Sequence record: NC_048016.1
Strand: one strand, 5' to 3'
DNA length: 64,000 nucleotides
Shown: positions 1 to 64,000 of the stretch, piece after piece
Position numbering within the stretch: the first letter of the stretch is position 1
How the letters are laid out: each line of letters starts with the position of its first letter
Notes under the pieces: generated by a model
Seen by the model: the letters and a program-made list of their open reading frames with translations, nothing else
What the model was told of the DNA's origin: nothing
Database searches by the model: none
Made by a program: the position numbers and the translations under genes

Positions 1-194
1 CTGGCGACAGTTGGTTAGTCTACCGCAGCCCGATAAACTACAACCTCAAAGAGGCCACGGTGGTTTATAACGGAAAGAACAGCGCAGACTTACCGACCAA
101 TCCGTCAGTTGATAACGTCTTGGTTATCGAACTGTCTTTGTATTGCCTCAACCTTGGCGGACGTTTGTATCTCCACTACAACGACCCTGACTAA
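1..194 (+). CDS. 3' end of a virion structural protein paralog (partial)
   Basis: Frame from nt 3 is open to TAA at 192-194 and reads ...YNLKEATVVYNG...VLVIELSLYCLNLGGRLYLHYNDPD, the same C-terminal motif as the next four ORFs. Confidence 0.8.
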   Translation, partial: GDSWLVYRSPINYNLKEATVVYNGKNSADLPTNPSVDNVLVIELSLYCLNLGGRLYLHYNDPD

Positions 195-214
195 TCCCGA
201 TAAAGGAAGTTAGA

Positions 215-1141
215 ATGAAACCTTTAAACAAAACCTCCGACCTCTTGGTTCTGGACTTCATTAACGAAAAGAACGTCGATGCGGATTTGGAACTCTCCAA
301 AGTCCTGCTGGGGACCCCAGTGGTCAACGACGGCGATGACTCAGCTGACCGTAACACCAAAATGGTGGTAACGGCACGTAAGAACTCTGGTCTGGTCGGT
401 ACGCAGGGCGTGACCTATTCCCGTCTGGCCGGCGAAGCGCTGTTCCGTAACGTGACCGCGTACATCGATGTGAAAACACCGAAGACCACCGCTGACCTGC
501 TGGATAAGCTGAATGCCCAATACGGCCTGAAGCTGACCGTGGACGACATCGTGCCAGCGAACATCCCGGACAACACCAACCCACCGGTGACTGACCCGGA
601 TGCACCAGACCCAGCGCCGGTTGATCACACCCTGACCTTCAAAGATGACTGCTACGCGTTCCTTGGCACCATCCCACTGAAAATCGGTGCGAAGCCACAG
701 GTCGGTGAGCGTCTGTCTCTGGTTATCACCCAAACCCAGCTCGACGGTCTGCAGTATCCGGATGAGAAGTCTGATACCAAAGGTCAGGCGTACATCTACT
801 CGTACGGTATCGACGCTACCCCAATTGCGGCCTTCCTGAAAGCGCAAGCAGTGGCGACACTGGCTGATGACTCTGCGTTCGCGACCGAGCTGAACAAAGT
901 GGTGCCTGAGCTGTGGGTTGATAAAGAGACCGCAGAAGACTACAACCTGCACAGTGCGGCAGTGACCTACAACGGCCCAACCGTTAACCAAGTGCCTGAT
1001 CCAAACAGCACCACGGGTGGCACGATTGACCAACCGGTCGAAGGTGCGAACACGGACTTCAACAGCATCCTGAAACTGGAACTGTCTGATACCCTGTGCT
1101 CTAACTTCCAAGGTGAGCTGTTCCTGCACTATAACGCCTAA
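215..1141 (+). CDS. putative virion structural (tail/baseplate-associated) protein, paralog family
   Basis: 308 aa; N-terminal ...NTK..V.A...G..G...V.Y.RL domain and C-terminal G.L.LHYN motif shared with neighbours; RBS-like AAGGAAG. Confidence 0.7.
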   Translation: MKPLNKTSDLLVLDFINEKNVDADLELSKVLLGTPVVNDGDDSADRNTKMVVTARKNSGLVGTQGVTYSRLAGEALFRNVTAYIDVKTPKTTADLLDKLNAQYGLKLTVDDIVPANIPDNTNPPVTDPDAPDPAPVDHTLTFKDDCYAFLGTIPLKIGAKPQVGERLSLVITQTQLDGLQYPDEKSDTKGQAYIYSYGIDATPIAAFLKAQAVATLADDSAFATELNKVVPELWVDKETAEDYNLHSAAVTYNGPTVNQVPDPNSTTGGTIDQPVEGANTDFNSILKLELSDTLCSNFQGELFLHYNA

Positions 1142-1151
1142 TAGGTGTCTG

Positions 1152-1194
1152 ACTAGGGGGAGGGATTCCTCCTCCTAGTTTACCCTTCTTTTTT
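1152..1194 (+). terminator. rho-independent terminator
   Basis: ACTAGGGGGAGG-GATT-CCTCCTCCTAGT stem followed by a T-rich tract. Confidence 0.75.
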
Positions 1195-1215
1195 AGACCT
1201 GCCGAGGAGGCTATT

Positions 1216-2052
1216 ATGGCGTTATATAGTCTGTCTCAGCGACAGTATTTGTACAACGCGATTAACGCGGAGAGTCCCGGCGCGATTGCACCGATGGGGC
1301 TGGACAATGCCTTGATTGGCACACCGAAGGCGATTCCAGCAACGGCCAGTGGTGCCAATACCGAGATTACCGTACGCGGTCGTCAAGGTCGTGGCTACGT
1401 TGGGGCACAAACCTTCCGCTATAAACGTCTGTCGCTGAACGACTTGTTCAAAAACATGACCCCGACGATCAACGCACCCGATGCGTACGGTCCCCTGTAC
1501 ACCGATGCGAAGAAACTCGCGTTCGCACAGAACCTCAATGGTCGTTACGGGCTGAATCTGGTGAAGGAAGACATTCCTGACCAGTACGTGTATTTGAACG
1601 TCAGCAACACCTTACAGGTAAAAGCAACCTGTATCCAGTACACCGGTTCGATTACGTTCATGTCCATCAAAGGCAAGAACAATCTCGAGGACTTGGTGGT
1701 TAACGACATTCTGGATGAACTGCACCACCCGTCCGATGTCAGTCTTGGGAAACTGTCAGCGTCGCTGCTCAGCTACGGCCACGACTTTACCAATGAACCG
1801 CAGGTGATGATGAACATGACCAACGGTCGACTCGACGTTGGGGTGAACGACACCTCGGGGGCCACGGCGAATCTGATGGCGGTGCTGGTAAATCACGGAT
1901 TGCCGGCGTTTGACACCACCGGGGCCTCCATCAAGCGTATGTTACCGACCGCGGATAAGCGGGGTAACACGATGTACGATAACCTGCTGGTGATAACCGG
2001 CGTGAATGACATCCATGTTGACGGCGACTGGCTGCTGCATTACAACAATTAG
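1216..2052 (+). CDS. putative virion structural protein, paralog family
   Basis: 278 aa; RBS GAGGAGG; same N-terminal domain and terminal WLLHYNN. Confidence 0.7.
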   Translation: MALYSLSQRQYLYNAINAESPGAIAPMGLDNALIGTPKAIPATASGANTEITVRGRQGRGYVGAQTFRYKRLSLNDLFKNMTPTINAPDAYGPLYTDAKKLAFAQNLNGRYGLNLVKEDIPDQYVYLNVSNTLQVKATCIQYTGSITFMSIKGKNNLEDLVVNDILDELHHPSDVSLGKLSASLLSYGHDFTNEPQVMMNMTNGRLDVGVNDTSGATANLMAVLVNHGLPAFDTTGASIKRMLPTADKRGNTMYDNLLVITGVNDIHVDGDWLLHYNN

Positions 2053-2063
2053 GAATAACGCGA

Positions 2064-2951
2064 ATGGCAATCTATCAAGATTCAGCGACGGTGCTATTGG
2101 CAGCAATCAACAGCGCCAACTCGCTCACCATCAAAGCCACGGACTTTGTCTACAGTGCCCCGAAAGATATTCGTGGAACGGATAAAGGCGACAGTACGGG
2201 CAAAAACACCCAGATTAAAATCACCGCGGACGGTGTGGCTGGGTCAGCATGGTCTGGTAAGAAAAGTGTCTGCTATAACCGCCTGCGGATTGAAGACATC
2301 GCGGTGCTGTTGGGTAACACCTTAGCCATTGGGCCGAGCAACGACACCCTGTTTGCCGCCTTGGTGGGTTTAAACCAGCGCTACGGGTTTGTGTTTGCAC
2401 AGTCAGATTTGGTCGATGCACAAATCGAGTGGAACTCGGAGAAGACCAGCGGGAAAGTGCTGGTAAGGGCGAACGCATCTTCCATCGGCTGGATTGGTCA
2501 ATACCAGTTCAACGTGGTGAAAGGTGATGAGACCTTGGTGTCCTCGGTAACGACGACGGTACTGACCGGTCTGAAGTACCCGAACGGCCAGATGGGCTCC
2601 GAGTCGGTTACGGCGACGATGGCTCAAGTCTACTCTTACCCGTTCAACTTCTCAGCGTATCGCGACCAGTTGTTAGCCTTCCAGAAAGGCGTGTTGACCG
2701 GTACACCGCTGACCGACATGACCAACATCCTGAAAGCCATCACAGGCAACCCATGGGTGGCAACCAGCGCTTCCGCTTGGGGTCTGGCTGGGGCAGAAGT
2801 GCTCAGCACCGGTCTGAACGATGCGGTTACTCTGCCGACCAACAGCAAGTACAAATACGTGCTGGCGCTCAAACTCCCTGCCACGACGACGCACATTGCC
2901 GGTACGATGTATCTGCAGTTCAACGACGTGGACGACCCGAACGAGGTGTAA
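2064..2951 (+). CDS. putative virion structural protein, paralog family
   Basis: 295 aa; NTQIKITA...YNRL N-terminal domain, LKYP motif, terminal GTMYLQFND. Confidence 0.7.
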   Translation: MAIYQDSATVLLAAINSANSLTIKATDFVYSAPKDIRGTDKGDSTGKNTQIKITADGVAGSAWSGKKSVCYNRLRIEDIAVLLGNTLAIGPSNDTLFAALVGLNQRYGFVFAQSDLVDAQIEWNSEKTSGKVLVRANASSIGWIGQYQFNVVKGDETLVSSVTTTVLTGLKYPNGQMGSESVTATMAQVYSYPFNFSAYRDQLLAFQKGVLTGTPLTDMTNILKAITGNPWVATSASAWGLAGAEVLSTGLNDAVTLPTNSKYKYVLALKLPATTTHIAGTMYLQFNDVDDPNEV

Positions 2952-2954
2952 TCA

Positions 2955-3782
2955 ATGCTCAACTACGCGAAACCGTCGAACGAACTGGTGTTCGACCTTA
3001 TTAACCGCGACAACCCGGGGCTGCCGATTAAGGCATCCGTCGATAACTGCATTGTTGAGAAACTCACCACGGTCACCGCTAACGCTGCGAACAACTTCCG
3101 TAACACGAAGGCGCGTCTGCGGGGTGTGCAGGGGTCTGGGTTCCGTGACCAAATCACCGTGTACTACGACCGTGTTGATATCGGTCGGCTGTTACCGTGG
3201 TCGAACTCCACCTACGCCCAGTTTGTTACCTTCACGGCACCGAACATCCACAACGCCCTGTCGGTTATCTTCGACATGTACGGCATTAACTTCGGTACCA
3301 TGGACTTGGTTAACAACAGCATGGGTGGGGTGTCAACGCCGAGTTACAACGCCAACGTTTACTTCCAGACGTTGCCTAACTCCCCGGCGTATATCGGCAC
3401 CGTGCTGATGCGTTTCAGTCGCGGTTTACCGGTGTTGGATACCTCGGTAACAGTGGAGGTGATTCCTGCGCTGTCACAACCGGTTGACCCCGCGTTGAAT
3501 AAGAAGTGCGTGGATATGCTGACGTACGGTATCGACTTCACAGCGTATAAAAACCTGTTGACGGTCGATTCCTCAGGTCTGCCACAGTGGGGTGGCTTAC
3601 GTGCCATTCTGGACTCACTGGGTATCCCGGCGTACAGTGCGCCGGTGTCCAGTAACTTGGTGCAGGATGTCCCGACCAGCAGTGCGCAGTTTGCCAACAA
3701 GGACTACGACCGTGTGGTCATCCAAACCGGCATTGACGAAGCCGGTATAAAGGGTAACGCCTACTATCACTACAATAGTTAA
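2955..3782 (+). CDS. putative virion structural protein, paralog family
   Basis: 275 aa; NTKARLRGVQGSGFRDQITVYYDR domain and terminal GNAYYHYNS. Confidence 0.7.
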   Translation: MLNYAKPSNELVFDLINRDNPGLPIKASVDNCIVEKLTTVTANAANNFRNTKARLRGVQGSGFRDQITVYYDRVDIGRLLPWSNSTYAQFVTFTAPNIHNALSVIFDMYGINFGTMDLVNNSMGGVSTPSYNANVYFQTLPNSPAYIGTVLMRFSRGLPVLDTSVTVEVIPALSQPVDPALNKKCVDMLTYGIDFTAYKNLLTVDSSGLPQWGGLRAILDSLGIPAYSAPVSSNLVQDVPTSSAQFANKDYDRVVIQTGIDEAGIKGNAYYHYNS

Positions 3783-3785
3783 CAC

Positions 3786-3812
3786 AAGGCCCTTCGGGGC
3801 CTTTTCTTTTTT
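3786..3812 (+). terminator. rho-independent terminator (UUCG loop)
   Basis: AAGGCCC-TTCG-GGGCCTT followed by a T-run. Confidence 0.85.
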
Positions 3813-3832
3813 GATGGCGGGTAGGAGCCGAT

Positions 3833-5245
3833 ATGCAATTCTATTCGAAGGCAGCATTGCAGCTGGTCTACGATCAGGTGAATCGGGATAACCCCGGGTT
3901 GCCGGCAGTGCTGTCCCCCGATAACGCTGCTATCACGACCGGTCCAACTGCAGTGAGCGTTGGTCAGTTCGGACGTAACACCCGGGCGACGTTCACTGCG
4001 AAACCCGGAACAGGTGTGCAAGGTAATGCGGTTTTGTATTACGACCGTATTGACCTGACATCCATGTTTCCGTTTAACCCCGTGGTGTATTTAAAGTCCA
4101 GCATCACCACCGTGAAAGCCGCACTTCCGTACCTCAACGATGCGCTGGGCATCACCTTATCCGAGTCGGACATCGTCGGGCCAGATACAGCCATCACGCC
4201 CCCCAATGCTACAGTGCGTTCGCTGACACTGACCGTCACTGCGACGTCTCCGGCGTTTTTGGGTAAGCTTACGTTCAGCTACCAGATTAAGTCCTCGGGC
4301 TTTTATCCGAACTCGGGACCGGGACCCAAGAACCTGTTGCAGGGTAACACCGCAATGGGGTATTTCGGGACGGTGGATGCAAAGGACTTGTTCACGCACG
4401 CAGAACTGTCCGCGTTGGCCTTCTTAAAAGGAACGAAGCCGGTGTTGTTGGGCGACACCGAGGGTTGGTATAAGTTTTACTACAATGGCAAGATTATCTA
4501 CTTGCCGATTACACCCCTCGGCAATACGGTGTCGTGGAACACGTTGTACAGTGAAGGACTGGTGTACGGCACAGACGACAACGGCAAGTACCCGGCAGCA
4601 ACGCCTGTCAACCAGAGTCGGATAGTGACCCGTGATTCGGCGAGCGGCGGTCGGTCTTATTTCCGTATTCGCCTGCCGTCGGTAGGGGTTGACCCGATGC
4701 CGGCCGGTACGCCGCCTGATAGCAATATCAGCGGCAGTGAGCTGCAGATGTTTAACTATCTGCGTAACGGCACATGGGCATCACTGACCGGTTCGTGGTG
4801 GACGCAGTGGATGATTACCCAAAACACGGTTAGCACCGCGGTTGCGAATTCCAAAATTGTGACACTGTCGATCCAAAGCTGGACACAGGTACCGAAAACG
4901 GACACCTCTACCGGTTGGTATTGGTTCCCGGTGTTGGAGTTGGTTGATAAGTCCAATACGCTACTGGGTCTGGAGAGTGTGTTTGGAAAAATGGATAGCA
5001 CGCTAACACCAATCGTGTTTGACATTCAGAACAGTCTGCAGGTGCAGCCGTTAGTTCCGGGCATTCCGAAGACCATCGATTTCCTCCCAATCACGTTTGA
5101 TGTCGACCAGTCCTTGGCAGTGAAACCGTTGAACCCGGGCGCACCAAAAACCATTGACTTCCGACCCATTCCGTTCAAGACCGAAATTTACTCGCCAAGC
5201 AAAATTGACCTTGGGTCAACCAGCGGCGAACTTGACGATTTCTAA
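3833..5245 (+). CDS. putative virion/tail protein, cassette gene A1
   Basis: 470 aa; shared N-terminal domain, GPGP..LL.G....GYFG domain, ~26-aa repeat (PKTIDF twice) near the C-terminus; paralog of 7225..8643. Confidence 0.7.
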   Translation: MQFYSKAALQLVYDQVNRDNPGLPAVLSPDNAAITTGPTAVSVGQFGRNTRATFTAKPGTGVQGNAVLYYDRIDLTSMFPFNPVVYLKSSITTVKAALPYLNDALGITLSESDIVGPDTAITPPNATVRSLTLTVTATSPAFLGKLTFSYQIKSSGFYPNSGPGPKNLLQGNTAMGYFGTVDAKDLFTHAELSALAFLKGTKPVLLGDTEGWYKFYYNGKIIYLPITPLGNTVSWNTLYSEGLVYGTDDNGKYPAATPVNQSRIVTRDSASGGRSYFRIRLPSVGVDPMPAGTPPDSNISGSELQMFNYLRNGTWASLTGSWWTQWMITQNTVSTAVANSKIVTLSIQSWTQVPKTDTSTGWYWFPVLELVDKSNTLLGLESVFGKMDSTLTPIVFDIQNSLQVQPLVPGIPKTIDFLPITFDVDQSLAVKPLNPGAPKTIDFRPIPFKTEIYSPSKIDLGSTSGELDDF

Positions 5246-5260
5246 TAGAGGCGTAACCGC

Positions 5261-6262
5261 ATGTCATTTACATTGCGCTGGAGCAATCCCAACACCATCG
5301 CGACGGTGGTTAACATCTATCGCGACACCAAGGACATCTCAGTAGCCGCCCTTCCTGCGCCACTGGCCACACTGAGTAATAATGAAACGTCGTACCGTGA
5401 TAACACGGTCGTTGCAGGACAGACGTATTACTATTTGATGACGGTAACGGCCAACGGTAAAACCGTGGCGACGGCCAGTCAGAAGTACACCGTGGCAGTA
5501 CGTCGGGGCATCGGTCCCAACACGCTTATCACCGGTGATGACCGCTTAGGCTACTACGGGGTGGTGCCACCAGAAGAGCAGTGGTATGGCAATCAATTAC
5601 CCGCAGGGTTTTTGGCCGCGTTTCCCACAGCCTTTGCAGCAACCGATCGTATCCCACTGTTGAAGTTTACCCGCAATGGTAAAATCTTCTACACGCTGGC
5701 CAGCTACTACGCCGGGTGGGCAACGTGGGCAACGCTGTATCAAAACGGCTTGGTGTACGGCACAGGGGATAACGGGCCGGCCAACGGTTACGGTACCCTT
5801 CCGCCAACGTTGCAAGATGCGAAAATCATCTCACAGAACGACACCTACCGGATGCGTCTACCGCGTGGTCTCTCCTCGGCGTCTGCCTCGCCTGTCTTCG
5901 CTTTTAACGACGCGTACAAAGACAAAACGCACGATGAGACTGACCTCATCACGTTCAACGAGTTCAATGACTTGTTGTACCCGCTGGTGATTGATGTGCC
6001 GAACAAGCAGCGCGTGCCGAACGTAATGCAAGCGCAGAGCGGGACACTCGGCTCCCCGGGCAATGCCGCGGGACAAGCGTTTCTCGGCGGGGGGACTATT
6101 TGCATGGAGCACGACAGCGCACAAGACCGTGTGTTGCACCGTGGGCTTTATACCAATGCTGCTGCCACTGTCGTTTCGAATCTGCAAGCAATGCAGCGCA
6201 TCACTTACGTGTCCCCGACACAACAGGGTCGTTATATCCCCCTCTTTGAATTGGTAGAATAA
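5261..6262 (+). CDS. putative virion/tail protein with N-terminal Fn3/Ig-like module, cassette gene B1
   Basis: 333 aa; MSFTLRWSN..VNIYR...Y.D..V..G.TYYY pattern is Fn3-like; paralog of 8663..9652. Confidence 0.65.
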   Translation: MSFTLRWSNPNTIATVVNIYRDTKDISVAALPAPLATLSNNETSYRDNTVVAGQTYYYLMTVTANGKTVATASQKYTVAVRRGIGPNTLITGDDRLGYYGVVPPEEQWYGNQLPAGFLAAFPTAFAATDRIPLLKFTRNGKIFYTLASYYAGWATWATLYQNGLVYGTGDNGPANGYGTLPPTLQDAKIISQNDTYRMRLPRGLSSASASPVFAFNDAYKDKTHDETDLITFNEFNDLLYPLVIDVPNKQRVPNVMQAQSGTLGSPGNAAGQAFLGGGTICMEHDSAQDRVLHRGLYTNAAATVVSNLQAMQRITYVSPTQQGRYIPLFELVE

Positions 6263-6271
6263 GGAGCAGTC

Positions 6272-7213
6272 ATGACCATTCGTTTAAGCTGGCCTTCACA
6301 GGCAAGCAAGGCATTGACGTCCATTGAAATCTACCGCAAGGTGGGGCACAGTGCGACGCTTGACATCAACAACCCAGGCACCCCGACCGCAACGGTTGCA
6401 GGAGACGCGACTCAGTACGTGGAAGACGTGGCGAACCTCACCGAAAAGACCGTTTACACGTATTGGATTGCGGCGGTAAAAGGCACCGAGCGGTTGTTCA
6501 GTGCACCGATTGTTCAAGGTTTCTTCTTGGATACCGGCCCCGGTCCGCAGAAGCTGTTAATGGGCGACTGGTACGCAGGCTACTTTGGGGTTGTCTCAAA
6601 CCAAGAGCTCGCCGCCCGTGAGGACATCATCGGGACTGGGGGCGGATTAACGGCTGCGCAAGCGGCACAGTACAAGTACGCCCAGAACTGGTGGTACAAG
6701 TTCGTCTATAAAGGACGGATTGTGTATTACCCAAATGTTCGAACCGGGTATGCTGCGTACGCAGACACGTATAACGCAGGCATGGCGTACGGCGTTGACG
6801 GTGTGGGACCTATCATTCCTACGGGTGCGAATCCCACTGCTGGGGTTCCACAAACCGCGATGTTCACCAAAAACGGATATAAGTATCGCGTCCGGTTGCC
6901 GTATGGTTTGGATTACAGTGTTAGTGTTGCTTCAACGGACTATGACAACGGCGAGTTTCGTAATACCTTTGCGCGTTTGTTTGCGACCAACACCAGCTAC
7001 ACGGACCCGAAAGACCAAGGGAAGTTTGCCTCACTCGCGCTCCTGTCGAGCGGTACGACAACTACGGAGAATGGGACGACGGCAATGGTGCCCTTGTACA
7101 CCCCGGCAAACGCCTTGTACTGCTACGGCTATAACCCAACGGCCATCACCTACGCGGGCATAAGCGGTCAGACATTCAGCATGTTCTTTGTCCTTGAGTT
7201 GGTCTTACCATAA
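6272..7213 (+). CDS. putative virion/tail protein with N-terminal Fn3/Ig-like module, cassette gene C1
   Basis: 313 aa; MTIRLSWPSQ..IEIYR; ends VLELVLP like 9652..10551. Confidence 0.65.
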   Translation: MTIRLSWPSQASKALTSIEIYRKVGHSATLDINNPGTPTATVAGDATQYVEDVANLTEKTVYTYWIAAVKGTERLFSAPIVQGFFLDTGPGPQKLLMGDWYAGYFGVVSNQELAAREDIIGTGGGLTAAQAAQYKYAQNWWYKFVYKGRIVYYPNVRTGYAAYADTYNAGMAYGVDGVGPIIPTGANPTAGVPQTAMFTKNGYKYRVRLPYGLDYSVSVASTDYDNGEFRNTFARLFATNTSYTDPKDQGKFASLALLSSGTTTTENGTTAMVPLYTPANALYCYGYNPTAITYAGISGQTFSMFFVLELVLP

Positions 7214-7224
7214 CGGAGTGAATC

Positions 7225-8643
7225 ATGGGGTTTTATAATGGAACCGCGATGGAGTTACTCTGCCAACAGGTCATCCGTGACAATCCCAGTATGGCGGGGA
7301 GGCTTACTCCTGACGCTGTCACCGTCAATGGGACAGCGGTTGCCCGTAACAACAACGGGCGCAATACGCAGATCACGTTTGTTGGTATCCCGGGGAAAGG
7401 ATTCTTCGGCGAGTTAACCTTGTCTTACGACCGGATTAACTTACTTAACTTCACCGGGAACCTTTATTTCCCGGTGCAGATGTCCGATGGGGTCACCACC
7501 TACACAGAAGCGTTGCCGGACATTAATGACCAGCTCGGACTGAATCTCACCCGGGCGGATTTGGCCGCCCCGGATACGGTCTTGACGGGTGGGACGGTAG
7601 GCTTCACCAGTATCGATATCGCAATCGCTGCCAGTTCTGCGTTGTACAACGGCACGCTGCGGGTCAACTGGCGACGGACACCGGTGGGCAATTACACGGG
7701 CACCGGGCCGGGTCCTACTATGCTACTGGCAGGCGATGAGCAGTCTGGCTACTTTGGTGTTGTTCCTGCAGCAGAGATGTTTACTGCGCAAGAGCTGGTC
7801 AATGCCATTTTAGAAGGCACTGGACTGAGTGCGAACGTGGGCACGGCCTCGTACGACTGGATGAAGTTCTTCTACAAGGGCAAGGTGTTGTTCATTCCAA
7901 AACGCCCGTTGGTCGGTACTTCGTGGGATAACTACTATAAAGCCGGGTCAGCCTACGGTAGCGACGATCCGAATGGGCCGCTGTATCCGGGCAGTGACGG
8001 TGTGGCAGTCCAGCAAAACAAAATCATTGCAAAGCGCAGTGGGGATAAGTCGTACTACTTCCATCACCGACTGCCGCGTGGTGCAGAAAACATCATCGGT
8101 TCGTCAAGCCTGACCGGGGAAGACTACGGTTTGGTGAGAAAGATACTCGGGGGTGAATGGGGTAACGAGCCGGGCACGACCATTGGTCAGGCGGGCGTCT
8201 ACTACATGTCACAGCACATTGGTAATGCGTCACAGCCACAGCTCTTCTCTATCTACACCATGAAGGGTGAGTATTTCAACTCACAAATCTCCAAAACCCA
8301 GACTTACGGATACGTCCCGGTGTTGGAGTACGTGAACCCAGACGACACCGTGTTACCGGTGAGTGATTTCTCAGGCAAGTACAACATCACGGTGACGCCG
8401 CCGGTTGTGACGTACACCCCGCAGGTGAACGAGCTCAGTCCAATCGTACCGCTCGCAACCCGCACAACCCTGCTGACCCCGCCTGCGACCTCAGTAAGCG
8501 CGGATGACGGGTTAATGCCACTCACACCGCTCGCTGCAGCGACGCCGAAGTTGACCCCCGCGACTGTGACCGCCAGTACCCGGGTGCCGAATGCGAAAAC
8601 CTCGCTTAACACTACCAACGGTGTCCTTGGTGACTTTAAATAA
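7225..8643 (+). CDS. putative virion/tail protein, cassette gene A2
   Basis: 472 aa; colinear similarity to 3833..5245 from start to end. Confidence 0.7.
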   Translation: MGFYNGTAMELLCQQVIRDNPSMAGRLTPDAVTVNGTAVARNNNGRNTQITFVGIPGKGFFGELTLSYDRINLLNFTGNLYFPVQMSDGVTTYTEALPDINDQLGLNLTRADLAAPDTVLTGGTVGFTSIDIAIAASSALYNGTLRVNWRRTPVGNYTGTGPGPTMLLAGDEQSGYFGVVPAAEMFTAQELVNAILEGTGLSANVGTASYDWMKFFYKGKVLFIPKRPLVGTSWDNYYKAGSAYGSDDPNGPLYPGSDGVAVQQNKIIAKRSGDKSYYFHHRLPRGAENIIGSSSLTGEDYGLVRKILGGEWGNEPGTTIGQAGVYYMSQHIGNASQPQLFSIYTMKGEYFNSQISKTQTYGYVPVLEYVNPDDTVLPVSDFSGKYNITVTPPVVTYTPQVNELSPIVPLATRTTLLTPPATSVSADDGLMPLTPLAAATPKLTPATVTASTRVPNAKTSLNTTNGVLGDFK

Positions 8644-8662
8644 TGAATAGGAGAGTCGCGCG

Positions 8663-9652
8663 ATGAACTTTACTTTGCGCTGGCGCAATGACAACACCAA
8701 ACCGGTTGTCGTGCGTATTTACCGCAGCACCACGGTCATCGACCCCACCAAGCTACCGGCCGCAATCGCGACCCTCAGTAACGGGGAGACCGAGTGGGTA
8801 GACAACACTGCACTTTACGGTGTTACCTACTACTACTTCACCACTGTCACTAACCCCGCAACCGGCAAAACGGTGAACGGGGTTAACACGACGTACACGA
8901 TTGAGCAACGGCGTGGCGTGGGACCAAACACCCTGCTGTTCGGCAGTGAAACACTGGGCTTCTACGGGGATGTGATTTATGAAGATCAGTTCCCACTGAG
9001 TGCGTTCCAGCAAAAGGTGCAGGATGCCCTCGCCCTTAACAGCAGCACGTTCTCACCATCCTACCGGTTACCGGTGAGTAAGTATATCCGTAACGGTAAG
9101 ATTCTCTACATCCCGGTCTCGCCGCTCACGACACGTTTAACGTGGGCGCAGCTGTATGCCGCCGGCATGGTGTACGGCCGTGATGACAATGGTCCGGCAA
9201 ATGGGCGTGGGGATTTACCTGCAGCTATTCAGGATGCGGGCTGTACGTGGAAAGGGGACAAATACCGGATTCGTTTGATGCGCGGCTTAACGGATGCGCC
9301 AACAGAACCAGCACTGGCGTTCGATGCGAAATACGACGGTGTGTCCCACGACACATCCGATCTTACCGGCTTCAATGAATTCAACGACCTGTTTTACAGT
9401 GTGCAGAACTTGTTCCCGCTGAAACGCCGGTTGGAGGGTGTGCGTTACGCCAGTCCGCTCACAACAACCAACAGCGCGTATGCTGATGGGTATCTGACGA
9501 TGGAGCACGATACCGCATCTAATAAAGCGTTGTCACGTGGCCAAGTCACCTCGCCAATGACGGCAGATTTACTGACCACGATTCGTTATCGTTTACACAC
9601 CTCAACCGTAACTGCTTGGGTGCCGGTTATTGAATTAGTGGAGGACTACTAA
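8663..9652 (+). CDS. putative virion/tail protein, cassette gene B2
   Basis: 329 aa; MNFTLRWRN; FNEFNDL and MEHD motifs shared with B1. Confidence 0.65.
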   Translation: MNFTLRWRNDNTKPVVVRIYRSTTVIDPTKLPAAIATLSNGETEWVDNTALYGVTYYYFTTVTNPATGKTVNGVNTTYTIEQRRGVGPNTLLFGSETLGFYGDVIYEDQFPLSAFQQKVQDALALNSSTFSPSYRLPVSKYIRNGKILYIPVSPLTTRLTWAQLYAAGMVYGRDDNGPANGRGDLPAAIQDAGCTWKGDKYRIRLMRGLTDAPTEPALAFDAKYDGVSHDTSDLTGFNEFNDLFYSVQNLFPLKRRLEGVRYASPLTTTNSAYADGYLTMEHDTASNKALSRGQVTSPMTADLLTTIRYRLHTSTVTAWVPVIELVEDY

Positions 9653-10551
9653 TGGGTATTAAATTGCAGTGGCCCTCCCAGAGCGCCAAAGGATTAAGTG
9701 CGATTGAGATTTATCGCACAACCGGTGTGACCCCGTCGCTTAACCGCAACAACTTGCCTGCCCCCTTGGCAACCCTTGCAGCGACAGCAACCGCGTACGA
9801 AGACACCACGGTGGTAGAAAAGACTGTCTACAACTATTGGGTCTGCAACGTGAAGAACGGTGAGCGTATCTTTACGGCCCCAATTCAACGGGGTTATTAT
9901 CTGGATACGGGTCCGGGGCCGACGGAGTTGAAGTACGGGAACTGGGATGCGGGTTACTTTGGCACCGTTGCCGTCAGTGACCTGTTTACCTTTCAGGAAA
10001 TGAACTCCCAACTGGGGATTTCTCTGTTCCAATACACGCCGGATTTCTATCACAAGTTTATCTTTAAAGGGCGCATTCTGTTCTACCCAAACATTCGGGT
10101 GATGGTTCAGACGTGGAGCAATGTCTACTTAGCGGGCTTAGCATGGGGCAGCAATGCGGTCGCCTACATTAAACCCAACGGTCCGGCAGACACCCCACAA
10201 GGTCGCACCGTCAGCAAGAATGGTCGAGCGTATAACGTCCGCTTGCCGTTCAGTGCGGAATACAGTGTGACCGGTGGCCCTACCCTCAGCCAAGATGCAA
10301 TTGCCAATTTGGGAGAGTGGCGAAACACGATGGAGCGGTTATTCCTCGTTCCTGGGACGATGTCGCGCTGGGGCAGTGCGCCGCCAGATTCCCCGAGTAA
10401 CACCTCGAGTCTCCAAACGACGATGTTTGCACAAGCCTACGGCACGGCTAATATCTGGGTGGAACTTGGGGGTGCGCCGCAGGCCATTACCACAAACACC
10501 CAAAACCAAGCGATGTCCACTATGCTGGTATTGGAATTGGTCTTACCGTAA
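9652..10551 (+). CDS. putative virion/tail protein, cassette gene C2
   Basis: 299 aa; MGIKLQWPSQ..IEIYR, LDTGPGP, terminal VLELVLP; start overlaps the upstream stop (TAATG). Confidence 0.65.
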   Translation: MGIKLQWPSQSAKGLSAIEIYRTTGVTPSLNRNNLPAPLATLAATATAYEDTTVVEKTVYNYWVCNVKNGERIFTAPIQRGYYLDTGPGPTELKYGNWDAGYFGTVAVSDLFTFQEMNSQLGISLFQYTPDFYHKFIFKGRILFYPNIRVMVQTWSNVYLAGLAWGSNAVAYIKPNGPADTPQGRTVSKNGRAYNVRLPFSAEYSVTGGPTLSQDAIANLGEWRNTMERLFLVPGTMSRWGSAPPDSPSNTSSLQTTMFAQAYGTANIWVELGGAPQAITTNTQNQAMSTMLVLELVLP

Positions 10552-10566
10552 CACAAATAAAAAGAA

Positions 10567-10606
10567 CTACTCTCCCCAAAGGGAGAGTAGCCTTTATTTC
10601 TTTTTT
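10567..10606. terminator. bidirectional terminator between convergent genes
   Basis: CTACTCTCCC-CAAA-GGGAGAGTAG with an A-run upstream and a T-run downstream. Confidence 0.8.
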
Positions 10607-10695
10607 CCACCACCGAGCAGACCGCCGACTGCGCCGACGACCGTCCCAACAGCAGAACCAACCCCACCCACGATGGCTGTGATGGGATCAGTCAC
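10594..10695 (-). CDS. possible 33-aa Gly/Val-rich micro-protein
   Basis: GTG-start ORF VTDPITAIVGGVGSAVGTVVGAVGGLLGGGKKK directly after the upstream stop; no clear RBS. Confidence 0.3.
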   Translation of the reverse strand: MTDPITAIVGGVGSAVGTVVGAVGGLLGGGKKK

Positions 10696-10699
10696 GGGC

Positions 10700-11209
10700 T
10701 TAGTTGAACCCGTTGAGTTCTCCGTTGGTGCCGGAGAGGTCGGTTTTGGCTTTGCTAATCGTCCACACCACAGCTTCACCGGGGAGAAATTTGGCGTGAC
10801 CGGCGTTGATAGCCACGGTCACGTCCGTTTTGGTTGCGTCTTCTGCGTTAGCATTAGAGGTGATGGTGATGTCAGACAGTGCCAGTGCATCGTCCGCGTG
10901 GTCTTGCTGGAGCATGGTGTTGAAATGCGCGAGCACTTCTTCATCCGTATCCCAGTTGGTCATTGAATCCTCAACCGGCATGTCGCCTTTGGCGTACGCC
11001 AGACGGTTGTAGGTCAGTTCTTTTGACCCAGCGAAGTTGGTGCTTGAACCTTTGGCTGTGATAGTCAGCTTGGTGTTCTTCGCATCTTCTTCAGCGGCTG
11101 CAACAACGGCAGCAAAGTCAACATCAGCCACGGTCAGTGGCGTCGGGAGGCTCGGGTTCGCTGCGTTAAACAGCTCAACCAACTGCTCCTGTGGGGTTTT
11201 AGTAGCCAT
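10700..11209 (-). CDS. putative virion structural protein (acidic, carries the shared N-terminal domain)
   Basis: 169 aa from MATKTPQEQ with RBS AGGGAAG; NTKLTITAKG...LTYNRL domain; ends LSGTNGELNGFN. Confidence 0.7.
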   Translation of the reverse strand: MATKTPQEQLVELFNAANPSLPTPLTVADVDFAAVVAAAEEDAKNTKLTITAKGSSTNFAGSKELTYNRLAYAKGDMPVEDSMTNWDTDEEVLAHFNTMLQQDHADDALALSDITITSNANAEDATKTDVTVAINAGHAKFLPGEAVVWTISKAKTDLSGTNGELNGFN

Positions 11210-11240
11210 CTCTCTTCCCTTTATAAAGTTGACAACGGTT

Positions 11241-11293
11241 GTCATAAAAAAGCCCAGTGGGTCAAAATAACGCAAGGCCCACTATAGTATGAC
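11241..11293. promoter_or_regulatory. divergent TATGAC motifs, candidate late (non-virion RNAP) promoters
   Basis: TATGAC on minus at 11241-11246 and on plus at 11288-11293; TATG is the established phiKZ late-promoter core. Confidence 0.4.
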
Positions 11294-11345
11294 CCGTATT
11301 TCCCGGGCAAAAAATAATCGAAAAGCTCACACAGAGGACAGTCTC

Positions 11346-11882
11346 ATGTTACGTTTTATTGCTGCATTTTTCGTTGCAATGTTGTTAGGGGGTTGCGCAC
11401 TTACCACAACCAATGGCCAGTTCTCGACGGCACCTGTCGCCCCAACGGACTTTGTAACGTACACCTGCACCGGTGCACAGGAGACCTTTGTCAACTGGCG
11501 ACCTGATGTGGCACAAGTTAAACTTTACCCGGTTGCCGTGACTGTTATCGACAACGGCAGCAATTGGGTAGCCACCTTCCCCGGTGGGAAAGTGGAATCG
11601 CCTCAGCTCTATAAAGATTTGCTCGGCAAAGTGGACGGCAGTGTTGACCTGTTACAAGGTACACGCTACTACCGCTTGAACACGACCCCGCCCACCTACT
11701 CGTACTCCACGGTTGACATGAGTGGGAACGGTTCGGGAGCCACCTTCTTTCGCTGTCAGGTAGGTACCGGTGACGCTGCTACTGCTGCTGCAACCCCTGC
11801 TTCTTCTCTTACTCCATCTGATGCTGCGCAAGCACCCGCATCTGCCCCTGCGGCTGTCGTAGCCCCGGTGGCGAACAAATAA
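11346..11882 (+). CDS. lipoprotein of unknown function
   Basis: MLRFIAAFFVAMLLGGC lipobox; RBS AGAGGA; Ala/Pro-rich C-terminal tail. Confidence 0.7.
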   Translation: MLRFIAAFFVAMLLGGCALTTTNGQFSTAPVAPTDFVTYTCTGAQETFVNWRPDVAQVKLYPVAVTVIDNGSNWVATFPGGKVESPQLYKDLLGKVDGSVDLLQGTRYYRLNTTPPTYSYSTVDMSGNGSGATFFRCQVGTGDAATAAATPASSLTPSDAAQAPASAPAAVVAPVANK

Positions 11883-11887
11883 AAGCA

Positions 11888-11927
11888 GTACCCCACTCCA
11901 ATGAGTGGGGTACCTTTCTTTTTTTAT
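11888..11927. terminator. bidirectional terminator
   Basis: GTACCCCACTC-CAAT-GAGTGGGGTAC plus a T-run, between convergent genes. Confidence 0.8.
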
Positions 11928-11981
11928 TTGCACACAGAACGCCCTGTAAGCCATTCTAAGCGCTTTACCGTAATAACCGTA

Positions 11982-12668
11982 CTACGCGACCGATTCCAAG
12001 TTAGCGTTCTCGAGAGCGATGCCTGGGTCGGTTAAGAAGGCACGTTTGATGTTGCGGTACTTCACGTTGGTGGCTTCACCGGATTCTAACGCGTGGCGTT
12101 CCCCGATTGGGACTGCCGGTTCAATGTACGGACGAAAGAACAGGTAGTTACGGGCGTACTCCACGGTAGACTCTTTGAACTCGGTGTAGTGGCAATCGGA
12201 GTTGTCATCGTTGTACGCTGACTGGCCGAAGAGGTGCACGGCATCGTAGAACGACGCTGCAATCGCCTCGCCCACACCGGTGGCTTGCATGGTGCGCAAG
12301 AACATCAAGTCCGCAAAGTCTTTATCCACGGCCCCACTTAACCGTCCTGCTGGGGTGTCCGGGTAGGTGGCTACCGACGGGCACTTCTGGTACAGGAGGT
12401 CGTGCAGACATGCCGCCACCGCCCACGGGCCATTGGGTTTCAACACCGACTGAAGCATATCCGGGATACTCGCCATATCGGTGACAAACCCACGGGGTAC
12501 TGTGATGTAGAACAGGTCATCAGGCAGCACACCCGTGAGCGACACCATACGGTCTAGCCCCGGGGCATTACGGTAGATTGTGCGTAGCGTAAACGGGTAG
12601 TGGAAATCCTGCGTCAGGATAAACCATTTCCCCTCCAACACTTTATAAGTGAAATCCATCGGGCTCAT
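11982..12668 (-). CDS. DUF1353 family protein
   Basis: 228 aa; VPRGFVTDMASIP...GPWAVAACLHDLLY and AD.MFL.TM...GV motifs typical of DUF1353. Confidence 0.75.
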   Translation of the reverse strand: MSPMDFTYKVLEGKWFILTQDFHYPFTLRTIYRNAPGLDRMVSLTGVLPDDLFYITVPRGFVTDMASIPDMLQSVLKPNGPWAVAACLHDLLYQKCPSVATYPDTPAGRLSGAVDKDFADLMFLRTMQATGVGEAIAASFYDAVHLFGQSAYNDDNSDCHYTEFKESTVEYARNYLFFRPYIEPAVPIGERHALESGEATNVKYRNIKRAFLTDPGIALENANLESVA

Positions 12669-12778
12669 TCTTCCACCTTGCCGAACAGGCGACTAATGAA
12701 CAACACCAAAGCGACTGCGCCCAATCCTTGTTGAACTACCGCAGGTTTTTCTTGTACAGCTGCTTCGGTCTTTCGCAT
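12665..12778 (-). CDS. 37-aa single-TM micro-protein (holin/antiholin candidate)
   Basis: MRKTEAAVQEKPAVVQQGLGAVALVLFISRLFGKVEE; RBS AGGGGGA; ATGA overlap with the DUF1353 start; not in the ORF track. Confidence 0.55.
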   Translation of the reverse strand: MRKTEAAVQEKPAVVQQGLGAVALVLFISRLFGKVEE

Positions 12779-12786
12779 GTTTCCCC

Positions 12787-13371
12787 CTAGCCAAATAAGG
12801 CCTTCGCGTAAGTACGCATTTCACCCCAGATGCGACCCAACCAACCGTAGGTGAAGGTCTCGTTCGCTTTACGCTTCTCAGAGATATCCACGTAGTGGTA
12901 GGTCTGCATCCCGGTCAAACCAACCAGCAGGTAATTCATGCCCTCTGCACCGCGTTTTGCGAAGAACGCTTTCAGTGCAGTCAGGGTCTTCGTTCCCATG
13001 CCTTTGTCAACCACGAGATCAGCGTAATGGGTCTCTTGGTTGTTCAGCACGTTCAGAAGACGTTGCAGAGATTCCACAGCGTTTGCACGACCGGCATTGA
13101 TAGCATAGTCGAACAGACGGTCAGCCAGAAGCGGATTGAGGGCGAGGATATCATCCAGATAAAGCTTGTTCCACCAAAGTTTAACATAGATGTCTAACGC
13201 CGTTGACTGTGGCATCGAGACCATGGGGCCGGTGTAGCCATAATCCAGTGCCGTTGCTTTTGTGATGCCCCAGATGGTTTCACCACCGAGGTCGTTCTTG
13301 TTGTTGACATATCCCGCCTCGATATTCACTTTGGCGCGGATGATGCCTTCTCGACTGAAACGGTCTGCCAT
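12787..13371 (-). CDS. endolysin, glycosyl hydrolase family 108 with PG_binding_3 domain
   Basis: 194 aa; EAGYVNNKNDLGGETIWGIT GH108 motif, then LFDYAINAG...LQRLLN and C-terminal NE.FTYGWL.R. Confidence 0.9.
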   Translation of the reverse strand: MADRFSREGIIRAKVNIEAGYVNNKNDLGGETIWGITKATALDYGYTGPMVSMPQSTALDIYVKLWWNKLYLDDILALNPLLADRLFDYAINAGRANAVESLQRLLNVLNNQETHYADLVVDKGMGTKTLTALKAFFAKRGAEGMNYLLVGLTGMQTYHYVDISEKRKANETFTYGWLGRIWGEMRTYAKALFG

Positions 13372-13413
13372 TACTCTTTCCTCTTTCTCTTTGTGATTCG
13401 CACTGCGCGAAAG

Positions 13414-13419
13414 GTCATA
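13414..13419 (-). promoter_or_regulatory. candidate late promoter (TATGAC) for the endolysin
   Basis: TATGAC about 45 nt upstream of the endolysin start, just downstream of a terminator. Confidence 0.4.
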
Positions 13420-13429
13420 ACAAACCGCA

Positions 13430-13463
13430 AATAAAAAGAAGAAAGGGTGCCCCGAAGGGCACC
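13430..13463 (-). terminator. rho-independent terminator ending the radical SAM operon
   Basis: On minus: GGTGCCC-TTCG-GGGCACC followed by a T-rich tract. Confidence 0.8.
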
Positions 13464-13467
13464 ACTG

Positions 13468-14109
13468 TTATTCTACCGACGGATTAAACTCCGCCGCGTC
13501 GAGTGAGGCGTAATCGCCCTGCTCCGCAAATGCACGGATACGGGTTTTGTACGCGGTCAACTGAACGTGCAGCTGTGCGTTACGTGCGACAATCAGAGAG
13601 TACAGCATCTCTGTGTCTTTCGCTTCCCACTCTTCCAGCGCTTGGTTATCGGCAGTCACCCAATACTCCGGCACGGTGTTCGTTTGCACGAAGCCGGCCA
13701 GGGTGGTCAGGGTCTCACCTGCGGTCTGGAACATGTGGTCTTTGTACGCAATGTCAGCCGTGACCGCTTCACCGTACGCTGCATTAGTGGCCTGAAGTTT
13801 CTTGGCCAGCAGAGTATAGCAATACGCTTTGGTCGACTGCAACTCTTTGAGGTAATCCTTCACCTGAATCCCCAACACGTCTTTGATAAACGTTTTGGTT
13901 TGGCGTAGGGTGTAGTTGGCTTCGAACTGGGTCTGCCCCTGCTCTTGCAACTGACGCAGTGCATCTTTCTCACTGAGTCCCTCTAAGAGTGCGTAGTGTA
14001 AACGCTTGGCCAGCGTGACATCGCCGTTGGGGTCAAAGAACAACCCGTTGCGGTCAATCTGGCCATCGCCGTTTTCAAACCGCGCTTTTATCTCGTCAGC
14101 ACTAAGCAT
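13468..14109 (-). CDS. DUF4376-like protein (tail-fibre associated)
   Basis: 213 aa; C-terminal HMFQT...YWVTADNQ...LY..IV.R...L...K.RI pattern resembles DUF4376. Confidence 0.6.
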   Translation of the reverse strand: MLSADEIKARFENGDGQIDRNGLFFDPNGDVTLAKRLHYALLEGLSEKDALRQLQEQGQTQFEANYTLRQTKTFIKDVLGIQVKDYLKELQSTKAYCYTLLAKKLQATNAAYGEAVTADIAYKDHMFQTAGETLTTLAGFVQTNTVPEYWVTADNQALEEWEAKDTEMLYSLIVARNAQLHVQLTAYKTRIRAFAEQGDYASLDAAEFNPSVE

Positions 14110-14636
14110 TCTTTCTCTCCCACGAATCCAACTTTGGTCAACATGTCATAGGACATGATTTCAAAGTCGATACGAAGATCCAGACGGTACTGCAAGTTCG
14201 GCAACGGCTGGTCATTTTCTTGGAACGCCTGCATGAACATCATGTCATCGAAGTAATGACACGCGCTCTCGGGGTTGCGCACCATCCAGACCGGGACATC
14301 CGGGAAGGACAGACACAGTGCCACCAGAGAATCACCGCCACGATCGATAGTGCCGGTACGCAGGATGTTTACCTTTGAAGCAGGGGCCGCCAGAATACGC
14401 GCTTCGAAACCCGGGTTACGCTTTTCGATTTCTGCTAACGAGTCGTGGCCGTTCTCCACGCACTGAATCGGCAGGACAACGTTAAGAGCAAAACGGTTAA
14501 TCAAACGCAGCCAGTGATCGTTGAAATCATCGGCAGGCACGATAGCGTGAATGTTAAACAGCTTATAATGCTGTAAGAACGCTTCGATTTTGCGACTATC
14601 GTACTTCGTAAAATTCTGGAGAAGCAGGCTTTTCAT
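14088..14636 (-). CDS. hypothetical protein in the radical SAM cassette
   Basis: 182 aa; overlaps both neighbours (41 and 22 nt). Confidence 0.6.
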   Translation of the reverse strand: MKSLLLQNFTKYDSRKIEAFLQHYKLFNIHAIVPADDFNDHWLRLINRFALNVVLPIQCVENGHDSLAEIEKRNPGFEARILAAPASKVNILRTGTIDRGGDSLVALCLSFPDVPVWMVRNPESACHYFDDMMFMQAFQENDQPLPNLQYRLDLRIDFEIMSYDMLTKVGFVGEKECLVLTR

Positions 14637-15993
14637 TCTTGAATTGTTCCTTGCGGTCAGTTTGTTCCACAGCCATGGTCATCTCACGGATGGCGGTGAC
14701 GTGTAAAGGCTGTTCTGCAGCTTCGCGGGTGAGTTTCTCTTCAACAGCAAAGTTGCGCTTCTGTTGGCACTGGTAACAGTTACAAACAGACTTGTCGTAC
14801 TGCGATTCGTACGACCCGAAACGTTGTTTCCACCACTGCGCCACTAAGAGCTTCGCGGTAGTCCAACCACACTGGCGACGTTCGCCGTGATACTCTTTAC
14901 GAGCGTCTTCTTCACCGTCGCCATTTTCATACGCCGCCGCCACGCACGAGGCACACAGGTGCTTCGCTGGGCAACCGATACACTGGTCAGGATACGACTT
15001 CCACTGTTCCTGAACTTCGGCCAGCAGTTTACCGCCGTCGGTGTTCACGATGGTTTGACCTTCGAGCTTACCGATGGCCTGACGGGTGGTTACCGTGGAC
15101 ATGAAGCGGTTACAACCGAAGATGTTACGGTCGAAGCCGAGACAAGTCATGTACACCGTGGTGCCGCAGTGCGGACGCAGACGTTGTGGGTCGTAGCGTA
15201 CAGAGTCATCATGGATGAGCTTCTCACGCCAGTCCGGGTTCCACAGTTGGTCAACATCCAGACCGTCCGGCAGCACGTGACCGATTTCAGAGTTCTGGTC
15301 TAAGTGCAGACCTTTCTCAATGAAATACTCCGCCACTTCGATGAACTGGTTGGCAATCTCGAGTGCCATCTGGCGCGGTAACACGTCTTCGAAAACGACG
15401 TTACCGTACAGACGACCGCCCCCGGTCACATCAATCAGCGACTTCATCCCAGCACCGTACTGCATCAGCGTTTCTTTCGTGAAGGTGGCTTTCACCCCAA
15501 TCTCACGAACACCGATTTCTTGCAGAAGCTTATAGCCGGCGACCGCTGCTTGGTAAGACCCTTGACGGGACGTGGTGAAGATACGGTACTTATCGTGGGT
15601 CTCGGGCAGACCATCGATAGAGACACCGATCGACAGGTAATCTTTCCAGCGATTCAGAATCTCCAGCGCCAGCGGTTTGTCAAACAACGTGCCGTTGGTG
15701 GAGATAGAGAACACGTAAGGCAGATTGTGCTTTTTGCACAGCTCTTCTGCGGTTTCGAAGGCCGCTTTCAGCAGCTTCGGCTGCATGAAGGGTTCGCCAC
15801 CGATGATATCGATGATGATACCGTCGATACCTTGGTTCTTCGAGAAGAAGCGATGTTTATCGCGATTAAAGCAGGCGTGAATAAAATCAACGACATCAGC
15901 GACTTTGTTATTACGCGGATACTTACGCTCGTAGCAATACTCACAGTCGAGGTTGCACGATAGGTTGGTGACTATCTGGTAGGTTGCATCCAT
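14596..15993 (-). CDS. radical SAM/SPASM-domain enzyme, probable CXXX-repeat peptide maturase
   Basis: 465 aa; CNLDCEYC (CxxxCxxC), IIGGEPF and STNG motifs; C-terminal Cys-rich SPASM-like region HCG...C...GCNRF...CIGCPAKHLCASC...CGW. Confidence 0.9.
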   Translation of the reverse strand: MDATYQIVTNLSCNLDCEYCYERKYPRNNKVADVVDFIHACFNRDKHRFFSKNQGIDGIIIDIIGGEPFMQPKLLKAAFETAEELCKKHNLPYVFSISTNGTLFDKPLALEILNRWKDYLSIGVSIDGLPETHDKYRIFTTSRQGSYQAAVAGYKLLQEIGVREIGVKATFTKETLMQYGAGMKSLIDVTGGGRLYGNVVFEDVLPRQMALEIANQFIEVAEYFIEKGLHLDQNSEIGHVLPDGLDVDQLWNPDWREKLIHDDSVRYDPQRLRPHCGTTVYMTCLGFDRNIFGCNRFMSTVTTRQAIGKLEGQTIVNTDGGKLLAEVQEQWKSYPDQCIGCPAKHLCASCVAAAYENGDGEEDARKEYHGERRQCGWTTAKLLVAQWWKQRFGSYESQYDKSVCNCYQCQQKRNFAVEEKLTREAAEQPLHVTAIREMTMAVEQTDRKEQFKNEKPASPEFYEVR

Positions 15994-16005
15994 CCCTATC
16001 TCCCC

Positions 16006-16890
16006 TTATTTTTTAATTGGATTAAGCCAGTTCATGATGTAACGGTAGCCGTGCTCACCGATGGCCAGTGCAATCTTGTTGCAGCCACGGTCCACGACCA
16101 TCTCAACGTTCTCAGGAACTTGCAGGTCGCCATTCGGTTGACTGACGATAATTTCACTACAGGCATTACACGCATCTTCTTCGAAGAACTTCTCGAGCTT
16201 GATGATGGTGTCACGCTTGTTAATGCGGTTGAGCTTACGCATGTTGTCTTGCAGACGCTCAAAGCCGTACACGAAGTTTAACACGTGGTCAGGCGACAGC
16301 ACTTTCTTCATCTGGTTATCGAACAGGTAGTTCATGCCGAGGAAACCAAGATGGTGAATGGCGTCTTGCATTTTCATCATGCCTTCGTGCCAGCGCATGT
16401 CCCCGATCTTCTCACGGGTTAACACTGACCAGAGGATAACGTTGTCCAGCTGGGCGATGACTTCAAACGCTTCGGTATCACCGGAACGAGCAAAGTCCAT
16501 TAAACCACGGGCATCATCTTCGTAACCGTCGATGGAGACCACAACACGATGGAAGGTTTTCAAAAACTCGACTTGCTCTAAACGTAACTTACGTCCGTTT
16601 GTGAAAAGATAGTGCACGGCAGAAGGACGTTCTACGCGCATCATCTCGACCGACTCGACGAGTTTACGGTAAGACAGTAACGGCTCACCCCCCGTCCAGA
16701 TGATCTCTTCCACACCGGGATTCTTTTTCAGTAACTCCATCATTGCCTCTTCATGGGTTTTACGAGACACGTCCCCTTTGACCATGTGAATCTCACCCGC
16801 ACAAAACGAACAATTGAGGTTACACTTCGACGTCAATGCTACGTTAATGGTCTTTGCAGGTGAGTAAACATCTTTACTTAACGTTCTCAT
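16006..16890 (-). CDS. second radical SAM protein (short C-terminus)
   Basis: 294 aa; CNLNCSFC, WTGGEPLL, FTNG, VVSIDG; only a short CNAC...GC tail. Confidence 0.85.
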   Translation of the reverse strand: MRTLSKDVYSPAKTINVALTSKCNLNCSFCAGEIHMVKGDVSRKTHEEAMMELLKKNPGVEEIIWTGGEPLLSYRKLVESVEMMRVERPSAVHYLFTNGRKLRLEQVEFLKTFHRVVVSIDGYEDDARGLMDFARSGDTEAFEVIAQLDNVILWSVLTREKIGDMRWHEGMMKMQDAIHHLGFLGMNYLFDNQMKKVLSPDHVLNFVYGFERLQDNMRKLNRINKRDTIIKLEKFFEEDACNACSEIIVSQPNGDLQVPENVEMVVDRGCNKIALAIGEHGYRYIMNWLNPIKK

Positions 16891-17800
16891 CCGTCATTCC
16901 GTACAGGCGACGTTGGAAAGAGAACAGTGGGTCGGTGTCTCGTACATCTTCACCCGCCTTTAACAGACGTGGTGAGCGATACGCATCGTACAGTGCGTTA
17001 AGAACGGATTGACGCTCACCCATGCGGATAAGGTCGTCCAGTTCAACCGGGGACGAAATAAACGGTTCCAGCGCAGCCTGTTGTTCGTCGGTGAACTCTT
17101 TCAGCTGTGACTGGAGCAGGAAGCGAATCAGTTTGCGATCATCCGCCGTGGAGTTCGGGACAGCGCCAAACTCAGTCTGACAGAGATAGGCCATCCACGG
17201 TTTACGGATGCGGAGTGTTTGCGCATGCGGGTCTGCGATGTAGACCCACTCTTGCTTCTCTGCATCCCATGCAAACTTATAACTAAACGCGAGTAAGTCT
17301 GCCAAGCAGTCGATATTCGCGGCTTCAAGGCCAGAGAACGGGTGATACATTTCACGGTCTTTCTCCACGCTTCCAGTGCCGGCTTCCACCAGTTTGAATA
17401 AGTGGGACCAGCTTCCGCAGTAATCGCTGCTGTAGCTACGCACGCACACCGGACGCATGCCGAGTTCTTTAAAGGACTCGAACATCAGTTCCAGTGGTGC
17501 ACTATAGTTCAGTACCGAATCTGTGAAAAAATACTTGTCGTTGACAAGCTTCCCGGTAAAACCAGAACCGCCTAAGGCGAACTGAATGGATTTCACGTTC
17601 AGCTTGCCCACCGTGGTCGCATCAATCACGGTGTACTCTTTTTTCGTAAAGTTGCGACCGCGAAGCTTAGGCCATTCAAACTGGTCCATGGCAATCAGCC
17701 GCAGCTCGTCGTTGATGTGTGCGTTAACACTGTCCGGTGACGAGATGTGAATTGGGTAATTCATGCTCGTGCGGTACGCAAGATGATCGTTACTCTTCAT
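16874..17800 (-). CDS. hypothetical protein in the radical SAM cassette
   Basis: 308 aa; RBS AGGGGA; 17-nt overlap with radical SAM 2; no family recognised. Confidence 0.7.
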   Translation of the reverse strand: MKSNDHLAYRTSMNYPIHISSPDSVNAHINDELRLIAMDQFEWPKLRGRNFTKKEYTVIDATTVGKLNVKSIQFALGGSGFTGKLVNDKYFFTDSVLNYSAPLELMFESFKELGMRPVCVRSYSSDYCGSWSHLFKLVEAGTGSVEKDREMYHPFSGLEAANIDCLADLLAFSYKFAWDAEKQEWVYIADPHAQTLRIRKPWMAYLCQTEFGAVPNSTADDRKLIRFLLQSQLKEFTDEQQAALEPFISSPVELDDLIRMGERQSVLNALYDAYRSPRLLKAGEDVRDTDPLFSFQRRLYGMTDENVK

Positions 17801-17812
17801 TAGGTTCCCCTG

Positions 17813-18022
17813 TTAACTCGGGAAGGAGACTGATTTCGCACCGCCTGAGCTACTCCAGCTACAGGTTCCGCCGCAGTTGTACGCGCCAGCACGAATCCCA
17901 CCCAAGTTGTTGGTGTTGTTACACGTTCCACGGTTGGCGATATAATCAACCGCCTGTCCCGTGGTAATATAGCGTTCGATGCTCGCCACGCGGTTACCGA
18001 TGTCTTTCAAGCTTACTGCCAT
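17813..18022 (-). CDS. short precursor-like peptide (leader plus truncated Cys core)
   Basis: 69 aa; MAVSLK leader and CGGTCSWS motif homologous to the two long peptides; RBS AGGAG. Confidence 0.75.
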   Translation of the reverse strand: MAVSLKDIGNRVASIERYITTGQAVDYIANRGTCNNTNNLGGIRAGAYNCGGTCSWSSSGGAKSVSFPS

Positions 18023-18031
18023 AGCCTACTC

Positions 18032-18460
18032 CTACGGTCCAGAACAGCCTGCTCCACAACTCCCGCCACAGCCACTACCGCAACTTCCCGAGCACCCGCC
18101 AGAACATTTGCCTGAACAGTTACCCGAGCATGTGCCAGAACAACCGCCGGAGCAGCCGCCGCCACAGTTACCGCCACAGCTGCCACTACAACCACCGGTG
18201 CAGCTAGATGAACAGTTGCCCGAACAGGATGACGAACACCCAGACGAGCAGTTACCCGTACAGCCACCAGAACAGCCGTTACCGCACGTCCAGCTACAAG
18301 AGCCGTTACAGTGCAGTGCCGCTGGGGTGAAACCGTTGAGTAAATCAGCATTATTAGTAGTGCGTCCACCGATGTAGTTTTGCACGCCTGCTTCAGTTTT
18401 TAGTGCGGTGTTCTCAATATTGACAACACGGTCACGCACCGATTTTAATGAAATCGCCAT
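18032..18460 (-). CDS. CXXX-repeat Cys/Ser/Gly-rich precursor peptide (23 perfect repeats)
   Basis: 142 aa = 50-aa leader + 23 x C-X-X-X; RBS AGGAG. Confidence 0.9.
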   Translation of the reverse strand: MAISLKSVRDRVVNIENTALKTEAGVQNYIGGRTTNNADLLNGFTPAALHCNGSCSWTCGNGCSGGCTGNCSSGCSSSCSGNCSSSCTGGCSGSCGGNCGGGCSGGCSGTCSGNCSGKCSGGCSGSCGSGCGGSCGAGCSGP

Positions 18461-18468
18461 TTCCGCTC

Positions 18469-18858
18469 CTAAGGGCTGCTACAACCAGCACTGCAGTTAC
18501 TGCTACAGGTGCCAGAGCAACCGCTAGAGCAGCTGCTGCCACATGAACCTGAACAGCCGCTTGAACAGCCACCAGAACACGAGGATGAGCAACCTCCCCC
18601 GCAACCACCAGAACACGAGCCCGAACAGTTACCTGTACACACGCCGCTACAGCTTCCTGAGCAGCTCGAGCAACCGTGACTACAACCTGACGAACACGTC
18701 CAACTGCACGACCCGTTACAACGGGCCCACGTATCAGGTTGGCCTGCCAATAGATTCGCATTGTGAACTTTGCTGTTCACCTGCCCCTCTACGGACGCGC
18801 CGGTTGCTGCTTGGACTCGGTCAAGACGGGCACTTAGTTCTTTAAGTGATATCGCCAT
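18469..18858 (-). CDS. CXXX-repeat Cys/Ser/Gly-rich precursor peptide (21 Cys)
   Basis: 129 aa = 46-aa leader + 20 x CXXX + one CXX; RBS AAGGGAAGG. Confidence 0.9.
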   Translation of the reverse strand: MAISLKELSARLDRVQAATGASVEGQVNSKVHNANLLAGQPDTWARCNGSCSWTCSSGCSHGCSSCSGSCSGVCTGNCSGSCSGGCGGGCSSSCSGGCSSGCSGSCGSSCSSGCSGTCSSNCSAGCSSP

Positions 18859-18878
18859 TACCTTCCCTTTTTAATAAG

Positions 18879-18912
18879 ACACGGGCACTCGCCATATAGA
18901 CGAGGCCCGTGT
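18879..18912 (-). promoter_or_regulatory. stem-loop upstream of the precursor peptides
   Basis: ACACGGGC/GCCCGTGT plus CTCG/CGAG stem; loop contains TATG on the minus strand; only a weak U-tract. Confidence 0.45.
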
Positions 18913-18921
18913 GTAATTATA

Positions 18922-20121
18922 TTAACGTGAACCGGCATCAGCCTGTACATCGTCACGTGTGGTCAAGTTGGCGTTGACGTGCACGTTTGCCTGAACCACG
19001 CCGCCATACTGCTTGTGCAGGTACTGGGTGTGTGGATCGGCGGCAGACAGGTGGTTAGCGAGCGTCTGGTTAACACTGGCGATGTTGCCCTCGGTCGTGG
19101 TGACACGACGGGTCAGTGCGGTCAGGTCAACACGCAGCTGGTCAATCTGCTGCTGTGCGTCACCGGCTCCGGACTTGAGGTCATCAATCTGGTCTTGCAA
19201 CCCAACGGCCGTTTGCTTCAACTCATTCACGGTTTTCTGTAACGTCAATACCAGTGAATTGAGGTTGGCCACAATCAACGTCATCTTCTGGTAGTTTTGG
19301 TCTACCGTGTTCAGTTGGTCGTTGAAGGTGGTCAGCGAACTGACGATGGCATCAATGCGCCCACCCAGTGCCGTATCAGCAGCCTTAAGGTCGCCAATCT
19401 GGACGAGGGTTGCATCGATAGCTGCCTGCACGCCGGCAATCAACGCACGGATTTCGGTTGCGGTCAAACCATCAATATCGTGGATATCAAGGTTGTGCAC
19501 GTTACCCGTGGCATTGATGTGGGCATTCAGCGCGTCCAAGAAGTTATTCTTGATGTCGCCGATGATGTCTTTGATTTTCTCAAGCTGAACGGCATCGCCT
19601 GAACCAATCGCATCCAGAATACCCGAGAGCAGGGTAATGACGTATTCAAAACCAAAGATATCGCCAACGTCTTTAAACGCCGGGGCACCCGGTAGCGTAT
19701 CCGGGAAATCGATTAAGTCGGCAAAGTTCACCTTCTTATTATCAATGCCCAGAATCGCAATCGCATTTTCAATCGCAGTCACGTTCGCAGACATTGGCCC
19801 ACCGACAACCTGAGCGGTCACGATGATGTCTGTTGGAATGCTGCTGTTGGTCACTACAACTGCCATCACGACTTCTTTGTTGCCCGAGAGCTTCATGTAG
19901 GCCGGATGAGCGAAAATCAGTTCGTAGTCGGTACCACGTTTATACGGCGTGGTGGGCGAGTTCGTGGCACGCAGTTTAAAACTGTCTGCGTAAAACGGAC
20001 CTGCCGGAAAAGCAAAAGACCGGTTAACTTTACCGGAACCCAAGACCACGGGGATACTTACCGCGTTCGATGTCAGAGTTCCTTTAAGGTCAAGCGGATA
20101 CTGGAAAATAATATCACTCAT
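18922..20121 (-). CDS. coiled-coil tail-fibre-like virion protein
   Basis: About 399 aa from MSDIIF; N-terminal GPFY...DYELIF domain shared with the giant fibres; long heptad region; NHLSAADPHTQY fibre motif. Confidence 0.7.
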   Translation of the reverse strand: MSDIIFQYPLDLKGTLTSNAVSIPVVLGSGKVNRSFAFPAGPFYADSFKLRATNSPTTPYKRGTDYELIFAHPAYMKLSGNKEVVMAVVVTNSSIPTDIIVTAQVVGGPMSANVTAIENAIAILGIDNKKVNFADLIDFPDTLPGAPAFKDVGDIFGFEYVITLLSGILDAIGSGDAVQLEKIKDIIGDIKNNFLDALNAHINATGNVHNLDIHDIDGLTATEIRALIAGVQAAIDATLVQIGDLKAADTALGGRIDAIVSSLTTFNDQLNTVDQNYQKMTLIVANLNSLVLTLQKTVNELKQTAVGLQDQIDDLKSGAGDAQQQIDQLRVDLTALTRRVTTTEGNIASVNQTLANHLSAADPHTQYLHKQYGGVVQANVHVNANLTTRDDVQADAGSR

Positions 20122-20165
20122 CTCCAAGCTCCCTTACGAGAGGGCATCCCTGCCCTCACCAGTGG

Positions 20166-23100
20166 TTAAGACGACAAATTACTCGTTGGGATTAACATAA
20201 GATTGATGGTTACCTCACCCAGCGTGACCATCTTTCCGTCAGGCCCGAAGAACTTCGAGGCGACAACGACTTCCCGGTTCGACCCATTCGCGCGCTCCAA
20301 GAACGGCGGACAGTAGCTGATTTCCGGAGCCACCACACTCACCACCCCTGTGGTGTCTGCCACCGGAACATAGACATGGGAGACGGTCTCCAACACGTTG
20401 AGGTTACCGGACTGCGTACCTTGGTCTGAGGTGAATGCCACCACCGACGTCCCACTCGAGCGGATTAACTCGCGTTGGGTTGTCCCATTCCAATCGTAGG
20501 CAATAAAAGCAATGTGGCAGATGGTCCCACCGGCGGTACCTGCCTGAATGACTTCGATCCCAACCGTGTGCTGCCCGTTAGACACCGGGAAGTCCTGGGT
20601 GGCGAGCGCGTTTGACCCTTTCGAGGTAATGCCGGATGCCACACGCACGCCATCAATGTAGACGTGACACATGTCATCCACCGCAAACTTAAGTCGCAGC
20701 GTGCCCCCGGTGGTGGTCACTTTGAACTTGGTCGCATACGTACCGTAGCCCGGAATCGTCCGTGGGTTGATGTCAATCCAGATAAGCCCCAACGCATTTG
20801 CATCCGGGTTCTCCGCTGCTGTCACGGCCACTGCACGGGCAGGAGCCCAGAACAGCTCAGGCAACACTGCCCCGGAATACCACGGCTGGGAAGCCGGGAC
20901 ATAACGGTTAATCAGCGGACGAGACAACAATGATCCCACCGCCAGTGACAGTGCGGACTGACCCACGTACCCATCACCCGAGGTCGCAATCGGTAACGGT
21001 TCCAGCAGACCGAGCGGTGACTCTGCCCGTTCACGCACCACGTTCGAGCCGTGGCTGTACGCAACCCCCTCATGCTCCTCTAACTGACGTACCGCCCCCA
21101 GACGTTTCACCGGGGTAATGTTCTCCTCGATGATACGGCTGCTGTCGGTCTTGACGTAACCCACGTAAAGCAGGTTACTGCTGTCAGGGTAACGTTCGGT
21201 ACTGACCCGGTACCGCGCCTTCGTGGTGCCTTCGTCTGGGTAGACTTCAGCGTGGAAATAGAAGGTCTGGTTTCGGTAGTCACTGAACGCCGACGAGAAG
21301 TCAATGCTGTACTGGTCGAGCACGTACTCTTTCGAGTTAATGAACAGTCGCTCTGACTCGGTCAGGTAAAGAATCCACCCTTCCGCCGTCTTCACGCCCG
21401 CCAACACCACCGGTTGCGCATTCGCCGGGGAACCAAACGGACTGGCCATGAAGTCCGCAATCGGATACGCGTCGCCTGAGGAGAACACCGGGTCCAGTTT
21501 GAAATACGAATTCACCATCGCATTCAAATCTTTCACCCACACCCACGTGTTTGGGCTGTACGTTGGTCGGTCAAGCCCCAGTGCCCCGGTGGAGCTGGTC
21601 CACTGGTTACCGGTCAGGGTCAACACCGCACGGAAGTTCAATGCACCCCCATTCCCGACTTGGGCGATACGCAGCACGGACGGCAGATAGAGCACAAACT
21701 TCTGCCCATCGTTGGACACGAGTTGCGGCTGACCAAAGCGGCGGTCTTTTCCACCAAAGCTGAAATCCAATCCGACGTTGGCGATGTTCAAGTCAAGGTC
21801 GTTCTGGAACGTCAACAGTTGGAGGGTGCTGGAGCTAAACGCGAGAATCCCGTTGGAAACCGACGGGTACATCACAAAGTAGTAATGGTCGATTTTATTC
21901 ACACCGTCTACAAAGCGTTGTGCCGTGGCCTGTCCCAAGAAGAGCTGCTGCGGTGTCCCAATCGCAAAGCCCCACAGTGCGACATACAGTTTCCCGATTT
22001 GGTCAGCGGCCATCAGTCGCTCGGATGCGTAGCCGTTCGCTGCACCCGCTGGGGCGTTAGCCAACATGATACTGCGGACTTTCGCCCACTCGGTATCGTT
22101 CAGCGTCAGTTTGTCGGCGGTAAAGTTCGGGTTCCCGGTCACGTTCTTGTACTGCACCGTTTCAGGCTTAGTAAAGAAGCACCCGTTCAGCGTGCCTTTA
22201 TCTGCCGCATTCACTTTCACCATCGCCAGCTGGGACATCGCAGCGTAGGTTGCCGTGGTGATAACACGCCGGTTGTTGGTTGGACCAAAGCCCCCGTAAC
22301 CCGGTACGTCGTAATCCGTGTCGGTTGAATACAACACCTCAACGCACAACGCATCCTTGGTACCGGTGAGCCAGATGGCTTTAGAGTCCCCACCGAAGAA
22401 CAGCGGGTAGGCCATGCCAGAGGCGTACACAGACCCACGTCCTTGGTCGAGTTTGGTGGTGTTACCCACAACCGCACCTGTCGTCACATCGGCTGACAAC
22501 GAGTCGTAATGGTCACCCCCGCCCGGAACACCCATCGTGACTATCTGCACCGGGACATCACTGTCATTACCAACCGAAAGCACAGCGACCTTGTCATCGT
22601 GGTGTGCCACAAAGGCACGCTGGTTGGCTTGGGTCCCTGTCCACTTCAGTGGGTAGTTCGTGGTCAACAAATCCACGCCGGTTTTGTACTTCGCACCGGT
22701 ATCCAGTAACTGCAGTGGGAAGATTTCCGGGTGCTCCAGTGTCACCGTCAGGGTATCGAAGTCGAGCGTGAATGTCGTGTACCAGTTCTTGAAGCTCAAT
22801 GACTCGGTTGCTTTCGCCAGCCAAATCGTTGGCGTCATTGCCACCCGTAACACTTCATCCTCTTGCCCCAACACCCGGTTACACGTTGGCCCGTGCACCA
22901 GATTGCGCCCTACCGTGAAGGTACTGAGTGCGGCTGGGCTGATGTACGCTACCCGGTCGGTCTCGGTGTTGGCGGTGTCGTACCCCCCTTCGGCACGGAG
23001 CAGTAACCACGAACCTGCCACGCCCTTCATCCCGTTCAAGGTTTCAAGGGTAAAGGCCACGTCTTGTGCGCCGATGCTATTGAGTGAAACCGACGCCAAG

Positions 23101-25253
23101 GCCACACGGTAACTGTCGTTCGCCAGTCGGGTGCGCAGCAGATACACTTTACTGCCGTAGACCACGAGGTCATCCGTTTCCCCGGCGGGCACCATTGCCG
23201 CATTACTGCCTGCCACATCCATGATGGTCGGGAACGTCACTCGCACCACATTCAGGTGGCGATTGTGGTCGGCTGTCCCGGCGAGGTCAACGAGGTAATA
23301 CGCCCCGTCGCTGCCTAAACAGATAAGGGCATCCTGCCCCGGCACCACCACTGCACTGAGTGTCACCCCCGGGTACTTGGTGGTCATCCCGGCTGGCTGA
23401 TAGCGCTGTGAAGTTTGTTGGACGTTGCTGAGCGTGTTGTCGTCGTTAAAGGTACCGTAAGCGTAATAGATGTGGCGATCAGTCAGACCGTCCGTTCCGT
23501 TACGCAGAATATACAACCGGTCCCCTTCAAAACGCATCGCCCCGTAGAACTGGCTGTTGTTCTTGCCATACCCTTCGTAGTTACCCTGTGCCGGGATAGG
23601 CAGGAACCCGAGGTTGCCGTACGACGCCCCAATAACCGCCCACGTTGGAATCAGACCGTTGGCTTTGCTTTCCAAATCCGCCAAAGTCTTCTCAAAGAGA
23701 TACCCCTGTTTAGCCGTCACCACACGGTCTGTGCTGGCATCGATAATATCCCAGAGTAACACCAAGCCGGCTGCCGAAGAGCTGGCGTAGGGTACGTTGG
23801 TCACGTCTGCGAGGGTATGGGTGTGGTTGGTCAGGGATTTGTTGGCCACGGCGGCGGTTAACGCTTTGGTTACCGGCTTATCAAGCGGTGCGGTGTTCTG
23901 CATCTTCTCGACACCGACGTCCGCAGGCGTCAGGGTTAAGGTCTGGTCTGCATCAAAACCTTTGCCGTTGACGGTGTAAGTGTCATCGACGTAGTTCCCC
24001 AGCAAATCCCGCATCGCGGTAATACCCGCCTGTGAAATTGCATAACCGTCACTGAGTGAGGTACGGTTGGACGTGACCTTGATCAGACCCCGCACCCCCA
24101 CTGAGGCTTCGGGCAGGTTCGCTTCCAGACGGAACGGGGCGTAGGACTTGCCTGACCCGTAGACCTTCACGGTTTCCGTAGAGGACATGTACGCGTTAGC
24201 TGCTTTGAGTTTCACCTCGTGCAGGTACATCTCCACCATGTCGGGTGTAATCAAATACACCCCGTTGAAGACCGGAGCCAATGCATCAGGGCCCGAGTGC
24301 ACCATTAAGGTGTTCAGCCCCGCTGACATCTCCACCGCCACACCCGGGTTCGTGTTCGCACTGTCTGCGGTGAACCGTAAAGTCTTTTTGGTGGAGACCA
24401 ACACGTTCGGCCCTTTGAAGGTGATAACGTGGTCGTTGTTGGCGGTGGTGTACGTCAGGACATTGTTGTTGAGAACACGCAAGCGACCGAACACGTCATT
24501 AAACGCGGTGTCGTTACGCATCAGCAAATCAACGTGCTTTTGCTGCAAACCGGTTGTGGCCATCAGGGTCACGAGCTGGTCAATGGTGCGACCAAATGCC
24601 CGGGTGGCGTCCACGGCTTTATCCGTGACCTTCAAGGCCCCGATGTCATCCGCAGTGTACGAATGCCCGTGGGACTTCAGCAGGTGGTGCTGATACATCC
24701 CATCGTCGAACACTTTCTTGCCGGTTTGATAGATGAGCTCAGTGACTTCACTGTACGCGGCATCCATGTCCCCTGCCCGCTTAATCAGGCCCAAACGAAT
24801 GTCATTTAACGCGGAGACAATCTCATCGCGGGCAATGGCTTCGTCCAAGTCCTGTGGCGGGTCGATAGCTGGAATGGTCGGCGCATAGCGCATCAACGCA
24901 GACCAGTCTTCGTTACGGGGGTCTTTCAGGTCACTGCTGACCAGCCATTTGCCAATCTCGCTCTGCGGTACGCGGTAATCACGCCCCACAGCGTAGATGC
25001 TGTATTTGATGGCATCGTGGTTCAGCAGCATTATCCCGCCAAACACCGCGGCTTGGAATGCCTCAGCGGCTTCTTTGTAATAGTAGCCGAGGTAATAGTC
25101 CATGCCCTCGATAAGCGGGACATCATTTAAATCGGTGATAACCAGCCCGGTGCGGTAGAAAGGGCCTTCCGGCGGAATAACCGTATTGAAACGGTTTGGG
25201 AACGTCGAGACTTTCAACGTGCCTTCAAACTGGGCCGGGGTTTCCGTCGCCAT
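20166..25253 (-). CDS. giant tail fibre / tail-associated virion protein
   Basis: 1695 aa; shared N-terminal domain, NTAPLDKPV...NHTHT fibre motifs, C-terminal beta-sandwich (PA14-like) segment. Confidence 0.75.
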   Translation of the reverse strand: MATETPAQFEGTLKVSTFPNRFNTVIPPEGPFYRTGLVITDLNDVPLIEGMDYYLGYYYKEAAEAFQAAVFGGIMLLNHDAIKYSIYAVGRDYRVPQSEIGKWLVSSDLKDPRNEDWSALMRYAPTIPAIDPPQDLDEAIARDEIVSALNDIRLGLIKRAGDMDAAYSEVTELIYQTGKKVFDDGMYQHHLLKSHGHSYTADDIGALKVTDKAVDATRAFGRTIDQLVTLMATTGLQQKHVDLLMRNDTAFNDVFGRLRVLNNNVLTYTTANNDHVITFKGPNVLVSTKKTLRFTADSANTNPGVAVEMSAGLNTLMVHSGPDALAPVFNGVYLITPDMVEMYLHEVKLKAANAYMSSTETVKVYGSGKSYAPFRLEANLPEASVGVRGLIKVTSNRTSLSDGYAISQAGITAMRDLLGNYVDDTYTVNGKGFDADQTLTLTPADVGVEKMQNTAPLDKPVTKALTAAVANKSLTNHTHTLADVTNVPYASSSAAGLVLLWDIIDASTDRVVTAKQGYLFEKTLADLESKANGLIPTWAVIGASYGNLGFLPIPAQGNYEGYGKNNSQFYGAMRFEGDRLYILRNGTDGLTDRHIYYAYGTFNDDNTLSNVQQTSQRYQPAGMTTKYPGVTLSAVVVPGQDALICLGSDGAYYLVDLAGTADHNRHLNVVRVTFPTIMDVAGSNAAMVPAGETDDLVVYGSKVYLLRTRLANDSYRVALASVSLNSIGAQDVAFTLETLNGMKGVAGSWLLLRAEGGYDTANTETDRVAYISPAALSTFTVGRNLVHGPTCNRVLGQEDEVLRVAMTPTIWLAKATESLSFKNWYTTFTLDFDTLTVTLEHPEIFPLQLLDTGAKYKTGVDLLTTNYPLKWTGTQANQRAFVAHHDDKVAVLSVGNDSDVPVQIVTMGVPGGGDHYDSLSADVTTGAVVGNTTKLDQGRGSVYASGMAYPLFFGGDSKAIWLTGTKDALCVEVLYSTDTDYDVPGYGGFGPTNNRRVITTATYAAMSQLAMVKVNAADKGTLNGCFFTKPETVQYKNVTGNPNFTADKLTLNDTEWAKVRSIMLANAPAGAANGYASERLMAADQIGKLYVALWGFAIGTPQQLFLGQATAQRFVDGVNKIDHYYFVMYPSVSNGILAFSSSTLQLLTFQNDLDLNIANVGLDFSFGGKDRRFGQPQLVSNDGQKFVLYLPSVLRIAQVGNGGALNFRAVLTLTGNQWTSSTGALGLDRPTYSPNTWVWVKDLNAMVNSYFKLDPVFSSGDAYPIADFMASPFGSPANAQPVVLAGVKTAEGWILYLTESERLFINSKEYVLDQYSIDFSSAFSDYRNQTFYFHAEVYPDEGTTKARYRVSTERYPDSSNLLYVGYVKTDSSRIIEENITPVKRLGAVRQLEEHEGVAYSHGSNVVRERAESPLGLLEPLPIATSGDGYVGQSALSLAVGSLLSRPLINRYVPASQPWYSGAVLPELFWAPARAVAVTAAENPDANALGLIWIDINPRTIPGYGTYATKFKVTTTGGTLRLKFAVDDMCHVYIDGVRVASGITSKGSNALATQDFPVSNGQHTVGIEVIQAGTAGGTICHIAFIAYDWNGTTQRELIRSSGTSVVAFTSDQGTQSGNLNVLETVSHVYVPVADTTGVVSVVAPEISYCPPFLERANGSNREVVVASKFFGPDGKMVTLGEVTINLMLIPTSNLSS

Positions 25254-25285
25254 GTGTAAACTCCCACTTCTTAAAGAAAACGGAA

Positions 25286-25331
25286 GCCGTCCCCCGAGAG
25301 GGACGGCGCTTACGGACGGGTTGTCCGTAAG
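25286..25331. other. two adjacent GC-rich hairpins without a U-tract
   Basis: GCCGTCCC/GGGACGGC (25286-25307) and CTTACGGAC/GTCCGTAAG (25309-25331). Confidence 0.55.
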
Positions 25332-25340
25332 GACTTCCCG

Positions 25341-28300
25341 TTAGTTCCAAACACCGAGGTCGGTGCTGACCCCTTCTTCTGTTCGCATGATGCCCGTGAC
25401 CCAGTCCCACATTGCGGTGGTCAGGTTAAACGGATGGTATTTGCACAGGAAGAGGGTTGGGGCAGTGTCTTCCATCACCACAACCGCAGCATCGTCATTA
25501 AAGTCGATGGTGCCCACAGTCTGTGCCCCGCTCTTAAAGATAAGTGTGGACTCTAAGAAGAACGGGCTGGCAATGGCCAGTGGGACAAACTCAATGTACA
25601 ACAAATCACCGGCAAAGCCTGTGACCGTTGGCGTCAAACGACTGCTTGCCACGGCCCCGTTCTGCGGGCTGTTGTTGTGCACCGATTTCCCATTGACATA
25701 ACTGCGGAAGTTGTAATTGGCGTTTACCGTCCAATCCAGCGCATCGAAGTCCGCAGGGGCTTCCACGACCAAGGCAAAGCGTCGGCTGTACGCAGCGCCC
25801 CGATAAGGGTTGGCTGTGCTTGACCAGACTTTCGCCCGGGTAATCTCGGCACCCACACGCTGTTTCGACAGGATACGATCCGGATGTGCTACCAACGGAC
25901 TGTACTTACTGCGGGACGGCATAACCGCATTACCGGCAGTGGGCAGTCCGATAAACTCCGTTGCCCCCGACAGTGCTGCCCAGTTTGCAGGTATCCCACC
26001 ACTGAGTAACTTCTGAACCACTCCACGACCATTCCCCTGTACCGCGTAATCGTTGGCACGGGTGTAGGCTTCAAAGAGGCTACGGAAGTAACTGTAGTTG
26101 TGGTAATCGGCAGACGGGTAGATACCGGCATGCAGGATATGCTGACTTGTGGAGGCCAGCTCCTTACGGTTAAAGCCCACAAAGCCATTCATGCAATCCC
26201 GAACATCAAACGGCAGTTCGTACGTAACTTTGCGAATAATCGGTGTTGACCGGTTGTCCTCAAACCGCACCAGTTCCACACGCAAGGTGTTGGTCTTCGG
26301 TACGTAGCGGTAACGCACGATATAACGCGACGCTCCTGTCTCCTTGACTTCCTCACCCCAAACACTCGGGTCAGTTGCCTCCACCAAACTCATGTCGTAC
26401 GGGTGCACATCGAACGGCGTAACCGCCGGTGCTGCACGGTTAGCACTGTTGGCAGCGTTTACGGGCAACTCCGGCATGTACCCATATTCGGCCTCATTGG
26501 TGAACACGTTGATGTGGAAGAATTTGTGCTGACCGTTACGCGCTTTCTGTGCAAAGGTCAGCCACAAGTCCAACTGGGTGTTACCCAGCACACGACGAAT
26601 CGGAATATACAGCGCCAGTGAGCCCTCGTACGTGAGCAGGTTGTTCTCATACGGGTTCGCCGGGGTCATCCACTGCTGCGGACCACTGTACCGGGTATCC
26701 ATCCACATCGTCAGGGGGCCGGTACCGTCAACCGTCGGTTTGAGTGTGAGCACACTCGCTGCGAGGTTTGCTGTACCCGCCACACCCGCCACAATGTAGT
26801 CAGGTTTGTCGGAGGCAATGGGCAGACGTTTCATCCCCGGGTTATCCGAGAGATACCAGTCACTCGACTCAGGGACATGTGCCGGAATCAGATTCTGGTG
26901 CGTACCCATCTCTTGGAACTGACCAAAGTCTGCCACCGTGTCAAACTCAACCGTTGTCGTGGTCATTCCTGCCGGACCACAATCCACATACCCGACGTAG
27001 GTCTGGGTAATGCTGATGTCGTTGGAGGCAATCGGTTCAGCACGACCAAACAGTGAATTGGTGCTCATGTTGAGATACACAAAGTGGCGATTGTTACGCG
27101 GGTTGATAAACTCGCTTAACTGGGCCAGCTTCGTATCAGGCGATGATGCCACGATAGGATAGTTGTTATCCCAAATCTCAAATGCCAATGCTGCCGGTTT
27201 GGTGCTGTCGTTGCAATCCGCCCGTAAGGCGACCGTGTGCACCGGGGATGCCGTATCCACATCAAATACCCCGTCAACCGTCGGCGCACCGGAAGTCACG
27301 AGGGTGCCGTTGATGTAAACACTGATGTTTCCCCCGGCCGAGGCGATCACCCTCAGACGGCCTGAGGAGCACGCTACGCGCTCTTTAGCCAGAACTGAGA
27401 TAATGGACAGATCGCCCTGCTGCGAGGCGCTGAGGCCGATTGTGCGTGCGTATAAAGGAAGTGTGGTGGCACTGGAGGTTAAGGCCAACTGCGTATTGTG
27501 CAGAACACCCTTTGCCCAGTTACGCTCGATGACATTCGTCGGCTGGTACCAGTTGAACATCGGGGTGGTTTCCAAGTTCACTGACCCGGTTACCCGGCCT
27601 TCTTTGCGACCACCGTTGGCCATGTAGAAGTATTTCAAGTCCTGCACTGACAACGCCAGCTTGGAACTCGCTACCGACCACGTTGCCCCGCCAATCACCG
27701 CATAGTCCGTCACGGCTTTGGGGTTGGCCCCTTTGAGGTTCTCTGCCACGGCTGCCAGTTGCAGCTGCAGTTGATACAACACATTGGGTGCCACACCCCG
27801 ACCGTCTGCCAGCGAGGCTTCGGTTGGCGCAATACGAATCACCCCAAGGTCGGCTTCAGTAGCATTCGGGATATTGAGGGAGGCCCACGCATGTTTGTGG
27901 CCTTTGTCAGACTTGCCCGCGAGTGCGGTTTGCAAATCACCTGACAACGGTTTGTCCACATCCGCGGTGTTGTCCGCATCCCCTAACCCGATATCCGCTT
28001 TACTGAGGACACGGGCACCGTCGTCCATGGCCACCGAGTTCAGTCGGGTCGCTTTCGGGACGAACTGCCCAAGCGTCGTATCGTACGCTGCCACTGCACC
28101 CGGGGTGACTGCTTGTCCGGTTGCCACATCGCTCTTCGCAGTCACCAATGTCACCGCGCCGTCGGTTGTGGTCGTGGCATCCGGCAGGGTGACGTTCCAT
28201 TTCACCGGGTCGGCTTTAGAGCCTTTCCCACTCGGGGTCAAGCCTTGCGTTTCAGACTGGACGTAAAGCTTGGAGTCATCCGGGTCAGTTCCGCCCCCGT

Positions 28301-29375
28301 CATCTTCGGCTTGGTAGTCCATCAGCGTAGTGGTGGTCAGTAGGGTTACCCCATTCACCGAGAGCTTATCCATGCCGAGTGCGTTGCCTGAAGACTCGAT
28401 ACGCATGACGTTCGAACCCGCGACCCATTCGAAATACGCCACATCGCCTTTATAGCCTGCCCGCAGTGCAATCCCACCCGTGGTGGTCAGGTCAAAGCCG
28501 GTGTCCGTAAAGAGCACGCTGGACGCCCCGTTCTTGGATTTAAAGAGTGGACGGTTGGCCTGTACCAACTGCACAAACGTACCTTGGATGTCTTTAAACG
28601 CCCACGTCTCGATATACTTGTCGATATCGGACTGCTGCAAACCCAGTGCCCGAATCTCTGCGGTTAACTCCCGCAGGGTTTTCCCGTAGGCGAGGAAGGT
28701 ATCCGCCGCTTTCAGGGAAATCGGGTGTGCCCCCATTTGGGTGACATTGGTTCCGTGGGGGTTTTTGGCATTGACGTGTGACGGATAATCGAAGGCTTCA
28801 ATCTCTGTGTGCAGACTTTCGACGGTGACTTTCAGCTGGTCAAGTTTGGCTTTGATTTGATCGTTGGCCGAACCGGCATCGAGTTCCACGTCATGAATCG
28901 CAGACGCCACGTACTTCTTGTTCAGCAGGTCATGCCACGAGGTGGCTGCCGGCATCACGGGATACAAAGAAGGGCGGTTGTCCACATTCAGCCAGCGTGC
29001 ACTGGTTGGGTTGTTCAAATACTTCACTAACGTGTCGAAGGATTCCAACAGTCCGTCGTAATACGTCCCGCCCAAGTGCTGACCGGTGAAAATCAGTGAG
29101 CCCTTGATGGCCGGGTTAATCACGTTAACCCCGCAGAACACCGGACTGGCCACTGAGTCGTCCAGCTCTGTCAGCTGATAAGCCAACTCGTAATCGACGC
29201 CCTGAGTCAGAGGGTTAGAGGCAGTTGCCTGCCTCACGGAAAACCCAGACTGGAAGAACGGACGGTGCTGGAGTACCAGCACACGTTCCGAGGCGATGTC
29301 CGATTCGAGAATACGCTCCTCAGTAAACTGATTGGTCTTGGCGGTGCCTTTCCAATCGTAAGGAATCGCACTCAT
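25341..29375 (-). CDS. giant tail fibre / tail-associated virion protein
   Basis: 1344 aa; RPFF...DYELAY N-domain, NTADVDKPLS..HKH motif, two beta-sandwich-like segments. Confidence 0.75.
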   Translation of the reverse strand: MSAIPYDWKGTAKTNQFTEERILESDIASERVLVLQHRPFFQSGFSVRQATASNPLTQGVDYELAYQLTELDDSVASPVFCGVNVINPAIKGSLIFTGQHLGGTYYDGLLESFDTLVKYLNNPTSARWLNVDNRPSLYPVMPAATSWHDLLNKKYVASAIHDVELDAGSANDQIKAKLDQLKVTVESLHTEIEAFDYPSHVNAKNPHGTNVTQMGAHPISLKAADTFLAYGKTLRELTAEIRALGLQQSDIDKYIETWAFKDIQGTFVQLVQANRPLFKSKNGASSVLFTDTGFDLTTTGGIALRAGYKGDVAYFEWVAGSNVMRIESSGNALGMDKLSVNGVTLLTTTTLMDYQAEDDGGGTDPDDSKLYVQSETQGLTPSGKGSKADPVKWNVTLPDATTTTDGAVTLVTAKSDVATGQAVTPGAVAAYDTTLGQFVPKATRLNSVAMDDGARVLSKADIGLGDADNTADVDKPLSGDLQTALAGKSDKGHKHAWASLNIPNATEADLGVIRIAPTEASLADGRGVAPNVLYQLQLQLAAVAENLKGANPKAVTDYAVIGGATWSVASSKLALSVQDLKYFYMANGGRKEGRVTGSVNLETTPMFNWYQPTNVIERNWAKGVLHNTQLALTSSATTLPLYARTIGLSASQQGDLSIISVLAKERVACSSGRLRVIASAGGNISVYINGTLVTSGAPTVDGVFDVDTASPVHTVALRADCNDSTKPAALAFEIWDNNYPIVASSPDTKLAQLSEFINPRNNRHFVYLNMSTNSLFGRAEPIASNDISITQTYVGYVDCGPAGMTTTTVEFDTVADFGQFQEMGTHQNLIPAHVPESSDWYLSDNPGMKRLPIASDKPDYIVAGVAGTANLAASVLTLKPTVDGTGPLTMWMDTRYSGPQQWMTPANPYENNLLTYEGSLALYIPIRRVLGNTQLDLWLTFAQKARNGQHKFFHINVFTNEAEYGYMPELPVNAANSANRAAPAVTPFDVHPYDMSLVEATDPSVWGEEVKETGASRYIVRYRYVPKTNTLRVELVRFEDNRSTPIIRKVTYELPFDVRDCMNGFVGFNRKELASTSQHILHAGIYPSADYHNYSYFRSLFEAYTRANDYAVQGNGRGVVQKLLSGGIPANWAALSGATEFIGLPTAGNAVMPSRSKYSPLVAHPDRILSKQRVGAEITRAKVWSSTANPYRGAAYSRRFALVVEAPADFDALDWTVNANYNFRSYVNGKSVHNNSPQNGAVASSRLTPTVTGFAGDLLYIEFVPLAIASPFFLESTLIFKSGAQTVGTIDFNDDAAVVVMEDTAPTLFLCKYHPFNLTTAMWDWVTGIMRTEEGVSTDLGVWN

Positions 29376-29385
29376 TTAGTTCTCC

Positions 29386-32300
29386 TTAATCACGAAGCAC
29401 CACGCCGGTGTATCGTTTATTCACTTTGTCGGTGTAAAGGATGAGGTCAGCCGTGGAGATGAAGCGCGGAATGCCACTGTAGTGCGTGTCGGTGTTTGCT
29501 TTCACAATCGCCGTTCGCAGTTGGGTGTCAGTCATGGCCAGCATCTCGGTGGTCAGCACGCCTTCAATGTACCGTGCACGTTCCAGACCCGAGAAGTTTT
29601 CTACAAAAGAAACGAGGGTGTTGTAAACGTTGTTGTCCGACATTGCAGCCGGGGCGTCAACGCGACAACGGAACAGGCCACTAAAGCTCCCACCAACGCC
29701 GTAGTGACGTTTTAGGTTAACATTGGTAGCTTCGGCTAAGGTAATGCCTGCGGCGCTGAGACGGCTGTTCAGGTCGATTGTCTGCGTACCCATGGTGAGC
29801 ACACCGGTAGCGAGGTTTAAGGTCACCACCGCACTCGACGGTAACGACACCGTAAAGCGCAACGTCGCCGCATCCGCAAAGACTGCGACCGTGGCAAGCA
29901 GGCTGGCCCACGTGTTGGCATTGTTCACCGGGTAGTCAGACGCCCCGATGATAATCTGCTTGGGACTGCCGTAGTTAATGGCAAACCCTAAGTGGCACAG
30001 ATTACCGTTGACATCCGAGATGTAGTTCGAGCGACTCACCAACACCGAGAACCGGTTAAAGTTCCCGCGACTGTCAGTGAAGCCCAGCCCCATCACCTCG
30101 AACAGGGTGTCATCGTTTCCGGTGACATCGGTTGGGGTAAACGTGACGGACGCATCCTGCATCGCGTAGTAGGGGGTAATGCACTGCATGATAAGGTGGT
30201 CAGCAGCGTTGACACCGCCCGCACTGAAGACCAGACCCTCGTAGGCGGCGTTTAACGCACCCCAGCGCACGTTCTCACGGCTACGCCACCCATCCACACC
30301 ACGTGCCCGCCAATCGGCGTCACGACGCAGTGAACCCTTCATTCCGCCTACCCACTCTTCACCTTTGTTGTTAAAGGTAAAGCCGAACTCCGCCTGTGTC
30401 ATGGCCCGGTGACTATGGTCGTTTTTCGACGCCGCATGTTCGACCAGTTCACGGAACTCACCCAACCGCGTAACGTTGCTGATGGTTGAATCCAACACAC
30501 TGCTGTCATCCGTGGTAAAGCTGCCAATCTCCGTCAGCGTTGCCGACTCAGGAAGCTTGGTCAAACTCACCCGGTACAACCCGGCATTGTTCACAACGTC
30601 CACGTACACAAAGAACGTTTTGTTGCTGGGTGAAGACGTCAGCTGGGTCAGGTTAAAACTCCCCAGAGGCACATCGTAGCGCAGACGCACGAAATAGGTG
30701 TTGGCTTTGATGCTCACCATCCAACCCGATGCAGTTAACGCATTCGGAATGGCGGTTGCACCCGGGGTACCGTAACGGATGATGTCAATCACGGCACCGG
30801 AGTCAACACTGCCTGCGGTGGTGGCCAGAGTGTCGGTACGGGTCACCAACGGGGTCACGGCAGCAGCATCAAGTGCGGCCGTGTTATCGTCAACCAGCTT
30901 ACCGGTTTTCACCAACCCTTTAACCTTGTCCGTTCCCGCCACAATACCGAGCTGCGCCGGTGTGTGGGTATGGGTCGTGTCAGCGTACTTATCCAACTCC
31001 GTCTGCTGCGCGGTGGAAACCGGCAACAGGGTATCCGGGGTGTTGGACACGGCACTCAGGTTAAAGGTGAGCTTGTCGATGGTCACAGACGAGGAGAGCG
31101 CCATACCGTTGATATTGGCTTTGGCTAACAACAACTTACCGGTGAACAGGGCATCGAGCTTACTGAGCAGCGCCGGGGTCGCCAGCAAGTCATCGCTGGT
31201 ACCGAAGTCCACGGTCAGTTTACGCAGTGCCGAGGTATCCCGGTTCGCGTTGCTCGGTGCTTGCCACTGCACCTTAAACGGCACGGTTTGAATCCCGTTA
31301 CCGTTAATGGTAAAGGTCGCGGTATTCTCGCCGTAAAACAGCCCATCCCCACTGCCTGTGACGCCCGGCAAATACGGAATCACGGTCGTCGGGTCAAGCA
31401 GAGGCTTACCTTTCCACTGCAACTTACGGCTGTCGCTGTACAACACCAGTTCGTTGGTACCCGCTTTTGCCGAGGCATTTTGGGTGGTCACATGCCGTTG
31501 GAAGGTTTTTGACAGAAGACGAATCATCTTGTCATCAACGGTACCAATGGTTTCCACACCGGCCGTTTCATTGGCAGCCGACGTTGATGTGATTTGACCC
31601 AAGCCCGGTTGCAGGGTGAACGCCCCCGGTACCGGAGTGTTGTTCCCGATACGCAGAATGCGGTTGTTCAGATCCGTTGCTTTTGGTAACAGGTTATTGA
31701 TGTACACGGCCAGTGCCGCTTGTGTGCGACCAAACGCCAAGGCCGAGTCAAAGGCAATGTCGTTTAACGGCAGTGCACCAATTGAACCCGGGGTATCTTC
31801 GTGCGGGTCGTTCGTGTCCCCCACGTGGTCGTGTGCCGGCGCACCACGGTACAACTCGTTGACAATCTCGGCGTAGTCTTTCAGTAATGCTAAGACCGGC
31901 GCGTTATCATCTGCGCTATACCCGTATCCCGGGAAGTCATTAAACGAGAACGTATCGTTAACGCCGACATCGAACTGCAAACGCAAATCAGTTGTGCGGT
32001 CACTGAGTTTCGAACGGACATTAAACAACGTCCATTCCGCAGAAACCGACGCCGGTGGGTTTTGGATATCCACCGTGTAGTTAAGAACAGTTTGCCCTTC
32101 CTGCGTCACAACCACCGACACTGTGTCGTGCGTCTTGCTGTTAATGACGGTAACCGTAAAGGGCTTGTTAAAGATAGCCAAGCCCTTCCCTGCTGCCGCA
32201 ATTGGGTAATAGGTATACGTGTTGTCACCGGCGTAGAGCGCCAGTTTCAAATCACCATCCATGTACCGCAGATGCAGACCAGCAAAGCCACTGCCCCAAT

Positions 32301-33048
32301 AATTGCGCAAAAGCATCGCAAAAATAGGCGGGGTCACTTGACTATACAACGACTTCAGATTGAAATTAACAATCAGCCGGTAATCGCCCATCCCGTTTGA
32401 ATTATACCCGGTAATGGTATAAAACGGCCCGGTGGGTTTCTTCTTAACCAAATAACTGAGGTCGTTCTGGTAAACCACTTCGCCACGACTGAAAAAACCT
32501 TCGTGGTTGGTTGTGGGTACAGACGAGGTGGTGTAGGGGTCAGGCAGGGCGGGTTTTTCGGCAATCTTCTTACCGATGGCCGCGATGGCCTGCATCAGTT
32601 CTAACTCACCTTGCCAGTTGGCTTTGTCGAATTGGATATCGACCGGGGGGAAATAGACTTCACCAATCACTTCTTCCCACTGGCAATCAACCGGGTACTT
32701 GTCGGCGTTTGCCTGACGTTCCGCTGCGATTTGTGCTGGGGTGGCGATACCACTACCAACTGCATGGTAGTCCACGGCAAAGTTATTGACGTAGTCTTCG
32801 TTGGTTATCCAGATGCTGGCATGGATGTTTCTGCCGGTGCGTTGGATGCCGGTCATGAAGCGATGCCCAAACACGTAGTCACGACCGAATTTCAGTGTTT
32901 TACCGTTAGAGGTAACCACGACAGAGCCGGTGTAAAAAGGGGCGTTTGCAGGAATGAGCACTCGGTACTTCGAACCGATAGGCGTTACCGCCTCTTGGGG
33001 AATGAGATTCCCGCTTTCTTTCTGATGTGGGTCAAAGACGACTGCCAT
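29386..33048 (-). CDS. giant tail fibre / tail-associated virion protein
   Basis: 1220 aa; APFY...DYVFGH N-domain, NTPDTLLPVS..HTHT motif; shares a YRVS...RLG...EH segment with the 1695-aa protein. Confidence 0.75.
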   Translation of the reverse strand: MAVVFDPHQKESGNLIPQEAVTPIGSKYRVLIPANAPFYTGSVVVTSNGKTLKFGRDYVFGHRFMTGIQRTGRNIHASIWITNEDYVNNFAVDYHAVGSGIATPAQIAAERQANADKYPVDCQWEEVIGEVYFPPVDIQFDKANWQGELELMQAIAAIGKKIAEKPALPDPYTTSSVPTTNHEGFFSRGEVVYQNDLSYLVKKKPTGPFYTITGYNSNGMGDYRLIVNFNLKSLYSQVTPPIFAMLLRNYWGSGFAGLHLRYMDGDLKLALYAGDNTYTYYPIAAAGKGLAIFNKPFTVTVINSKTHDTVSVVVTQEGQTVLNYTVDIQNPPASVSAEWTLFNVRSKLSDRTTDLRLQFDVGVNDTFSFNDFPGYGYSADDNAPVLALLKDYAEIVNELYRGAPAHDHVGDTNDPHEDTPGSIGALPLNDIAFDSALAFGRTQAALAVYINNLLPKATDLNNRILRIGNNTPVPGAFTLQPGLGQITSTSAANETAGVETIGTVDDKMIRLLSKTFQRHVTTQNASAKAGTNELVLYSDSRKLQWKGKPLLDPTTVIPYLPGVTGSGDGLFYGENTATFTINGNGIQTVPFKVQWQAPSNANRDTSALRKLTVDFGTSDDLLATPALLSKLDALFTGKLLLAKANINGMALSSSVTIDKLTFNLSAVSNTPDTLLPVSTAQQTELDKYADTTHTHTPAQLGIVAGTDKVKGLVKTGKLVDDNTAALDAAAVTPLVTRTDTLATTAGSVDSGAVIDIIRYGTPGATAIPNALTASGWMVSIKANTYFVRLRYDVPLGSFNLTQLTSSPSNKTFFVYVDVVNNAGLYRVSLTKLPESATLTEIGSFTTDDSSVLDSTISNVTRLGEFRELVEHAASKNDHSHRAMTQAEFGFTFNNKGEEWVGGMKGSLRRDADWRARGVDGWRSRENVRWGALNAAYEGLVFSAGGVNAADHLIMQCITPYYAMQDASVTFTPTDVTGNDDTLFEVMGLGFTDSRGNFNRFSVLVSRSNYISDVNGNLCHLGFAINYGSPKQIIIGASDYPVNNANTWASLLATVAVFADAATLRFTVSLPSSAVVTLNLATGVLTMGTQTIDLNSRLSAAGITLAEATNVNLKRHYGVGGSFSGLFRCRVDAPAAMSDNNVYNTLVSFVENFSGLERARYIEGVLTTEMLAMTDTQLRTAIVKANTDTHYSGIPRFISTADLILYTDKVNKRYTGVVLRD

Positions 33049-33079
33049 TATACACTCCTCTTATCACAAGGTCGTCGAG

Positions 33080-33092
33080 TTCATACTATGAC
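33080..33092. promoter_or_regulatory. back-to-back TATG motifs, candidate divergent late promoters
   Basis: TTCATACTATGAC: TATGAA on minus and TATGAC on plus, between divergent virion genes. Confidence 0.4.
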
Positions 33093-33116
33093 CTTTACCC
33101 TTAGAGGAATTCGCCT

Positions 33117-34373
33117 GTGGCCGCTGTATATCAAGTGCAGGCTGACCGTGCGTACGGCTTTAATCGTTCTACCCGCAGATGGGAAGCCGTCGACGTTTCA
33201 CGCCCGCTCAATCAACTGGTGAGCGACTACCAAACCTTCGAAGTGGGTCTGGAGTCATTAGATCGCCAATACACGTTCTTCAGCCAGTACCATCTGGCTG
33301 CATTACAAAACCGAACTGACACCCTGCAAGACTGGTTGAACGAACAAGCCGGTGTTGCGATTCCGACGCTGAAAGAGGGCTACCCGGTTCTCGAGTATAA
33401 CTTCGCGCATTACCAATCCCTGTTCTGTGACTTCCAACCACAGCCGCACTTATGTCCGCCGGGGTATCACTTCACGCAGGACTTTGCCTTAGAAGATGCC
33501 ACCGATGTAGTGCTGGAGCTGCCGGACGAATACAAAGACCAGTATCGTCACAATGTGCTGTTTAATGTGGCAGGGCAATGGGTCTCGCACCAGAACGACA
33601 GTGTGGGGGTAAGACTTAACGGTGCGGGTCGGATTGTGCAGAAATGCCACGAACCGGGCATGGGCTGTTTGGTATTAAACGATGTGGGGGAGTTGCGTAC
33701 CTATCCACTGAGTGGCTTAACGGTCACGCGATTGGATGAGACCCGCGACTTCTACAGTCGACTGATGGTGTCGCTGCCAGAAGACCTGACGGGGAAAACG
33801 GTGGCGTACGTTATCGGGGGGATTTTGCATTGGCTGCCTGCGTCCATGTACTTCAGCCAAAAGGCGGTGATGTTATCACTCTCGAACCTGAGCGTGTTAA
33901 AGCTGATTCATGAAACCCGGGAGTATTACCACTGGGATGACATCGGTGTGGATGACTTGTCAGTACCGAGCTCCACCTACCGTATCCTGAACTCCTCAAC
34001 CCTGCAAGCGTTGCTTAAACACGAGTCCTCCTTTATGGTGGTGATTGACACCCCGTATCTGGAGATTGATGAAGTGGCACTCAACCTTGCCAGTTCTTAC
34101 GGCCGGTTCCATTTACGTGACCCGAATGACATTGACAGTAAACTTCCGCTAGGAATGATTGTCAACGATTTCGGTAAGTGCGTAAACTACTGGCCAACGT
34201 GGGAAGAGGGGGAGTGGACGTTTCACACCCAAGAGCTGGACCGTCCGAATCTGGTGGCGTCTCATGCCCGTTGGAAGCAGCAGTCTGTGGTGAACGATGC
34301 CCAGCCGATTGCAACGGAACGTGCGTGGCGAGACACCCAAGTCTGGATGCGTCGACTCAAGGCACGCAAATAA
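33117..34373 (+). CDS. putative virion structural protein
   Basis: 418 aa ORF with RBS AGAGGA; location next to the tail genes; family not confirmed. Confidence 0.6.
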   Translation: MAAVYQVQADRAYGFNRSTRRWEAVDVSRPLNQLVSDYQTFEVGLESLDRQYTFFSQYHLAALQNRTDTLQDWLNEQAGVAIPTLKEGYPVLEYNFAHYQSLFCDFQPQPHLCPPGYHFTQDFALEDATDVVLELPDEYKDQYRHNVLFNVAGQWVSHQNDSVGVRLNGAGRIVQKCHEPGMGCLVLNDVGELRTYPLSGLTVTRLDETRDFYSRLMVSLPEDLTGKTVAYVIGGILHWLPASMYFSQKAVMLSLSNLSVLKLIHETREYYHWDDIGVDDLSVPSSTYRILNSSTLQALLKHESSFMVVIDTPYLEIDEVALNLASSYGRFHLRDPNDIDSKLPLGMIVNDFGKCVNYWPTWEEGEWTFHTQELDRPNLVASHARWKQQSVVNDAQPIATERAWRDTQVWMRRLKARK

Positions 34374-34529
34374 AAGAAAAAGCGCCCCACCCCTCGGAGG
34401 GTGGAGCTGTCCAATGGACAAAGTCGATACTCGTAACTGAACGCGTGTTATAGGGGGTAGGTCTAATTGGCGTCATCCAATGCAACTCATATCCCCACAT
34501 AAAGACTCAAGTGTACGTAATTTTTGAGA

Positions 34530-34568
34530 CAAACAAAAGAAGGGTACCCCACTCCCGAAGGAGTGGGG
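34530..34568 (-). terminator. rho-independent terminator
   Basis: CCCCACTCC-CGAA-GGAGTGGGG (UUCG loop on minus) with an A-run on its left. Confidence 0.8.
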
Positions 34569-34577
34569 ACCTTTTAC

Positions 34578-35138
34578 TTATTTGGTATCTTGCTCTGAAT
34601 CCAGTGTAGTCTCTGGGGCTGCACCGGTATTCTGCTGTGGAGCAGTACCTTTTTCAACGTCGGCATCCTGCGCAACCGGATCAGGCTCTACAGCATGATG
34701 CTCGGTTTTACCCGCAGTTGGATCGGCACCTGTTGACGCTTGGTTAGCACGTGCGATGTCAGACTTGGCATTCGGGTCAATGTTGTCATTGCCCGGGAAC
34801 ACGGTCTGCGCGGTGTCACGTTCAACTAACGCTTCGCCACGGTTAACGTTTTCCATGCCCGCCACTTCTTCGCGTCGTAACGCGATAGCTGCGGCTGCGT
34901 CTTCCTTTGTCGCGTGTTCGTACTTTTTGGCACGGTCACGACGATACAGGATGGCTTCGCCAGCGATACGGTCTTTGCCGGTGTAACCGACAATTGCGTA
35001 TGCCTCAGCGCCGTTGTCTTCTGCCTGTTTCGCAAGCAGGTTCTCAACGCCGTCTGGGCTATCCGCTGCAGCCTGAACACGGTGGTACTCTTTCCACTCG
35101 TCCAGTTTAACGTCATCAGGTGATTTGAATACTTCCAT
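34578..35138 (-). CDS. DUF1471 (YdgH/BhsA/McbA)-like domain plus acidic disordered tail
   Basis: 186 aa; LAKQAEDNGAEAYAIVG...GEAILYR resembles DUF1471; no signal peptide. Confidence 0.6.
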   Translation of the reverse strand: MEVFKSPDDVKLDEWKEYHRVQAAADSPDGVENLLAKQAEDNGAEAYAIVGYTGKDRIAGEAILYRRDRAKKYEHATKEDAAAAIALRREEVAGMENVNRGEALVERDTAQTVFPGNDNIDPNAKSDIARANQASTGADPTAGKTEHHAVEPDPVAQDADVEKGTAPQQNTGAAPETTLDSEQDTK

Positions 35139-35202
35139 TTCGTCCTCCAGAACGTTTAGTTGAAAAACAACTTTCCCCGCCCAGAACGAGCGGGGTTAAG
35201 TT

Positions 35203-35424
35203 TTACTCAGATACAGCGTCTGAGTGTTTGTAGATGATGGCAGAACCGTGCTGCTTGTTGTTGCCGCCAGCAGAGATGACTTTGAAAGCGTCAGCACCTT
35301 TTTCTTCGGCCTTGCGAGACAGGGCTTCAGTAACTTCATCCAGCGTGCTTAAGCCAGAAACCGACACGTGGCCGATTTCTTCGTATTCTGCTGGAATGGT
35401 CTCAGATGATTGAAACTCTTTCAT
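35203..35424 (-). CDS. DUF1471 (YdgH/BhsA/McbA family) protein lacking a signal peptide
   Basis: 73 aa from MKEFQ (RBS GGAG); IGHVSVSG.STLDE..EALSRKAEEKGADAFKVISAGGNNKQHGSAIIYK is a strong DUF1471 pattern. Confidence 0.8.
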   Translation of the reverse strand: MKEFQSSETIPAEYEEIGHVSVSGLSTLDEVTEALSRKAEEKGADAFKVISAGGNNKQHGSAIIYKHSDAVSE

Positions 35425-35494
35425 TTTACTCTCCATTATTGGTTGAACTACAGTGGGTAGCTAACATATCCTACATACAAATGCTCAGACCCTG

Positions 35495-35532
35495 TAAAAA
35501 AGAAGAGTCCCTACCCCGTAAGAGGTAGGGAC
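35495..35532 (-). terminator. rho-independent terminator
   Basis: GTCCCTACC/GGTAGGGAC stem flanked by A and T runs. Confidence 0.7.
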
Positions 35533-35651
35533 GCCTGCAATCTTTTTTTGCTGAAAAAAGTGGCTTTGCAAGCGACGGGTTGTGTGTAGTGCTACAAGTG
35601 TAGCCATCGACAGTATCGTCACAATACAGAGACCATCTGTATTTTTGTAGT

Positions 35652-35810
35652 CTATTGAACCATCGGCATTTCGCACGCACGAATCTGTCGCATAAGCTGC
35701 CAGTAACGTGTTGGGTTCTTTAATGCAATTTCAATACCCCGACGGGTACGGTGTGGCAGTTGCTTACACAACTTATCGACACGGGCCTTGTGTAGCGCCT
35801 TGGCGTCCAT
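35652..35810 (-). CDS. 52-aa basic hypothetical protein
   Basis: MDAKALHKARVDKLCKQLPHR...; RBS GGAG; below the ORF-track length cutoff. Confidence 0.45.
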   Translation of the reverse strand: MDAKALHKARVDKLCKQLPHRTRRGIEIALKNPTRYWQLMRQIRACEMPMVQ

Positions 35811-35827
35811 GAGCTGTTCTCCAGAGG

Positions 35828-36754
35828 TTAATGTGGTAGTCCGACATCATTACCGTCGCCCTGCTCTTTGTGCGAGTGTTTCGAGAACGTAATGTTTGCG
35901 ATGATGGCTTCGCTGACCGTAAACGTACCAACACCGGTACCTTTACCGCCGTACTTGAAGTCTTCGGTGACTTCGAGTGGGCCTTTGAACATCGACATCT
36001 CAGACGTGGTGAGCCAATCTTTGGTGGTCCACTGCATCGAGGCGGTTGCACTACTGATACGTTTCTCGCACTTCTCACTGATGAGTTTGGTTTCGAGGTA
36101 AATCGCTTTTTTAGAGAAGATGAAGACCTCCTCTTTATTGGCATTCACCTTGGACAGCATGGCGTTCTCAAACCCCACATCGTCCTCAATGGAATTAATC
36201 CAATACTTGTTACCTTTGTGGTCCTGACATACCCATGTACCGTCACGTGTATTAAACTGGTGCATAAAGGCGGCTTTCTCGCCATTCACCATACAGGTGC
36301 GCAGGGTAATGTGGCCTTCTTTGGGTGACACGTTCAGCATGTACGCATTCGAGAAGTCGTCCGCCATTTGGTTGGCAGGGTCCGCTGCCCAGGCGTAGAT
36401 GACGTTCTCCAGTCGCTTCACGTTCGAGATGTTAAAGTCCATCCAGAAATACATGTCGGTATCACCCAACTGGAATAGCATCACCGAGTCTTCTTTACAG
36501 ACATCGGGCGAGGTCACGCGGTTGGTGTTCCATTTCCACCACCGAGCACGAATGCTGTTGCCCCCTTTGATTTTCAGGTTGTCCTGTGACCCGTTACTGA
36601 TATGAGTAAATTCATCCTCCGACGTTTCTGCGTCGACGTTGGTCGGATCGACAAAGTTCACCTCAATGGCGATAGCGTCGATATAATCGGTACCTTGAGG
36701 CTTGTCTTTCGCCACAATACCGATTGAGTAAAACTTCACCTGTGAGTTGATCAT
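35828..36754 (-). CDS. baseplate central spike (gpV/gp138/gp5-like)
   Basis: 308 aa; OB-fold-like N-terminus, beta-strand repeats, terminal FSKHSHKE HxH metal-binding tip motif. Confidence 0.7.
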   Translation of the reverse strand: MINSQVKFYSIGIVAKDKPQGTDYIDAIAIEVNFVDPTNVDAETSEDEFTHISNGSQDNLKIKGGNSIRARWWKWNTNRVTSPDVCKEDSVMLFQLGDTDMYFWMDFNISNVKRLENVIYAWAADPANQMADDFSNAYMLNVSPKEGHITLRTCMVNGEKAAFMHQFNTRDGTWVCQDHKGNKYWINSIEDDVGFENAMLSKVNANKEEVFIFSKKAIYLETKLISEKCEKRISSATASMQWTTKDWLTTSEMSMFKGPLEVTEDFKYGGKGTGVGTFTVSEAIIANITFSKHSHKEQGDGNDVGLPH

Positions 36755-36934
36755 GTCGGTCTCCTGTTATCATACAAACAGGTACCTCAGTTTTTACAGA
36801 TAAGCGATCTATTGTGTCTGAAATAGAACACACGGGGGTAGGGGGACTATGTGATACCCTTTGACAGGGGCGGAGTCTGAGGGACGAAGACGACTTCCTT
36901 TATCTTGGGTTTGGGTTTAACGAGGAGAACAAAC

Positions 36935-37351
36935 GTGGAAGCGGTGTTACGAGGTATTCGACACAAAGACCCGATCGAGATGCTCGAGGGGTTTGTCAAA
37001 GAGGTGTTGCCGGCAGTCTTACCCGAATGGGTAGTGGGCAATATTGAAACCTACATTCAAGGGAAGTTGCTCTACCCCTACACGCACATGATGATGTGGG
37101 AAACGCAAGCGCCGTTAAGGACGGTCGCCGGGCCGTTACTGGACGCTGTGGAGTTGGAGATTGCCCGCACGGGGATGTTGGTCTACGGCATGAACTGTCG
37201 GGGGATGGCACAGGTGCGCTTGGCCGACCACCCGCAGTTTACGTACGCGGTGCGGGTTGAGCTTGCGGTGATTATCCAGCCGCTAGGCCACCCACCGAAA
37301 CACCCGCTGCGAATACAGGCGGTGGTCTCGTTACGTCAACCCTTAAAATAA
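36935..37351 (+). CDS. hypothetical protein
   Basis: GTG start after RBS GAGGAG; 138 aa. Confidence 0.55.
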   Translation: MEAVLRGIRHKDPIEMLEGFVKEVLPAVLPEWVVGNIETYIQGKLLYPYTHMMMWETQAPLRTVAGPLLDAVELEIARTGMLVYGMNCRGMAQVRLADHPQFTYAVRVELAVIIQPLGHPPKHPLRIQAVVSLRQPLK

Positions 37352-37354
37352 TAC

Positions 37355-37374
37355 AGATAGATATCATCTTTGTG
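37355..37374 (+). promoter_or_regulatory. conserved intergenic motif AGATAGATATYAYYTYNGTG, candidate early promoter (copy 1)
   Basis: Four near-identical copies, each directly upstream of a plus-strand gene block. Confidence 0.6.
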
Positions 37375-37442
37375 CACTAACGTTTCCTAAACCCCTCACA
37401 TTGAGTTGGGTTGGAGGTTAGTTGCTCTAAAAGGATACTACC

Positions 37443-38099
37443 ATGGCTTTTTACGATGAAGACCCATCTGAATGCAGCTCCTCTCTTGCCCGTGACTACC
37501 CTGTTTCGGAGTTCTTCCCGTCGATGGAGAGTAACTGGGAGAAAGCCTCGCGCTGTCTCCAACCGATTTTACCCCGTTGGATTCAGAGTTTGATGTACGG
37601 GAAGGTGCTTTCGCGCAACAACGTCAAAATCATTCACCAGTACGAAGAACTCGCCGAGGTGCAAAAGTTTGTGTCGAAACAACTACAGCACAATCTGCAG
37701 CAGGAACTCAAAGGCGGGTCGCAGGTCACCGTGTCGGCGGCGTATTGCAAGGTGGAGATTAATAACATCGTGTCGTTTGGTGCGATGATTAATATCACCC
37801 AAATTAACAACCCGGATAAGCCACACCTCTGTCGCACCTTTGAAGGGTTCGTGAACTTCCAAGACCGTACCAAATGGGACATCATGGAAACAGCGGATGC
37901 AGACGACCGCAGCATCAACGACCCGGCATGGCTCATTCCCTCAACCCGGACCCGTCAGAACGGCCATCCCGAGTTCCCCATGGCGATGCGCCTTGACATG
38001 GCGGGGCAGTTTCTCGTGGAGAAAGGCTGGACTGCGTACCGGGTATTGGGCCAACAGTTATTATTAACAGTTGAGCTGGTTATTAAGAAAGGGCAGTAA
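37443..38099 (+). CDS. hypothetical protein
   Basis: 218 aa; RBS AAGGA. Confidence 0.65.
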   Translation: MAFYDEDPSECSSSLARDYPVSEFFPSMESNWEKASRCLQPILPRWIQSLMYGKVLSRNNVKIIHQYEELAEVQKFVSKQLQHNLQQELKGGSQVTVSAAYCKVEINNIVSFGAMINITQINNPDKPHLCRTFEGFVNFQDRTKWDIMETADADDRSINDPAWLIPSTRTRQNGHPEFPMAMRLDMAGQFLVEKGWTAYRVLGQQLLLTVELVIKKGQ

Positions 38100-38109
38100 C
38101 ATTCAGTAC

Positions 38110-38135
38110 AAGAGGGTCCCGGCCCTCTTTTTTTC
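38110..38135 (+). terminator. rho-independent terminator
   Basis: AAGAGGG/CCCTCTT stem plus a T-run. Confidence 0.7.
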
Positions 38136-38154
38136 TTACCTCTAAGGAGCAATC

Positions 38155-38706
38155 ATGCTGTTACGTCGCTATAAAAAAATTGAAGAATTCAAAGCAGACT
38201 TTCCAAAGCAGTTAGCGCAGTTAGATTTTTCCAGCATTGAAGACAACATCATCAAAAGCGGTGGACGCCTGGCCGTGGCCATCGACGGTGACGCCATCGT
38301 ATCCATCTTTGCCGAAGTGCACCCCAACCCGATTGTGACGGTGCTGACCTGTGTGGCGAACTTTGCCCCGGTCATCGCCCAAGACCTGTTTAATGACTAT
38401 CGCCTTGAGCACAAGCTCGGCTTTTTGCTGGTTGATGTCCCGACGTGGTTAAACGTCGACGGTTCCGACCCGCTGTCTGTGATTTGTCGCAGCCCCCGCT
38501 CGACGCTGGGTACCCCGCTCGAACAGTTTCAGGTCAAAGACCAAGATAACCTGCGCAAGCGTCTGCGCCACATTCGCAACAGTAACCAGCCCTACGACTA
38601 CCAAATCCAAATCATGGGTTGGTCAGCCGAGGAGGTCGAGCGTGGCCGTGCGCACCTGTCTGCGCTGTCTTATGAGCCCGTACGGCATCAGTACGCGATT
38701 AACTAA
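38155..38706 (+). CDS. hypothetical protein
   Basis: 183 aa; RBS AAGGAG. Confidence 0.7.
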   Translation: MLLRRYKKIEEFKADFPKQLAQLDFSSIEDNIIKSGGRLAVAIDGDAIVSIFAEVHPNPIVTVLTCVANFAPVIAQDLFNDYRLEHKLGFLLVDVPTWLNVDGSDPLSVICRSPRSTLGTPLEQFQVKDQDNLRKRLRHIRNSNQPYDYQIQIMGWSAEEVERGRAHLSALSYEPVRHQYAIN

Positions 38707-38717
38707 GAGGCAAACCA

Positions 38718-39254
38718 ATGAAGGTCACCGCATTTCTGGCAGTTCCCGGTAAATCTGATTCCCTGCCGGAACTCACGCCCAGTTACACACTGGTAAAAGA
38801 CGCCAATGCACTCAAGGCATCTATTGACCGCCAGCGCGGCGAGTCAAGTGACCCGTACACGCTGATTGAAACCGAAGTGAACATCAACCGTTTCTTCGTC
38901 AACGATCGCAAAGGCACTTACGTCAAGCTGCAACAGATTGAAGATTTGATGGGCCGTGATTTCGCCATCACCTTCGCTGTGCGTAACGAACACGAAGTGC
39001 AAAAGACCCCGCACTACAAAAAGATTCGCGAACTCAATCCGGGTGTGAATCTGCGTAGCCTGCTGAAAGACACCCTGCCGGTGCTGCCGGACGTTGACCT
39101 GTTACCGGGCACCGTGTTTGGCAACAAGCAGATTGTCGAGCGCCTGATTAAAGAAGGCTACGACGGAGCCAGCCTGCTGGGCAGCGACGGCATCCCGCAA
39201 TACTTTGTCTTCAGTGCTGAACAGCTGAAGGTCAAACGTACCAGCACCGTCTAA
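38718..39254 (+). CDS. hypothetical protein, possible divergent ADP-ribosyltransferase-like fold
   Basis: 178 aa; terminal LIKEGYDG...YFVFSAEQLK resembles the GYDG...VF.P.QIK tail of ART-PolyVal domains. Confidence 0.45.
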   Translation: MKVTAFLAVPGKSDSLPELTPSYTLVKDANALKASIDRQRGESSDPYTLIETEVNINRFFVNDRKGTYVKLQQIEDLMGRDFAITFAVRNEHEVQKTPHYKKIRELNPGVNLRSLLKDTLPVLPDVDLLPGTVFGNKQIVERLIKEGYDGASLLGSDGIPQYFVFSAEQLKVKRTSTV

Positions 39255-39260
39255 GAGTAA

Positions 39261-39296
39261 AGGTTACACCTTCGGGTGTAACCTACTTTTATTTTT
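39261..39296 (+). terminator. rho-independent terminator (UUCG loop)
   Basis: AGGTTACACC-TTCG-GGTGTAACCT plus a T-run. Confidence 0.85.
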
Positions 39297-39344
39297 TACG
39301 TCTAATTTTCATCCTTTGGGGTATGTTTGAACGAAAATGATTTC

Positions 39345-39364
39345 AGATAGATATTATTTTCGTG
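39345..39364 (+). promoter_or_regulatory. candidate early promoter (copy 2)
   Basis: AGATAGATATTATTTTCGTG. Confidence 0.6.
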
Positions 39365-39424
39365 GAGTTGTGCATTACTCCTTTCATCCTAACTTAACTC
39401 GTCGCTATCGACAGGACCTCCCAC

Positions 39425-40999
39425 ATGGCCTTTGGTTCCGTGTGCCTGCTTCGAATCCGACACCCAGAGTATTACCGCATGAACAACCAACAGAAATTCC
39501 AAACCATCGTCGAGCGTGAACTTGCCAACTTAAAAGGTAAGTTTCAAAAGAGTTCTGAACTGGCAGTGGCGCTGCACGAAGCCGTTGTGGCAGCCGCAAA
39601 GAAAGAAACTGATCTTTCTGTTATCCGGCTTTCAATTCACTCGCCCGACCTGAAGAACAATGTAACCGATATCAATGCCGATTTGCGACTGTGTCTTAGT
39701 TTAGCCAACGGGGAAGAATTAACCGCTTACATTGCCACCGAAGCATGGTTAAACGCCCTTCCACTTGAGTGGAGTTTCCAAGGCATTCTTCCAGGGCAGG
39801 TGACGACTACCATTGGCACGCTTCTCGTAAACATTGATGGGGCAAACAGTCTCGAAGAGGCGGCGCTAGTCGTTGCGCAAACTGCCGCCAAAGAATTCCC
39901 GGGCTATGTCATCTACCACACAATGGACCGTGACGGGATGTGGGTGGTCTATTTCCTTGAAAGAAAAACCACTAAAGTAGCGATTGTCGGTTCGTGGGCG
40001 TTAGCGGATTTCTTCCCGCGTTTAGCCACACAATCTACACAGTCTGCCATTAAGGTCACGGTCGACAGTATCCTGAACATGTTAACTCCACCACAAGAGC
40101 TGCAGGGGTTGGGTGGGATACAACGTTCGCCTGAGAACCTTTTCATCGCAGTCAAAACCTACCTGCGAAATCTGCGGGACTATTACCGTGTGGCGTTCCC
40201 GTTCACCTACCAAGTGCTGTGGGCAACCTCCACCGATAACTTGGCGAAACCGGTGTTGGAATTGATTGGCAGTGCTGAGCTGTCACTGGTTGCTGAAACA
40301 GATGCCATCATTAGCATCATCGAGCGTAGGATTGGCGATGATGCGGAACTGCGCGAGAAGTTCATGGCGCACGTGCGCAACCCCATGCATATCGCAACCC
40401 ACATCATGGTCCGTATTACCGTTGACGTAGGGGTTACCAAAACGTGGTTCAGTCCGATTGCGGGCATGGTTCGAGCCTCGGGGTCTTATGATGTCAACAC
40501 CAATAACCCACACCTGCCTTTGTGGGTCGTAGCGTCGTTCCGTGAGGTCATGACACCACCACCTCGGCCGCGTAACACACGCAATGCACTGGAAGACCAT
40601 GTTCATGACTCGGTTGAAAGGCTGGGTCAGGAGTTTGGTAAAGGGTCTGTCTTTGTCCCGTGTCTGAAGGCCAACATTGCGACACTGTGGGGTTCAGTCG
40701 TTGAGAACCACGCGAAGCCGCAGTTAGGTTTCCAAGCGCCGTACCGCATGGTGCGCACCATCGTTGCGGATTTTGCTCAGTGGCTCGACCACCACGGCAA
40801 AGATCTGATGATGTCTGATGACGACTTCTCCATGCATGTTGTGCCAGCGCAGTTCGCAATTGAAGTTGTCTTCACCGACCACAGGACAGGCCGTACCGAA
40901 ACCGTGTTGTTCACCTATGCGGATTTAGACGGGCAGATTAAAGCGGGTCTGGATTGGCACCCTGAAGCGCCAACCTTCTTCATCCCCCGCGAGTTCTAA
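39425..40999 (+). CDS. hypothetical protein
   Basis: Up to 524 aa; the true start may be MNNQQKF at 39479. Confidence 0.7.
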   Translation: MAFGSVCLLRIRHPEYYRMNNQQKFQTIVERELANLKGKFQKSSELAVALHEAVVAAAKKETDLSVIRLSIHSPDLKNNVTDINADLRLCLSLANGEELTAYIATEAWLNALPLEWSFQGILPGQVTTTIGTLLVNIDGANSLEEAALVVAQTAAKEFPGYVIYHTMDRDGMWVVYFLERKTTKVAIVGSWALADFFPRLATQSTQSAIKVTVDSILNMLTPPQELQGLGGIQRSPENLFIAVKTYLRNLRDYYRVAFPFTYQVLWATSTDNLAKPVLELIGSAELSLVAETDAIISIIERRIGDDAELREKFMAHVRNPMHIATHIMVRITVDVGVTKTWFSPIAGMVRASGSYDVNTNNPHLPLWVVASFREVMTPPPRPRNTRNALEDHVHDSVERLGQEFGKGSVFVPCLKANIATLWGSVVENHAKPQLGFQAPYRMVRTIVADFAQWLDHHGKDLMMSDDDFSMHVVPAQFAIEVVFTDHRTGRTETVLFTYADLDGQIKAGLDWHPEAPTFFIPREF

Positions 41000-41008
41000 T
41001 ATCGACAC

Positions 41009-41034
41009 GGGCAACCTTCGGGTTGCCCTTTTTC
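41009..41034 (+). terminator. rho-independent terminator (UUCG loop)
   Basis: GGGCAACC-TTCG-GGTTGCCC plus a T-run. Confidence 0.85.
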
Positions 41035-41051
41035 ATGGCAAGGAGTAATCA

Positions 41052-41297
41052 ATGGAACTGGTTTATACCGATAAGAATCACGAAGTCATCGATAGCTATC
41101 GGGTGATTTCTTGTAGCAAGAATCTGGGCGACGTGGAAACTGTGGTCATCACGTCAGCGGGAAAAGTTGCACTGTTGTTAAGCAACGGACTCTCACAGCC
41201 GAACCTTTCGGACTTTAGCCTGCATCTGGCTCACTCAGACAAAGACCGCATTAACCGTCGTGTGAACGTCGTGGATAACCACGTACAGCCACACTAA
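41052..41297 (+). CDS. hypothetical protein
   Basis: 81 aa; RBS AAGGAG. Confidence 0.65.
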   Translation: MELVYTDKNHEVIDSYRVISCSKNLGDVETVVITSAGKVALLLSNGLSQPNLSDFSLHLAHSDKDRINRRVNVVDNHVQPH

Positions 41298-41340
41298 CCT
41301 TACCGGAGACAGATGTCTCCTCTTTTTGGGATTACAAGCA

Positions 41341-41706
41341 ATGCGCAAAGCAGTTCTTTTGGCGTTCCTGTTGGTCGCCACCACCACCGCCGTTTCAGCC
41401 CCGAGTGTGTTACCGGCCGTGTTTAAACCCACCGAAGACTCTATGCCGGTTGACCCGGATGAAGTTGTTGTCGAGCTGGCCAGTAAAAGTGAATGGACGG
41501 TCTATCGTCTTGCCACGGTCACCAACCGCTGTACGGGTCTGGTACTGGCGAACACACGTACCCACTATTTCCAACGCTTACGGGATATCTCCTGTGACGA
41601 TGGTGTGACCTCTGCGCACATCATCCCACTGCGTCAGAATGGGGTGTACGCGGTGGACTTCTACAACGAGTCAGAGCTTATCGGACGCTTAACCGTTAAG
41701 CGTTAA
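41341..41706 (+). CDS. exported protein with signal peptide and two Cys
   Basis: MRKAVLLAFLLVATTTAVSA signal-like N-terminus. Confidence 0.6.
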   Translation: MRKAVLLAFLLVATTTAVSAPSVLPAVFKPTEDSMPVDPDEVVVELASKSEWTVYRLATVTNRCTGLVLANTRTHYFQRLRDISCDDGVTSAHIIPLRQNGVYAVDFYNESELIGRLTVKR

Positions 41707-41776
41707 ATTTACGTGTTCACCTCATCCTTTATAGGGTGGGGATTCCTTTATTTATTTTCCTATAAGGAAAGTCAAA

Positions 41777-42172
41777 ATGAAACGAGTCTTTATCGCCCTA
41801 GCGCTCCTCATGAGTGCATTCGCTGCCCAAGCATTGACATTGGAAGTGCCCGATGTTGTAAAGGATGGGGACGCTCCTAAATCTAACGCGCAGTTCTGGT
41901 GTAATACAAAGACCACCGCTACCGGCCAGTGTGAAACTGTGCAGGTTGACCAAACCTTTACTTACATCTTAGTTCACCAACCCGGTACGGAACAGTGCCA
42001 AGCCGGCCGTTGGAGCTATATCAACATTGATACCTCAACAGGTTATCGGGTTCACACCAAAACCAACACCTGTCGGGGTAACATCCATGCGAAGCTCTTT
42101 ACCGTGGATAACAAAATGGCGGTTGTCTTCTTAGATGACACCACCCCTGTTGAAATCGTTTACATTAAATAA
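41777..42172 (+). CDS. exported Cys-containing protein (paralog 1)
   Basis: MKRVFIALALLMSAFAAQA signal peptide; C...C...ILVHQPGTEQC...C. Confidence 0.75.
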   Translation: MKRVFIALALLMSAFAAQALTLEVPDVVKDGDAPKSNAQFWCNTKTTATGQCETVQVDQTFTYILVHQPGTEQCQAGRWSYINIDTSTGYRVHTKTNTCRGNIHAKLFTVDNKMAVVFLDDTTPVEIVYIK

Positions 42173-42190
42173 TCTTTTTAGGAGAAGTCC

Positions 42191-42589
42191 ATGTTTCGTG
42201 CCATTCTGATTGTTATTGGTTTTATCGTTGCTGCGGCTAACATCTCGGTTGTGCGTGCTGCCCCCTCGTTTGACGGTGTGTTGATTAAGCCCTACAAATA
42301 CCAGCCAGCGGGCTTTGACAAATGCTCCAGCAATCCACTTGTGGCGAACAGTTGCCGGGAAACCGAGAAGATGGAACAGTTCACAATCCTGCATCAGCCG
42401 GGCGGTGAAACCTGTCCTGCGGGCTACTTCTATTTACTCGACGACAAACAGCAAGCCGCGTCAGCCCTGCCCACCGAGGAATGCGACCCCTCAGTTGTAC
42501 TCAATTTTGTGAAGAACCCCACGAATAATCAGGTCTTCATTGTCATGTCACTGCATGGAGAGCCAGTGTCGAAGTTCACGATACAATAA
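42191..42589 (+). CDS. exported Cys-containing protein (paralog 2)
   Basis: Signal peptide; C...C...ILHQPGGETC...C; same Cys framework as paralog 1. Confidence 0.75.
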   Translation: MFRAILIVIGFIVAAANISVVRAAPSFDGVLIKPYKYQPAGFDKCSSNPLVANSCRETEKMEQFTILHQPGGETCPAGYFYLLDDKQQAASALPTEECDPSVVLNFVKNPTNNQVFIVMSLHGEPVSKFTIQ

Positions 42590-42601
42590 AAGGTAGGTCG
42601 C

Positions 42602-43009
42602 ATGTTCAGATTGTTTGCTTTGCTTGGGATATTAATTGCGGGGGTCGCACACGCAGAATTCGATGGGGAGCAAATTCCCCATTACCGTGTGAACAACGGC
42701 ACCCCGATGAAACGCTGCACAGTGGAAGCATTCAAAGATGGACGCTGCTTCGAGGTTGCCGAACAGGGCAACCTCGTTATTCTGGCGTTCGAGCTTGGGC
42801 CCTGTAAACTCAAACGACCAGAAGACTACGGGTATGTCTTGTTGAATACCCGCTCTAAACTGGTCACCCCATTGAACATCACTGGCGAGCACTGTGGCGA
42901 AATGCCGGTGCCACGTTTTAGTGTGTCGACGGATAACGAAGGCGAGACCCAGCCGGTTATTTCATTTTTTGCCAATAACCAACAGATTCAAACCTTCTAC
43001 TTGAACTGA
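42602..43009 (+). CDS. exported Cys-containing protein (distant paralog 3)
   Basis: MFRLFALLGILIAGVAHA signal peptide; four Cys at similar spacing. Confidence 0.7.
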   Translation: MFRLFALLGILIAGVAHAEFDGEQIPHYRVNNGTPMKRCTVEAFKDGRCFEVAEQGNLVILAFELGPCKLKRPEDYGYVLLNTRSKLVTPLNITGEHCGEMPVPRFSVSTDNEGETQPVISFFANNQQIQTFYLN

Positions 43010-43018
43010 GGGTAGTCT

Positions 43019-43399
43019 ATGTCTCAGAGTGAACTGGCAGAGTATGCCGAATCGTATCGAAGCGATAACAACGACGGAAGCGAATTCTTCTTTCCCGCTC
43101 ATGAAGGGCATTGGGAGGAACGGGTTTTACACCCATCCGACTTTTCTGATTTGTGGTCAACTTCGGCTGAAGCCAGAGAGTATCTGGAAGCCGAAATCCG
43201 CATGCGAGTGAAAGATGAACTGCCCCACGCTGATTTTGTAGATATGTTACGCCACGGGGTTAAGTGTGCGGTAATTGCCACCTGCATCAATGGCCGGTAT
43301 CGACTCTGGGATGGACACCACCGAGTAGCCACGGCTATTATCCGAAACGAACCCATCACCGCCGTGGTGGGTTACCGTTGTCTATCCCAAGTAATTTGA
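43019..43399 (+). CDS. stand-alone ParB/sulfiredoxin-like domain protein
   Basis: YRLWDGHHRVATA motif. Confidence 0.65.
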   Translation: MSQSELAEYAESYRSDNNDGSEFFFPAHEGHWEERVLHPSDFSDLWSTSAEAREYLEAEIRMRVKDELPHADFVDMLRHGVKCAVIATCINGRYRLWDGHHRVATAIIRNEPITAVVGYRCLSQVI

Positions 43400-43418
43400 G
43401 ATAGATATTACCTTGGTG
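43399..43418 (+). promoter_or_regulatory. candidate early promoter (copy 3)
   Basis: AGATAGATATTACCTTGGTG. Confidence 0.6.
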
Positions 43419-43538
43419 AGAGAACACATCACTCTCTCACATTGGTAGTCTGTTGGCCCTGTAGTTCAACCCCCAGAGTTTTTGGCTACAGGGCCCTTTT
43501 TAACTTAATCGACTTTTGTTACACCCTAGGAGCCCATC

Positions 43539-44048
43539 ATGTTAGAAGTTAAAAATATCCACGACCATGCGAAGTATTTCGTTAATCTGATGACAGCGTT
43601 TAATGTTGACGGCGATGCCCTGCGCAGTATGGTATCAACGACTACCAAAGTGCTGGAACTGCAGCAAATGATGCACCGGAATGAGAACGTCGGGGTTATC
43701 GCGCAAGCTGCTACGAAAATCAGCCTGACGTGGTTTAACCATGCGTTCCGTCATCCTCTCTTTAACAAACACACGCAGAACTTCTTCTACGTGAAGCGTC
43801 AGCTCCATGCACTCGACATCGAGTTGCAGGACACCTCACGCAACTACCCGCACGACGCCACCACGCGCTACATGGTCATTGCTGACCCGACAGCCGGCGG
43901 TATGGAGATTCTGGATTTAGAATCCGGTGAGCGTCTCCCGGCAGTTGCGGCCTTTACCACCAACGGTGCACTGTCTTCGGGCAAGGCCACCATTAACCAC
44001 AAAGAGGAGCGCGTCTGGAACAGTTCTCCAGATGCTCGCTTCCTCTAA
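43539..44048 (+). CDS. hypothetical protein
   Basis: 169 aa; RBS AGGAG. Confidence 0.7.
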   Translation: MLEVKNIHDHAKYFVNLMTAFNVDGDALRSMVSTTTKVLELQQMMHRNENVGVIAQAATKISLTWFNHAFRHPLFNKHTQNFFYVKRQLHALDIELQDTSRNYPHDATTRYMVIADPTAGGMEILDLESGERLPAVAAFTTNGALSSGKATINHKEERVWNSSPDARFL

Positions 44049-44052
44049 CAGT

Positions 44053-44080
44053 GGCCCCTGCGGGGGCCCTTTCTTTTTGT
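44053..44080 (+). terminator. rho-independent terminator
   Basis: GGCCCC-TGCG-GGGGCC plus a T-run. Confidence 0.75.
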
Positions 44081-44096
44081 TTGATGAGAAGAGAAC

Positions 44097-44645
44097 ATGA
44101 CCGACATCAAATTGATTGCCATGCTGGAAACGCTGACCAGTCTTAAAACCAACAGCTACATGAAAGTCCGTGTCGAGATTTCCGAAGACGAGTACAAAAC
44201 GCTGGTGAAGAATGCCTTCATCAAAGCCTACCTCGACAAAACCTTCCCCGAGCAGATCAAAGTGCTGGACGAGTGGGTCGCCACTCCAACGAACCTGCGG
44301 GATGCCAGCAAGAAGCCGTTCTGGCCACGTGCGATGACAGGCCGTATGCCACAGCGGGTTGTCTGGTTCTACAAAGACGGTGACCGCCTGAAAGGGAAAA
44401 TCATCGGCTGGGATGCACCCGATGCGGATATCGATATTTGCCCAGTGGGTGAGTGTCAGCAGCCTACCTTCGTGGGCGCACTGTATCCGTACAACAATCC
44501 ATCGACCGGGTACCTGACACCGGTGTTTGTGGATGGCGTGGTGCCGCCGTATTATCACGAGCTGGCTATCTGGCAGACCGAGCAAGGCTTAAACGTCATG
44601 CGCTCGTCCGATGGCTACACATGGGGTGACATGTTAGAGGCATAG
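44097..44645 (+). CDS. hypothetical protein
   Basis: 182 aa ORF with phage-like codon usage. Confidence 0.7.
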   Translation: MTDIKLIAMLETLTSLKTNSYMKVRVEISEDEYKTLVKNAFIKAYLDKTFPEQIKVLDEWVATPTNLRDASKKPFWPRAMTGRMPQRVVWFYKDGDRLKGKIIGWDAPDADIDICPVGECQQPTFVGALYPYNNPSTGYLTPVFVDGVVPPYYHELAIWQTEQGLNVMRSSDGYTWGDMLEA

Positions 44646-44653
44646 CGGTGCAG

Positions 44654-44692
44654 CGGGAATCCTTCGGGATTCCCGTGGTACTAATTTTTTTA
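44654..44692 (+). terminator. rho-independent terminator (UUCG loop)
   Basis: CGGGAATCC-TTCG-GGATTCCCG, T-run downstream. Confidence 0.75.
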
Positions 44693-44747
44693 CAGCAAGG
44701 GTCTAGGATATGGTAGATGTTTTGTTTCCTTTTTGGAACTCTTGCAA

Positions 44748-47261
44748 ATGTTAAAAGTCGAACGCATTATTCTCAAAGGTTTCACCGGTATGGGCTTGCA
44801 CGATATTGTCAAGTTCGACTTCACGGTGACCACCCCTGTGACCATTATTCTCGGTGGTAATGGCTCAGGAAAAAGCAGTCTCCTTTCCGTATACCTTCCT
44901 TTATGTCCCGCAAAAACTGATCTCTCTGATGGGGGTGAGTACACAAACTTTTCTCTTGTTGGTATCCAACGTTTTAAATTCCATGTCCGCCGTAAAGGCA
45001 GCAGTCTGATTTGTTGTATCGATAACCTCACCACCGGTGAGAACGTGGTCACTGACGTTAACCCGAAAGTGTATAACACCCACGTGGAATCCATGACCGG
45101 TCTTACCAAAGAAATCAAAGAACTTATTAACGGTGAGATCCAGCTGACGCGCGCGAATACCCCGCTGCGTAAAACGTGGTTCAGTAAAATGTCCACCTCG
45201 GACTTGGCCCACGCCTTGGGCTTTTATACCCGCTTGCGCAAACACTACAATGCGCTCGGTAACCAGATTGATTACGTCAGTGGCAAAATCTCGGACTCGC
45301 GTGTTCGCGTCATCGAAGACCAAGAGGCCCGTGAACGTTTAGAAAGTCGCATGGAAGAGATGCAGCAGGAAATCTCGCAACTCAACCGTGTGCTGGAAAA
45401 GCGCCCACCCACTGACCGTGCAATGACCCCCGCTGCGTTAAAAGAGCAGATGGAGAAGATGCGCAAAATCACCGACATGATTCTTGACGCAGACACCGTC
45501 ATTCCGACGCAAGAAATGATTGATGAAGAACAGCGTCTGTTGTTGGAAGCCCGTGAATGGGTTGCCTCCTCAGAAGCCACGCTCAAGGCGTATAACCGTG
45601 AACTGTCACAGTTAACCGATGAGCAAAACCGTCAGTCTTATTTGATGCGTAACCACAGTGGCCTGCAGACCACCATTGCCAGACTGGATGGTGAGTTGAC
45701 GACCCTGAAAACGGTGCGTCGGGTCTTCAGTGATTTGTTCGATGCCCAACGTTTCGTGGTGCCGGTGTTAGTAGATGCGGAAAGTCATGCCACTGAATTC
45801 ACAACGACCCTGACTCGCCTGATTGACCGCTTGCAGACCAACCGCCGTCTCAAGGAGATGGAAGAGGAATTGCAGCAGTACGACGTCAAGTGTTCGTACC
45901 AGAACGAAAAGATTGGACGCTGTGAGAATGTGTTGCGTAACCTGCAACACGATTTAAAGCATTACCACGATACCAGTGAAGTGGATTGCCCACAGTGCCA
46001 GTTCCATTTCCGTCCGGGTGTGACCCGCAGTCTGGAAGCGTTAACCGGTGAGTACAACCAGAACGAGACGTATCTGGCCCAGCTCAAAACGGACATGGAC
46101 ACGTTGATGCGTGACCGGGGTGAGATAGAGGAGGAGGTATCGAATCTGCGCAACATTCGCGGCATCATCATGACCTACTCCCGTGACCCGGTGCTGTCTA
46201 TCCTCTTCAAGCGTCTGCAGGAAGAGGAGGCGTTTACCACCAACCGTTCACGCTTCGGTAGTTTAGTGATGGCATTCTTTGATGAGCTGCGCGAAGCCCA
46301 GCATTATCTGCGCTTGGTGGAGCAGCTGGATAAGGCCAATCGGGAGTGGCAGGAAGCCGCCATGACGGTCGGGAATGTCGATACGGTGTTGCCTGAGAAG
46401 ATCCGTCGTTTAGAGGAACAAATCAACACTACCACACAGGCGCTCTCAGAGCACCGTCAGTACGCGCAAGAGAAAAACCAGAGTGTGAGTCGACTGAGTG
46501 TGTTAAACACCTCTGTAGCGGCGTTTGAGGCTTTCTACGCGGACTTCCAGCGCAGTTTGGTTGTTGCCCGTAACACAACGATTGTCGAGCACCTCAATCA
46601 AGCCCGTGAAAGCAAGCTGGATGCTTACGCCACGGCCCGCGACCGTTATCGTCAAATGACCAACGAGTTAGACCAGTTGGCCACCATGGAAAAAGATTTG
46701 GCTGCCCTGCAAGCTGAACGCCATGAGGCAAGGCAGATGATAACGGCATGGTCACCGGAGCAAGGTGTGCTGCGCAAATATTACTACAAAGCCATCGTGC
46801 GTATCACCGAGATGATGAACCACTATGTTGACTTGGTCTGGTCGTACCCAATGCGGGTCATGCCCTGCGACATGTCCGACGGCGAGTTGGATTATTTATT
46901 CCCCTTTAAGCTCAAAGACAAGGAAGAGCTGGCACCCGATGTCTGTAAAGGATCGAAAGCCCAAAAGGCAATGTTTGACTTGGCATACCGCTTAACGAGT
47001 TACAAGGGACTGGGTTTACAGAATTTCCCCTTGTTATTAGATGAGCCTTCTGAGGGCATGGATGAAGCCCACCGTCACCGTTTGGTTGATTTTATTAAAC
47101 GGTTATCTTCCAGCGGTGAGTTTTCTCAGTTGATCGTTGTATCGCACGATTCGGATGTGCATTCCAAACTGAACGAGGCCTCGTATTGCGTGGTCGAACC
47201 AGAAGGCGTGACGTTGCCGGACGTGTATAATGAACATGTCAAGATTCAATACGCGGAATAA
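44748..47261 (+). CDS. sbcC: SbcC/Rad50-like SMC ATPase
   Basis: Walker A GGNGSGKSS, long coiled coils, central CPQC zinc hook, Walker B LLLDEP, VSHD; ATG at 44748 preferred to TTG at 44733. Confidence 0.9.
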   Translation: MLKVERIILKGFTGMGLHDIVKFDFTVTTPVTIILGGNGSGKSSLLSVYLPLCPAKTDLSDGGEYTNFSLVGIQRFKFHVRRKGSSLICCIDNLTTGENVVTDVNPKVYNTHVESMTGLTKEIKELINGEIQLTRANTPLRKTWFSKMSTSDLAHALGFYTRLRKHYNALGNQIDYVSGKISDSRVRVIEDQEARERLESRMEEMQQEISQLNRVLEKRPPTDRAMTPAALKEQMEKMRKITDMILDADTVIPTQEMIDEEQRLLLEAREWVASSEATLKAYNRELSQLTDEQNRQSYLMRNHSGLQTTIARLDGELTTLKTVRRVFSDLFDAQRFVVPVLVDAESHATEFTTTLTRLIDRLQTNRRLKEMEEELQQYDVKCSYQNEKIGRCENVLRNLQHDLKHYHDTSEVDCPQCQFHFRPGVTRSLEALTGEYNQNETYLAQLKTDMDTLMRDRGEIEEEVSNLRNIRGIIMTYSRDPVLSILFKRLQEEEAFTTNRSRFGSLVMAFFDELREAQHYLRLVEQLDKANREWQEAAMTVGNVDTVLPEKIRRLEEQINTTTQALSEHRQYAQEKNQSVSRLSVLNTSVAAFEAFYADFQRSLVVARNTTIVEHLNQARESKLDAYATARDRYRQMTNELDQLATMEKDLAALQAERHEARQMITAWSPEQGVLRKYYYKAIVRITEMMNHYVDLVWSYPMRVMPCDMSDGELDYLFPFKLKDKEELAPDVCKGSKAQKAMFDLAYRLTSYKGLGLQNFPLLLDEPSEGMDEAHRHRLVDFIKRLSSSGEFSQLIVVSHDSDVHSKLNEASYCVVEPEGVTLPDVYNEHVKIQYAE

Positions 47262-47264
47262 TTA

Positions 47265-47444
47265 ATGCGCACTTTACTCACAGCAATCATTTGGGTTTTT
47301 GGTTTCCTCATCGCAATGGGTTCGATTATCGCCCTTGCCCTGGCCTCGTTTTTGTATTACATCGTGCCAATGGTCTTTGTTATTCCCGGTCGCGTCATCG
47401 GCTGGACTGAACAAGGTGCGGAGCCATGCCTAAAGAAACGTTAA
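47265..47444 (+). CDS. 59-aa membrane micro-protein
   Basis: MRTLLTAIIWVFGFLIAMGSIIALALASFLYYIVPMVFVIP..., strongly hydrophobic. Confidence 0.55.
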   Translation: MRTLLTAIIWVFGFLIAMGSIIALALASFLYYIVPMVFVIPGRVIGWTEQGAEPCLKKR

Positions 47445-47812
47445 GTAAACTACACGACGTTGCCATTCCGCTGTACGGCATTAACTTATTGGTGGCGGTC
47501 TGTCCTGACGCTGCCCGTGAGTTTGACCCGTACATGGACCTGCACCCAGATTGTTCGGCTGAGGTGTACGTGTTCCATCACGGTGAACGCCGTCATGCGT
47601 ATATCGGTGTGGTGTTTGAAAACGTGAACGCTGCGGATGCGAATACCGTGGCGCACGAAGCAGTTCATGCGGCGTGGCGAACGTTGGAGTGGGTTGGGAT
47701 TAAGGCTACGGTTGACAACCAAGAAGCGCTTGCGTATCTGGTGGGATGGGTGGCTCAGGAAATAACTGATTTTGTTACGCCTCATCGTAAGGCAAAAAGG
47801 AAGAAGAAATGA
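47426..47812 (+). CDS. small zincin-like protein (HEXXH)
   Basis: 128 aa; NTVAHEAVHAA motif. Confidence 0.6.
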   Translation: MPKETLSKLHDVAIPLYGINLLVAVCPDAAREFDPYMDLHPDCSAEVYVFHHGERRHAYIGVVFENVNAADANTVAHEAVHAAWRTLEWVGIKATVDNQEALAYLVGWVAQEITDFVTPHRKAKRKKK

Positions 47813-47916
47813 TTACTGGACTCGTGTTATCGGGAGTATGTCTGTGGATTATCGCCAAGGCATTCGGTTATATCCTCCGGGATGTAAAACGCAAGGAGGC
47901 CTTTCGTGAAGGGTGA
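47809..47916 (+). CDS. 35-aa single-TM micro-protein
   Basis: MITGLVLSGVCLWIIAKAFGYILRDVKRKEAFREG; ATGA overlap. Confidence 0.5.
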   Translation: MITGLVLSGVCLWIIAKAFGYILRDVKRKEAFREG

Positions 47917-48046
47917 CTTGTGGTTTAGTGTTCTCACCAAAGGTGAGATGGTAGTAGGCGGCCTGATGGCCGTGGTGTTTGGTTTGGCCGTGTTACTTGA
48001 TCAATATAAACGGAGAAAGCGTCATGGAAGAGATGACCATTTTTAG
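47906..48046 (+). CDS. 46-aa single-TM micro-protein
   Basis: GTG start with RBS AAGGAGG; hydrophobic core then KRRKRH. Confidence 0.55.
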   Translation: MKGDLWFSVLTKGEMVVGGLMAVVFGLAVLLDQYKRRKRHGRDDHF

Positions 48047-48329
48047 AGTAATCTGCAACAGCATCTGTTTGTTTGCGTTGTTTGGTGAACTGGCGCTGTT
48101 GACATTGGTGCGCGCTCGTTGTAATTGGGTTTGCCCCTGCACAGCGGAACTGCGACCGGTTGCTTGGCTGATTGTGATTGACACCATTGGCTTCACAGTC
48201 GGTATGGTCTACGCCAACTTGAGTGTCATGATACCGTTGACGTTGTTTGTCAGTACGTTATACATGGGACGCACAATCTGGCGTTGGGAAAAGAATGTTG
48301 ATACAAAGCGCGGATCTTCCTTATGCTAA
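48024..48329 (+). CDS. multi-TM small membrane protein
   Basis: 101 aa from MEEMTIF; RBS GGAG; about three hydrophobic segments. Confidence 0.6.
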   Translation: MEEMTIFRVICNSICLFALFGELALLTLVRARCNWVCPCTAELRPVAWLIVIDTIGFTVGMVYANLSVMIPLTLFVSTLYMGRTIWRWEKNVDTKRGSSLC

Positions 48330-48430
48330 AATTTATCGTGTGGTGTGGTAAGATGGTAATCTACGTTGGCGCAGCCAGCGTAGCCACTGTTTTCGGTGCT
48401 GTCTTAGCACTCACGCAAGGCTGGTTCTAA
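48323..48430 (+). CDS. 35-aa hydrophobic micro-protein
   Basis: MLKFIVWCGKMVIYVGAASVATVFGAVLALTQGWF. Confidence 0.45.
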   Translation: MLKFIVWCGKMVIYVGAASVATVFGAVLALTQGWF

Positions 48431-48447
48431 TTTCAGAGGAGTAAGGT

Positions 48448-48639
48448 GTGGACAAATCTGAAGGACGATTGATACGACGGGTTGGCGGTGCGGTTATGCC
48501 GGACAGATGTCGAACGTTCACGTTCGAGGTCGAGCAGCAACCAAAGGAGAACCCCGAACGAATGCGGGGCGATGGGCGAAGGGAACTTCGCAGTACGCGG
48601 TCTGGGTTTACCTACCCGGTGGCGAGGCGACGTGGCTGA
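48448..48639 (+). CDS. hypothetical protein
   Basis: 63 aa; GTG start with RBS GAGGAG. Confidence 0.4.
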   Translation: MDKSEGRLIRRVGGAVMPDRCRTFTFEVEQQPKENPERMRGDGRRELRSTRSGFTYPVARRRG

Positions 48640-48867
48640 CGAACCGTTAGATGAACGTGAAGTGGTAGTGGTGGGCATGGGTTACATCGGTTTGGTTGGT
48701 TCCAGGCTGCGACCCGACCCTGCCAGCGGGTTTCCTTTTGCACAGGAAGCTGAGGTCATGGGTACTCGCAAACTAGCACGCTACGAATCCGGTGAAGACT
48801 GGAGAGGGACTCAGCGACGCCATCAGGCGAACCGTAAGTATCGGAGGTAAATCTGGAACTTTCGGAT

Positions 48868-49323
48868 TTGGGTGTAGAATACGTGACGGACGAGCAAGCG
48901 CTAGCTCAAGCAGATCACAATACACTCTTAGCTATGTATCAGCACTTTCTGGAAGAACACGGCAGAATGGTGCAGGGTACAGACGTAGTAAAACCAAGTG
49001 TGCATGCGCTGCTGGATAACGACATGTGCCTTGTTACTGCCCGATGGAAGGGCGGCTTAATCGGTTTTGTGACGTTCGGTATAACGGAAACACGCAATAT
49101 AGCGTTGCACGTTGTCTATACGTTACGCGAACGACGAAGGCGGGGCGTTGCGTCTGCATTGTTGGATGAAATACGCAGACAGCATCCGGAAAAAAGAATG
49201 GTAGCGGAAGTCTACCAGCGTAACCAACCTGCTTTACGTTTGTTCACGAAACATTATTTTACTTTCGTATTCTGTACTGGCTGGGCTAGTGCAGTTCGAG
49301 AAATAGGAAATCCGTATCCATGA
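48868..49323 (+). CDS. GNAT family acetyltransferase
   Basis: LIGFV...LHVVYTLRERRRRGVASALL...NQPALRLF motifs. Confidence 0.8.
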   Translation: MGVEYVTDEQALAQADHNTLLAMYQHFLEEHGRMVQGTDVVKPSVHALLDNDMCLVTARWKGGLIGFVTFGITETRNIALHVVYTLRERRRRGVASALLDEIRRQHPEKRMVAEVYQRNQPALRLFTKHYFTFVFCTGWASAVREIGNPYP

Positions 49324-49802
49324 CCACCGTTACAATTTTGGCAGACATTCATTCGTTATCTGATTCACAGCAAAAGCAGTTGTTGGCATTGCATTATAAA
49401 TTTCTTAACTATCAGCGAATGGTTTTGAAAGTCGACCATGTTGTACCAAATGTAACGCTGGCGGCCATCGCTGCAGGCAACCAGTGTGCAGTTGCATTTG
49501 ACGATAACCAGACCGTTATCGGTTATTGCTTCTTCCGTTCGAATGCTGTCCAGATAGGCTTGCGTTGCCTGTTTGTCTCTGAGGCACATCGTCGTAAGTA
49601 TGTAATGACTGCTATCCTTTCTGCCGTGTCAGAAAGTTCGAACCACGAGTCTATTTCAGCCACTGTCTTCAAAGACAACTACCTCGGTGTGCAGATGTTC
49701 AAAGCACTGGGGTTTGTTGATGAAGAACGCAACGGATGGCTTGACTTTAACCTGAAAGTCAAAGCAGGCATTACTCATCCTAATGCCCTGCAGTCTGCCT
49801 AA
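49320..49802 (+). CDS. GNAT family acetyltransferase
   Basis: VIGYC...LFVSEAHRRKYV...N...MFKALGF; ATGA overlap with the first GNAT. Confidence 0.75.
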   Translation: MTTVTILADIHSLSDSQQKQLLALHYKFLNYQRMVLKVDHVVPNVTLAAIAAGNQCAVAFDDNQTVIGYCFFRSNAVQIGLRCLFVSEAHRRKYVMTAILSAVSESSNHESISATVFKDNYLGVQMFKALGFVDEERNGWLDFNLKVKAGITHPNALQSA

Positions 49803-49815
49803 GTAACACTACCTC

Positions 49816-49879
49816 GCTTCCCTTACGTATTGAGCCTATTACTCTGAGAGTAAATTCGCTCTTTTTACGTAGGGGAAGC
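49816..49879 (+). promoter_or_regulatory. 64-nt extended hairpin covering the downstream RBS
   Basis: 14-bp basal stem GCTTCCCTTACGTA/TACGTAGGGGAAGC, then GAGC/GCTC and TTACTC/GAGTAA. Confidence 0.55.
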
Positions 49880-49990
49880 TTTTTATGTTAAAACGCCAAA
49901 TTGCTGTCAACACAAAATCCTCCGGTATCAATACGGATCTGTGTTGGAATGAATACCAGCGCGCTGCGCCATTCTTACAGGAGTTTCTCA

Positions 49991-50290
49991 ATGGAGTTAA
50001 GTCAAAACGAGCGGATGTTGGACGGGTCGAAAGGGCACCCCTGCTCGCTGGTCCTGAGTTGGCAGCCGCCTGAGCCCGTGAGTCGTCGTAACGTTCTGGT
50101 TTCTTTTTTTGCCCAGAACGGAAACACCTTTTGTAACGTGGGCACTATTGGTCACGTTGATTGGGGGATGTCGCCTTTAACGGCTGCTGTACTTTATAAT
50201 CTCCCCGCTGCCCGTCACAAACTAAAAAGAGGTCGCGACTGGCTGATGCCTGATCACGTCCCCTATTACACACAAGCCCCAGTTTTTTAA
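49991..50290 (+). CDS. hypothetical protein
   Basis: 99 aa from MELSQ (RBS AGGAG); overlaps an alternative 62-aa ORF at 49885..50073. Confidence 0.4.
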   Translation: MELSQNERMLDGSKGHPCSLVLSWQPPEPVSRRNVLVSFFAQNGNTFCNVGTIGHVDWGMSPLTAAVLYNLPAARHKLKRGRDWLMPDHVPYYTQAPVF

Positions 50291-50302
50291 GCAGGTAGCC
50301 GT

Positions 50303-50689
50303 ATGGATTGGCCCATTTACCACGTCTTTGGAACATCGCAGTTGGATGACTCTGATTACGCTGCGTTACTGAATCAATTGGCACGTATTGAGTCTACGCG
50401 TCTTCACATTGGCAACAGTGTCGAGACGCCGCTTTCTCGTTTAGTCGGTTCAGACTTTCGGTTGTTCGATGCAGAACACCTGAGGGAGTCTTGGATAAAC
50501 ACAGCACTGTGGCGTGAAGCGTACATGCTCCAGTGGGCAAAAGTGGATATCGAGAAAGTATGGGATTCCTTCGTGGATGACCGCCAGAAAGCCCAAGTCA
50601 TGCACGTGATTGAACTCATGAATCGCAAGACGGTTCGGCATGAGGGCTTGGACGCCGTTTTTGCGAGTTGGCAAAAAAGGAATAAATAG
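50303..50689 (+). CDS. hypothetical protein
   Basis: 128 aa. Confidence 0.6.
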   Translation: MDWPIYHVFGTSQLDDSDYAALLNQLARIESTRLHIGNSVETPLSRLVGSDFRLFDAEHLRESWINTALWREAYMLQWAKVDIEKVWDSFVDDRQKAQVMHVIELMNRKTVRHEGLDAVFASWQKRNK

Positions 50690-50946
50690 TGGTAGACGAG
50701 AAAGGGGATTGGCTGGAACGATTGTTGCGGCCTTTCCATTCGAAGAAACCCGAGGAGAGAAAAGAACCGGAGTTGGCATACACTGCCATGGCGGCCCTTG
50801 AGTTGGATATCGAGCGGTCGATGGCGGATGAAGGCTATACGCAGGCGTTTGTGCGGGTGAGTACCAACACAACCACGATGCGCTTTACGGGGGACGGTAG
50901 ACGCACCCCCATCACGGTAACTATCAAAGTAGAGGAGGGATCATGA
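50689..50946 (+). CDS. hypothetical protein
   Basis: 85 aa; start overlaps the upstream stop. Confidence 0.5.
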   Translation: MVDEKGDWLERLLRPFHSKKPEERKEPELAYTAMAALELDIERSMADEGYTQAFVRVSTNTTTMRFTGDGRRTPITVTIKVEEGS

Positions 50947-51188
50947 AGATTATCAGTATTAAGTCCATGCCGGATAACTCCGGTATCGTTGAGATGTTTA
51001 ACGATGATGGCACGCTGTTTGGATTCGCTTTTGAGCCTTCGAAGGCCCACCGCGACGCGATGAAAGCTTGGACTGTCCCAACGCCCATCCCGAGCGGGAA
51101 TTTGCAGTGGGGTCAGTGGACGACGTACAACTCGCCCCTCACGGCAAAAATGGCACAGGTCACGTTGGCGGGGTTGCAACATGGATAA
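50943..51188 (+). CDS. hypothetical protein
   Basis: 81 aa; RBS GAGGAGG; ATGA overlap. Confidence 0.6.
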   Translation: MKIISIKSMPDNSGIVEMFNDDGTLFGFAFEPSKAHRDAMKAWTVPTPIPSGNLQWGQWTTYNSPLTAKMAQVTLAGLQHG

Positions 51189-51274
51189 CGAACAGCGAAA
51201 ACACCTCAAGGTGATCGTTGCTCGCTATGCCAATCGCCTTCTCAAGCAAATGAAAGAGAAAGAGAAAAACTAAT

Positions 51275-51766
51275 ATGTTAACATTGCACGATGAACTGAC
51301 CATACGTCAGAATCTGTTTAATGCGCCTCAGCGCTATAAGGTTGTGACGGTCAATTGTGTCGGAGCAATGGGCAAAGGCATCGCTCTCGAATGCCGTGAA
51401 CGCTACACACAGCTCTACCATGATTACCGTGCGCGTTGTCGCGCGGGTGAAATCGTCGTTGGTGAACTGACGGTTTATCAAGACGAAAACGTTATACTCT
51501 TCCCGACGAAAGTCCATTTTAAAGACCCCACACAGGTGTCTTATGTAACTCCTGCTTTGCATCGCCTAGCAGAACTTGCAGAACGGCTCGAGGGTGGCAT
51601 CGCACTGCCGCCTCTGGGTATGGCAAATGGTTGGCTTAAGTATTATCAGCGGGTGGAGGTTTGGAAAGGCTTACAGAACATTATTGCACCACTTGACGCG
51701 ACCGTGGACATGTACTTACCAACATGGCTACTGGAAGAAGCACAGCAAATATTCAGTGAAAAATAA
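51275..51766 (+). CDS. macrodomain protein (DarG/Appr-1-p processing-like)
   Basis: VVTVNCVGAMGKGIALEC...Y..Y...C...G...ILFPTKVHF...IALPPLG.ANG motifs. Confidence 0.85.
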   Translation: MLTLHDELTIRQNLFNAPQRYKVVTVNCVGAMGKGIALECRERYTQLYHDYRARCRAGEIVVGELTVYQDENVILFPTKVHFKDPTQVSYVTPALHRLAELAERLEGGIALPPLGMANGWLKYYQRVEVWKGLQNIIAPLDATVDMYLPTWLLEEAQQIFSEK

Positions 51767-51877
51767 TTGAGACATATTTTATCAGCTTGAACTATCACAG
51801 AGGAGTGAATTGGCTGACCGCGCCGTTACGAATCGTTCGAAACGGAAAAGAAATACATCCTTTCGGAGAACCCATCC

Positions 51878-52585
51878 ATGTTTAAGTTTCTAACCATTTC
51901 CCTGTTAAGCTTAGTCGCCTTTACTGCACAAGCTTCTTATCAGGCAGAATACCAGGACCACTTGCAAGACCGTTTCGAAAAAGTACAGCCACTCATCTTA
52001 GAAGTGGCCCGTCAGCAGAATGTTGACCCGGTGTTACTCACCACCGCAATGTATAAAGAGTCGCGCTTTGACGTCAAAGCCAAGAACCCCAAAAGTACCG
52101 CCCGGGGTGGCATGCAAATGCTCAAGGGTACTGCGAAGGCCATGATTAGCAAACACGGCAAGGAGTTAGGCATTGCGCACGGCGCGAACCTAAACAATCC
52201 CCGTGTGGCGTTGAAACTCTCAGCGGCCTACCTTAAAGACATTGAACAAGAAATGAACGGTCGTCTTAAACGACCAGTGTCGAACAGCGAGATTTACCTC
52301 GGCTATAAGTTTGGCCCCGGTACCGCCGCTTCACTGATTAAATCCGGTAAACACCGCAAACGCAACGGCACCATTGCACAGTTCCGACGTGCAGCTGCTT
52401 TCTACGCAGACCTTACTCCAGCAGCCCCGAAGAAAAAGGCTGGGAAGTCCGTGCGGTTGGCTTTTGCGAAGACAAAGGATAACGACCTGAAAGAACTCCA
52501 AGGGGTCTGGACATCGCTTTACGGTAACGCTGTAACGAAACCGAACCCTGACACTGTACTGGCATCAAACCGCAATCTCTTTTAA
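51878..52585 (+). CDS. soluble lytic transglycosylase (SLT domain) with N-terminal signal or SAR
   Basis: AMYKESRFDVKAKNPKSTARGGMQML, Y..YKFGPG; hydrophobic N-terminus ending AQA. Confidence 0.85.
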   Translation: MFKFLTISLLSLVAFTAQASYQAEYQDHLQDRFEKVQPLILEVARQQNVDPVLLTTAMYKESRFDVKAKNPKSTARGGMQMLKGTAKAMISKHGKELGIAHGANLNNPRVALKLSAAYLKDIEQEMNGRLKRPVSNSEIYLGYKFGPGTAASLIKSGKHRKRNGTIAQFRRAAAFYADLTPAAPKKKAGKSVRLAFAKTKDNDLKELQGVWTSLYGNAVTKPNPDTVLASNRNLF

Positions 52586-52596
52586 TAAGGATCAAT

Positions 52597-53112
52597 ATGA
52601 ACATCGTAGAACAACCGTGGTATCCTAAGCTGGTTCTCGCTGCCCAAGAAACGGCACGCGACGTTTACCAATTGGTGAAGGGCAGTGTGTCCGCAGAAGA
52701 CTCAGAGCAGTTTGATGAGAACTTCGCCGAGCTGCATGATTTCTTTGATGCGTTCCCAAGCGCCTTTGGGGATGACGAAGAAGAGATGATCGAGTTCGAC
52801 TGGAATGCGAACTTAGCACTGCTGTGGATCTGCGGTCTGCGTCCGGTTGTGGAAGAGACCGAAGTGGGTCATGTGCTGCTGTGGTTGCCGAAAGCCGGTT
52901 ACAGCCAAGACCTTATCTTCCGCGACGCGTACATGCAGGCAACGGTTGAACTGCAAAACCTCTTCTTTGAGAAGAGTGAGTATGCACAGCGTAGCTTCCT
53001 GACGATTCTGGAAAAGCTGGCCCGTACCCACACCCTGTGGCGTTCGGACGAAGCCCCGGAACATCAGTTCGTACTGGAATATAAAGTGGTGCCAAACCAA
53101 CCACTTATCTAA
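52597..53112 (+). CDS. hypothetical protein (acidic)
   Basis: 171 aa; RBS AAGGA. Confidence 0.7.
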   Translation: MNIVEQPWYPKLVLAAQETARDVYQLVKGSVSAEDSEQFDENFAELHDFFDAFPSAFGDDEEEMIEFDWNANLALLWICGLRPVVEETEVGHVLLWLPKAGYSQDLIFRDAYMQATVELQNLFFEKSEYAQRSFLTILEKLARTHTLWRSDEAPEHQFVLEYKVVPNQPLI

Positions 53113-53124
53113 AAGTAATCCTAC

Positions 53125-53158
53125 CCCGGTGGACTTCGGTCTGCCGGGCTTTTATTTT
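53125..53158 (+). terminator. rho-independent terminator (UUCG loop)
   Basis: CCCGGTGGAC-TTCG-GTCTGCCGGG plus a T-run. Confidence 0.75.
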
Positions 53159-53170
53159 AAGGAGTGCCTG

Positions 53171-53482
53171 ATGCAGGCTTTCTTATCATTCATCTCCGGT
53201 CGTGTTTGGTTGTGGTTAAACCGCAACGAACATTGGTTGATTCCGCTTCTACGCAAAGCAGAGCACCCCATTCCTGAGAAGTCAGTGTGGCTTGTGTATT
53301 TCACACTGTGGATTCTTTTCGTCACCTTGCCGTTCCTCATTGTAGGATGGCTCTTTACACTAACACCCATCGCCGAGATATGTCGGATGGCCCTGTACAC
53401 AGTCTGGCTGATTTTGATGGTACCTGTCAGTCGCGCTGTGTTCGACCCGTTTACAGTCTGGCGTCGCACCAGGATTAAGTAA
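53171..53482 (+). CDS. membrane protein
   Basis: 103 aa from MQAFL (RBS AAGGAG); two hydrophobic segments. Confidence 0.6.
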   Translation: MQAFLSFISGRVWLWLNRNEHWLIPLLRKAEHPIPEKSVWLVYFTLWILFVTLPFLIVGWLFTLTPIAEICRMALYTVWLILMVPVSRAVFDPFTVWRRTRIK

Positions 53483-53749
53483 ATGAAAACCCCCACCACG
53501 TTAGAACGCGCGGTCGCCCGTGATTTGTTTCTCGCACTGGCATGTGTACTTGGGCAGTTGGCGTATACGTCAATTGCAGTATTGGTACTGTACCATTACA
53601 CGAAAGTGGATCTTGATGATTTGCTAGCGTGGTGGTTTACCTATTTAGGTATTGGTCTTCCTTTAATCACAGCTTACGTGGTTGACTATGTCACCACACT
53701 CGAAGAACGCTCCCACTACGGTCGTCGTCTGGGAGACATTAAGCAGTAA
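53483..53749 (+). CDS. membrane protein
   Basis: 88 aa; two hydrophobic segments. Confidence 0.55.
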   Translation: MKTPTTLERAVARDLFLALACVLGQLAYTSIAVLVLYHYTKVDLDDLLAWWFTYLGIGLPLITAYVVDYVTTLEERSHYGRRLGDIKQ

Positions 53750-53779
53750 ACCCTCATCTACCTTTAAGGATACTTTATC

Positions 53780-54700
53780 ATGTCTTTACCTTTAGTCGTT
53801 ATCGAGCAACTGGCCCGTACCCTGCGTAACCGCGAAACCACCATCGCCCTGCAAGCCATGAACGCCTATACCCGTATCGCACGTCGTGCGCTGCTGGCCG
53901 TGGGTCAGTTCACTGCCGTCGACGCCATGGAAGTTTACACCAGCCGTGTCCATGACGTGCTGCCACTGCCGTTTGCTGAGCACACCTTCTCTGATGACCA
54001 CTCTTACGTCAAGTTCGATTCCCACCATCTGGTACCCAACGACGGTGTACGCACCGGCCCGGTTGAGTGGATGATTGTTGCCCGTGGTGACCTCGGTGTG
54101 AGCTATGTGCTGGCTGCGCAAGACCCGCATGTTTTCAATCCGGGTGAGCTGGTTGCGCCAATCGACTTGGCGGCGTACGAACGTGAAACCCCAGTCAAGT
54201 ACAACAACCTGATTCTGGCGTCGAACGTTGCCATCTACATCATTGATAGCTGGGCAGATGCCGCAGTGATTCTGAACGGCCTGTTCAACCCGGTCGGTAA
54301 CGAACAGTTCACCATTGACGTTACGGTGGATATTGCGCCAAAAGAACCAGAGCAGACCACCGCCGAACTGACGCTGCCGGGCACGCATGTGCATCCAAAC
54401 GGCGTCTCTATTCTGGGTGGCGTGCAGAAGAGCAGCGGTGTGACGATTGATCTGCCAGAAGACTTCACCGCAGAGCAACGCGGTCTGGTAATCGAATACG
54501 TTGAATCGTTGGCGGCTAAAACTTCTGCGCCGGCCGATGAGAAAGACGCCGCAGTGGATGCGCTGGTTAGCCGCCTGTACACCCTGTACGGTGCGGACTT
54601 CCGTAAACTGCTGGGTCGTATTGACGGTAACGTGTCGGATATCAAAATCCGCAAAGCGTTCAAAGACTACTTCGTTGCGAAGTGGAACCTGAACAAATAA
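53780..54700 (+). CDS. hypothetical protein
   Basis: 306 aa; RBS AAGGA; high-expression-type codon usage. Confidence 0.75.
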   Translation: MSLPLVVIEQLARTLRNRETTIALQAMNAYTRIARRALLAVGQFTAVDAMEVYTSRVHDVLPLPFAEHTFSDDHSYVKFDSHHLVPNDGVRTGPVEWMIVARGDLGVSYVLAAQDPHVFNPGELVAPIDLAAYERETPVKYNNLILASNVAIYIIDSWADAAVILNGLFNPVGNEQFTIDVTVDIAPKEPEQTTAELTLPGTHVHPNGVSILGGVQKSSGVTIDLPEDFTAEQRGLVIEYVESLAAKTSAPADEKDAAVDALVSRLYTLYGADFRKLLGRIDGNVSDIKIRKAFKDYFVAKWNLNK

Positions 54701-54752
54701 AATAAAGGTGACCCACTCCTTCGGGAGTGGGCACTGCCTTTCTTATTTTTTT
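54701..54752. terminator. bidirectional terminator (UUCG loop)
   Basis: CCCACTCC-TTCG-GGAGTGGG between convergent genes. Confidence 0.8.
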
Positions 54753-55378
54753 GCCTCGGGAGCGTTCTCGGCATTAGCAGCAACAATCGCCATCAGGCTA
54801 TCATTGAGCTTTTGCAGTTCGGCATTACGAGACAAGGCATTCTCCAGTTGCTCAGACAGCGGAATCGTTTCGCGAATCCGGGCTTTGCGTTCAGCTTCCA
54901 TACGTACGTGGTCTTCATCACTGATAACCCCCTCGTACGCAAGCGTGGTCACACTGGCGGTGACCTGCACACCCAATCCCTTTGCCAACACAGCCACAGC
55001 ATCGGCATTCATCGCATTGATATCCACGTAGTCCGGTACCGGGCCACAATCCCACACCAACACATTCCTTACGTAACTGACCCCGGCAGCACCGGGGTAG
55101 GTTTCGATGTAGGTATCGGGGATAAACACCAACTGTCCGTCATTGGACTTAAAGGTGATTATCGAGGCCCCGACTTTGGCATCCTCCAAGTAATCGCTGT
55201 TGCTGATTCCCAGCGGGGCGTAATACTTGGCGTACGGGTCTTCGTTACGGCGCACCACGTCAGCGAAGTTCGAGATGGCATCCACCCGGAACATCACATC
55301 TTGCGGTAAACTAAACGGGGTGTTGACTTTAAAGATACCCTCGGTGTTTACCGGGGGCGTCAAGGGTATACGCGCCAT
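54743..55378 (-). CDS. putative virion structural protein
   Basis: 211 aa; RBS GGGAGG; co-transcribed with the 460-aa gene; C-terminal coiled coil. Confidence 0.55.
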   Translation of the reverse strand: MARIPLTPPVNTEGIFKVNTPFSLPQDVMFRVDAISNFADVVRRNEDPYAKYYAPLGISNSDYLEDAKVGASIITFKSNDGQLVFIPDTYIETYPGAAGVSYVRNVLVWDCGPVPDYVDINAMNADAVAVLAKGLGVQVTASVTTLAYEGVISDEDHVRMEAERKARIRETIPLSEQLENALSRNAELQKLNDSLMAIVAANAENAPEAKK

Positions 55379-55388
55379 TTAGCCTCCC

Positions 55389-56771
55389 TTAGCTATTGGT
55401 GGGTGCAGCAGGTGTACCCCAGACCGCTTTGCGGGCGACGATACGATACTCCACGTTCTGGTATTCGAACACAAAGAAGTAGAGTGCCGGGTCCGTGTCG
55501 TCCACGAGTTTCACCACATCCAACGGCGTGTCGTACGGGTGGTATTCTTCGGCCGCAACCAGTGCTTGGAAGAACAGCTTCAGCCACTCCGTTGTGTTCT
55601 TCGACACACGAGCAATATCTGCGTTCTGGGTAGAGATAAGTGCGTAGTCAGGGATGACCTTGTTTAAGGTATCCTTGTCAATCGCATTCTCTGGCCCCGC
55701 AATCACTGCACATGACAGTGACTTATAAATGCTCGGGAAGAATTGCACATCGGTTGTCGGTTTCGGCAACTCGTTGGAATTTTTTTGTGCGACGGTTTGT
55801 GCGCCCCACTCACCAAACGCTGTAACGGCATCCGCAAGAAAATCATATGGGAGGATGGGCGAATACAATGCCGCAATGTCTTCTTCGTTGGGCACTCCTC
55901 GGATGGCCCAACCCGGCACGAACGTGAACTTGGTCGTGGTGAAGATTTCTGGAAACACTTTCACCCAATCCGACACCGGGTAGTCAGAGTTCTCGAGGAT
56001 GTACTCTCGCAGTGCCTCTTTCTGCTTGGTCGGATTTAGCCCCGCACGACCATAGATGAGTAGGGAGATGGGGACCAACAACGTTGCATCGTAGTCCTCA
56101 CGATCGTGCCATGTATAATTATGGGTCACCAGTGCGGTGTACGGGTAGCCGGCCGCACGGGCATTGATGGCATTATGATGGTCGGGTAAGTTAAACGCCT
56201 CCATCGCTTTCGCCACCGCAGATTTGACACCCATGAACACATCCACCGGTGAGATGGGCATTTGGGGATAAATCTCACAACCGGTGTAGTTCTGACTGAA
56301 GTCGGCATCGTCGAACCAAACGATAATGGTGTTATCCACATCGCTTGGGTCTTCTACCCCCGACGCCGTGACTTCTAATTTCCAGCTGACCCAACGCGGG
56401 AACCAGTTCGAGCCCGAGGCAATCATGGAACCCGATTGAACATCGCCAATCGTGGTACTGAATTGACCTAACAGGAGACGCTGGAATTCAACTTCATCAT
56501 TTTTGAAGTTACCATTAATGGACTGGGTGTAAATCCATTGACTCAAAGTTAAGATGTGGTCTGAAAAGACCGAAGGAACAGTGATCGTTGTTTTGTCACG
56601 CTTCGATGTGAAGGAAACCAACTCCACCTGAAGGCCTGCTTTGGTGAAGTATTGTTTGCTGCGCGCGAAGGAATGTGACAGTTCTGACAGCTCGCCCACG
56701 ACCGCTGTCTGACCGGGTTCGTTGTTAATTAGCGCCCCGATTTGGATAAAGCCTTGTATATCTAAACTCAT
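55389..56771 (-). CDS. putative virion structural protein
   Basis: 460 aa; resembles conserved jumbo-phage structural proteins in my recollection (not verified). Confidence 0.55.
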   Translation of the reverse strand: MSLDIQGFIQIGALINNEPGQTAVVGELSELSHSFARSKQYFTKAGLQVELVSFTSKRDKTTITVPSVFSDHILTLSQWIYTQSINGNFKNDEVEFQRLLLGQFSTTIGDVQSGSMIASGSNWFPRWVSWKLEVTASGVEDPSDVDNTIIVWFDDADFSQNYTGCEIYPQMPISPVDVFMGVKSAVAKAMEAFNLPDHHNAINARAAGYPYTALVTHNYTWHDREDYDATLLVPISLLIYGRAGLNPTKQKEALREYILENSDYPVSDWVKVFPEIFTTTKFTFVPGWAIRGVPNEEDIAALYSPILPYDFLADAVTAFGEWGAQTVAQKNSNELPKPTTDVQFFPSIYKSLSCAVIAGPENAIDKDTLNKVIPDYALISTQNADIARVSKNTTEWLKLFFQALVAAEEYHPYDTPLDVVKLVDDTDPALYFFVFEYQNVEYRIVARKAVWGTPAAPTNS

Positions 56772-56795
56772 TATAAAAATACCTCGAGGTGAGCA

Positions 56796-57296
56796 ATGTT
56801 AGCATCACTGTTAAAATTACTTCCAATCTTGCAGTTGCTGATGGAAGTCTTTCGGCCGGGTGACGGTGAGAAGGTTACCCGCACAGCAAAAATTACTTCA
56901 CTTGCAATGACGTTAATCTTGGTCTATTCCGGCTTCGTCTCGTACCTGTACTTCCAGCAGTATCATTTACTGGTGCAGGTGCGCGAGCACGATCGCTACA
57001 TGGCGACCGGATACGACGAGAAAAAAGGCCTGGCTGACAAGCAGGCCGATGACATAAGAGACCTGTACAGGCAACTGTTTGTCTGCTTGGGCAAGGAGCC
57101 ATATGATAGTTCGAAGAGTGCACCTGTAACGATGTCTACCATGCCCCCACCTCCGGTGGTTGCGCCCGAAGTGCCGGTTCACTCAGACCCAGCACCCGTA
57201 AAGAAGCGCGAAGCAGCCAAACGCCCCGTTGGGGTGGCTGAGACCAACATGTTTCGTCAATCCATAATCGACCATCTCAATGGGGAAATAAAATGA
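56796..57296 (+). CDS. membrane-anchored protein, i-spanin candidate
   Basis: TM segment near the N-terminus, short coiled coil, Pro-rich linker. Confidence 0.5.
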   Translation: MLASLLKLLPILQLLMEVFRPGDGEKVTRTAKITSLAMTLILVYSGFVSYLYFQQYHLLVQVREHDRYMATGYDEKKGLADKQADDIRDLYRQLFVCLGKEPYDSSKSAPVTMSTMPPPPVVAPEVPVHSDPAPVKKREAAKRPVGVAETNMFRQSIIDHLNGEIK

Positions 57297-57763
57297 AACC
57301 TTTCTGTCTGGGGGCACTCCTGCTGTTGTTGGCAGGCTGTGTCCCTCACGACAAAGGTACCCCGCTGCAACCGCAGCGGGCATGGCCGACGAGGCAGCTA
57401 GACAGCCCACCAGTGGCCGCGAAATATCCTTTGGGTAACGACGATCAGAAAGCGTTTGAGACATATGTTATCGACGTGAACATCTATGCGTATTATGTCT
57501 ACACGTACGCACGTAACCTTAACGAATATGTCGCCGCGCGTGGTTGGCATCCACCTCGGGTCGCACCTTTGTGTGAAGAGTTTGAAACACCGGACCTCCA
57601 TCCGATTCCAGACCGCATTACGCTTGACCGCAACTCACGAACCCCGGAGCAGATTAGTCAGGACATCGCTAATCAGTTTCGTCAAATTCTTGAGAACTAC
57701 CGGGCAGACCGTAAGGCGTTTCGGCATAACTTCTCACAGCACGAGCAGACTTGTTTAAACTAA
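57293..57763 (+). CDS. lipoprotein, o-spanin candidate
   Basis: MKPFCLGALLLLLAGC lipobox; ATGA overlap with the upstream TM gene. Confidence 0.55.
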   Translation: MKPFCLGALLLLLAGCVPHDKGTPLQPQRAWPTRQLDSPPVAAKYPLGNDDQKAFETYVIDVNIYAYYVYTYARNLNEYVAARGWHPPRVAPLCEEFETPDLHPIPDRITLDRNSRTPEQISQDIANQFRQILENYRADRKAFRHNFSQHEQTCLN

Positions 57764-57769
57764 GCGTAT

Positions 57770-57810
57770 CCTCCACCTCCTTCGGGCGGTGGAGGGTATC
57801 TTTTATTTTA
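57770..57810 (+). terminator. rho-independent terminator (UUCG loop)
   Basis: CCTCCACC.CC-TTCG-GG.GGTGGAGG plus a T-rich tract. Confidence 0.75.
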
Positions 57811-57838
57811 CATCATCAACATTTCTAATGTATATCCA

Positions 57839-58552
57839 ATGGAGCGCAAAATAATGCAAAACGTAGTTATCCCCTCAATTGTAGTAGGCACAGACGTTGA
57901 AACCAAGTCGTTACGACCGGATGCGTATATCCTGAGTATTGGCTTGGCTGCGTTCGATATCGCAACTCTGCGCCTAATTGGGGCGTCGTATCAGGCCATC
58001 GATCCTAACGATGCAGACGCCGATCGTGTCTTCCATACTGACCCTGCAACTATCGGTTGGTGGGAAGGTAAAGATAATCCGGACTATGCTCCGTCTGAAG
58101 CCGCTCGCAAAGAAGCGTTCTCAGGCACCACGAACATCAAAGATGCACTTTGGACGGCTAAGAAGTTCCTCGACGATTTGGGGAATAAGCCGATCGTATT
58201 GGCTATGCGTGGCCCAGACTTTGATTCACCGATTTTGATGAACGCCTTCGCCCAGTGCGATGTGCCACCGGGTAAGTTCCGTAAGTTTTCTATGCTGGAC
58301 TCTGACCGTACCACAGAACGTCTGGCACATGCGTTTGGTCTGCAACCGGATATGGAAGCAGAAGCCCACAACTGGACACGCGGCAAAGACTTCGTCCTGC
58401 ACCACTCAGGTTTCGATGCTGCTAAAGAAGGGTATCTGACGGCACGTTTCTATCACCTTGCGCTAGTTGCGCGTACGCACGGTTTCCCGCGCATGCTGGA
58501 AGCTCACGAGCAAATGCGTACCGGTGAGTACATCCCGACGATGTTCCTGTAA
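57839..58552 (+). CDS. DEDDh 3'-5' exonuclease (DnaQ/ExoVIII-like)
   Basis: GTDVETKSL..DAYILSIG (ExoI), GPDFD (ExoII), HHSGFDA (ExoIII). Confidence 0.8.
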   Translation: MERKIMQNVVIPSIVVGTDVETKSLRPDAYILSIGLAAFDIATLRLIGASYQAIDPNDADADRVFHTDPATIGWWEGKDNPDYAPSEAARKEAFSGTTNIKDALWTAKKFLDDLGNKPIVLAMRGPDFDSPILMNAFAQCDVPPGKFRKFSMLDSDRTTERLAHAFGLQPDMEAEAHNWTRGKDFVLHHSGFDAAKEGYLTARFYHLALVARTHGFPRMLEAHEQMRTGEYIPTMFL

Positions 58553-58562
58553 GAGAGGATTA

Positions 58563-60083
58563 ATGAAAGAGTACGACGTCGCCGTGCTATACACGGACGG
58601 GAGTCACACCACTGCCCCCTTAGGTTCGGGGGCGGGTATTCATGGCTACCTGTACAATAAAGCTGATTTTAAATCAGAACGTGGCTATTTCGCCGACGGG
58701 GTACCGGAGGCGGTTACGCCAGAAGAGTACCAAATCATTTCGCAGGCGGAGAAATTGCCTGCTATGCCTGAGGGCTTAGTCGAATGGGTTAACTGCACGA
58801 TTCCTGTACCCAAAGAACAATTCTCGGATGTCGGTGAACTGGTGGCCTTTATCTCGGCCTTTGATGGTGCACCGTTTAAGGCAAAGAAATACGTTATCCA
58901 CGTGGATGCGACCTACGTACTGAACTCCTTCAATAAGTGGCTGGAAGGTTGGGCCAGTCGGGGTTGGTTACGGGCTGACGGGACACCGGTTGCGAACCTC
59001 AAACTGATGCAGCGTATCTGGGAGCTCAAACAGGGCTTCAAGAAAGACGGCATCTCAGTTAAGGTCGTGAAGATTAAAGGGCACTCTGACCGCTACGGCA
59101 ACGACCAAGCGGATAAGATGGCCCGTCTTGGTTCGACTATGACGGCGACGTTTGAGAATGTGGAGTATCGCCCATTCTGGACAACCGAAGAGATGCCTGC
59201 GAAGGAAGAGAAAGAGCAGGCAGTCGATGTTGGTATCAATCTCTCTTTACTGCCGGCTATCAACACGCAGAAGTTCCACTACGTGCAGGTGAATGAACCC
59301 CACCCGATGTGCACCGTGAACGGCGAGCAGTGGTATTATCTGTCCTCAGGCAACCATGCCAAAGACAAAGACGATATCGTGCTGCTTGGGAAGATGATTC
59401 CCGATGCGATGTTCTCGGTGACCTTTGCTAAGAAACCGTGGGAGAACCTTTACTTCCTCGCCAACGCCCATGCCAACACCGCGTGGCAGGACACCCCGGC
59501 ACTGAAGCGGTTTGACCCGATTGCGATCATCACCGGTGATTTCCTGAAGCGTAAGAAGTTTCAGGAGGCGTGCAAGGAGGGAATACCGATTGAGCGCATG
59601 ACCTTCTCAGAAGACCGCAACGTGTGGTTCTTTGAGGACTTGGCCATCAGTCGTATTCTGCGCCCTGCGCTGCTGTCGTATCGGGCGATTGGTTTTCGTG
59701 ACGAACTGGCTCAGATGCTGAAGTCGGTCATGCAAAAGGAAGCGCATATCGTTTTAAACGACATCACCGATCTTCTCTTTGATGAGAAGGGGAAACCTTC
59801 CAAAGAGGTCTACCGTAACGTTGATAAGTCGTTTGAGATTCAGGCGAAGATTCCCTTCAACGACACGCAAACCATTCCCATCATCCTGACGCGAGGTATT
59901 GACCTACCGCAACGTACCGACATTAACCGCATCAAAGAACCCACTGGTCGCTTCTACGTGGCTTGCTGGCGTCCTGAGGAGCGTTACGTGCGTTATGCAG
60001 TGATTTATCTCGGGGAAGAGTATAACGGGTTATGGATAGCCTACTACGCTGCAAACCGCATCCTGCCGACTGACATTAAGTGA
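58563..60083 (+). CDS. rnhA: ribonuclease HI with long C-terminal extension
   Basis: LYTDGS, GEL.AF, HVDATYV, W..RGW, KIKGHSDRYGNDQADKMA; start MKEYDV with RBS AGAGGA. Confidence 0.9.
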   Translation: MKEYDVAVLYTDGSHTTAPLGSGAGIHGYLYNKADFKSERGYFADGVPEAVTPEEYQIISQAEKLPAMPEGLVEWVNCTIPVPKEQFSDVGELVAFISAFDGAPFKAKKYVIHVDATYVLNSFNKWLEGWASRGWLRADGTPVANLKLMQRIWELKQGFKKDGISVKVVKIKGHSDRYGNDQADKMARLGSTMTATFENVEYRPFWTTEEMPAKEEKEQAVDVGINLSLLPAINTQKFHYVQVNEPHPMCTVNGEQWYYLSSGNHAKDKDDIVLLGKMIPDAMFSVTFAKKPWENLYFLANAHANTAWQDTPALKRFDPIAIITGDFLKRKKFQEACKEGIPIERMTFSEDRNVWFFEDLAISRILRPALLSYRAIGFRDELAQMLKSVMQKEAHIVLNDITDLLFDEKGKPSKEVYRNVDKSFEIQAKIPFNDTQTIPIILTRGIDLPQRTDINRIKEPTGRFYVACWRPEERYVRYAVIYLGEEYNGLWIAYYAANRILPTDIK

Positions 60084-60090
60084 GGTCTTT

Positions 60091-60828
60091 ATGCTGCGTG
60101 TTTTTAGTCACGTATTGACGCTACACAGCGACAAGTTAGTTGAAGCCTTGGCCGAGTATTACGCACTGACGTTTTACCGCTACGGCAAAGCCATGAAGCT
60201 TACCCCAACGGAGCAGAAGGCGATTGAGGAAACCACCACTGCGGCAGCGCGGTGGATGGTGGCCAACATCCTGCTGGAAGGGATAGCGCTGGCAAACGCC
60301 CGGACACATCTCTCGCCGTCATTGAAAAGCTTCGATGTTTATGGCGATGCGATGGCTGATTACTTCACCGACCCCGCGTTAGAGAACCACCTGTCGCCGA
60401 GTGTGACCGTGGGTGAGTTCTTTGCCCACATCGTTTCTACCCGACCCCTCTCGGCGTTGCTGGAAGGGGCGATGAAATGGTTCGTCGATCAGTTCATGGA
60501 CGAGGTGTATAACCTGCTGGGGAAAGACTCCTTCTCGATTGATAAGTACACGGGTATCTACATGACCCGCGACATGCTTATCAAGCAGATGGAAAACCAT
60601 AAGGTTATCCTGCCGTTCATTGAGCCGTTGGAGTGGACGTTCATTGCCATCGTCAAATGTGAAGATGCGCATGAAGCAGTGCTGGGTCTCGACCACGCGT
60701 TTGTCGTGCAGGGCGATGCGTTTATCCTGCCGGAAACTTTCCCCACCATGATTGCCCCCGTGCCGGGTGAGGATGTCGAAGTCTACGAGCTTCTGCCCCG
60801 TATCGTTGAGGAGCTGAAAAAGCTTTAA
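60091..60828 (+). CDS. hypothetical protein
   Basis: 245 aa; RBS GAGG. Confidence 0.7.
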   Translation: MLRVFSHVLTLHSDKLVEALAEYYALTFYRYGKAMKLTPTEQKAIEETTTAAARWMVANILLEGIALANARTHLSPSLKSFDVYGDAMADYFTDPALENHLSPSVTVGEFFAHIVSTRPLSALLEGAMKWFVDQFMDEVYNLLGKDSFSIDKYTGIYMTRDMLIKQMENHKVILPFIEPLEWTFIAIVKCEDAHEAVLGLDHAFVVQGDAFILPETFPTMIAPVPGEDVEVYELLPRIVEELKKL

Positions 60829-60847
60829 GATAGATATTATCTCCGTG
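60828..60847 (+). promoter_or_regulatory. candidate early promoter (copy 4)
   Basis: AGATAGATATTATCTCCGTG. Confidence 0.6.
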
Positions 60848-60868
60848 GTAAATCGTTAGGAGTCATTT

Positions 60869-61588
60869 ATGTTACGTGTGGTTATGCCCGAACTCTTTCA
60901 GTTTACAACGCCTACCGCGACGAAGCTGTTTGAGAAGATATGGGATCGCTACTGCCCGGAGAAGCTTGCTACTCGACCTGAACTGTGGGTACGCCGAGAT
61001 GAGTTCTATCTGGGCGCTTTCCCACTGTTCGTTAAAACGTTTGCAGTGGCCATTACCGGGATGTTGGATGCGGTCAACCTTGGTCGTGATTTTGACATTC
61101 ACGAGTTGGAATTTAGCTACGAGGATATTTATAACGATTATCAGCATGAGGAATTCGACGGTGAGATGGAAGGGGAAGTGTTACTCTTCATGAACTTCGT
61201 CGAAGGTGTGTTGGGTGAGAAGGACAAGTTCTTAAACGAGCTGGCGGATAAACTGACAGGGGCGTATCAGAACCTGTTGGCACTGCGCAAGCAACACGAC
61301 ATCGTTGGCTTTTGGCTGGATGTCTATTCGATGGACATGCGCATCTGGGAAGACAACCCGTCGGTGTTCGCTATTCAGAACGGGGACTTTGAACCGCAGT
61401 GGCATGACCGTTACACCACCGGCCCCGGCAGTATGTTCTACGAGCTTTCAAAAGACGACGGTATGGAGTTCTACCTGTGGATGGATTGCATCGTGGCCGA
61501 GTCGCCACGCATCACGATTCCCGAAGGCGAACCGGTAACGTTGTGTCATTTAACCCATGAAGCCATTGCCTTTATGGAACCCGTCTAA
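60869..61588 (+). CDS. hypothetical protein (acidic)
   Basis: 239 aa; RBS AGGAG. Confidence 0.7.
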   Translation: MLRVVMPELFQFTTPTATKLFEKIWDRYCPEKLATRPELWVRRDEFYLGAFPLFVKTFAVAITGMLDAVNLGRDFDIHELEFSYEDIYNDYQHEEFDGEMEGEVLLFMNFVEGVLGEKDKFLNELADKLTGAYQNLLALRKQHDIVGFWLDVYSMDMRIWEDNPSVFAIQNGDFEPQWHDRYTTGPGSMFYELSKDDGMEFYLWMDCIVAESPRITIPEGEPVTLCHLTHEAIAFMEPV

Positions 61589-61610
61589 AATAAATCGTAA
61601 GGAGTAATAC

Positions 61611-61991
61611 ATGAAACTGAATGACCTGATTGCAACGATGATCAAAACCAGTCGGAAGAACACCACTTTTGAGGGGGGGCTGATTCTCCTCACGGTTGAC
61701 CAGAATGCCGAGCCGCTAGTGCGCCTCCAACTTCCGGACGCGCTGGTCGCGGAACCCAACGATCGTGGTCTGCTGCGTACCCTGCGTGAGGACAGTGTGC
61801 GTGACCGTACTGATTGGCCGCGGGTTGTGGTGTGGTGTCACAATCCGCACATCTCCCTTGGTAATGAAGCTGACATTGTGCTTCACGTCTGGAAGGATGG
61901 CGACGATGTCAAAGTTCGCTGCGAGAAGTTCCGCAGCCTGATGGACCGCCCAAGCGATGTGTGGACACTCGGGGAAGAAGCTACCGCGTAA
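61611..61991 (+). CDS. hypothetical protein
   Basis: 126 aa; RBS AAGGAG. Confidence 0.7.
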   Translation: MKLNDLIATMIKTSRKNTTFEGGLILLTVDQNAEPLVRLQLPDALVAEPNDRGLLRTLREDSVRDRTDWPRVVVWCHNPHISLGNEADIVLHVWKDGDDVKVRCEKFRSLMDRPSDVWTLGEEATA

Positions 61992-62003
61992 CCTGATTGA
62001 GGA

Positions 62004-62450
62004 GTGGTGATGTTAACCGTTCAAAGCGAAACACTGATGAACGTGGATAGGCTCTTCCTCCGTAAGTACGATAAGATAATCGCCGCCGAGCCCCTTAACT
62101 GGACCCGTGTGGCGGTTAAATATTTTTTAATGCGTACGGTACTGGGCGATCGGGATATTGCAGGTGAGGAGTTGGTGACAGCAGTCCAAGAAACCAAAGC
62201 CTGCTGGGTGGAGGCCGGTCTACCTGATATCAGTTGGTTTCGGGTAAACCAGTTCTTGCTTTACCTCGGGCAGTTCTCGCAGCATCCCATCCACGCACTT
62301 AACCACGAGCTGCAACGTATGCTCGAACAGAATTACGTTGAAATACAATACAGTGCCCACAATCTGGTCTTCAATCAGTATCAGGTTGTTCGCGCAACTG
62401 ACTTGTTGATGTCCCATGCATTATTGGAGCCTTTCAATGCAGCAAGTTAA
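62004..62450 (+). CDS. hypothetical protein
   Basis: 148 aa; RBS GAGGAG. Confidence 0.65.
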   Translation: MVMLTVQSETLMNVDRLFLRKYDKIIAAEPLNWTRVAVKYFLMRTVLGDRDIAGEELVTAVQETKACWVEAGLPDISWFRVNQFLLYLGQFSQHPIHALNHELQRMLEQNYVEIQYSAHNLVFNQYQVVRATDLLMSHALLEPFNAAS

Positions 62451-63069
62451 GATGCACATCCTCATGTCGTTGGAATCTTATCTCAAAGGTCTGTCGTTTC
62501 ATGAGGAGGCCGTGAAAACTGCCTACCTTATTGTTGCAAGAGAAATCGCAAAGCAGGATTACATCGAAGATTGGGCACCCCTTTCCGGAATGTGGCAGGC
62601 GATGCGCTTTATTGTTCACGAGGGCGGCCTTGAACTCGCCTTGGCCGAAGAGTACGTCGAGCCGCGGATGGTGAAAAAAGTACGTCAGCTTCTCTTAGCT
62701 TTGATGGGGGACTTTGATAACTTTCCGCGACACTCCATGGATGTGAACCGCAGTTACCTCGGTAGCGTCAGTGAAGTGAAAGCCGCACTCGACATGCCGC
62801 TTGTGTTTGCGCGGGATGAAGACCTGCTGAATCACAACCTGTGGTTTGCCGGTTCCATGGAGAGTCCATGCTACGTGGAAGAGCGGGAGATTATCAGCTC
62901 AGAACAAGAGTGGGGTAATCTGGTTGTCAAATACCCACACGGTCCGTATATGTGGCGAGCCGATTGGGATGCGTTTGTACCGCGTGCTGACTCGATGCGT
63001 CACAAGCACGTTATGATTCTTGATGTTGAAGCAGAGCGTGAGCGTTTCTACGCGCTCTTTAAGGAGTAA
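62416..63069 (+). CDS. hypothetical protein
   Basis: Up to 217 aa; start probably MQQVK (RBS GGAG). Confidence 0.65.
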   Translation: MHYWSLSMQQVKMHILMSLESYLKGLSFHEEAVKTAYLIVAREIAKQDYIEDWAPLSGMWQAMRFIVHEGGLELALAEEYVEPRMVKKVRQLLLALMGDFDNFPRHSMDVNRSYLGSVSEVKAALDMPLVFARDEDLLNHNLWFAGSMESPCYVEEREIISSEQEWGNLVVKYPHGPYMWRADWDAFVPRADSMRHKHVMILDVEAERERFYALFKE

Positions 63070-63071
63070 CC

Positions 63072-63674
63072 ATGCAAGTCATTTTAAACATGGCTCTCGG
63101 TGAACAGGCTAACCAAATCAGCGAACTGATGGTCGACCTGCGTAAAGACCTGAACTTTGAGCTGCACGACATTATCAGTAAATACGAACGCAGTCTGCGC
63201 GAGGACACCGACAAAGTGCACCACGTTGTTGATGCTCCGAAGATTGTCGATGAGTTAACCGCGCTGATTGTTGACCAAGCCAAGGACGTGTTGCAAAAGA
63301 CGTTCACCATTGGCATCAACGGTTGGGACACCGTGGATGAGCTGGCCCTGCGGGTAGAAGAAGCGTTCACGAAGGGGGTAACGGACTTAGAAAGTTACGT
63401 GCACCTGAATGCCCACGAAACCTTTGTGGCCTGTGGCAACTCCGGTGAACGCACACTGACGTTCCAAATGGAATCGCTCCACGATCTCTTTGGGGCAACC
63501 GACACCATGAAGGTGGAAGGCATTGTGATGAAAGCCAAAGAGAAGGTTGGCATCCTTGCCCGTCAGGAAATGGAAACCCTTCTGAGCAAGCTCCAACTGT
63601 ACAAACTGACGCCAGAGCAAGTGGATGGTGTTCATGAGATGGGCCGTGGTGAAATGACCGTTAGTCGTTTCTAA
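63072..63674 (+). CDS. hypothetical protein
   Basis: 200 aa; RBS AAGGAG. Confidence 0.7.
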   Translation: MQVILNMALGEQANQISELMVDLRKDLNFELHDIISKYERSLREDTDKVHHVVDAPKIVDELTALIVDQAKDVLQKTFTIGINGWDTVDELALRVEEAFTKGVTDLESYVHLNAHETFVACGNSGERTLTFQMESLHDLFGATDTMKVEGIVMKAKEKVGILARQEMETLLSKLQLYKLTPEQVDGVHEMGRGEMTVSRF

Positions 63675-63718
63675 GAAAGGCGCAGTTAATAATCAACTTC
63701 AACGAGTAAGGATAAATC

Positions 63719-64000
63719 ATGAAATTGTACCTAAATCTGACTACCGATGAAAACCGTAAAGTTTGGCCTGCTCTGATGATGTCGATGTACGACGATGTCG
63801 AGCACATCATTGCCCACCACTACGCCTCTCAGCCAGACAAAGGCCCGCTGATCCGTCAGGCGGCTACCCAAGCGCTGTTACCGATCACCATGGGCATGTC
63901 TCGTTTGCAGGATACTTTGCTGGAATTCCGCTACGATGATATCGACAGTGCTGAAGGTGTTATCGACACCACCATCGATATCTTTACGGCAGATAACAAC
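63719..64000 (+). CDS. hypothetical protein (5' part, runs off the window)
   Basis: ATG at 63719 with RBS AAGGA; frame open to the window end (MKLYLNLTTDENRKVWPALM...). Confidence 0.65.
   Translation, partial: MKLYLNLTTDENRKVWPALMMSMYDDVEHIIAHHYASQPDKGPLIRQAATQALLPITMGMSRLQDTLLEFRYDDIDSAEGVIDTTIDIFTADNN

Follow-up and report, generated by a model that had tools for sequence, protein, structure and literature searches.

What is the function of the shortest of three related peptides that are encoded beside two radical SAM enzymes in the tail-fibre operon of Erwinia phage Wellington? The initial annotation called this 69-residue peptide a core-truncated precursor, and proposed that it might be a chain cap, a regulator or decoy, or a distinct product of the second radical SAM enzyme. 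We examined these proposals in a window of 64,000 nucleotides, which is the whole stretch of DNA that was analysed; it is 100% identical to the Wellington genome (NC_048016; 244,950 bp; genus Wellingtonvirus), and its base 1 is base 124001 of that record. The two long peptides are designated A and B, and the short peptide is designated C. Read along the minus strand, tail-fibre genes come first and are followed by a 401-aa protein, A, B, C, a phrog_8030 protein, a small radical SAM enzyme, a large radical SAM enzyme, a phrog_7988 protein and a phrog_8169 protein, with the following coordinates:

18922..20127, minus strand: 401-aa coiled-coil virion structural protein (phrog_2163) that immediately precedes the trio.
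18469..18858, minus strand: long peptide A, 129 aa, 21-Cys ladder, RefSeq gp183 (TIGR04114, 23.7 bits; cut-off 20).
18032..18460, minus strand: long peptide B, 142 aa, 23-Cys ladder, RefSeq gp182 (TIGR04114, 24.4 bits; cut-off 20).
17813..18022, minus strand: peptide C, 69 aa, RefSeq gp181 (hypothetical protein), class-C member of phrog_6085 (from the open reading frame, the annotation and a phrog_6085 match at E 6.9e-25).
16874..17800, minus strand: 308-aa protein (phrog_8030, E 3e-134).
16006..16890, minus strand: small radical SAM enzyme, 294 aa (PF04055, E 1e-14; phrog_1802).
14596..15993, minus strand: large radical SAM/SPASM-type enzyme, 465 aa (TIGR04115, 113.8 bits, cut-off 350; PapB, 107.7 bits, cut-off 340).
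14088..14636, minus strand: 182-aa protein (phrog_7988, by phrog match), also present in the divergent loci tested (L032, L034).
13468..14109, minus strand: 213-aa protein (phrog_8169; DUF4376 in homologs), the last gene of the operon.
13446..13463, minus strand: strong terminator-like hairpin that ends the operon.

No terminator-like sites were found between the fibre, peptide and enzyme genes of the Wellington operon, and the sequence suggests that these genes form one transcription unit. A cassette comprising the small radical SAM enzyme, the large SPASM-type enzyme, and the phrog_8030 and phrog_7988 proteins accompanies the trio inside the tail-fibre operon in SPN3US-like jumbo phages. The phrog_8030 protein is part of this gene set at every locus examined, including the divergent ones, and its gene directly follows that of the short peptide in most. 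Its AF2 model is confident (pLDDT 87, pTM 0.83); the fold had no match in the PDB (Foldseek E at least 0.05, TM about 0.1, with weak protein-kinase rows; VIA Z at most 4.4), and a protein Atlas search returned only leads below 0.9 and no family. Neither radical SAM enzyme comes near the curated cut-off of any named family, and the best family matches of the large enzyme, to the CXXX-repeat maturase and then to PapB, are likewise below cut-off. The cluster-binding motif of the small enzyme, which is of the type C-N-L-x-C-S-F-C and lies near the N-terminus at several loci, resembles the C-x3-C-S-[WF] of the peptides, and this resemblance may be a coincidence.

Peptide C begins with MAVSLKDIGNRV and ends with SSSGGAKSVSFPS. 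It contains three Cys residues, two of which belong to the motif shared with A and B and one of which is at residue 34. Its parts and its ribosome-binding site are as follows:

18029..18033, minus strand: Shine-Dalgarno sequence AGGAG, 6 nt 5' of the ATG of peptide C and overlapping the TAG stop codon of peptide B.
17876..18022, minus strand: residues 1-49, the shared N-terminal module (from class alignments).
17852..17875, minus strand: residues 50-57, C-G-G-T-C-S-W-S, which are cysteine-ladder rungs 1-2 (from invariance within class C and across all classes).
17816..17851, minus strand: residues 58-69, the tail SSGGAKSVSFPS, which lacks Cys and ends in a lineage-specific [FYW]-P-S (from orthologue comparison).

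The Shine-Dalgarno site, the selection acting on the reading frame and the membership in phrog_6085 establish that peptide C is a real gene under purifying selection. Across the whole open reading frame, dN/dS is 0.03-0.22 for every orthologue pair with unsaturated dS, and orthologues that start with GTG have equally good ribosome sites. The phrog_6085 profile aligns residues 1-67 of peptide C with profile positions 1-66 of 129. Within the module, two predicted helices (residues 5-16 and 21-31) carry hydrophobic residues with 3-4-3-4 spacing and are followed by a TNN-L-x-G segment. The pattern N-x3-L-x-G-x5-Y of the module may resemble a common tail-fibre motif. An AF2 monomer model has pLDDT values of 72-74 at residues 1-20 and low confidence past approximately residue 32; such a model, with two short helices and the rest at low confidence, is compatible with a leader and also with a subunit whose folding depends on binding. 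The tail at residues 58-69 is kept in the Wellington and CR5 groups, and is replaced by CSG.CS[HRK]GAG.. in the SPN3US, Machina and Erskine groups.

In most of the records examined, the trio genes are unannotated or wrongly framed. The annotated start of Wellington gp182 lies 21 nt too far downstream, and gp183 is annotated in the wrong frame (18432-18761 of the window). In pEa_SNUABM_11 (L002 7628-8454), B is unannotated and A is mis-framed. Peptides A and C are unannotated in SPN3US (L005 5175-6204), and the sole open reading frame annotated over B is out of frame; consequently, published proteomics that used the RefSeq annotation could not have detected the trio. In the SPN3US record NC_027402, C corresponds to roughly 143191-143397, and the other two frames lie upstream of it. 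The N-terminal modules have Lys and Arg residues and should therefore yield observable tryptic peptides. A study of the essential genes of SPN3US, for which genetics is well established, does not mention these genes (PMC5105663). The open reading frame at 17979-18377 on the plus strand, and others that overlap 18032-18858, have Pro/Gln/Glu-rich or Val/Ala-rich translations and are shadows of the GC-rich ladder DNA rather than genes.

The likeness among the three peptides reflects homology rather than chance, as judged from pairwise matches and from a common protein family. By BLASTP, peptide C is 40% identical to B over 63 aa (E 4e-11) and 33% identical to A over 57 aa (E 7e-7), and all three Wellington peptides match phrog_6085 with E values from 7e-25 to 5e-35 (A, 7e-28; B, 5e-35). 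When the 245-kb Wellington genome was searched with the module profile, exactly the three sites of the trio were recovered.

The sequence features that were initially reported to unite the three peptides are borne out for Wellington. All three begin with MA[IV]SLK (MAVSLK in C, MAISLK in A and B), and each of them matches N-x3-L-x-G-x7-C-x-G-[ST]-C-S-W-[ST]. The first Cys of this motif is residue 47 in A, 51 in B and 50 in C, by a residue count and by script alike. Loss of the motif from orthologous short peptides had been put forward as the outcome that would speak against a recognition role. These peptides retain it, with C50, C54, S55 and W56 invariant among 26 class-C sequences.

A wider comparison narrows the description of the motif as exact and common to all. 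In an alignment of 37 sequences from all three classes, M1, G42, C50, G52, C54 and S55 are invariant, R11 and W56 are nearly invariant, and the motif is the best-conserved part of the peptide family. The Cys and Ser core is thus held without exception, but the N-x3 portion is not conserved, given that the Asn at L-4 is replaced by Thr in most orthologous short peptides, and the spacing between the two Cys residues is x2 rather than x3 in several relatives (e.g. CSGCSW, CNGCSW and CTGCSW). The proposed conservation of the Trp residue of CSW similarly stands for the three Wellington peptides and for all 26 class-C sequences, but not for some long siblings, because it is replaced by Phe in the B peptides of the SPN3US group and by Tyr in one divergent B. 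Any cross-link at this position would therefore have to tolerate any aromatic ring.

The motif is in register with the four-residue ladder, such that C50 and C54 form rungs 1 and 2, and an aromatic residue stands in the first C-S-x-x unit where later units have Gly. This register, as read from the sequences, would fit the earlier suggestion that the motif is a site of first modification. The number of rungs in class C is two in Wellington, CR5, L027, L032 and L034, four in the SPN3US, Machina and Erskine groups, and five in L037, and in each case a short Gly/Ser tail follows.

The description of peptide C as core-truncated implied decay, and this is contradicted by its distribution: class C is old, is conserved separately and invariably comes last of the three. 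The order long A, long B, short C is kept in 20 of 20 loci with SPN3US-type synteny, and C is always 68-69 aa there. These loci include those of Wellington, Kwan-like phages, pEa_SNUABM_11, CR5, Caitlin, SPN3US, phiEaH2, SPAsTU and pEa_SNUABM_29, together with 12 IMG/VR contigs. On divergent contigs with a different gene order (L027, L032/33, L034, L035 and L037), A, B and a short C likewise precede the same enzymes. By tblastn, 62 records of the phage collection contain the short peptide and 62 contain the large radical SAM enzyme, and the two sets have an identical breakdown by organism name.

The distribution of the family is restricted. A search of 1.84 billion representative proteins with the module plus motif profile gave just 26 matches, most of which are class-C peptides of 60-76 aa, and the radical SAM cassette was found in every genomic context examined of module-profile matches. 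In a tree of the shared region, one group (SH-aLRT 93) contains 25 of the 26 class-C sequences, and a single origin of class C is not rejected (p-AU 0.375). The fixed order of the trio and the clustering of class C indicate that the short form is an old, maintained class and not the result of a recent truncation. One candidate relative, the 1061-aa P0025, was rejected; it is a protein with repeats of a calcium-binding type that aligns only with profile positions 10-52 and lacks the Cys motif. The five module-profile matches in this bacterial protein (E 5e-9) are probably compositional or spurious.

Taken together, we lean, with moderate confidence, towards a reading in which peptide C is a functional minimal member of the fixed trio, is docked by its module, is cross-linked at C-x3-C-S-aromatic, and serves as an obligate, stoichiometric partner of A and B. 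The N-terminal module would be a common docking element that brings A, B and C to the same maturation machinery, and C-x3-C-S-aromatic would be the first unit that this machinery cross-links. The nearest families of the large enzyme make a thioether-type link, formed by this SPASM enzyme, the most likely chemistry, and peptide C would receive one or two such cross-links. It would then act beside the two ladder peptides as a required partner in fixed proportion, and not as a decayed copy of either. In our reading, the short peptide would thus be an obligate minimal substrate or partner of a common maturation machinery. That C is modified, which enzyme is responsible and what the product does are points that we infer from sequence. 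The mature trio may be released as a product or may be a stapled component of the virion.

Natural variants inform on the parts of this architecture. In P0011, from a 222-kb SPN3US-like contig, the class-C peptide is continued by a beta-rich domain of 140 residues, for which a word search returned no relative besides P0011 itself. P0022, which occurs on two independent contigs, is a class-C peptide with approximately 80 extra residues. These fusions show that a domain can be attached to the C-terminus of C. In P0032, a tail-fibre-like N-terminal domain (phrog_5073, E 3.6e-5) precedes the module, the motif and a ladder, which shows that the front module need not sit at the N-terminus of a protein. 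Since the module is internal in this larger, tail-fibre-like protein, it may not be a removable leader and may instead be an assembly element.

The locus that encodes P0032 (L030) comprises a small radical SAM enzyme, a phrog_8030-like protein, a large radical SAM enzyme (173.5 bits over the full length of TIGR04115) and a single ladder protein, without any short peptide. Hence, C is not universally required. Two SPN3US-like IMG/VR loci (L013 3542-4453 and L020 3543-4454) have a third radical SAM gene between A and B (303 aa; PF04055, E 2e-13) and still encode three peptides. The layout is similar on a contig with a different gene set (L021 3018-5686). There, two Cys-x2-Cys repeat peptides (80 and 69 aa) are encoded after a tail-fibre-like gene, and the genes for a PapB-like radical SAM/SPASM enzyme (208.6 bits, cut-off 340) and for lysis come next, in that order. 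The placing of Cys-rich peptides and a radical SAM enzyme next to tail-fibre genes may recur among phages.

A less probable, yet still plausible, explanation is structural co-assembly, wherein A, B and C make up a single three-chain fibre that is attached to the virion. The N-terminal amphipathic helices would form a three-chain bundle, and the first C-x3-C-S-W units would lie side by side and be stapled; A and B would continue as a paired ladder, C would end or, in some phages, bear a distal domain, and the module would never be removed. This explanation overlaps with the one we favour, in that C could still be a radical SAM substrate.

Several observations are as expected for such a fibre. 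Every lineage has exactly three paralogs, whose order is fixed, the trio follows a coiled-coil virion protein within the tail-fibre operon with no intervening terminator, P0032 joins a tail-fibre-like domain to the module and ladder, and P0011 and P0022 bear their extra domains at the C-terminal end of C. The 3-4-3-4 hydrophobic spacing of the helices also agrees with it, and the sole similarities in the PDB are to trimeric coiled coils, although none of these is significant (E 0.17-2; a PDB profile search with the module found nothing significant, with a best E of 0.17). Moreover, the ladder lengths of A and B change together (59/64, approximately 81/83 and 129/133 residues; r = 0.97), but two outlier lineages drive this correlation, which loses significance when they are left out (r = 0.40, p = 0.16). 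The immediate upstream neighbours of the trio on divergent contig L032 are small genes and not fibre genes, as judged from a partial gene list, which counts against a general link with fibres. The full proposal, in which A, B and C make a heterotrimeric, radical-SAM-stapled cysteine-ladder fibre on SPN3US-like virions and C either stops after the first rungs or bears a distal domain, is one that we put forward only tentatively and consider rather doubtful.

We consider it unlikely that peptide C is a trans-acting helper or regulator, which would bind the maturase through its module and activate, prime or throttle it, be it as a leader in trans, a decoy or a competitive regulator. Leader peptides that act in trans are known for other RiPP enzymes, C has a full module and almost no core, and its gene immediately precedes those of the enzymes in most loci. 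However, a pure docking peptide would need neither an invariant C-x3-C-S-W nor a C-terminal tail under selection, and the large C-terminal domain fusions that C tolerates are more typical of a product or a structural part.

Very unlikely, in our estimation, is the suggestion that C is the dedicated substrate of the small radical SAM enzyme, which would convert it to a separate product (for example, one with a Trp cyclophane or a C-C cross-link) while A and B go to the large SPASM enzyme. The W-[ST]-[SC] sequence has the form of the aromatic-X-X unit that is cross-linked by cyclophane-forming radical SAM enzymes, the aromatic residue after Cys-Ser is conserved, and two dissimilar enzymes are encoded with two types of peptide. 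Nevertheless, the C-S-aromatic unit is common to A and B and so does not single out C, and the cyclophane families give only 34-54 bits against cut-offs of 310-445. The pairing of enzymes with peptides also breaks down among the variants, because at the P0032 locus both radical SAM enzymes and a phrog_8030-like protein accompany just one ladder protein and the short peptide is missing, and the two loci with a third enzyme lack a fourth peptide. The earlier idea of a distinct product of the second enzyme is therefore disfavoured. Finally, that C is a non-functional, decayed duplicate of a long precursor or a chance open reading frame, as its much shorter length and lack of a repeat core might suggest, is exceedingly improbable and was rejected, given a length of 68-69 aa with a Shine-Dalgarno site in 20 of 20 SPN3US-type loci, the low dN/dS, the presence of C in 62 of 62 phage records with the large enzyme, and the separate, old lineage of class C.

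If the preferred reading of C as a minimal trio member is correct, then this peptide marks the smallest natural unit of the radical SAM system, with one docking module and one C-x3-C-S-W. With 69 residues and 3 Cys, it is far easier to study by mass spectrometry or NMR than ladders with 21-23 Cys, and its small size and few Cys residues make it a practical entry to the chemistry of the CXXX-repeat family. The co-occurrence with the maturase in 62 phage records and the position in a tail-fibre operon suggest that the system probably matters to phages, and some of the SPN3US-like phages that carry it are studied as biocontrol agents. Missing or misframed annotation caused the trio to be overlooked by proteomic and comparative studies. 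A heterotrimeric stapled fibre, if it exists, would represent the first structural element of a virion to be built by radical SAM cross-linking of the RiPP type. New here are the recognition of the short peptide as an ancient class that travels with the cassette, the limits within which its motif holds, its natural fusions, and the observations that disfavour C as a dedicated product of the second enzyme.

The nearest described kind of system is the CXXX-repeat radical SAM target system, which is defined bioinformatically (NCBIfam TIGR04114 for the repeat, TIGR04117 for paralogs and TIGR04115 for the maturase). In both cases, peptides with Cys at every fourth residue in tandem adjoin a radical SAM enzyme of the SPASM type; the scores of A and B exceed the TIGR04114 cut-off, and TIGR04115 is the best family match of the large phage enzyme. 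The phage system differs in that this maturase reaches only 113.8 bits against the TIGR04115 cut-off of 350, a second radical SAM enzyme and the phrog_8030 and phrog_7988 proteins are added, a fixed trio shares a conserved N-terminal module of approximately 50 aa, and the genes lie in a tail-fibre operon. It also has a short member with only 2-5 Cys residues. Peptide C matches no NCBIfam family at E 0.1 or below and falls short of TIGR04114 because it has no repeats. Our literature search found no experimental paper on the CXXX-repeat radical SAM target system, and no paper on the trio or cassette of SPN3US-like phages.

The ranthipeptides made by PapB from PapA (freyrasin) and the SCIFF/CteB system likewise pair a SPASM radical SAM enzyme with a peptide that has regularly spaced Cys residues. 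PapB is the second-best match of the large phage enzyme (107.7 bits; 49.2 bits for the small enzyme), with both values below the cut-off of 340. Ranthipeptide rings join Cys to Asp or Glu (Cys-X3-Asp), whereas neither residue occurs after residue 26 of peptide C or in the ladders of A and B, such that the partners in the phage core would be Ser, Thr or Gly. Unlike the ranthipeptide and SCIFF systems, the phage operon has no recognisable leader peptidase or exporter family, and three of its proteins are without a known family or fold. Among the features of a classical RiPP precursor, then, the conserved N-terminal module is present, a peptidase or transporter family is not found in the operon, and the module is internal in P0032.

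The triceptide systems (XyeB, YhhB and GrrM/OscB) resemble the phage locus in having a conserved aromatic residue (W, sometimes F or Y) with two small residues beside a SPASM enzyme. The W-S-S or W-T-C unit of the phage peptides has this aromatic-X-X form, and by analogy this arrangement would fit the idea of a Trp cross-link. The phage system departs from triceptides in that each peptide has one such aromatic residue, which lies within a Cys ladder, and the large enzyme scores only 50-54 bits (YhhB, 53.5 bits, cut-off 445; GrrM/OscB, 49.9 bits, cut-off 310).

A final comparison is with QhpC and QhpD of quinohemoprotein amine dehydrogenase. The sequences are unrelated, the similarity of the phage radical SAM enzyme to the QhpD family amounts to 66 bits, and QhpD is bacterial and acts on one substrate, whereas the phage has a trio. 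Nevertheless, in the QhpC/QhpD system, a radical SAM enzyme staples a small subunit that stays in a larger complex, and this provides a precedent for thioether cross-links outside secreted peptides, in a structural subunit.

Follow-up and report, generated by a model that had tools for sequence, protein, structure and literature searches.

The window analysed here comprises 64,000 nucleotides of the Erwinia jumbo phage Wellington (NC_048016.1). Three short genes lie on its minus strand, and their products are referred to below as peptides A, B and C. Peptide A (18469..18858, 129 aa) consists of a 46-aa leader and a core of 21 cysteines (20 CXXX units and one CXX). Peptide B (18032..18460, 142 aa) has a 50-aa leader followed by 23 unbroken CXXX units. 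This is the architecture that the earlier note had read for the two peptides, together with a shared CNGSCSWTC at the start of the core and a shared C-S-[GS]-P at its end, and coordinates, strand and gap pattern confirmed it: the Cys-Cys gaps of peptide A run 33332333333333333333 and its C-terminus is CSSP, and all 22 gaps of peptide B are of exactly 3 residues, with CSGP at the C-terminus. The chance of 23 cysteines falling on a period-4 lattice within 92 positions is ~1e-21. Cysteine makes up 25% of the cores, as opposed to 1.06% of the other long ORFs in the window. The ladder consensus is C-S-G-[G/S/T], with two or three tiny residues between cysteines, and little else than C, S, G, T, N and A occurs in the cores, which present no charged or hydrophobic face. 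Peptide C (17813..18022, 69 aa) carries a leader paralogous to those of A and B and the junction C-G-G-T-C-S-W, but its core has only 2 cysteines in Wellington versus 4 in SPN3US-type relatives. In all three peptides the N-terminal segment (~46-50 aa) ends in the junction N-x-A-x-x-L-x-G-(6)-C-x-G-x-C-S-W. Some relatives of peptide C bear a C-terminal globular extension (P0224 at locus L027 and P0213 at locus L034); this domain follows the mini-ladder, and both proteins are found within complete jumbo-phage cassettes.

The genes for A, B and C adjoin one another, and their stop and Shine-Dalgarno signals overlap, as in the case of the TAG stop codon of A and the TAGGAG Shine-Dalgarno site of B. 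In SPN3US (locus L012) the three peptides are encoded at 5094-5486, 5497-5901 and 5917-6123. In RefSeq the frame of peptide A is unannotated and a wrong-frame ORF (gp183, 18432-18761) is called over it instead; gp182 corresponds to the frame of peptide B, with a start 7 codons late. Ladder genes are systematically missed or mis-framed in this way (Wellington gp183, SPN3US gp166, CR5_157), and among ~15 billion collected proteins none is identical to peptide A or B, which has left proteomic and comparative work blind to these genes. With a different frame annotated over peptide A, and with the codon periodicity opening long ORFs on either strand and in several frames, it might be argued that the ladder ORFs are untranslated and that the periodicity stems from a DNA feature or from a gene in another frame such as gp183. 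This explanation is effectively refuted by the pattern of substitution in the ladder frame and by what is conserved around it. Core dN/dS was 0.00-0.10 (0.04-0.07 for peptide A, 0.04-0.06 for peptide B) at a near-saturated dS of 0.5 to >2, conservation extends to the start codons and AGGAG Shine-Dalgarno sites, and leaders and Cys counts are maintained in phages whose maturases are ~60% identical to those of Wellington. The family matches described below (TIGR04114 and phrog_6085) also argue against an artefact.

The earlier note had further claimed that the periodicity is not a repeat of the DNA and that selection on the protein keeps the ladder, and both claims were borne out. A tandem repeat search (TRF) found one 12-nt array of 2.8 copies and otherwise no DNA repeat, the repeat units and families are 60-72% identical at the DNA level, and core codons are mixed, with Cys encoded by both TGT and TGC, Ser by six codons and Gly by four. 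Besides the low core dN/dS, the ladder genes were in frame in 15 of 15 complete phage loci. Three metagenomic relatives (P0093, P0096, P0217) are frame-disrupted near the 3′ end, which could reflect assembly errors in low-complexity DNA. The strictness of the four-residue period was upheld in part: it holds in Wellington, in peptide B, but it is a trait of the Wellington clade, whereas relatives mix CXX and CXXX units and keep the number of cysteines. All Cys-Cys gaps are of 2 or 3 residues, save for a single gap of 7 in the SPN3US-type peptide B. As to the variation in repeat number among relatives, which the note had put forward as a check, there are 21 cysteines in peptide A of every phage and 20-23 in peptide B, and it is the spacing of the units that varies. 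The conserved quantity is thus the number of cysteines and not the strict period.

Peptides B and A matched TIGR04114, the NCBIfam model for the CXXX-repeat radical SAM (rSAM) target, at 24.4 and 23.7 bits respectively (curated cut-off 20); peptide C did not match this model. None of the phage peptides matched TIGR04117, the full-length target model, for which a Bacteroidales peptide (P0106) scored 47.5 bits (E=1.5e-12), just below the 50-bit cut-off, and none of the peptides had a Pfam match. The sole PHROG matched by the Wellington peptides was phrog_6085 (A, E=7e-28; B, E=5e-35; C, E=7e-25). The database search leads to proteins named 'Cys-Xaa-Xaa-Xaa repeat radical SAM target protein' (PF27846), and the core-start motif C-x-G-x-C-S-W is common to phage (CNGSCSWTC) and Bacteroidales (CNGSCSWGC) members. 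The sampled canonical members have a Tat-type leader (SRRxFFK), whereas the phage leaders contain no twin-arginine motif and form a rare family of their own, with 28 matches among 1.84 billion representatives. Two large matches in which several stretches hit the leader profile (P0228, P0236) resemble repeat proteins of another kind and were treated as compositional. The CXXX-repeat rSAM target system has been defined bioinformatically and comprises the target (TIGR04114/TIGR04117), an rSAM/SPASM maturase (TIGR04115), a second maturase (TIGR04119), a small protein (TIGR04116) and PF27846. A literature search found no paper on the experimental characterisation, chemistry or function of this family, and a search on jumbo-phage or SPN3US radical SAM enzymes, phage-encoded RiPPs and tail-fibre thioethers returned nothing relevant. 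One cyanophage paper contains a mention of a generic rSAM annotation only.

Two rSAM genes lie downstream on the same strand. The first encodes an enzyme of 294 aa (16006..16890, minus strand; PF04055, E=1e-14) with a CX3CX2C motif at 23/27/30 and three conserved C-terminal cysteines (241, 244, 270), which look like a twitch-type auxiliary site; its nearest solved structure is SkfB (6EFN, E=8e-6). The second encodes an rSAM/SPASM enzyme of 465 aa (14596..15993, minus strand), with CX3CX2C at 13/17/20 and SPASM cysteines, which is the candidate for the main maturase. Its SPASM-region cysteines (276, 284, 294, 338, 341, 347, 350 and 375) are invariant in 12 orthologues, and an additional CxCxxC is found at 404-409. 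The best NCBIfam family of this enzyme was TIGR04115, the CXXX-repeat target maturase, with 113.8 bits over nearly the full length against a cut-off of 350; for scale, the canonical enzyme of locus L005 scored 625 bits, and two rSAM enzymes from unrelated phages exceeded the cut-off with 389 (L031) and 367 bits (L033). The second best was the PapB model NF047865 (107.7 bits, cut-off 340). Identity to a canonical TIGR04115 enzyme was 24% (E=4e-20). The nearest solved structure is CteB (5WGG/5WHY, E=1e-9), residues 106-264 of which align to residues 12-176 of the phage enzyme, the N-terminal RRE region of CteB being missing. No RRE or PqqD-like domain was found in the cassette by HMM or fold search.

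The remaining genes of the cassette encode proteins of less obvious affinity. An accessory protein of 308 aa (16874..17800, minus strand; phrog_8030), the gene for which overlaps the next gene by 17 nt at its 3′ end, had no match in Pfam or NCBIfam and no PDB sequence match. Its AF2 model (pLDDT 85, pTM 0.82) had no significant PDB neighbour, the best Foldseek match being at E=0.55. The protein co-occurs with the cassette throughout the phage group and is present in 62 phage records. The gene for a second accessory protein of 182 aa (14088..14636, minus strand; phrog_7988) shares 41 nt with the 3′ end of the gene for the SPASM enzyme. The AF2 model of this protein (pLDDT 82) is an alpha/beta partial barrel with weak, non-significant likeness to radical SAM/TIM-like cores (QueE, E=7e-3; CteB, E=2e-2), and it contains no CX3CX2C motif; on this fold, a role as an RRE is unsupported. 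Counterparts of the second maturase and the small protein of the canonical system were also sought. BLASTP against the TIGR04119 protein of locus L005 gave E=0.95 for the 308-aa protein and E=0.03 over 14 residues for the 294-aa rSAM enzyme, so that the former was rejected as a counterpart of TIGR04119 and the assignment of the latter is unsupported, and none of the five accessory proteins of the Wellington cassette matched TIGR04119 or TIGR04116 at E<=0.01. A protein of 213 aa (13468..14109, minus strand; phrog_8169), the SPN3US orthologue of which contains DUF4376, is encoded by the last gene of the co-oriented string. The string is closed by a bidirectional, intrinsic-terminator-like hairpin (13446..13463) with a 7-bp stem, 6 pairs of which are GC, followed by CTTTCTTCTT on the minus strand; the endolysin gene lies just beyond. 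A further stable RNA hairpin (18879..18912, minus strand; centroid stem -25.8 kcal/mol, z=-2.9) stands in front of peptide A; as it has no U-tract, it may serve to stabilise the transcript or to terminate it in part. The GC content of the cassette is 0.521 and that of the window 0.526, so that recent horizontal acquisition of the cassette is unsupported.

The phage cassette resembles the CXXX-repeat system in its period-4 Cys ladder with small residues, in the C-x-G-x-C-S-W start of the core and in the adjacent SPASM rSAM enzyme with TIGR04115 as its best family. It differs in that the bacterial relatives have a Tat signal and dedicated TatA/TatC genes, which are absent from the phage; that a twitch-like second rSAM enzyme and three orphan proteins stand in place of TIGR04119 and TIGR04116; and that there are three paralogous targets, encoded within the tail-fibre gene string of a lytic jumbo phage. 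The earlier note had offered three chemistries for the ladder, namely a poly-thioether chain, a disulfide-stitched solenoid and a metal- or Fe-S-binding wire. Of these, a poly-thioether is the more probable because of the TIGR04114 match and the two downstream rSAM genes, the nearest solved kin of which, CteB (of SCIFF/sactipeptide type) and SkfB, form thioethers from Cys sulphur to carbon. The similarity to these two enzymes is mainly confined to the rSAM core and their substrates are unrelated; thioethers in the phage are predicted from distant homology. A model of what such a product might look like is provided by freyrasin, the ranthipeptide made by PapB, in which repeated CX3D motifs are each closed by a Cys-to-Asp thioether; by analogy, each of the regularly spaced cysteines of the phage peptides would close a small ring, and the rings together would make up a ladder of thioether macrocycles. 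However, acceptor Asp or Glu residues are absent from the phage cores, the phage ladder is 3-4 times longer and the enzyme scores far below the PapB cut-off.

The other two chemistries are less well suited to the locus. Metallothioneins and the disulfide-ladder beta-helix antifreeze proteins are Cys-rich with small residues or carry a regular ladder of cross-links on a rod, and the fibre tip of T4 gp37 contains a metal ladder of His-Fe sites; none of these has a sequence or family match to the phage ladder, and none is known to be tied to radical SAM enzymes. The cores, being one quarter cysteine with small residues and almost no aromatics, could bind metal or Fe-S clusters in the manner of a metallothionein, either to give structure to the tail or to store or donate metal for the many Fe-S clusters of the adjacent enzymes. 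The Tat export of bacterial relatives, typical of cofactor-loaded proteins, and the precedent of T4 gp37 would fit such a Cys wire. We nevertheless consider it improbable, as metallothioneins have CXC, CC and CXXC clusters and the phage ladder has no CC or CXC motif and no Pfam match, the family is curated as a target of radical SAM modification, and the two dedicated rSAM enzymes kept in every locus would be superfluous for a simple metal binder. Less probable still is a rod held by disulfides only, like the Cys-ladder beta-helix of insect antifreeze proteins, which would form after release whilst the rSAM enzymes act on another substrate. Regular cysteines among tiny residues are compatible with this, disulfides could form on virions as these are extracellular, and A and B have almost the same number of cysteines (21 and 20-23), which suggests that the two could run in register and would permit pairing between them. 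Yet peptide A has an odd number of cysteines in all phages, the peptides match an rSAM-target family and share its core-start motif, and ladder and rSAM genes are found together in six or more unrelated phage settings, which speaks for the ladder as the substrate.

Upstream of the peptide genes lie genes of the tail. Directly adjacent is the gene for a coiled-coil, fibre-like virion protein of 401 aa (gp184; 18922..20127, minus strand; phrog_2163), separated from peptide A by the hairpin at 18879..18912. This protein has coiled-coil-type Pfam matches, and its homologues bear the annotations viral fiber, short tail fiber or minor tail protein. Its SPN3US homologue, gp167, is among the non-head proteins detected in the virion (PMC5694885 Suppl. 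Table 1). Two giant genes (20166..29375, minus strand; 1695 aa and 1344 aa) encode homologues of SPN3US gp168 and gp169, 'baseplate/tail fiber candidates'. The cassette follows the tail-fibre genes in all SPN3US-like jumbo phages, and its gene order (fibre genes, 401-aa protein, A, B, C, orphan, rSAM, rSAM/SPASM, two small genes, terminator) is constant in 13 IMG/VR loci and 62-67 cultured phage genomes. The ladder peptides are hence encoded within the tail-fibre/baseplate module. In published SPN3US virion lists the enzymes and accessory proteins (gp161-166) are undetected and the flanking fibre proteins (gp167-173) are detected, which fits assembly factors acting on a structural product. Peptides A and B fall outside the annotated SPN3US genes, and their absence from these lists is therefore uninformative. 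The interval between tail fibres and lysis genes is also the classic site of cargo ('moron') genes, so that position alone is no proof of a structural role.

Ladder proteins were also found in unrelated, mostly uncultured phages, always with an adjacent rSAM enzyme (loci L029, L031-L033, L021/L022 and L025). These pairs are located at the distal end of the tail module or beside lysis genes, and as in Wellington the ladder is encoded within the tail-fibre/baseplate module in L029, L031 and L021/L022. The order in L029 is central tail fibre J, ladder protein, rSAM, and that in L031 is tape measure, Dit, Tal-like protein, ladder protein, rSAM, the last being the higher-scoring of the two TIGR04115 enzymes mentioned above. 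In two ladder proteins (P0097, P0233) the ladder is fused to an N-terminal domain matching phrog_5073, 'tail fiber protein', at E~1e-5. Long N-terminal regions are common in the family, with at least 100 aa before the ladder in 84 of 120 hits, so that fusion to an N-terminal domain is not in itself proof of a structural protein. Among the sequences compared, neither the C-terminal domains of P0213 and P0224 nor the N-terminal domains of P0235 and P0207 showed likeness to tail-fibre genes. Ladder proteins of the P0207 type were found in one uncultured record only and in no cultured phage.

On balance we believe that the Wellington cassette is a phage-borne variant of the CXXX-repeat rSAM target system, and that it yields a Cys-ladder protein, cross-linked by rSAM enzymes and probably through thioethers, which is linked to the tail apparatus; both the chemistry and the virion location of this protein are what we infer from the locus. 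The two rSAM enzymes would recognise the leader or the junction and then work along the ladder, converting thiols into intramolecular thioethers, sactionine- or ranthionine-like, to neighbouring small residues. The product would be a rigid rod of many small rings, resistant to proteases and redox conditions. We suggest, with less assurance, that it may be kept as a protein in or on the tail-fibre/baseplate apparatus, and not be cleaved and secreted as a natural product. If it is built into the tail, the N-terminal segment could have two functions, recognition by the enzymes and attachment or oligomerisation.

A classical RiPP would be read from many of the same features. A precursor-like leader and a repetitive core beside rSAM/SPASM maturases could yield a product whose leader is cut by a host or other protease and whose cross-linked cores are freed at lysis to act outside the virion, for instance on rival bacteria or phages or in signalling; in bacteria the relatives are exported (Tat-type signal, TatA/TatC genes), and in Wellington, L021 and L033 the endolysin gene follows closely on the cassette, a typical position of cargo. 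We think this rather unlikely. The cassette contains no protease, exporter or immunity gene, the cores lack a charged or hydrophobic face, and the module is universal and syntenic in the tail-fibre string of lytic jumbo phages. Moreover, the homologues with flanking globular domains, C-terminal in relatives of peptide C and tail-fibre-like at the N-terminus of others, argue against an obligatory release of a leaderless core.

The reading of the cassette as a source of cross-linked protein for the tail places a divergent branch of the CXXX-repeat family in genetically tractable phages, namely SPN3US, for which amber mutants and virion proteomics exist, and cultured Erwinia phages. As the module is universal, syntenic and strongly selected in these phages, its chemistry is directly testable on three short substrates with their two enzymes. 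Should the product belong to the tail apparatus, this would be the first instance of RiPP-like radical cross-linking in the construction of virions, and it would explain the recurring pairs of Cys ladder and rSAM enzyme beside tail genes in metagenomic phages. A wider proposal, which is possible but which we make tentatively, is that Cys-ladder rods cross-linked by rSAM enzymes are an unrecognised class of phage structural element, in which RiPP-type maturation builds or hardens part of the tail-fibre or adsorption apparatus, peptides A, B and C perhaps assembling through their N-termini, and that many unrelated phages do alike. The modules of the other phages depart from that of Wellington in several respects. 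They have a single rSAM enzyme as opposed to two, and their N-terminal domains differ, that of the largest cluster having ~105 aa and those of P0097 and P0233 being tail-fibre-like. In L021/L022 the spacing is CXXC rather than CXXX. At a further locus, L030, the called genes contain in-frame stops under table 11, and this phage is probably recoded.

The window belongs to Erwinia jumbo phage Wellington, with 100% identity to NC_048016, and its coordinates equal those of that record less 124000. Three paralogous genes on the minus strand of Wellington encode a leader followed by a Cys-ladder core. Peptide A (18469-18858) is 129 aa long, with a 46-aa leader and 21 Cys, and ends SSP, while peptide B (18032-18460) is 142 aa long, with a 50-aa leader and 23 Cys, and ends SGP. 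Both cores open with CNGSCSWTC. An earlier note had described these two peptides, their common core start and their C-S-[GS]-P ends, and its coordinates and composition were reproduced here, including the uninterrupted CXXX run of peptide B, in which every inter-Cys gap is exactly 3 residues. The gap pattern of peptide A is 33332333333333333333. A third paralogue, which the note lacks, is peptide C (17813-18022, 69 aa), with a similar leader, the junction CGGTCSW and only 2 core Cys. The genes are spaced 8-9 nt apart and, as read from the sequence, the TAG stop of each preceding ladder gene overlaps the TAGGAG Shine-Dalgarno of the following one. The consensus ladder unit is C-S-G-[G/S/T] and the cores consist almost exclusively of C, S, G, T, N and A; Cys accounts for 25% of the cores compared with 1.06% of the window's other long ORFs. 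By chance, 23 Cys would all sit on a period-4 lattice in 92 positions with a probability of ~1e-21.

This pattern does not reflect a DNA repeat. Over the ladder DNA, Tandem Repeats Finder reported a single 12-nt array of 2.8 copies and nothing else, ladder units are 60-72% identical as DNA, and the cores use both TGT and TGC for Cys, all six Ser codons and all four Gly codons, in agreement with the codon heterogeneity claimed previously. Across 13 IMG/VR loci of the same phage group, pEa_SNUABM_11 and CR5, the ladder genes were intact and in frame in every copy, with core dN/dS of 0.00-0.10 at dS of 0.5 to >2, bearing out the suggestion that selection keeps the Cys ladder at the protein level. 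The reading frame of A and B is therefore settled, and it follows that RefSeq gp183 (18432-18761, minus) is a wrong-frame ORF atop peptide A and gp182 (18032-18439, minus) is peptide B with its start seven codons late. Three metagenomic relatives are frame-disrupted close to the 3′ end, which could be assembly errors. The idea that the ladders are an artefact is scarcely credible. Between Wellington and its closest relative (L008 versus L009), the dS of the peptide A core (18469-18720) is 0.99, ~2-3 times that of neighbouring genes (0.22-0.61), and that of the peptide B core is an ordinary 0.48. The raised value for peptide A might stem from gene conversion between ladder units or from selection that disfavours repeats in the DNA.

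Annotation is also at fault in relatives. SPN3US gp166 (4570-4905 of its locus L004) lies in the wrong frame over peptide B, SPN3US peptide A is without annotation, and CR5_157 (10574-10786 of the CR5 locus L003) is an ORF on the opposite strand. A collection of ~15 billion proteins contains the short peptide C and no exact match to A or B of either Wellington or SPN3US. It is a new finding that current annotation largely misses the ladder genes. Because the ladder has a codon periodicity, long shadow ORFs cross it (17979-18377, plus; 18509-18679, plus; 18013-18369, minus), among them a Pro/Glu/Gln-rich one of 132 aa on the opposite strand and Val/Ala-rich ones in other frames. These are artefacts and probably mislead gene callers.

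The conserved quantity of the ladder is the Cys count, not the period. Peptide A contained 21 Cys in 15/15 phage loci examined, its first five gaps invariably being 33332. When repeat number was checked among relatives as had been proposed, it was constant in A, ranged from 20 to 23 in peptide B (23 in the Wellington clade, 21 in CR5, 20 elsewhere) and was 2 or 4 in the core of peptide C. Outside the Wellington clade CXX units are interspersed among CXXX, so that the strict 4-residue period put forward in the earlier note stands for Wellington peptide B and falls as a general rule.

Peptides B and A scored 24.4 and 23.7 bits against TIGR04114, the NCBIfam repeat model of the CXXX-repeat radical SAM (rSAM) target, which has a curated cut-off of 20. 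All three peptides belong to phrog_6085, a family of unassigned function. A search of 5.8 billion protein clusters returned a few phage peptides first, followed by numerous members of PF27846, some of which bear the name 'Cys-Xaa-Xaa-Xaa repeat radical SAM target protein'. Bacteroidales CXXX members have a twin-arginine-type leader and then a core opening LDCNGSCSWGC, a start motif common to the phage peptides. Their canonical locus comprises the target peptide, a TIGR04115 rSAM/SPASM maturase (625 bits), the second maturase TIGR04119, the small protein TIGR04116, and TatA and TatC. On three contigs (L005-L007, 1-6800) this Tat-type system abuts an integrase, a P22_portal-like gene and a 1639-aa LPD23 protein, and may thus ride on a mobile element.

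The genes downstream of the Wellington peptides are co-oriented and partly overlapping. First comes a 308-aa orphan, for which no family assignment was obtained and whose AF2 model (pLDDT 85) had no significant PDB neighbour. The 294-aa rSAM protein contains CX3CX2C and three invariant C-terminal Cys, a site that looks twitch-like. In the 465-aa rSAM protein, residues 13-20 form the CX3CX2C motif, the SPASM region has eight invariant Cys, and there is an additional CxCxxC. The top family for this protein is TIGR04115, aligned over nearly the full length, but at 113.8 bits it falls short of the cut-off (350) and is therefore too divergent for assignment to that family; the PapB model scored 107.7 bits, and identity to the canonical Bacteroidales maturase is 24% (E=4e-20). 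Two further proteins follow, one of 182 aa (an alpha/beta partial barrel with weak likeness to rSAM cores and no cluster motif) and one of 213 aa (DUF4376 on the SPN3US orthologue). Equivalents of TIGR04119 and TIGR04116 were not found among the Wellington cassette proteins, and no RRE recognition domain was identified in the cassette. The closest solved structures are CteB for the 465-aa SPASM enzyme and SkfB for the 294-aa enzyme, both thioether-forming peptide maturases.

The peptides are likely rSAM-modified CXXX targets. Judging from family membership and the nearest characterised relatives, the enzymes would engage them via leader or junction, and the ladder thiols would form thioether cross-links to nearby small residues, giving a rigid rod of many small rings; by this analogy, thioether chemistry has close to an even chance. 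The dense Cys array could instead be a metal or Fe-S binder, which we regard as improbable alongside the TIGR04114 match, or a disulfide-only rod whose adjoining rSAM enzymes act on something else, which is less probable still, given that match and the start motif shared with the family.

This conserved and selected trio adjoins its SPASM and apparently twitch-like rSAM genes within a tail-fibre gene string. On the minus strand, the trio is preceded upstream by two giant genes, homologues of the SPN3US 'baseplate/tail fiber candidates' gp168 and gp169, and by a 401-aa coiled-coil protein (18922-20127, minus) homologous to SPN3US gp167. Relatives of gp167 carry the annotation viral fiber, short tail fiber or minor tail protein. 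In SPN3US itself, gp167 is a virion protein unassigned to the head, and virion proteomics detected gp167-173 and not gp161-166 (PMC5694885 Suppl. Table 1). The latter are enzymes, accessory proteins and the mis-framed ORF; the true ladder peptides are missing from the annotation, so a virion search against it could not reveal them. In 13/13 related loci the arrangement of genes is identical: fibre genes, then A, B and C, the orphan, rSAM and rSAM/SPASM, and two small genes. The cassette matches the genome in GC content and was found in 62-67 cultured phage genomes (Erwinia, Salmonella, Cronobacter, E. coli and Proteus). Cargo genes, too, are known to sit in the stretch that separates tail-fibre from lysis genes. 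A strong bidirectional terminator (13446-13463) closes the gene string before the GH108 endolysin gene, and a stable hairpin with no U-tract (18879-18912) separates the 401-aa gene from peptide A.

Ladder and rSAM genes also recur together in other phages. A 58-residue profile of leader and junction, searched exhaustively against 1.84 billion representative proteins, matched only 28, mostly small peptides of the same kind. Three matches (P0097, P0233 and P0235) carry differing globular N-terminal domains before the same junction (...ND[AS]xxL[GA]G.....HYDC.GGCSWTC) and ladder. The N-domains of P0097 and P0233 match phrog_5073 'tail fiber protein'; the P0097 gene is flanked by a collagen-like gene and an rSAM gene, and that of P0235 lies directly 3′ of a lambda-J-type central tail fibre gene and 5′ of a short rSAM gene. 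Peptide C of two divergent jumbo-phage lineages whose cassettes are complete (L027 and L034) runs on from a 4-Cys mini-ladder into an 80-145-aa beta-rich C-terminal domain. The ladder can therefore serve as an internal module of a larger protein. Among the peptide B matches listed, 119/120 carry ladders and form 13 groups by N-terminal region, the largest of those listed (n=70) having a conserved ~105-aa domain and then 14-34 Cys, with 87% of gaps being three residues; long N-terminal regions are common in this peptide family. All contexts sampled were phage-like. Contig L031 encodes a tape measure, Dit, Tal-like and more virion proteins, then a ladder protein, two small ORFs, an rSAM (389 bits to TIGR04115) and an integrase. 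On L033 a ladder protein, a 95-aa ORF and an rSAM (367 bits) precede Amidase_3, and on L032 a ladder protein and two ORFs precede an rSAM (295 bits).

Position, recurrence beside tail genes in unrelated phages, and fusions to tail-fibre-like and C-terminal globular domains point, more weakly, to a tail-associated structural role, as do the lack of protease and exporter genes and the featureless small-residue composition; we consider such a role possible, at somewhat less than an even chance. On this view the product would remain a protein, part of or attached to the adsorption apparatus, and would not be an antibiotic that is released. A released RiPP would also be an rSAM product and is unlikely, given those missing genes. 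On balance, we lean slightly towards a thioether-cross-linked rod, made by the rSAM enzymes, that stays a protein of the adsorption apparatus. CXXX-repeat rSAM target systems are known from curated models and appear to be experimentally uncharacterised, and a literature search found no description of a phage CXXX variant, its tail-module association or the annotation gap. What is new is the phage variant itself, which has a separate leader family, targets in three paralogous copies, two rSAM enzymes and orphan accessory proteins. It is also new that all SPN3US-like jumbo phages have this variant in their tail-fibre module and that ladder/rSAM pairs repeatedly turn up with phage tail modules.

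Several variants were observed. Two metagenomic SPN3US-like phages have a third rSAM gene between peptides A and B (L013 4542-5453, L020 4543-5454), encoding a 303-aa protein paralogous to the 294-aa enzyme, with which it shares the CX3CX2C motif and the C-terminal Cys. On L025 (768-6199), three rSAM genes surround the gene of a 327-aa protein whose C-terminus is a CXXX ladder (NPNGSCSRTCQVSCQKPCMLSCQSC...). Upstream is a 459-aa rSAM/SPASM gene that this gene overlaps, and downstream are an HNH endonuclease gene and two more rSAM paralogues. In a temperate phage (L021/L022), two ladder peptides are encoded between baseplate and tail-fibre-like genes on one side and a PapB-like rSAM on the other, after which come an amidase and an integrase. 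Its peptides (L021 4075-4543, L022 7477-7942; 68-80 aa, 17-18 Cys) have a CXXC rather than a CXXX ladder and look like a second kind of phage Cys-ladder module. P0114, a ladder protein of 247 aa, is encoded on the 129-kb human-gut contig L030, where gene calling gave no rSAM within 7 kb of it; the called genes of L030 (e.g. 4911-6644) hold several in-frame stops under table 11, and the phage therefore probably uses a reassigned stop codon.

The 401-aa protein has a wider range in part. Only its N-terminal ~180-260 residues are common to distant jumbo phages (Goslar, Ralstonia RSL2/RSF1/RP12, Serratia 2050HW/Moabite and others), and the full-length form with the coiled-coil C-part occurs in essentially the same enterobacterial clade as the cassette. 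In two Vibrio phages, 89% of the full-length protein is matched at ~30% identity, and neither phage is among the rSAM matches. Hundreds of ~240 kb contigs in Salmonella and E. coli isolate assemblies carry SPN3US-type phage genes, peptide C and the rSAM among them, labelled as bacterial proteins, which suggests that SPN3US-type jumbo phages are often carried by, or co-sequenced with, clinical and food isolates.
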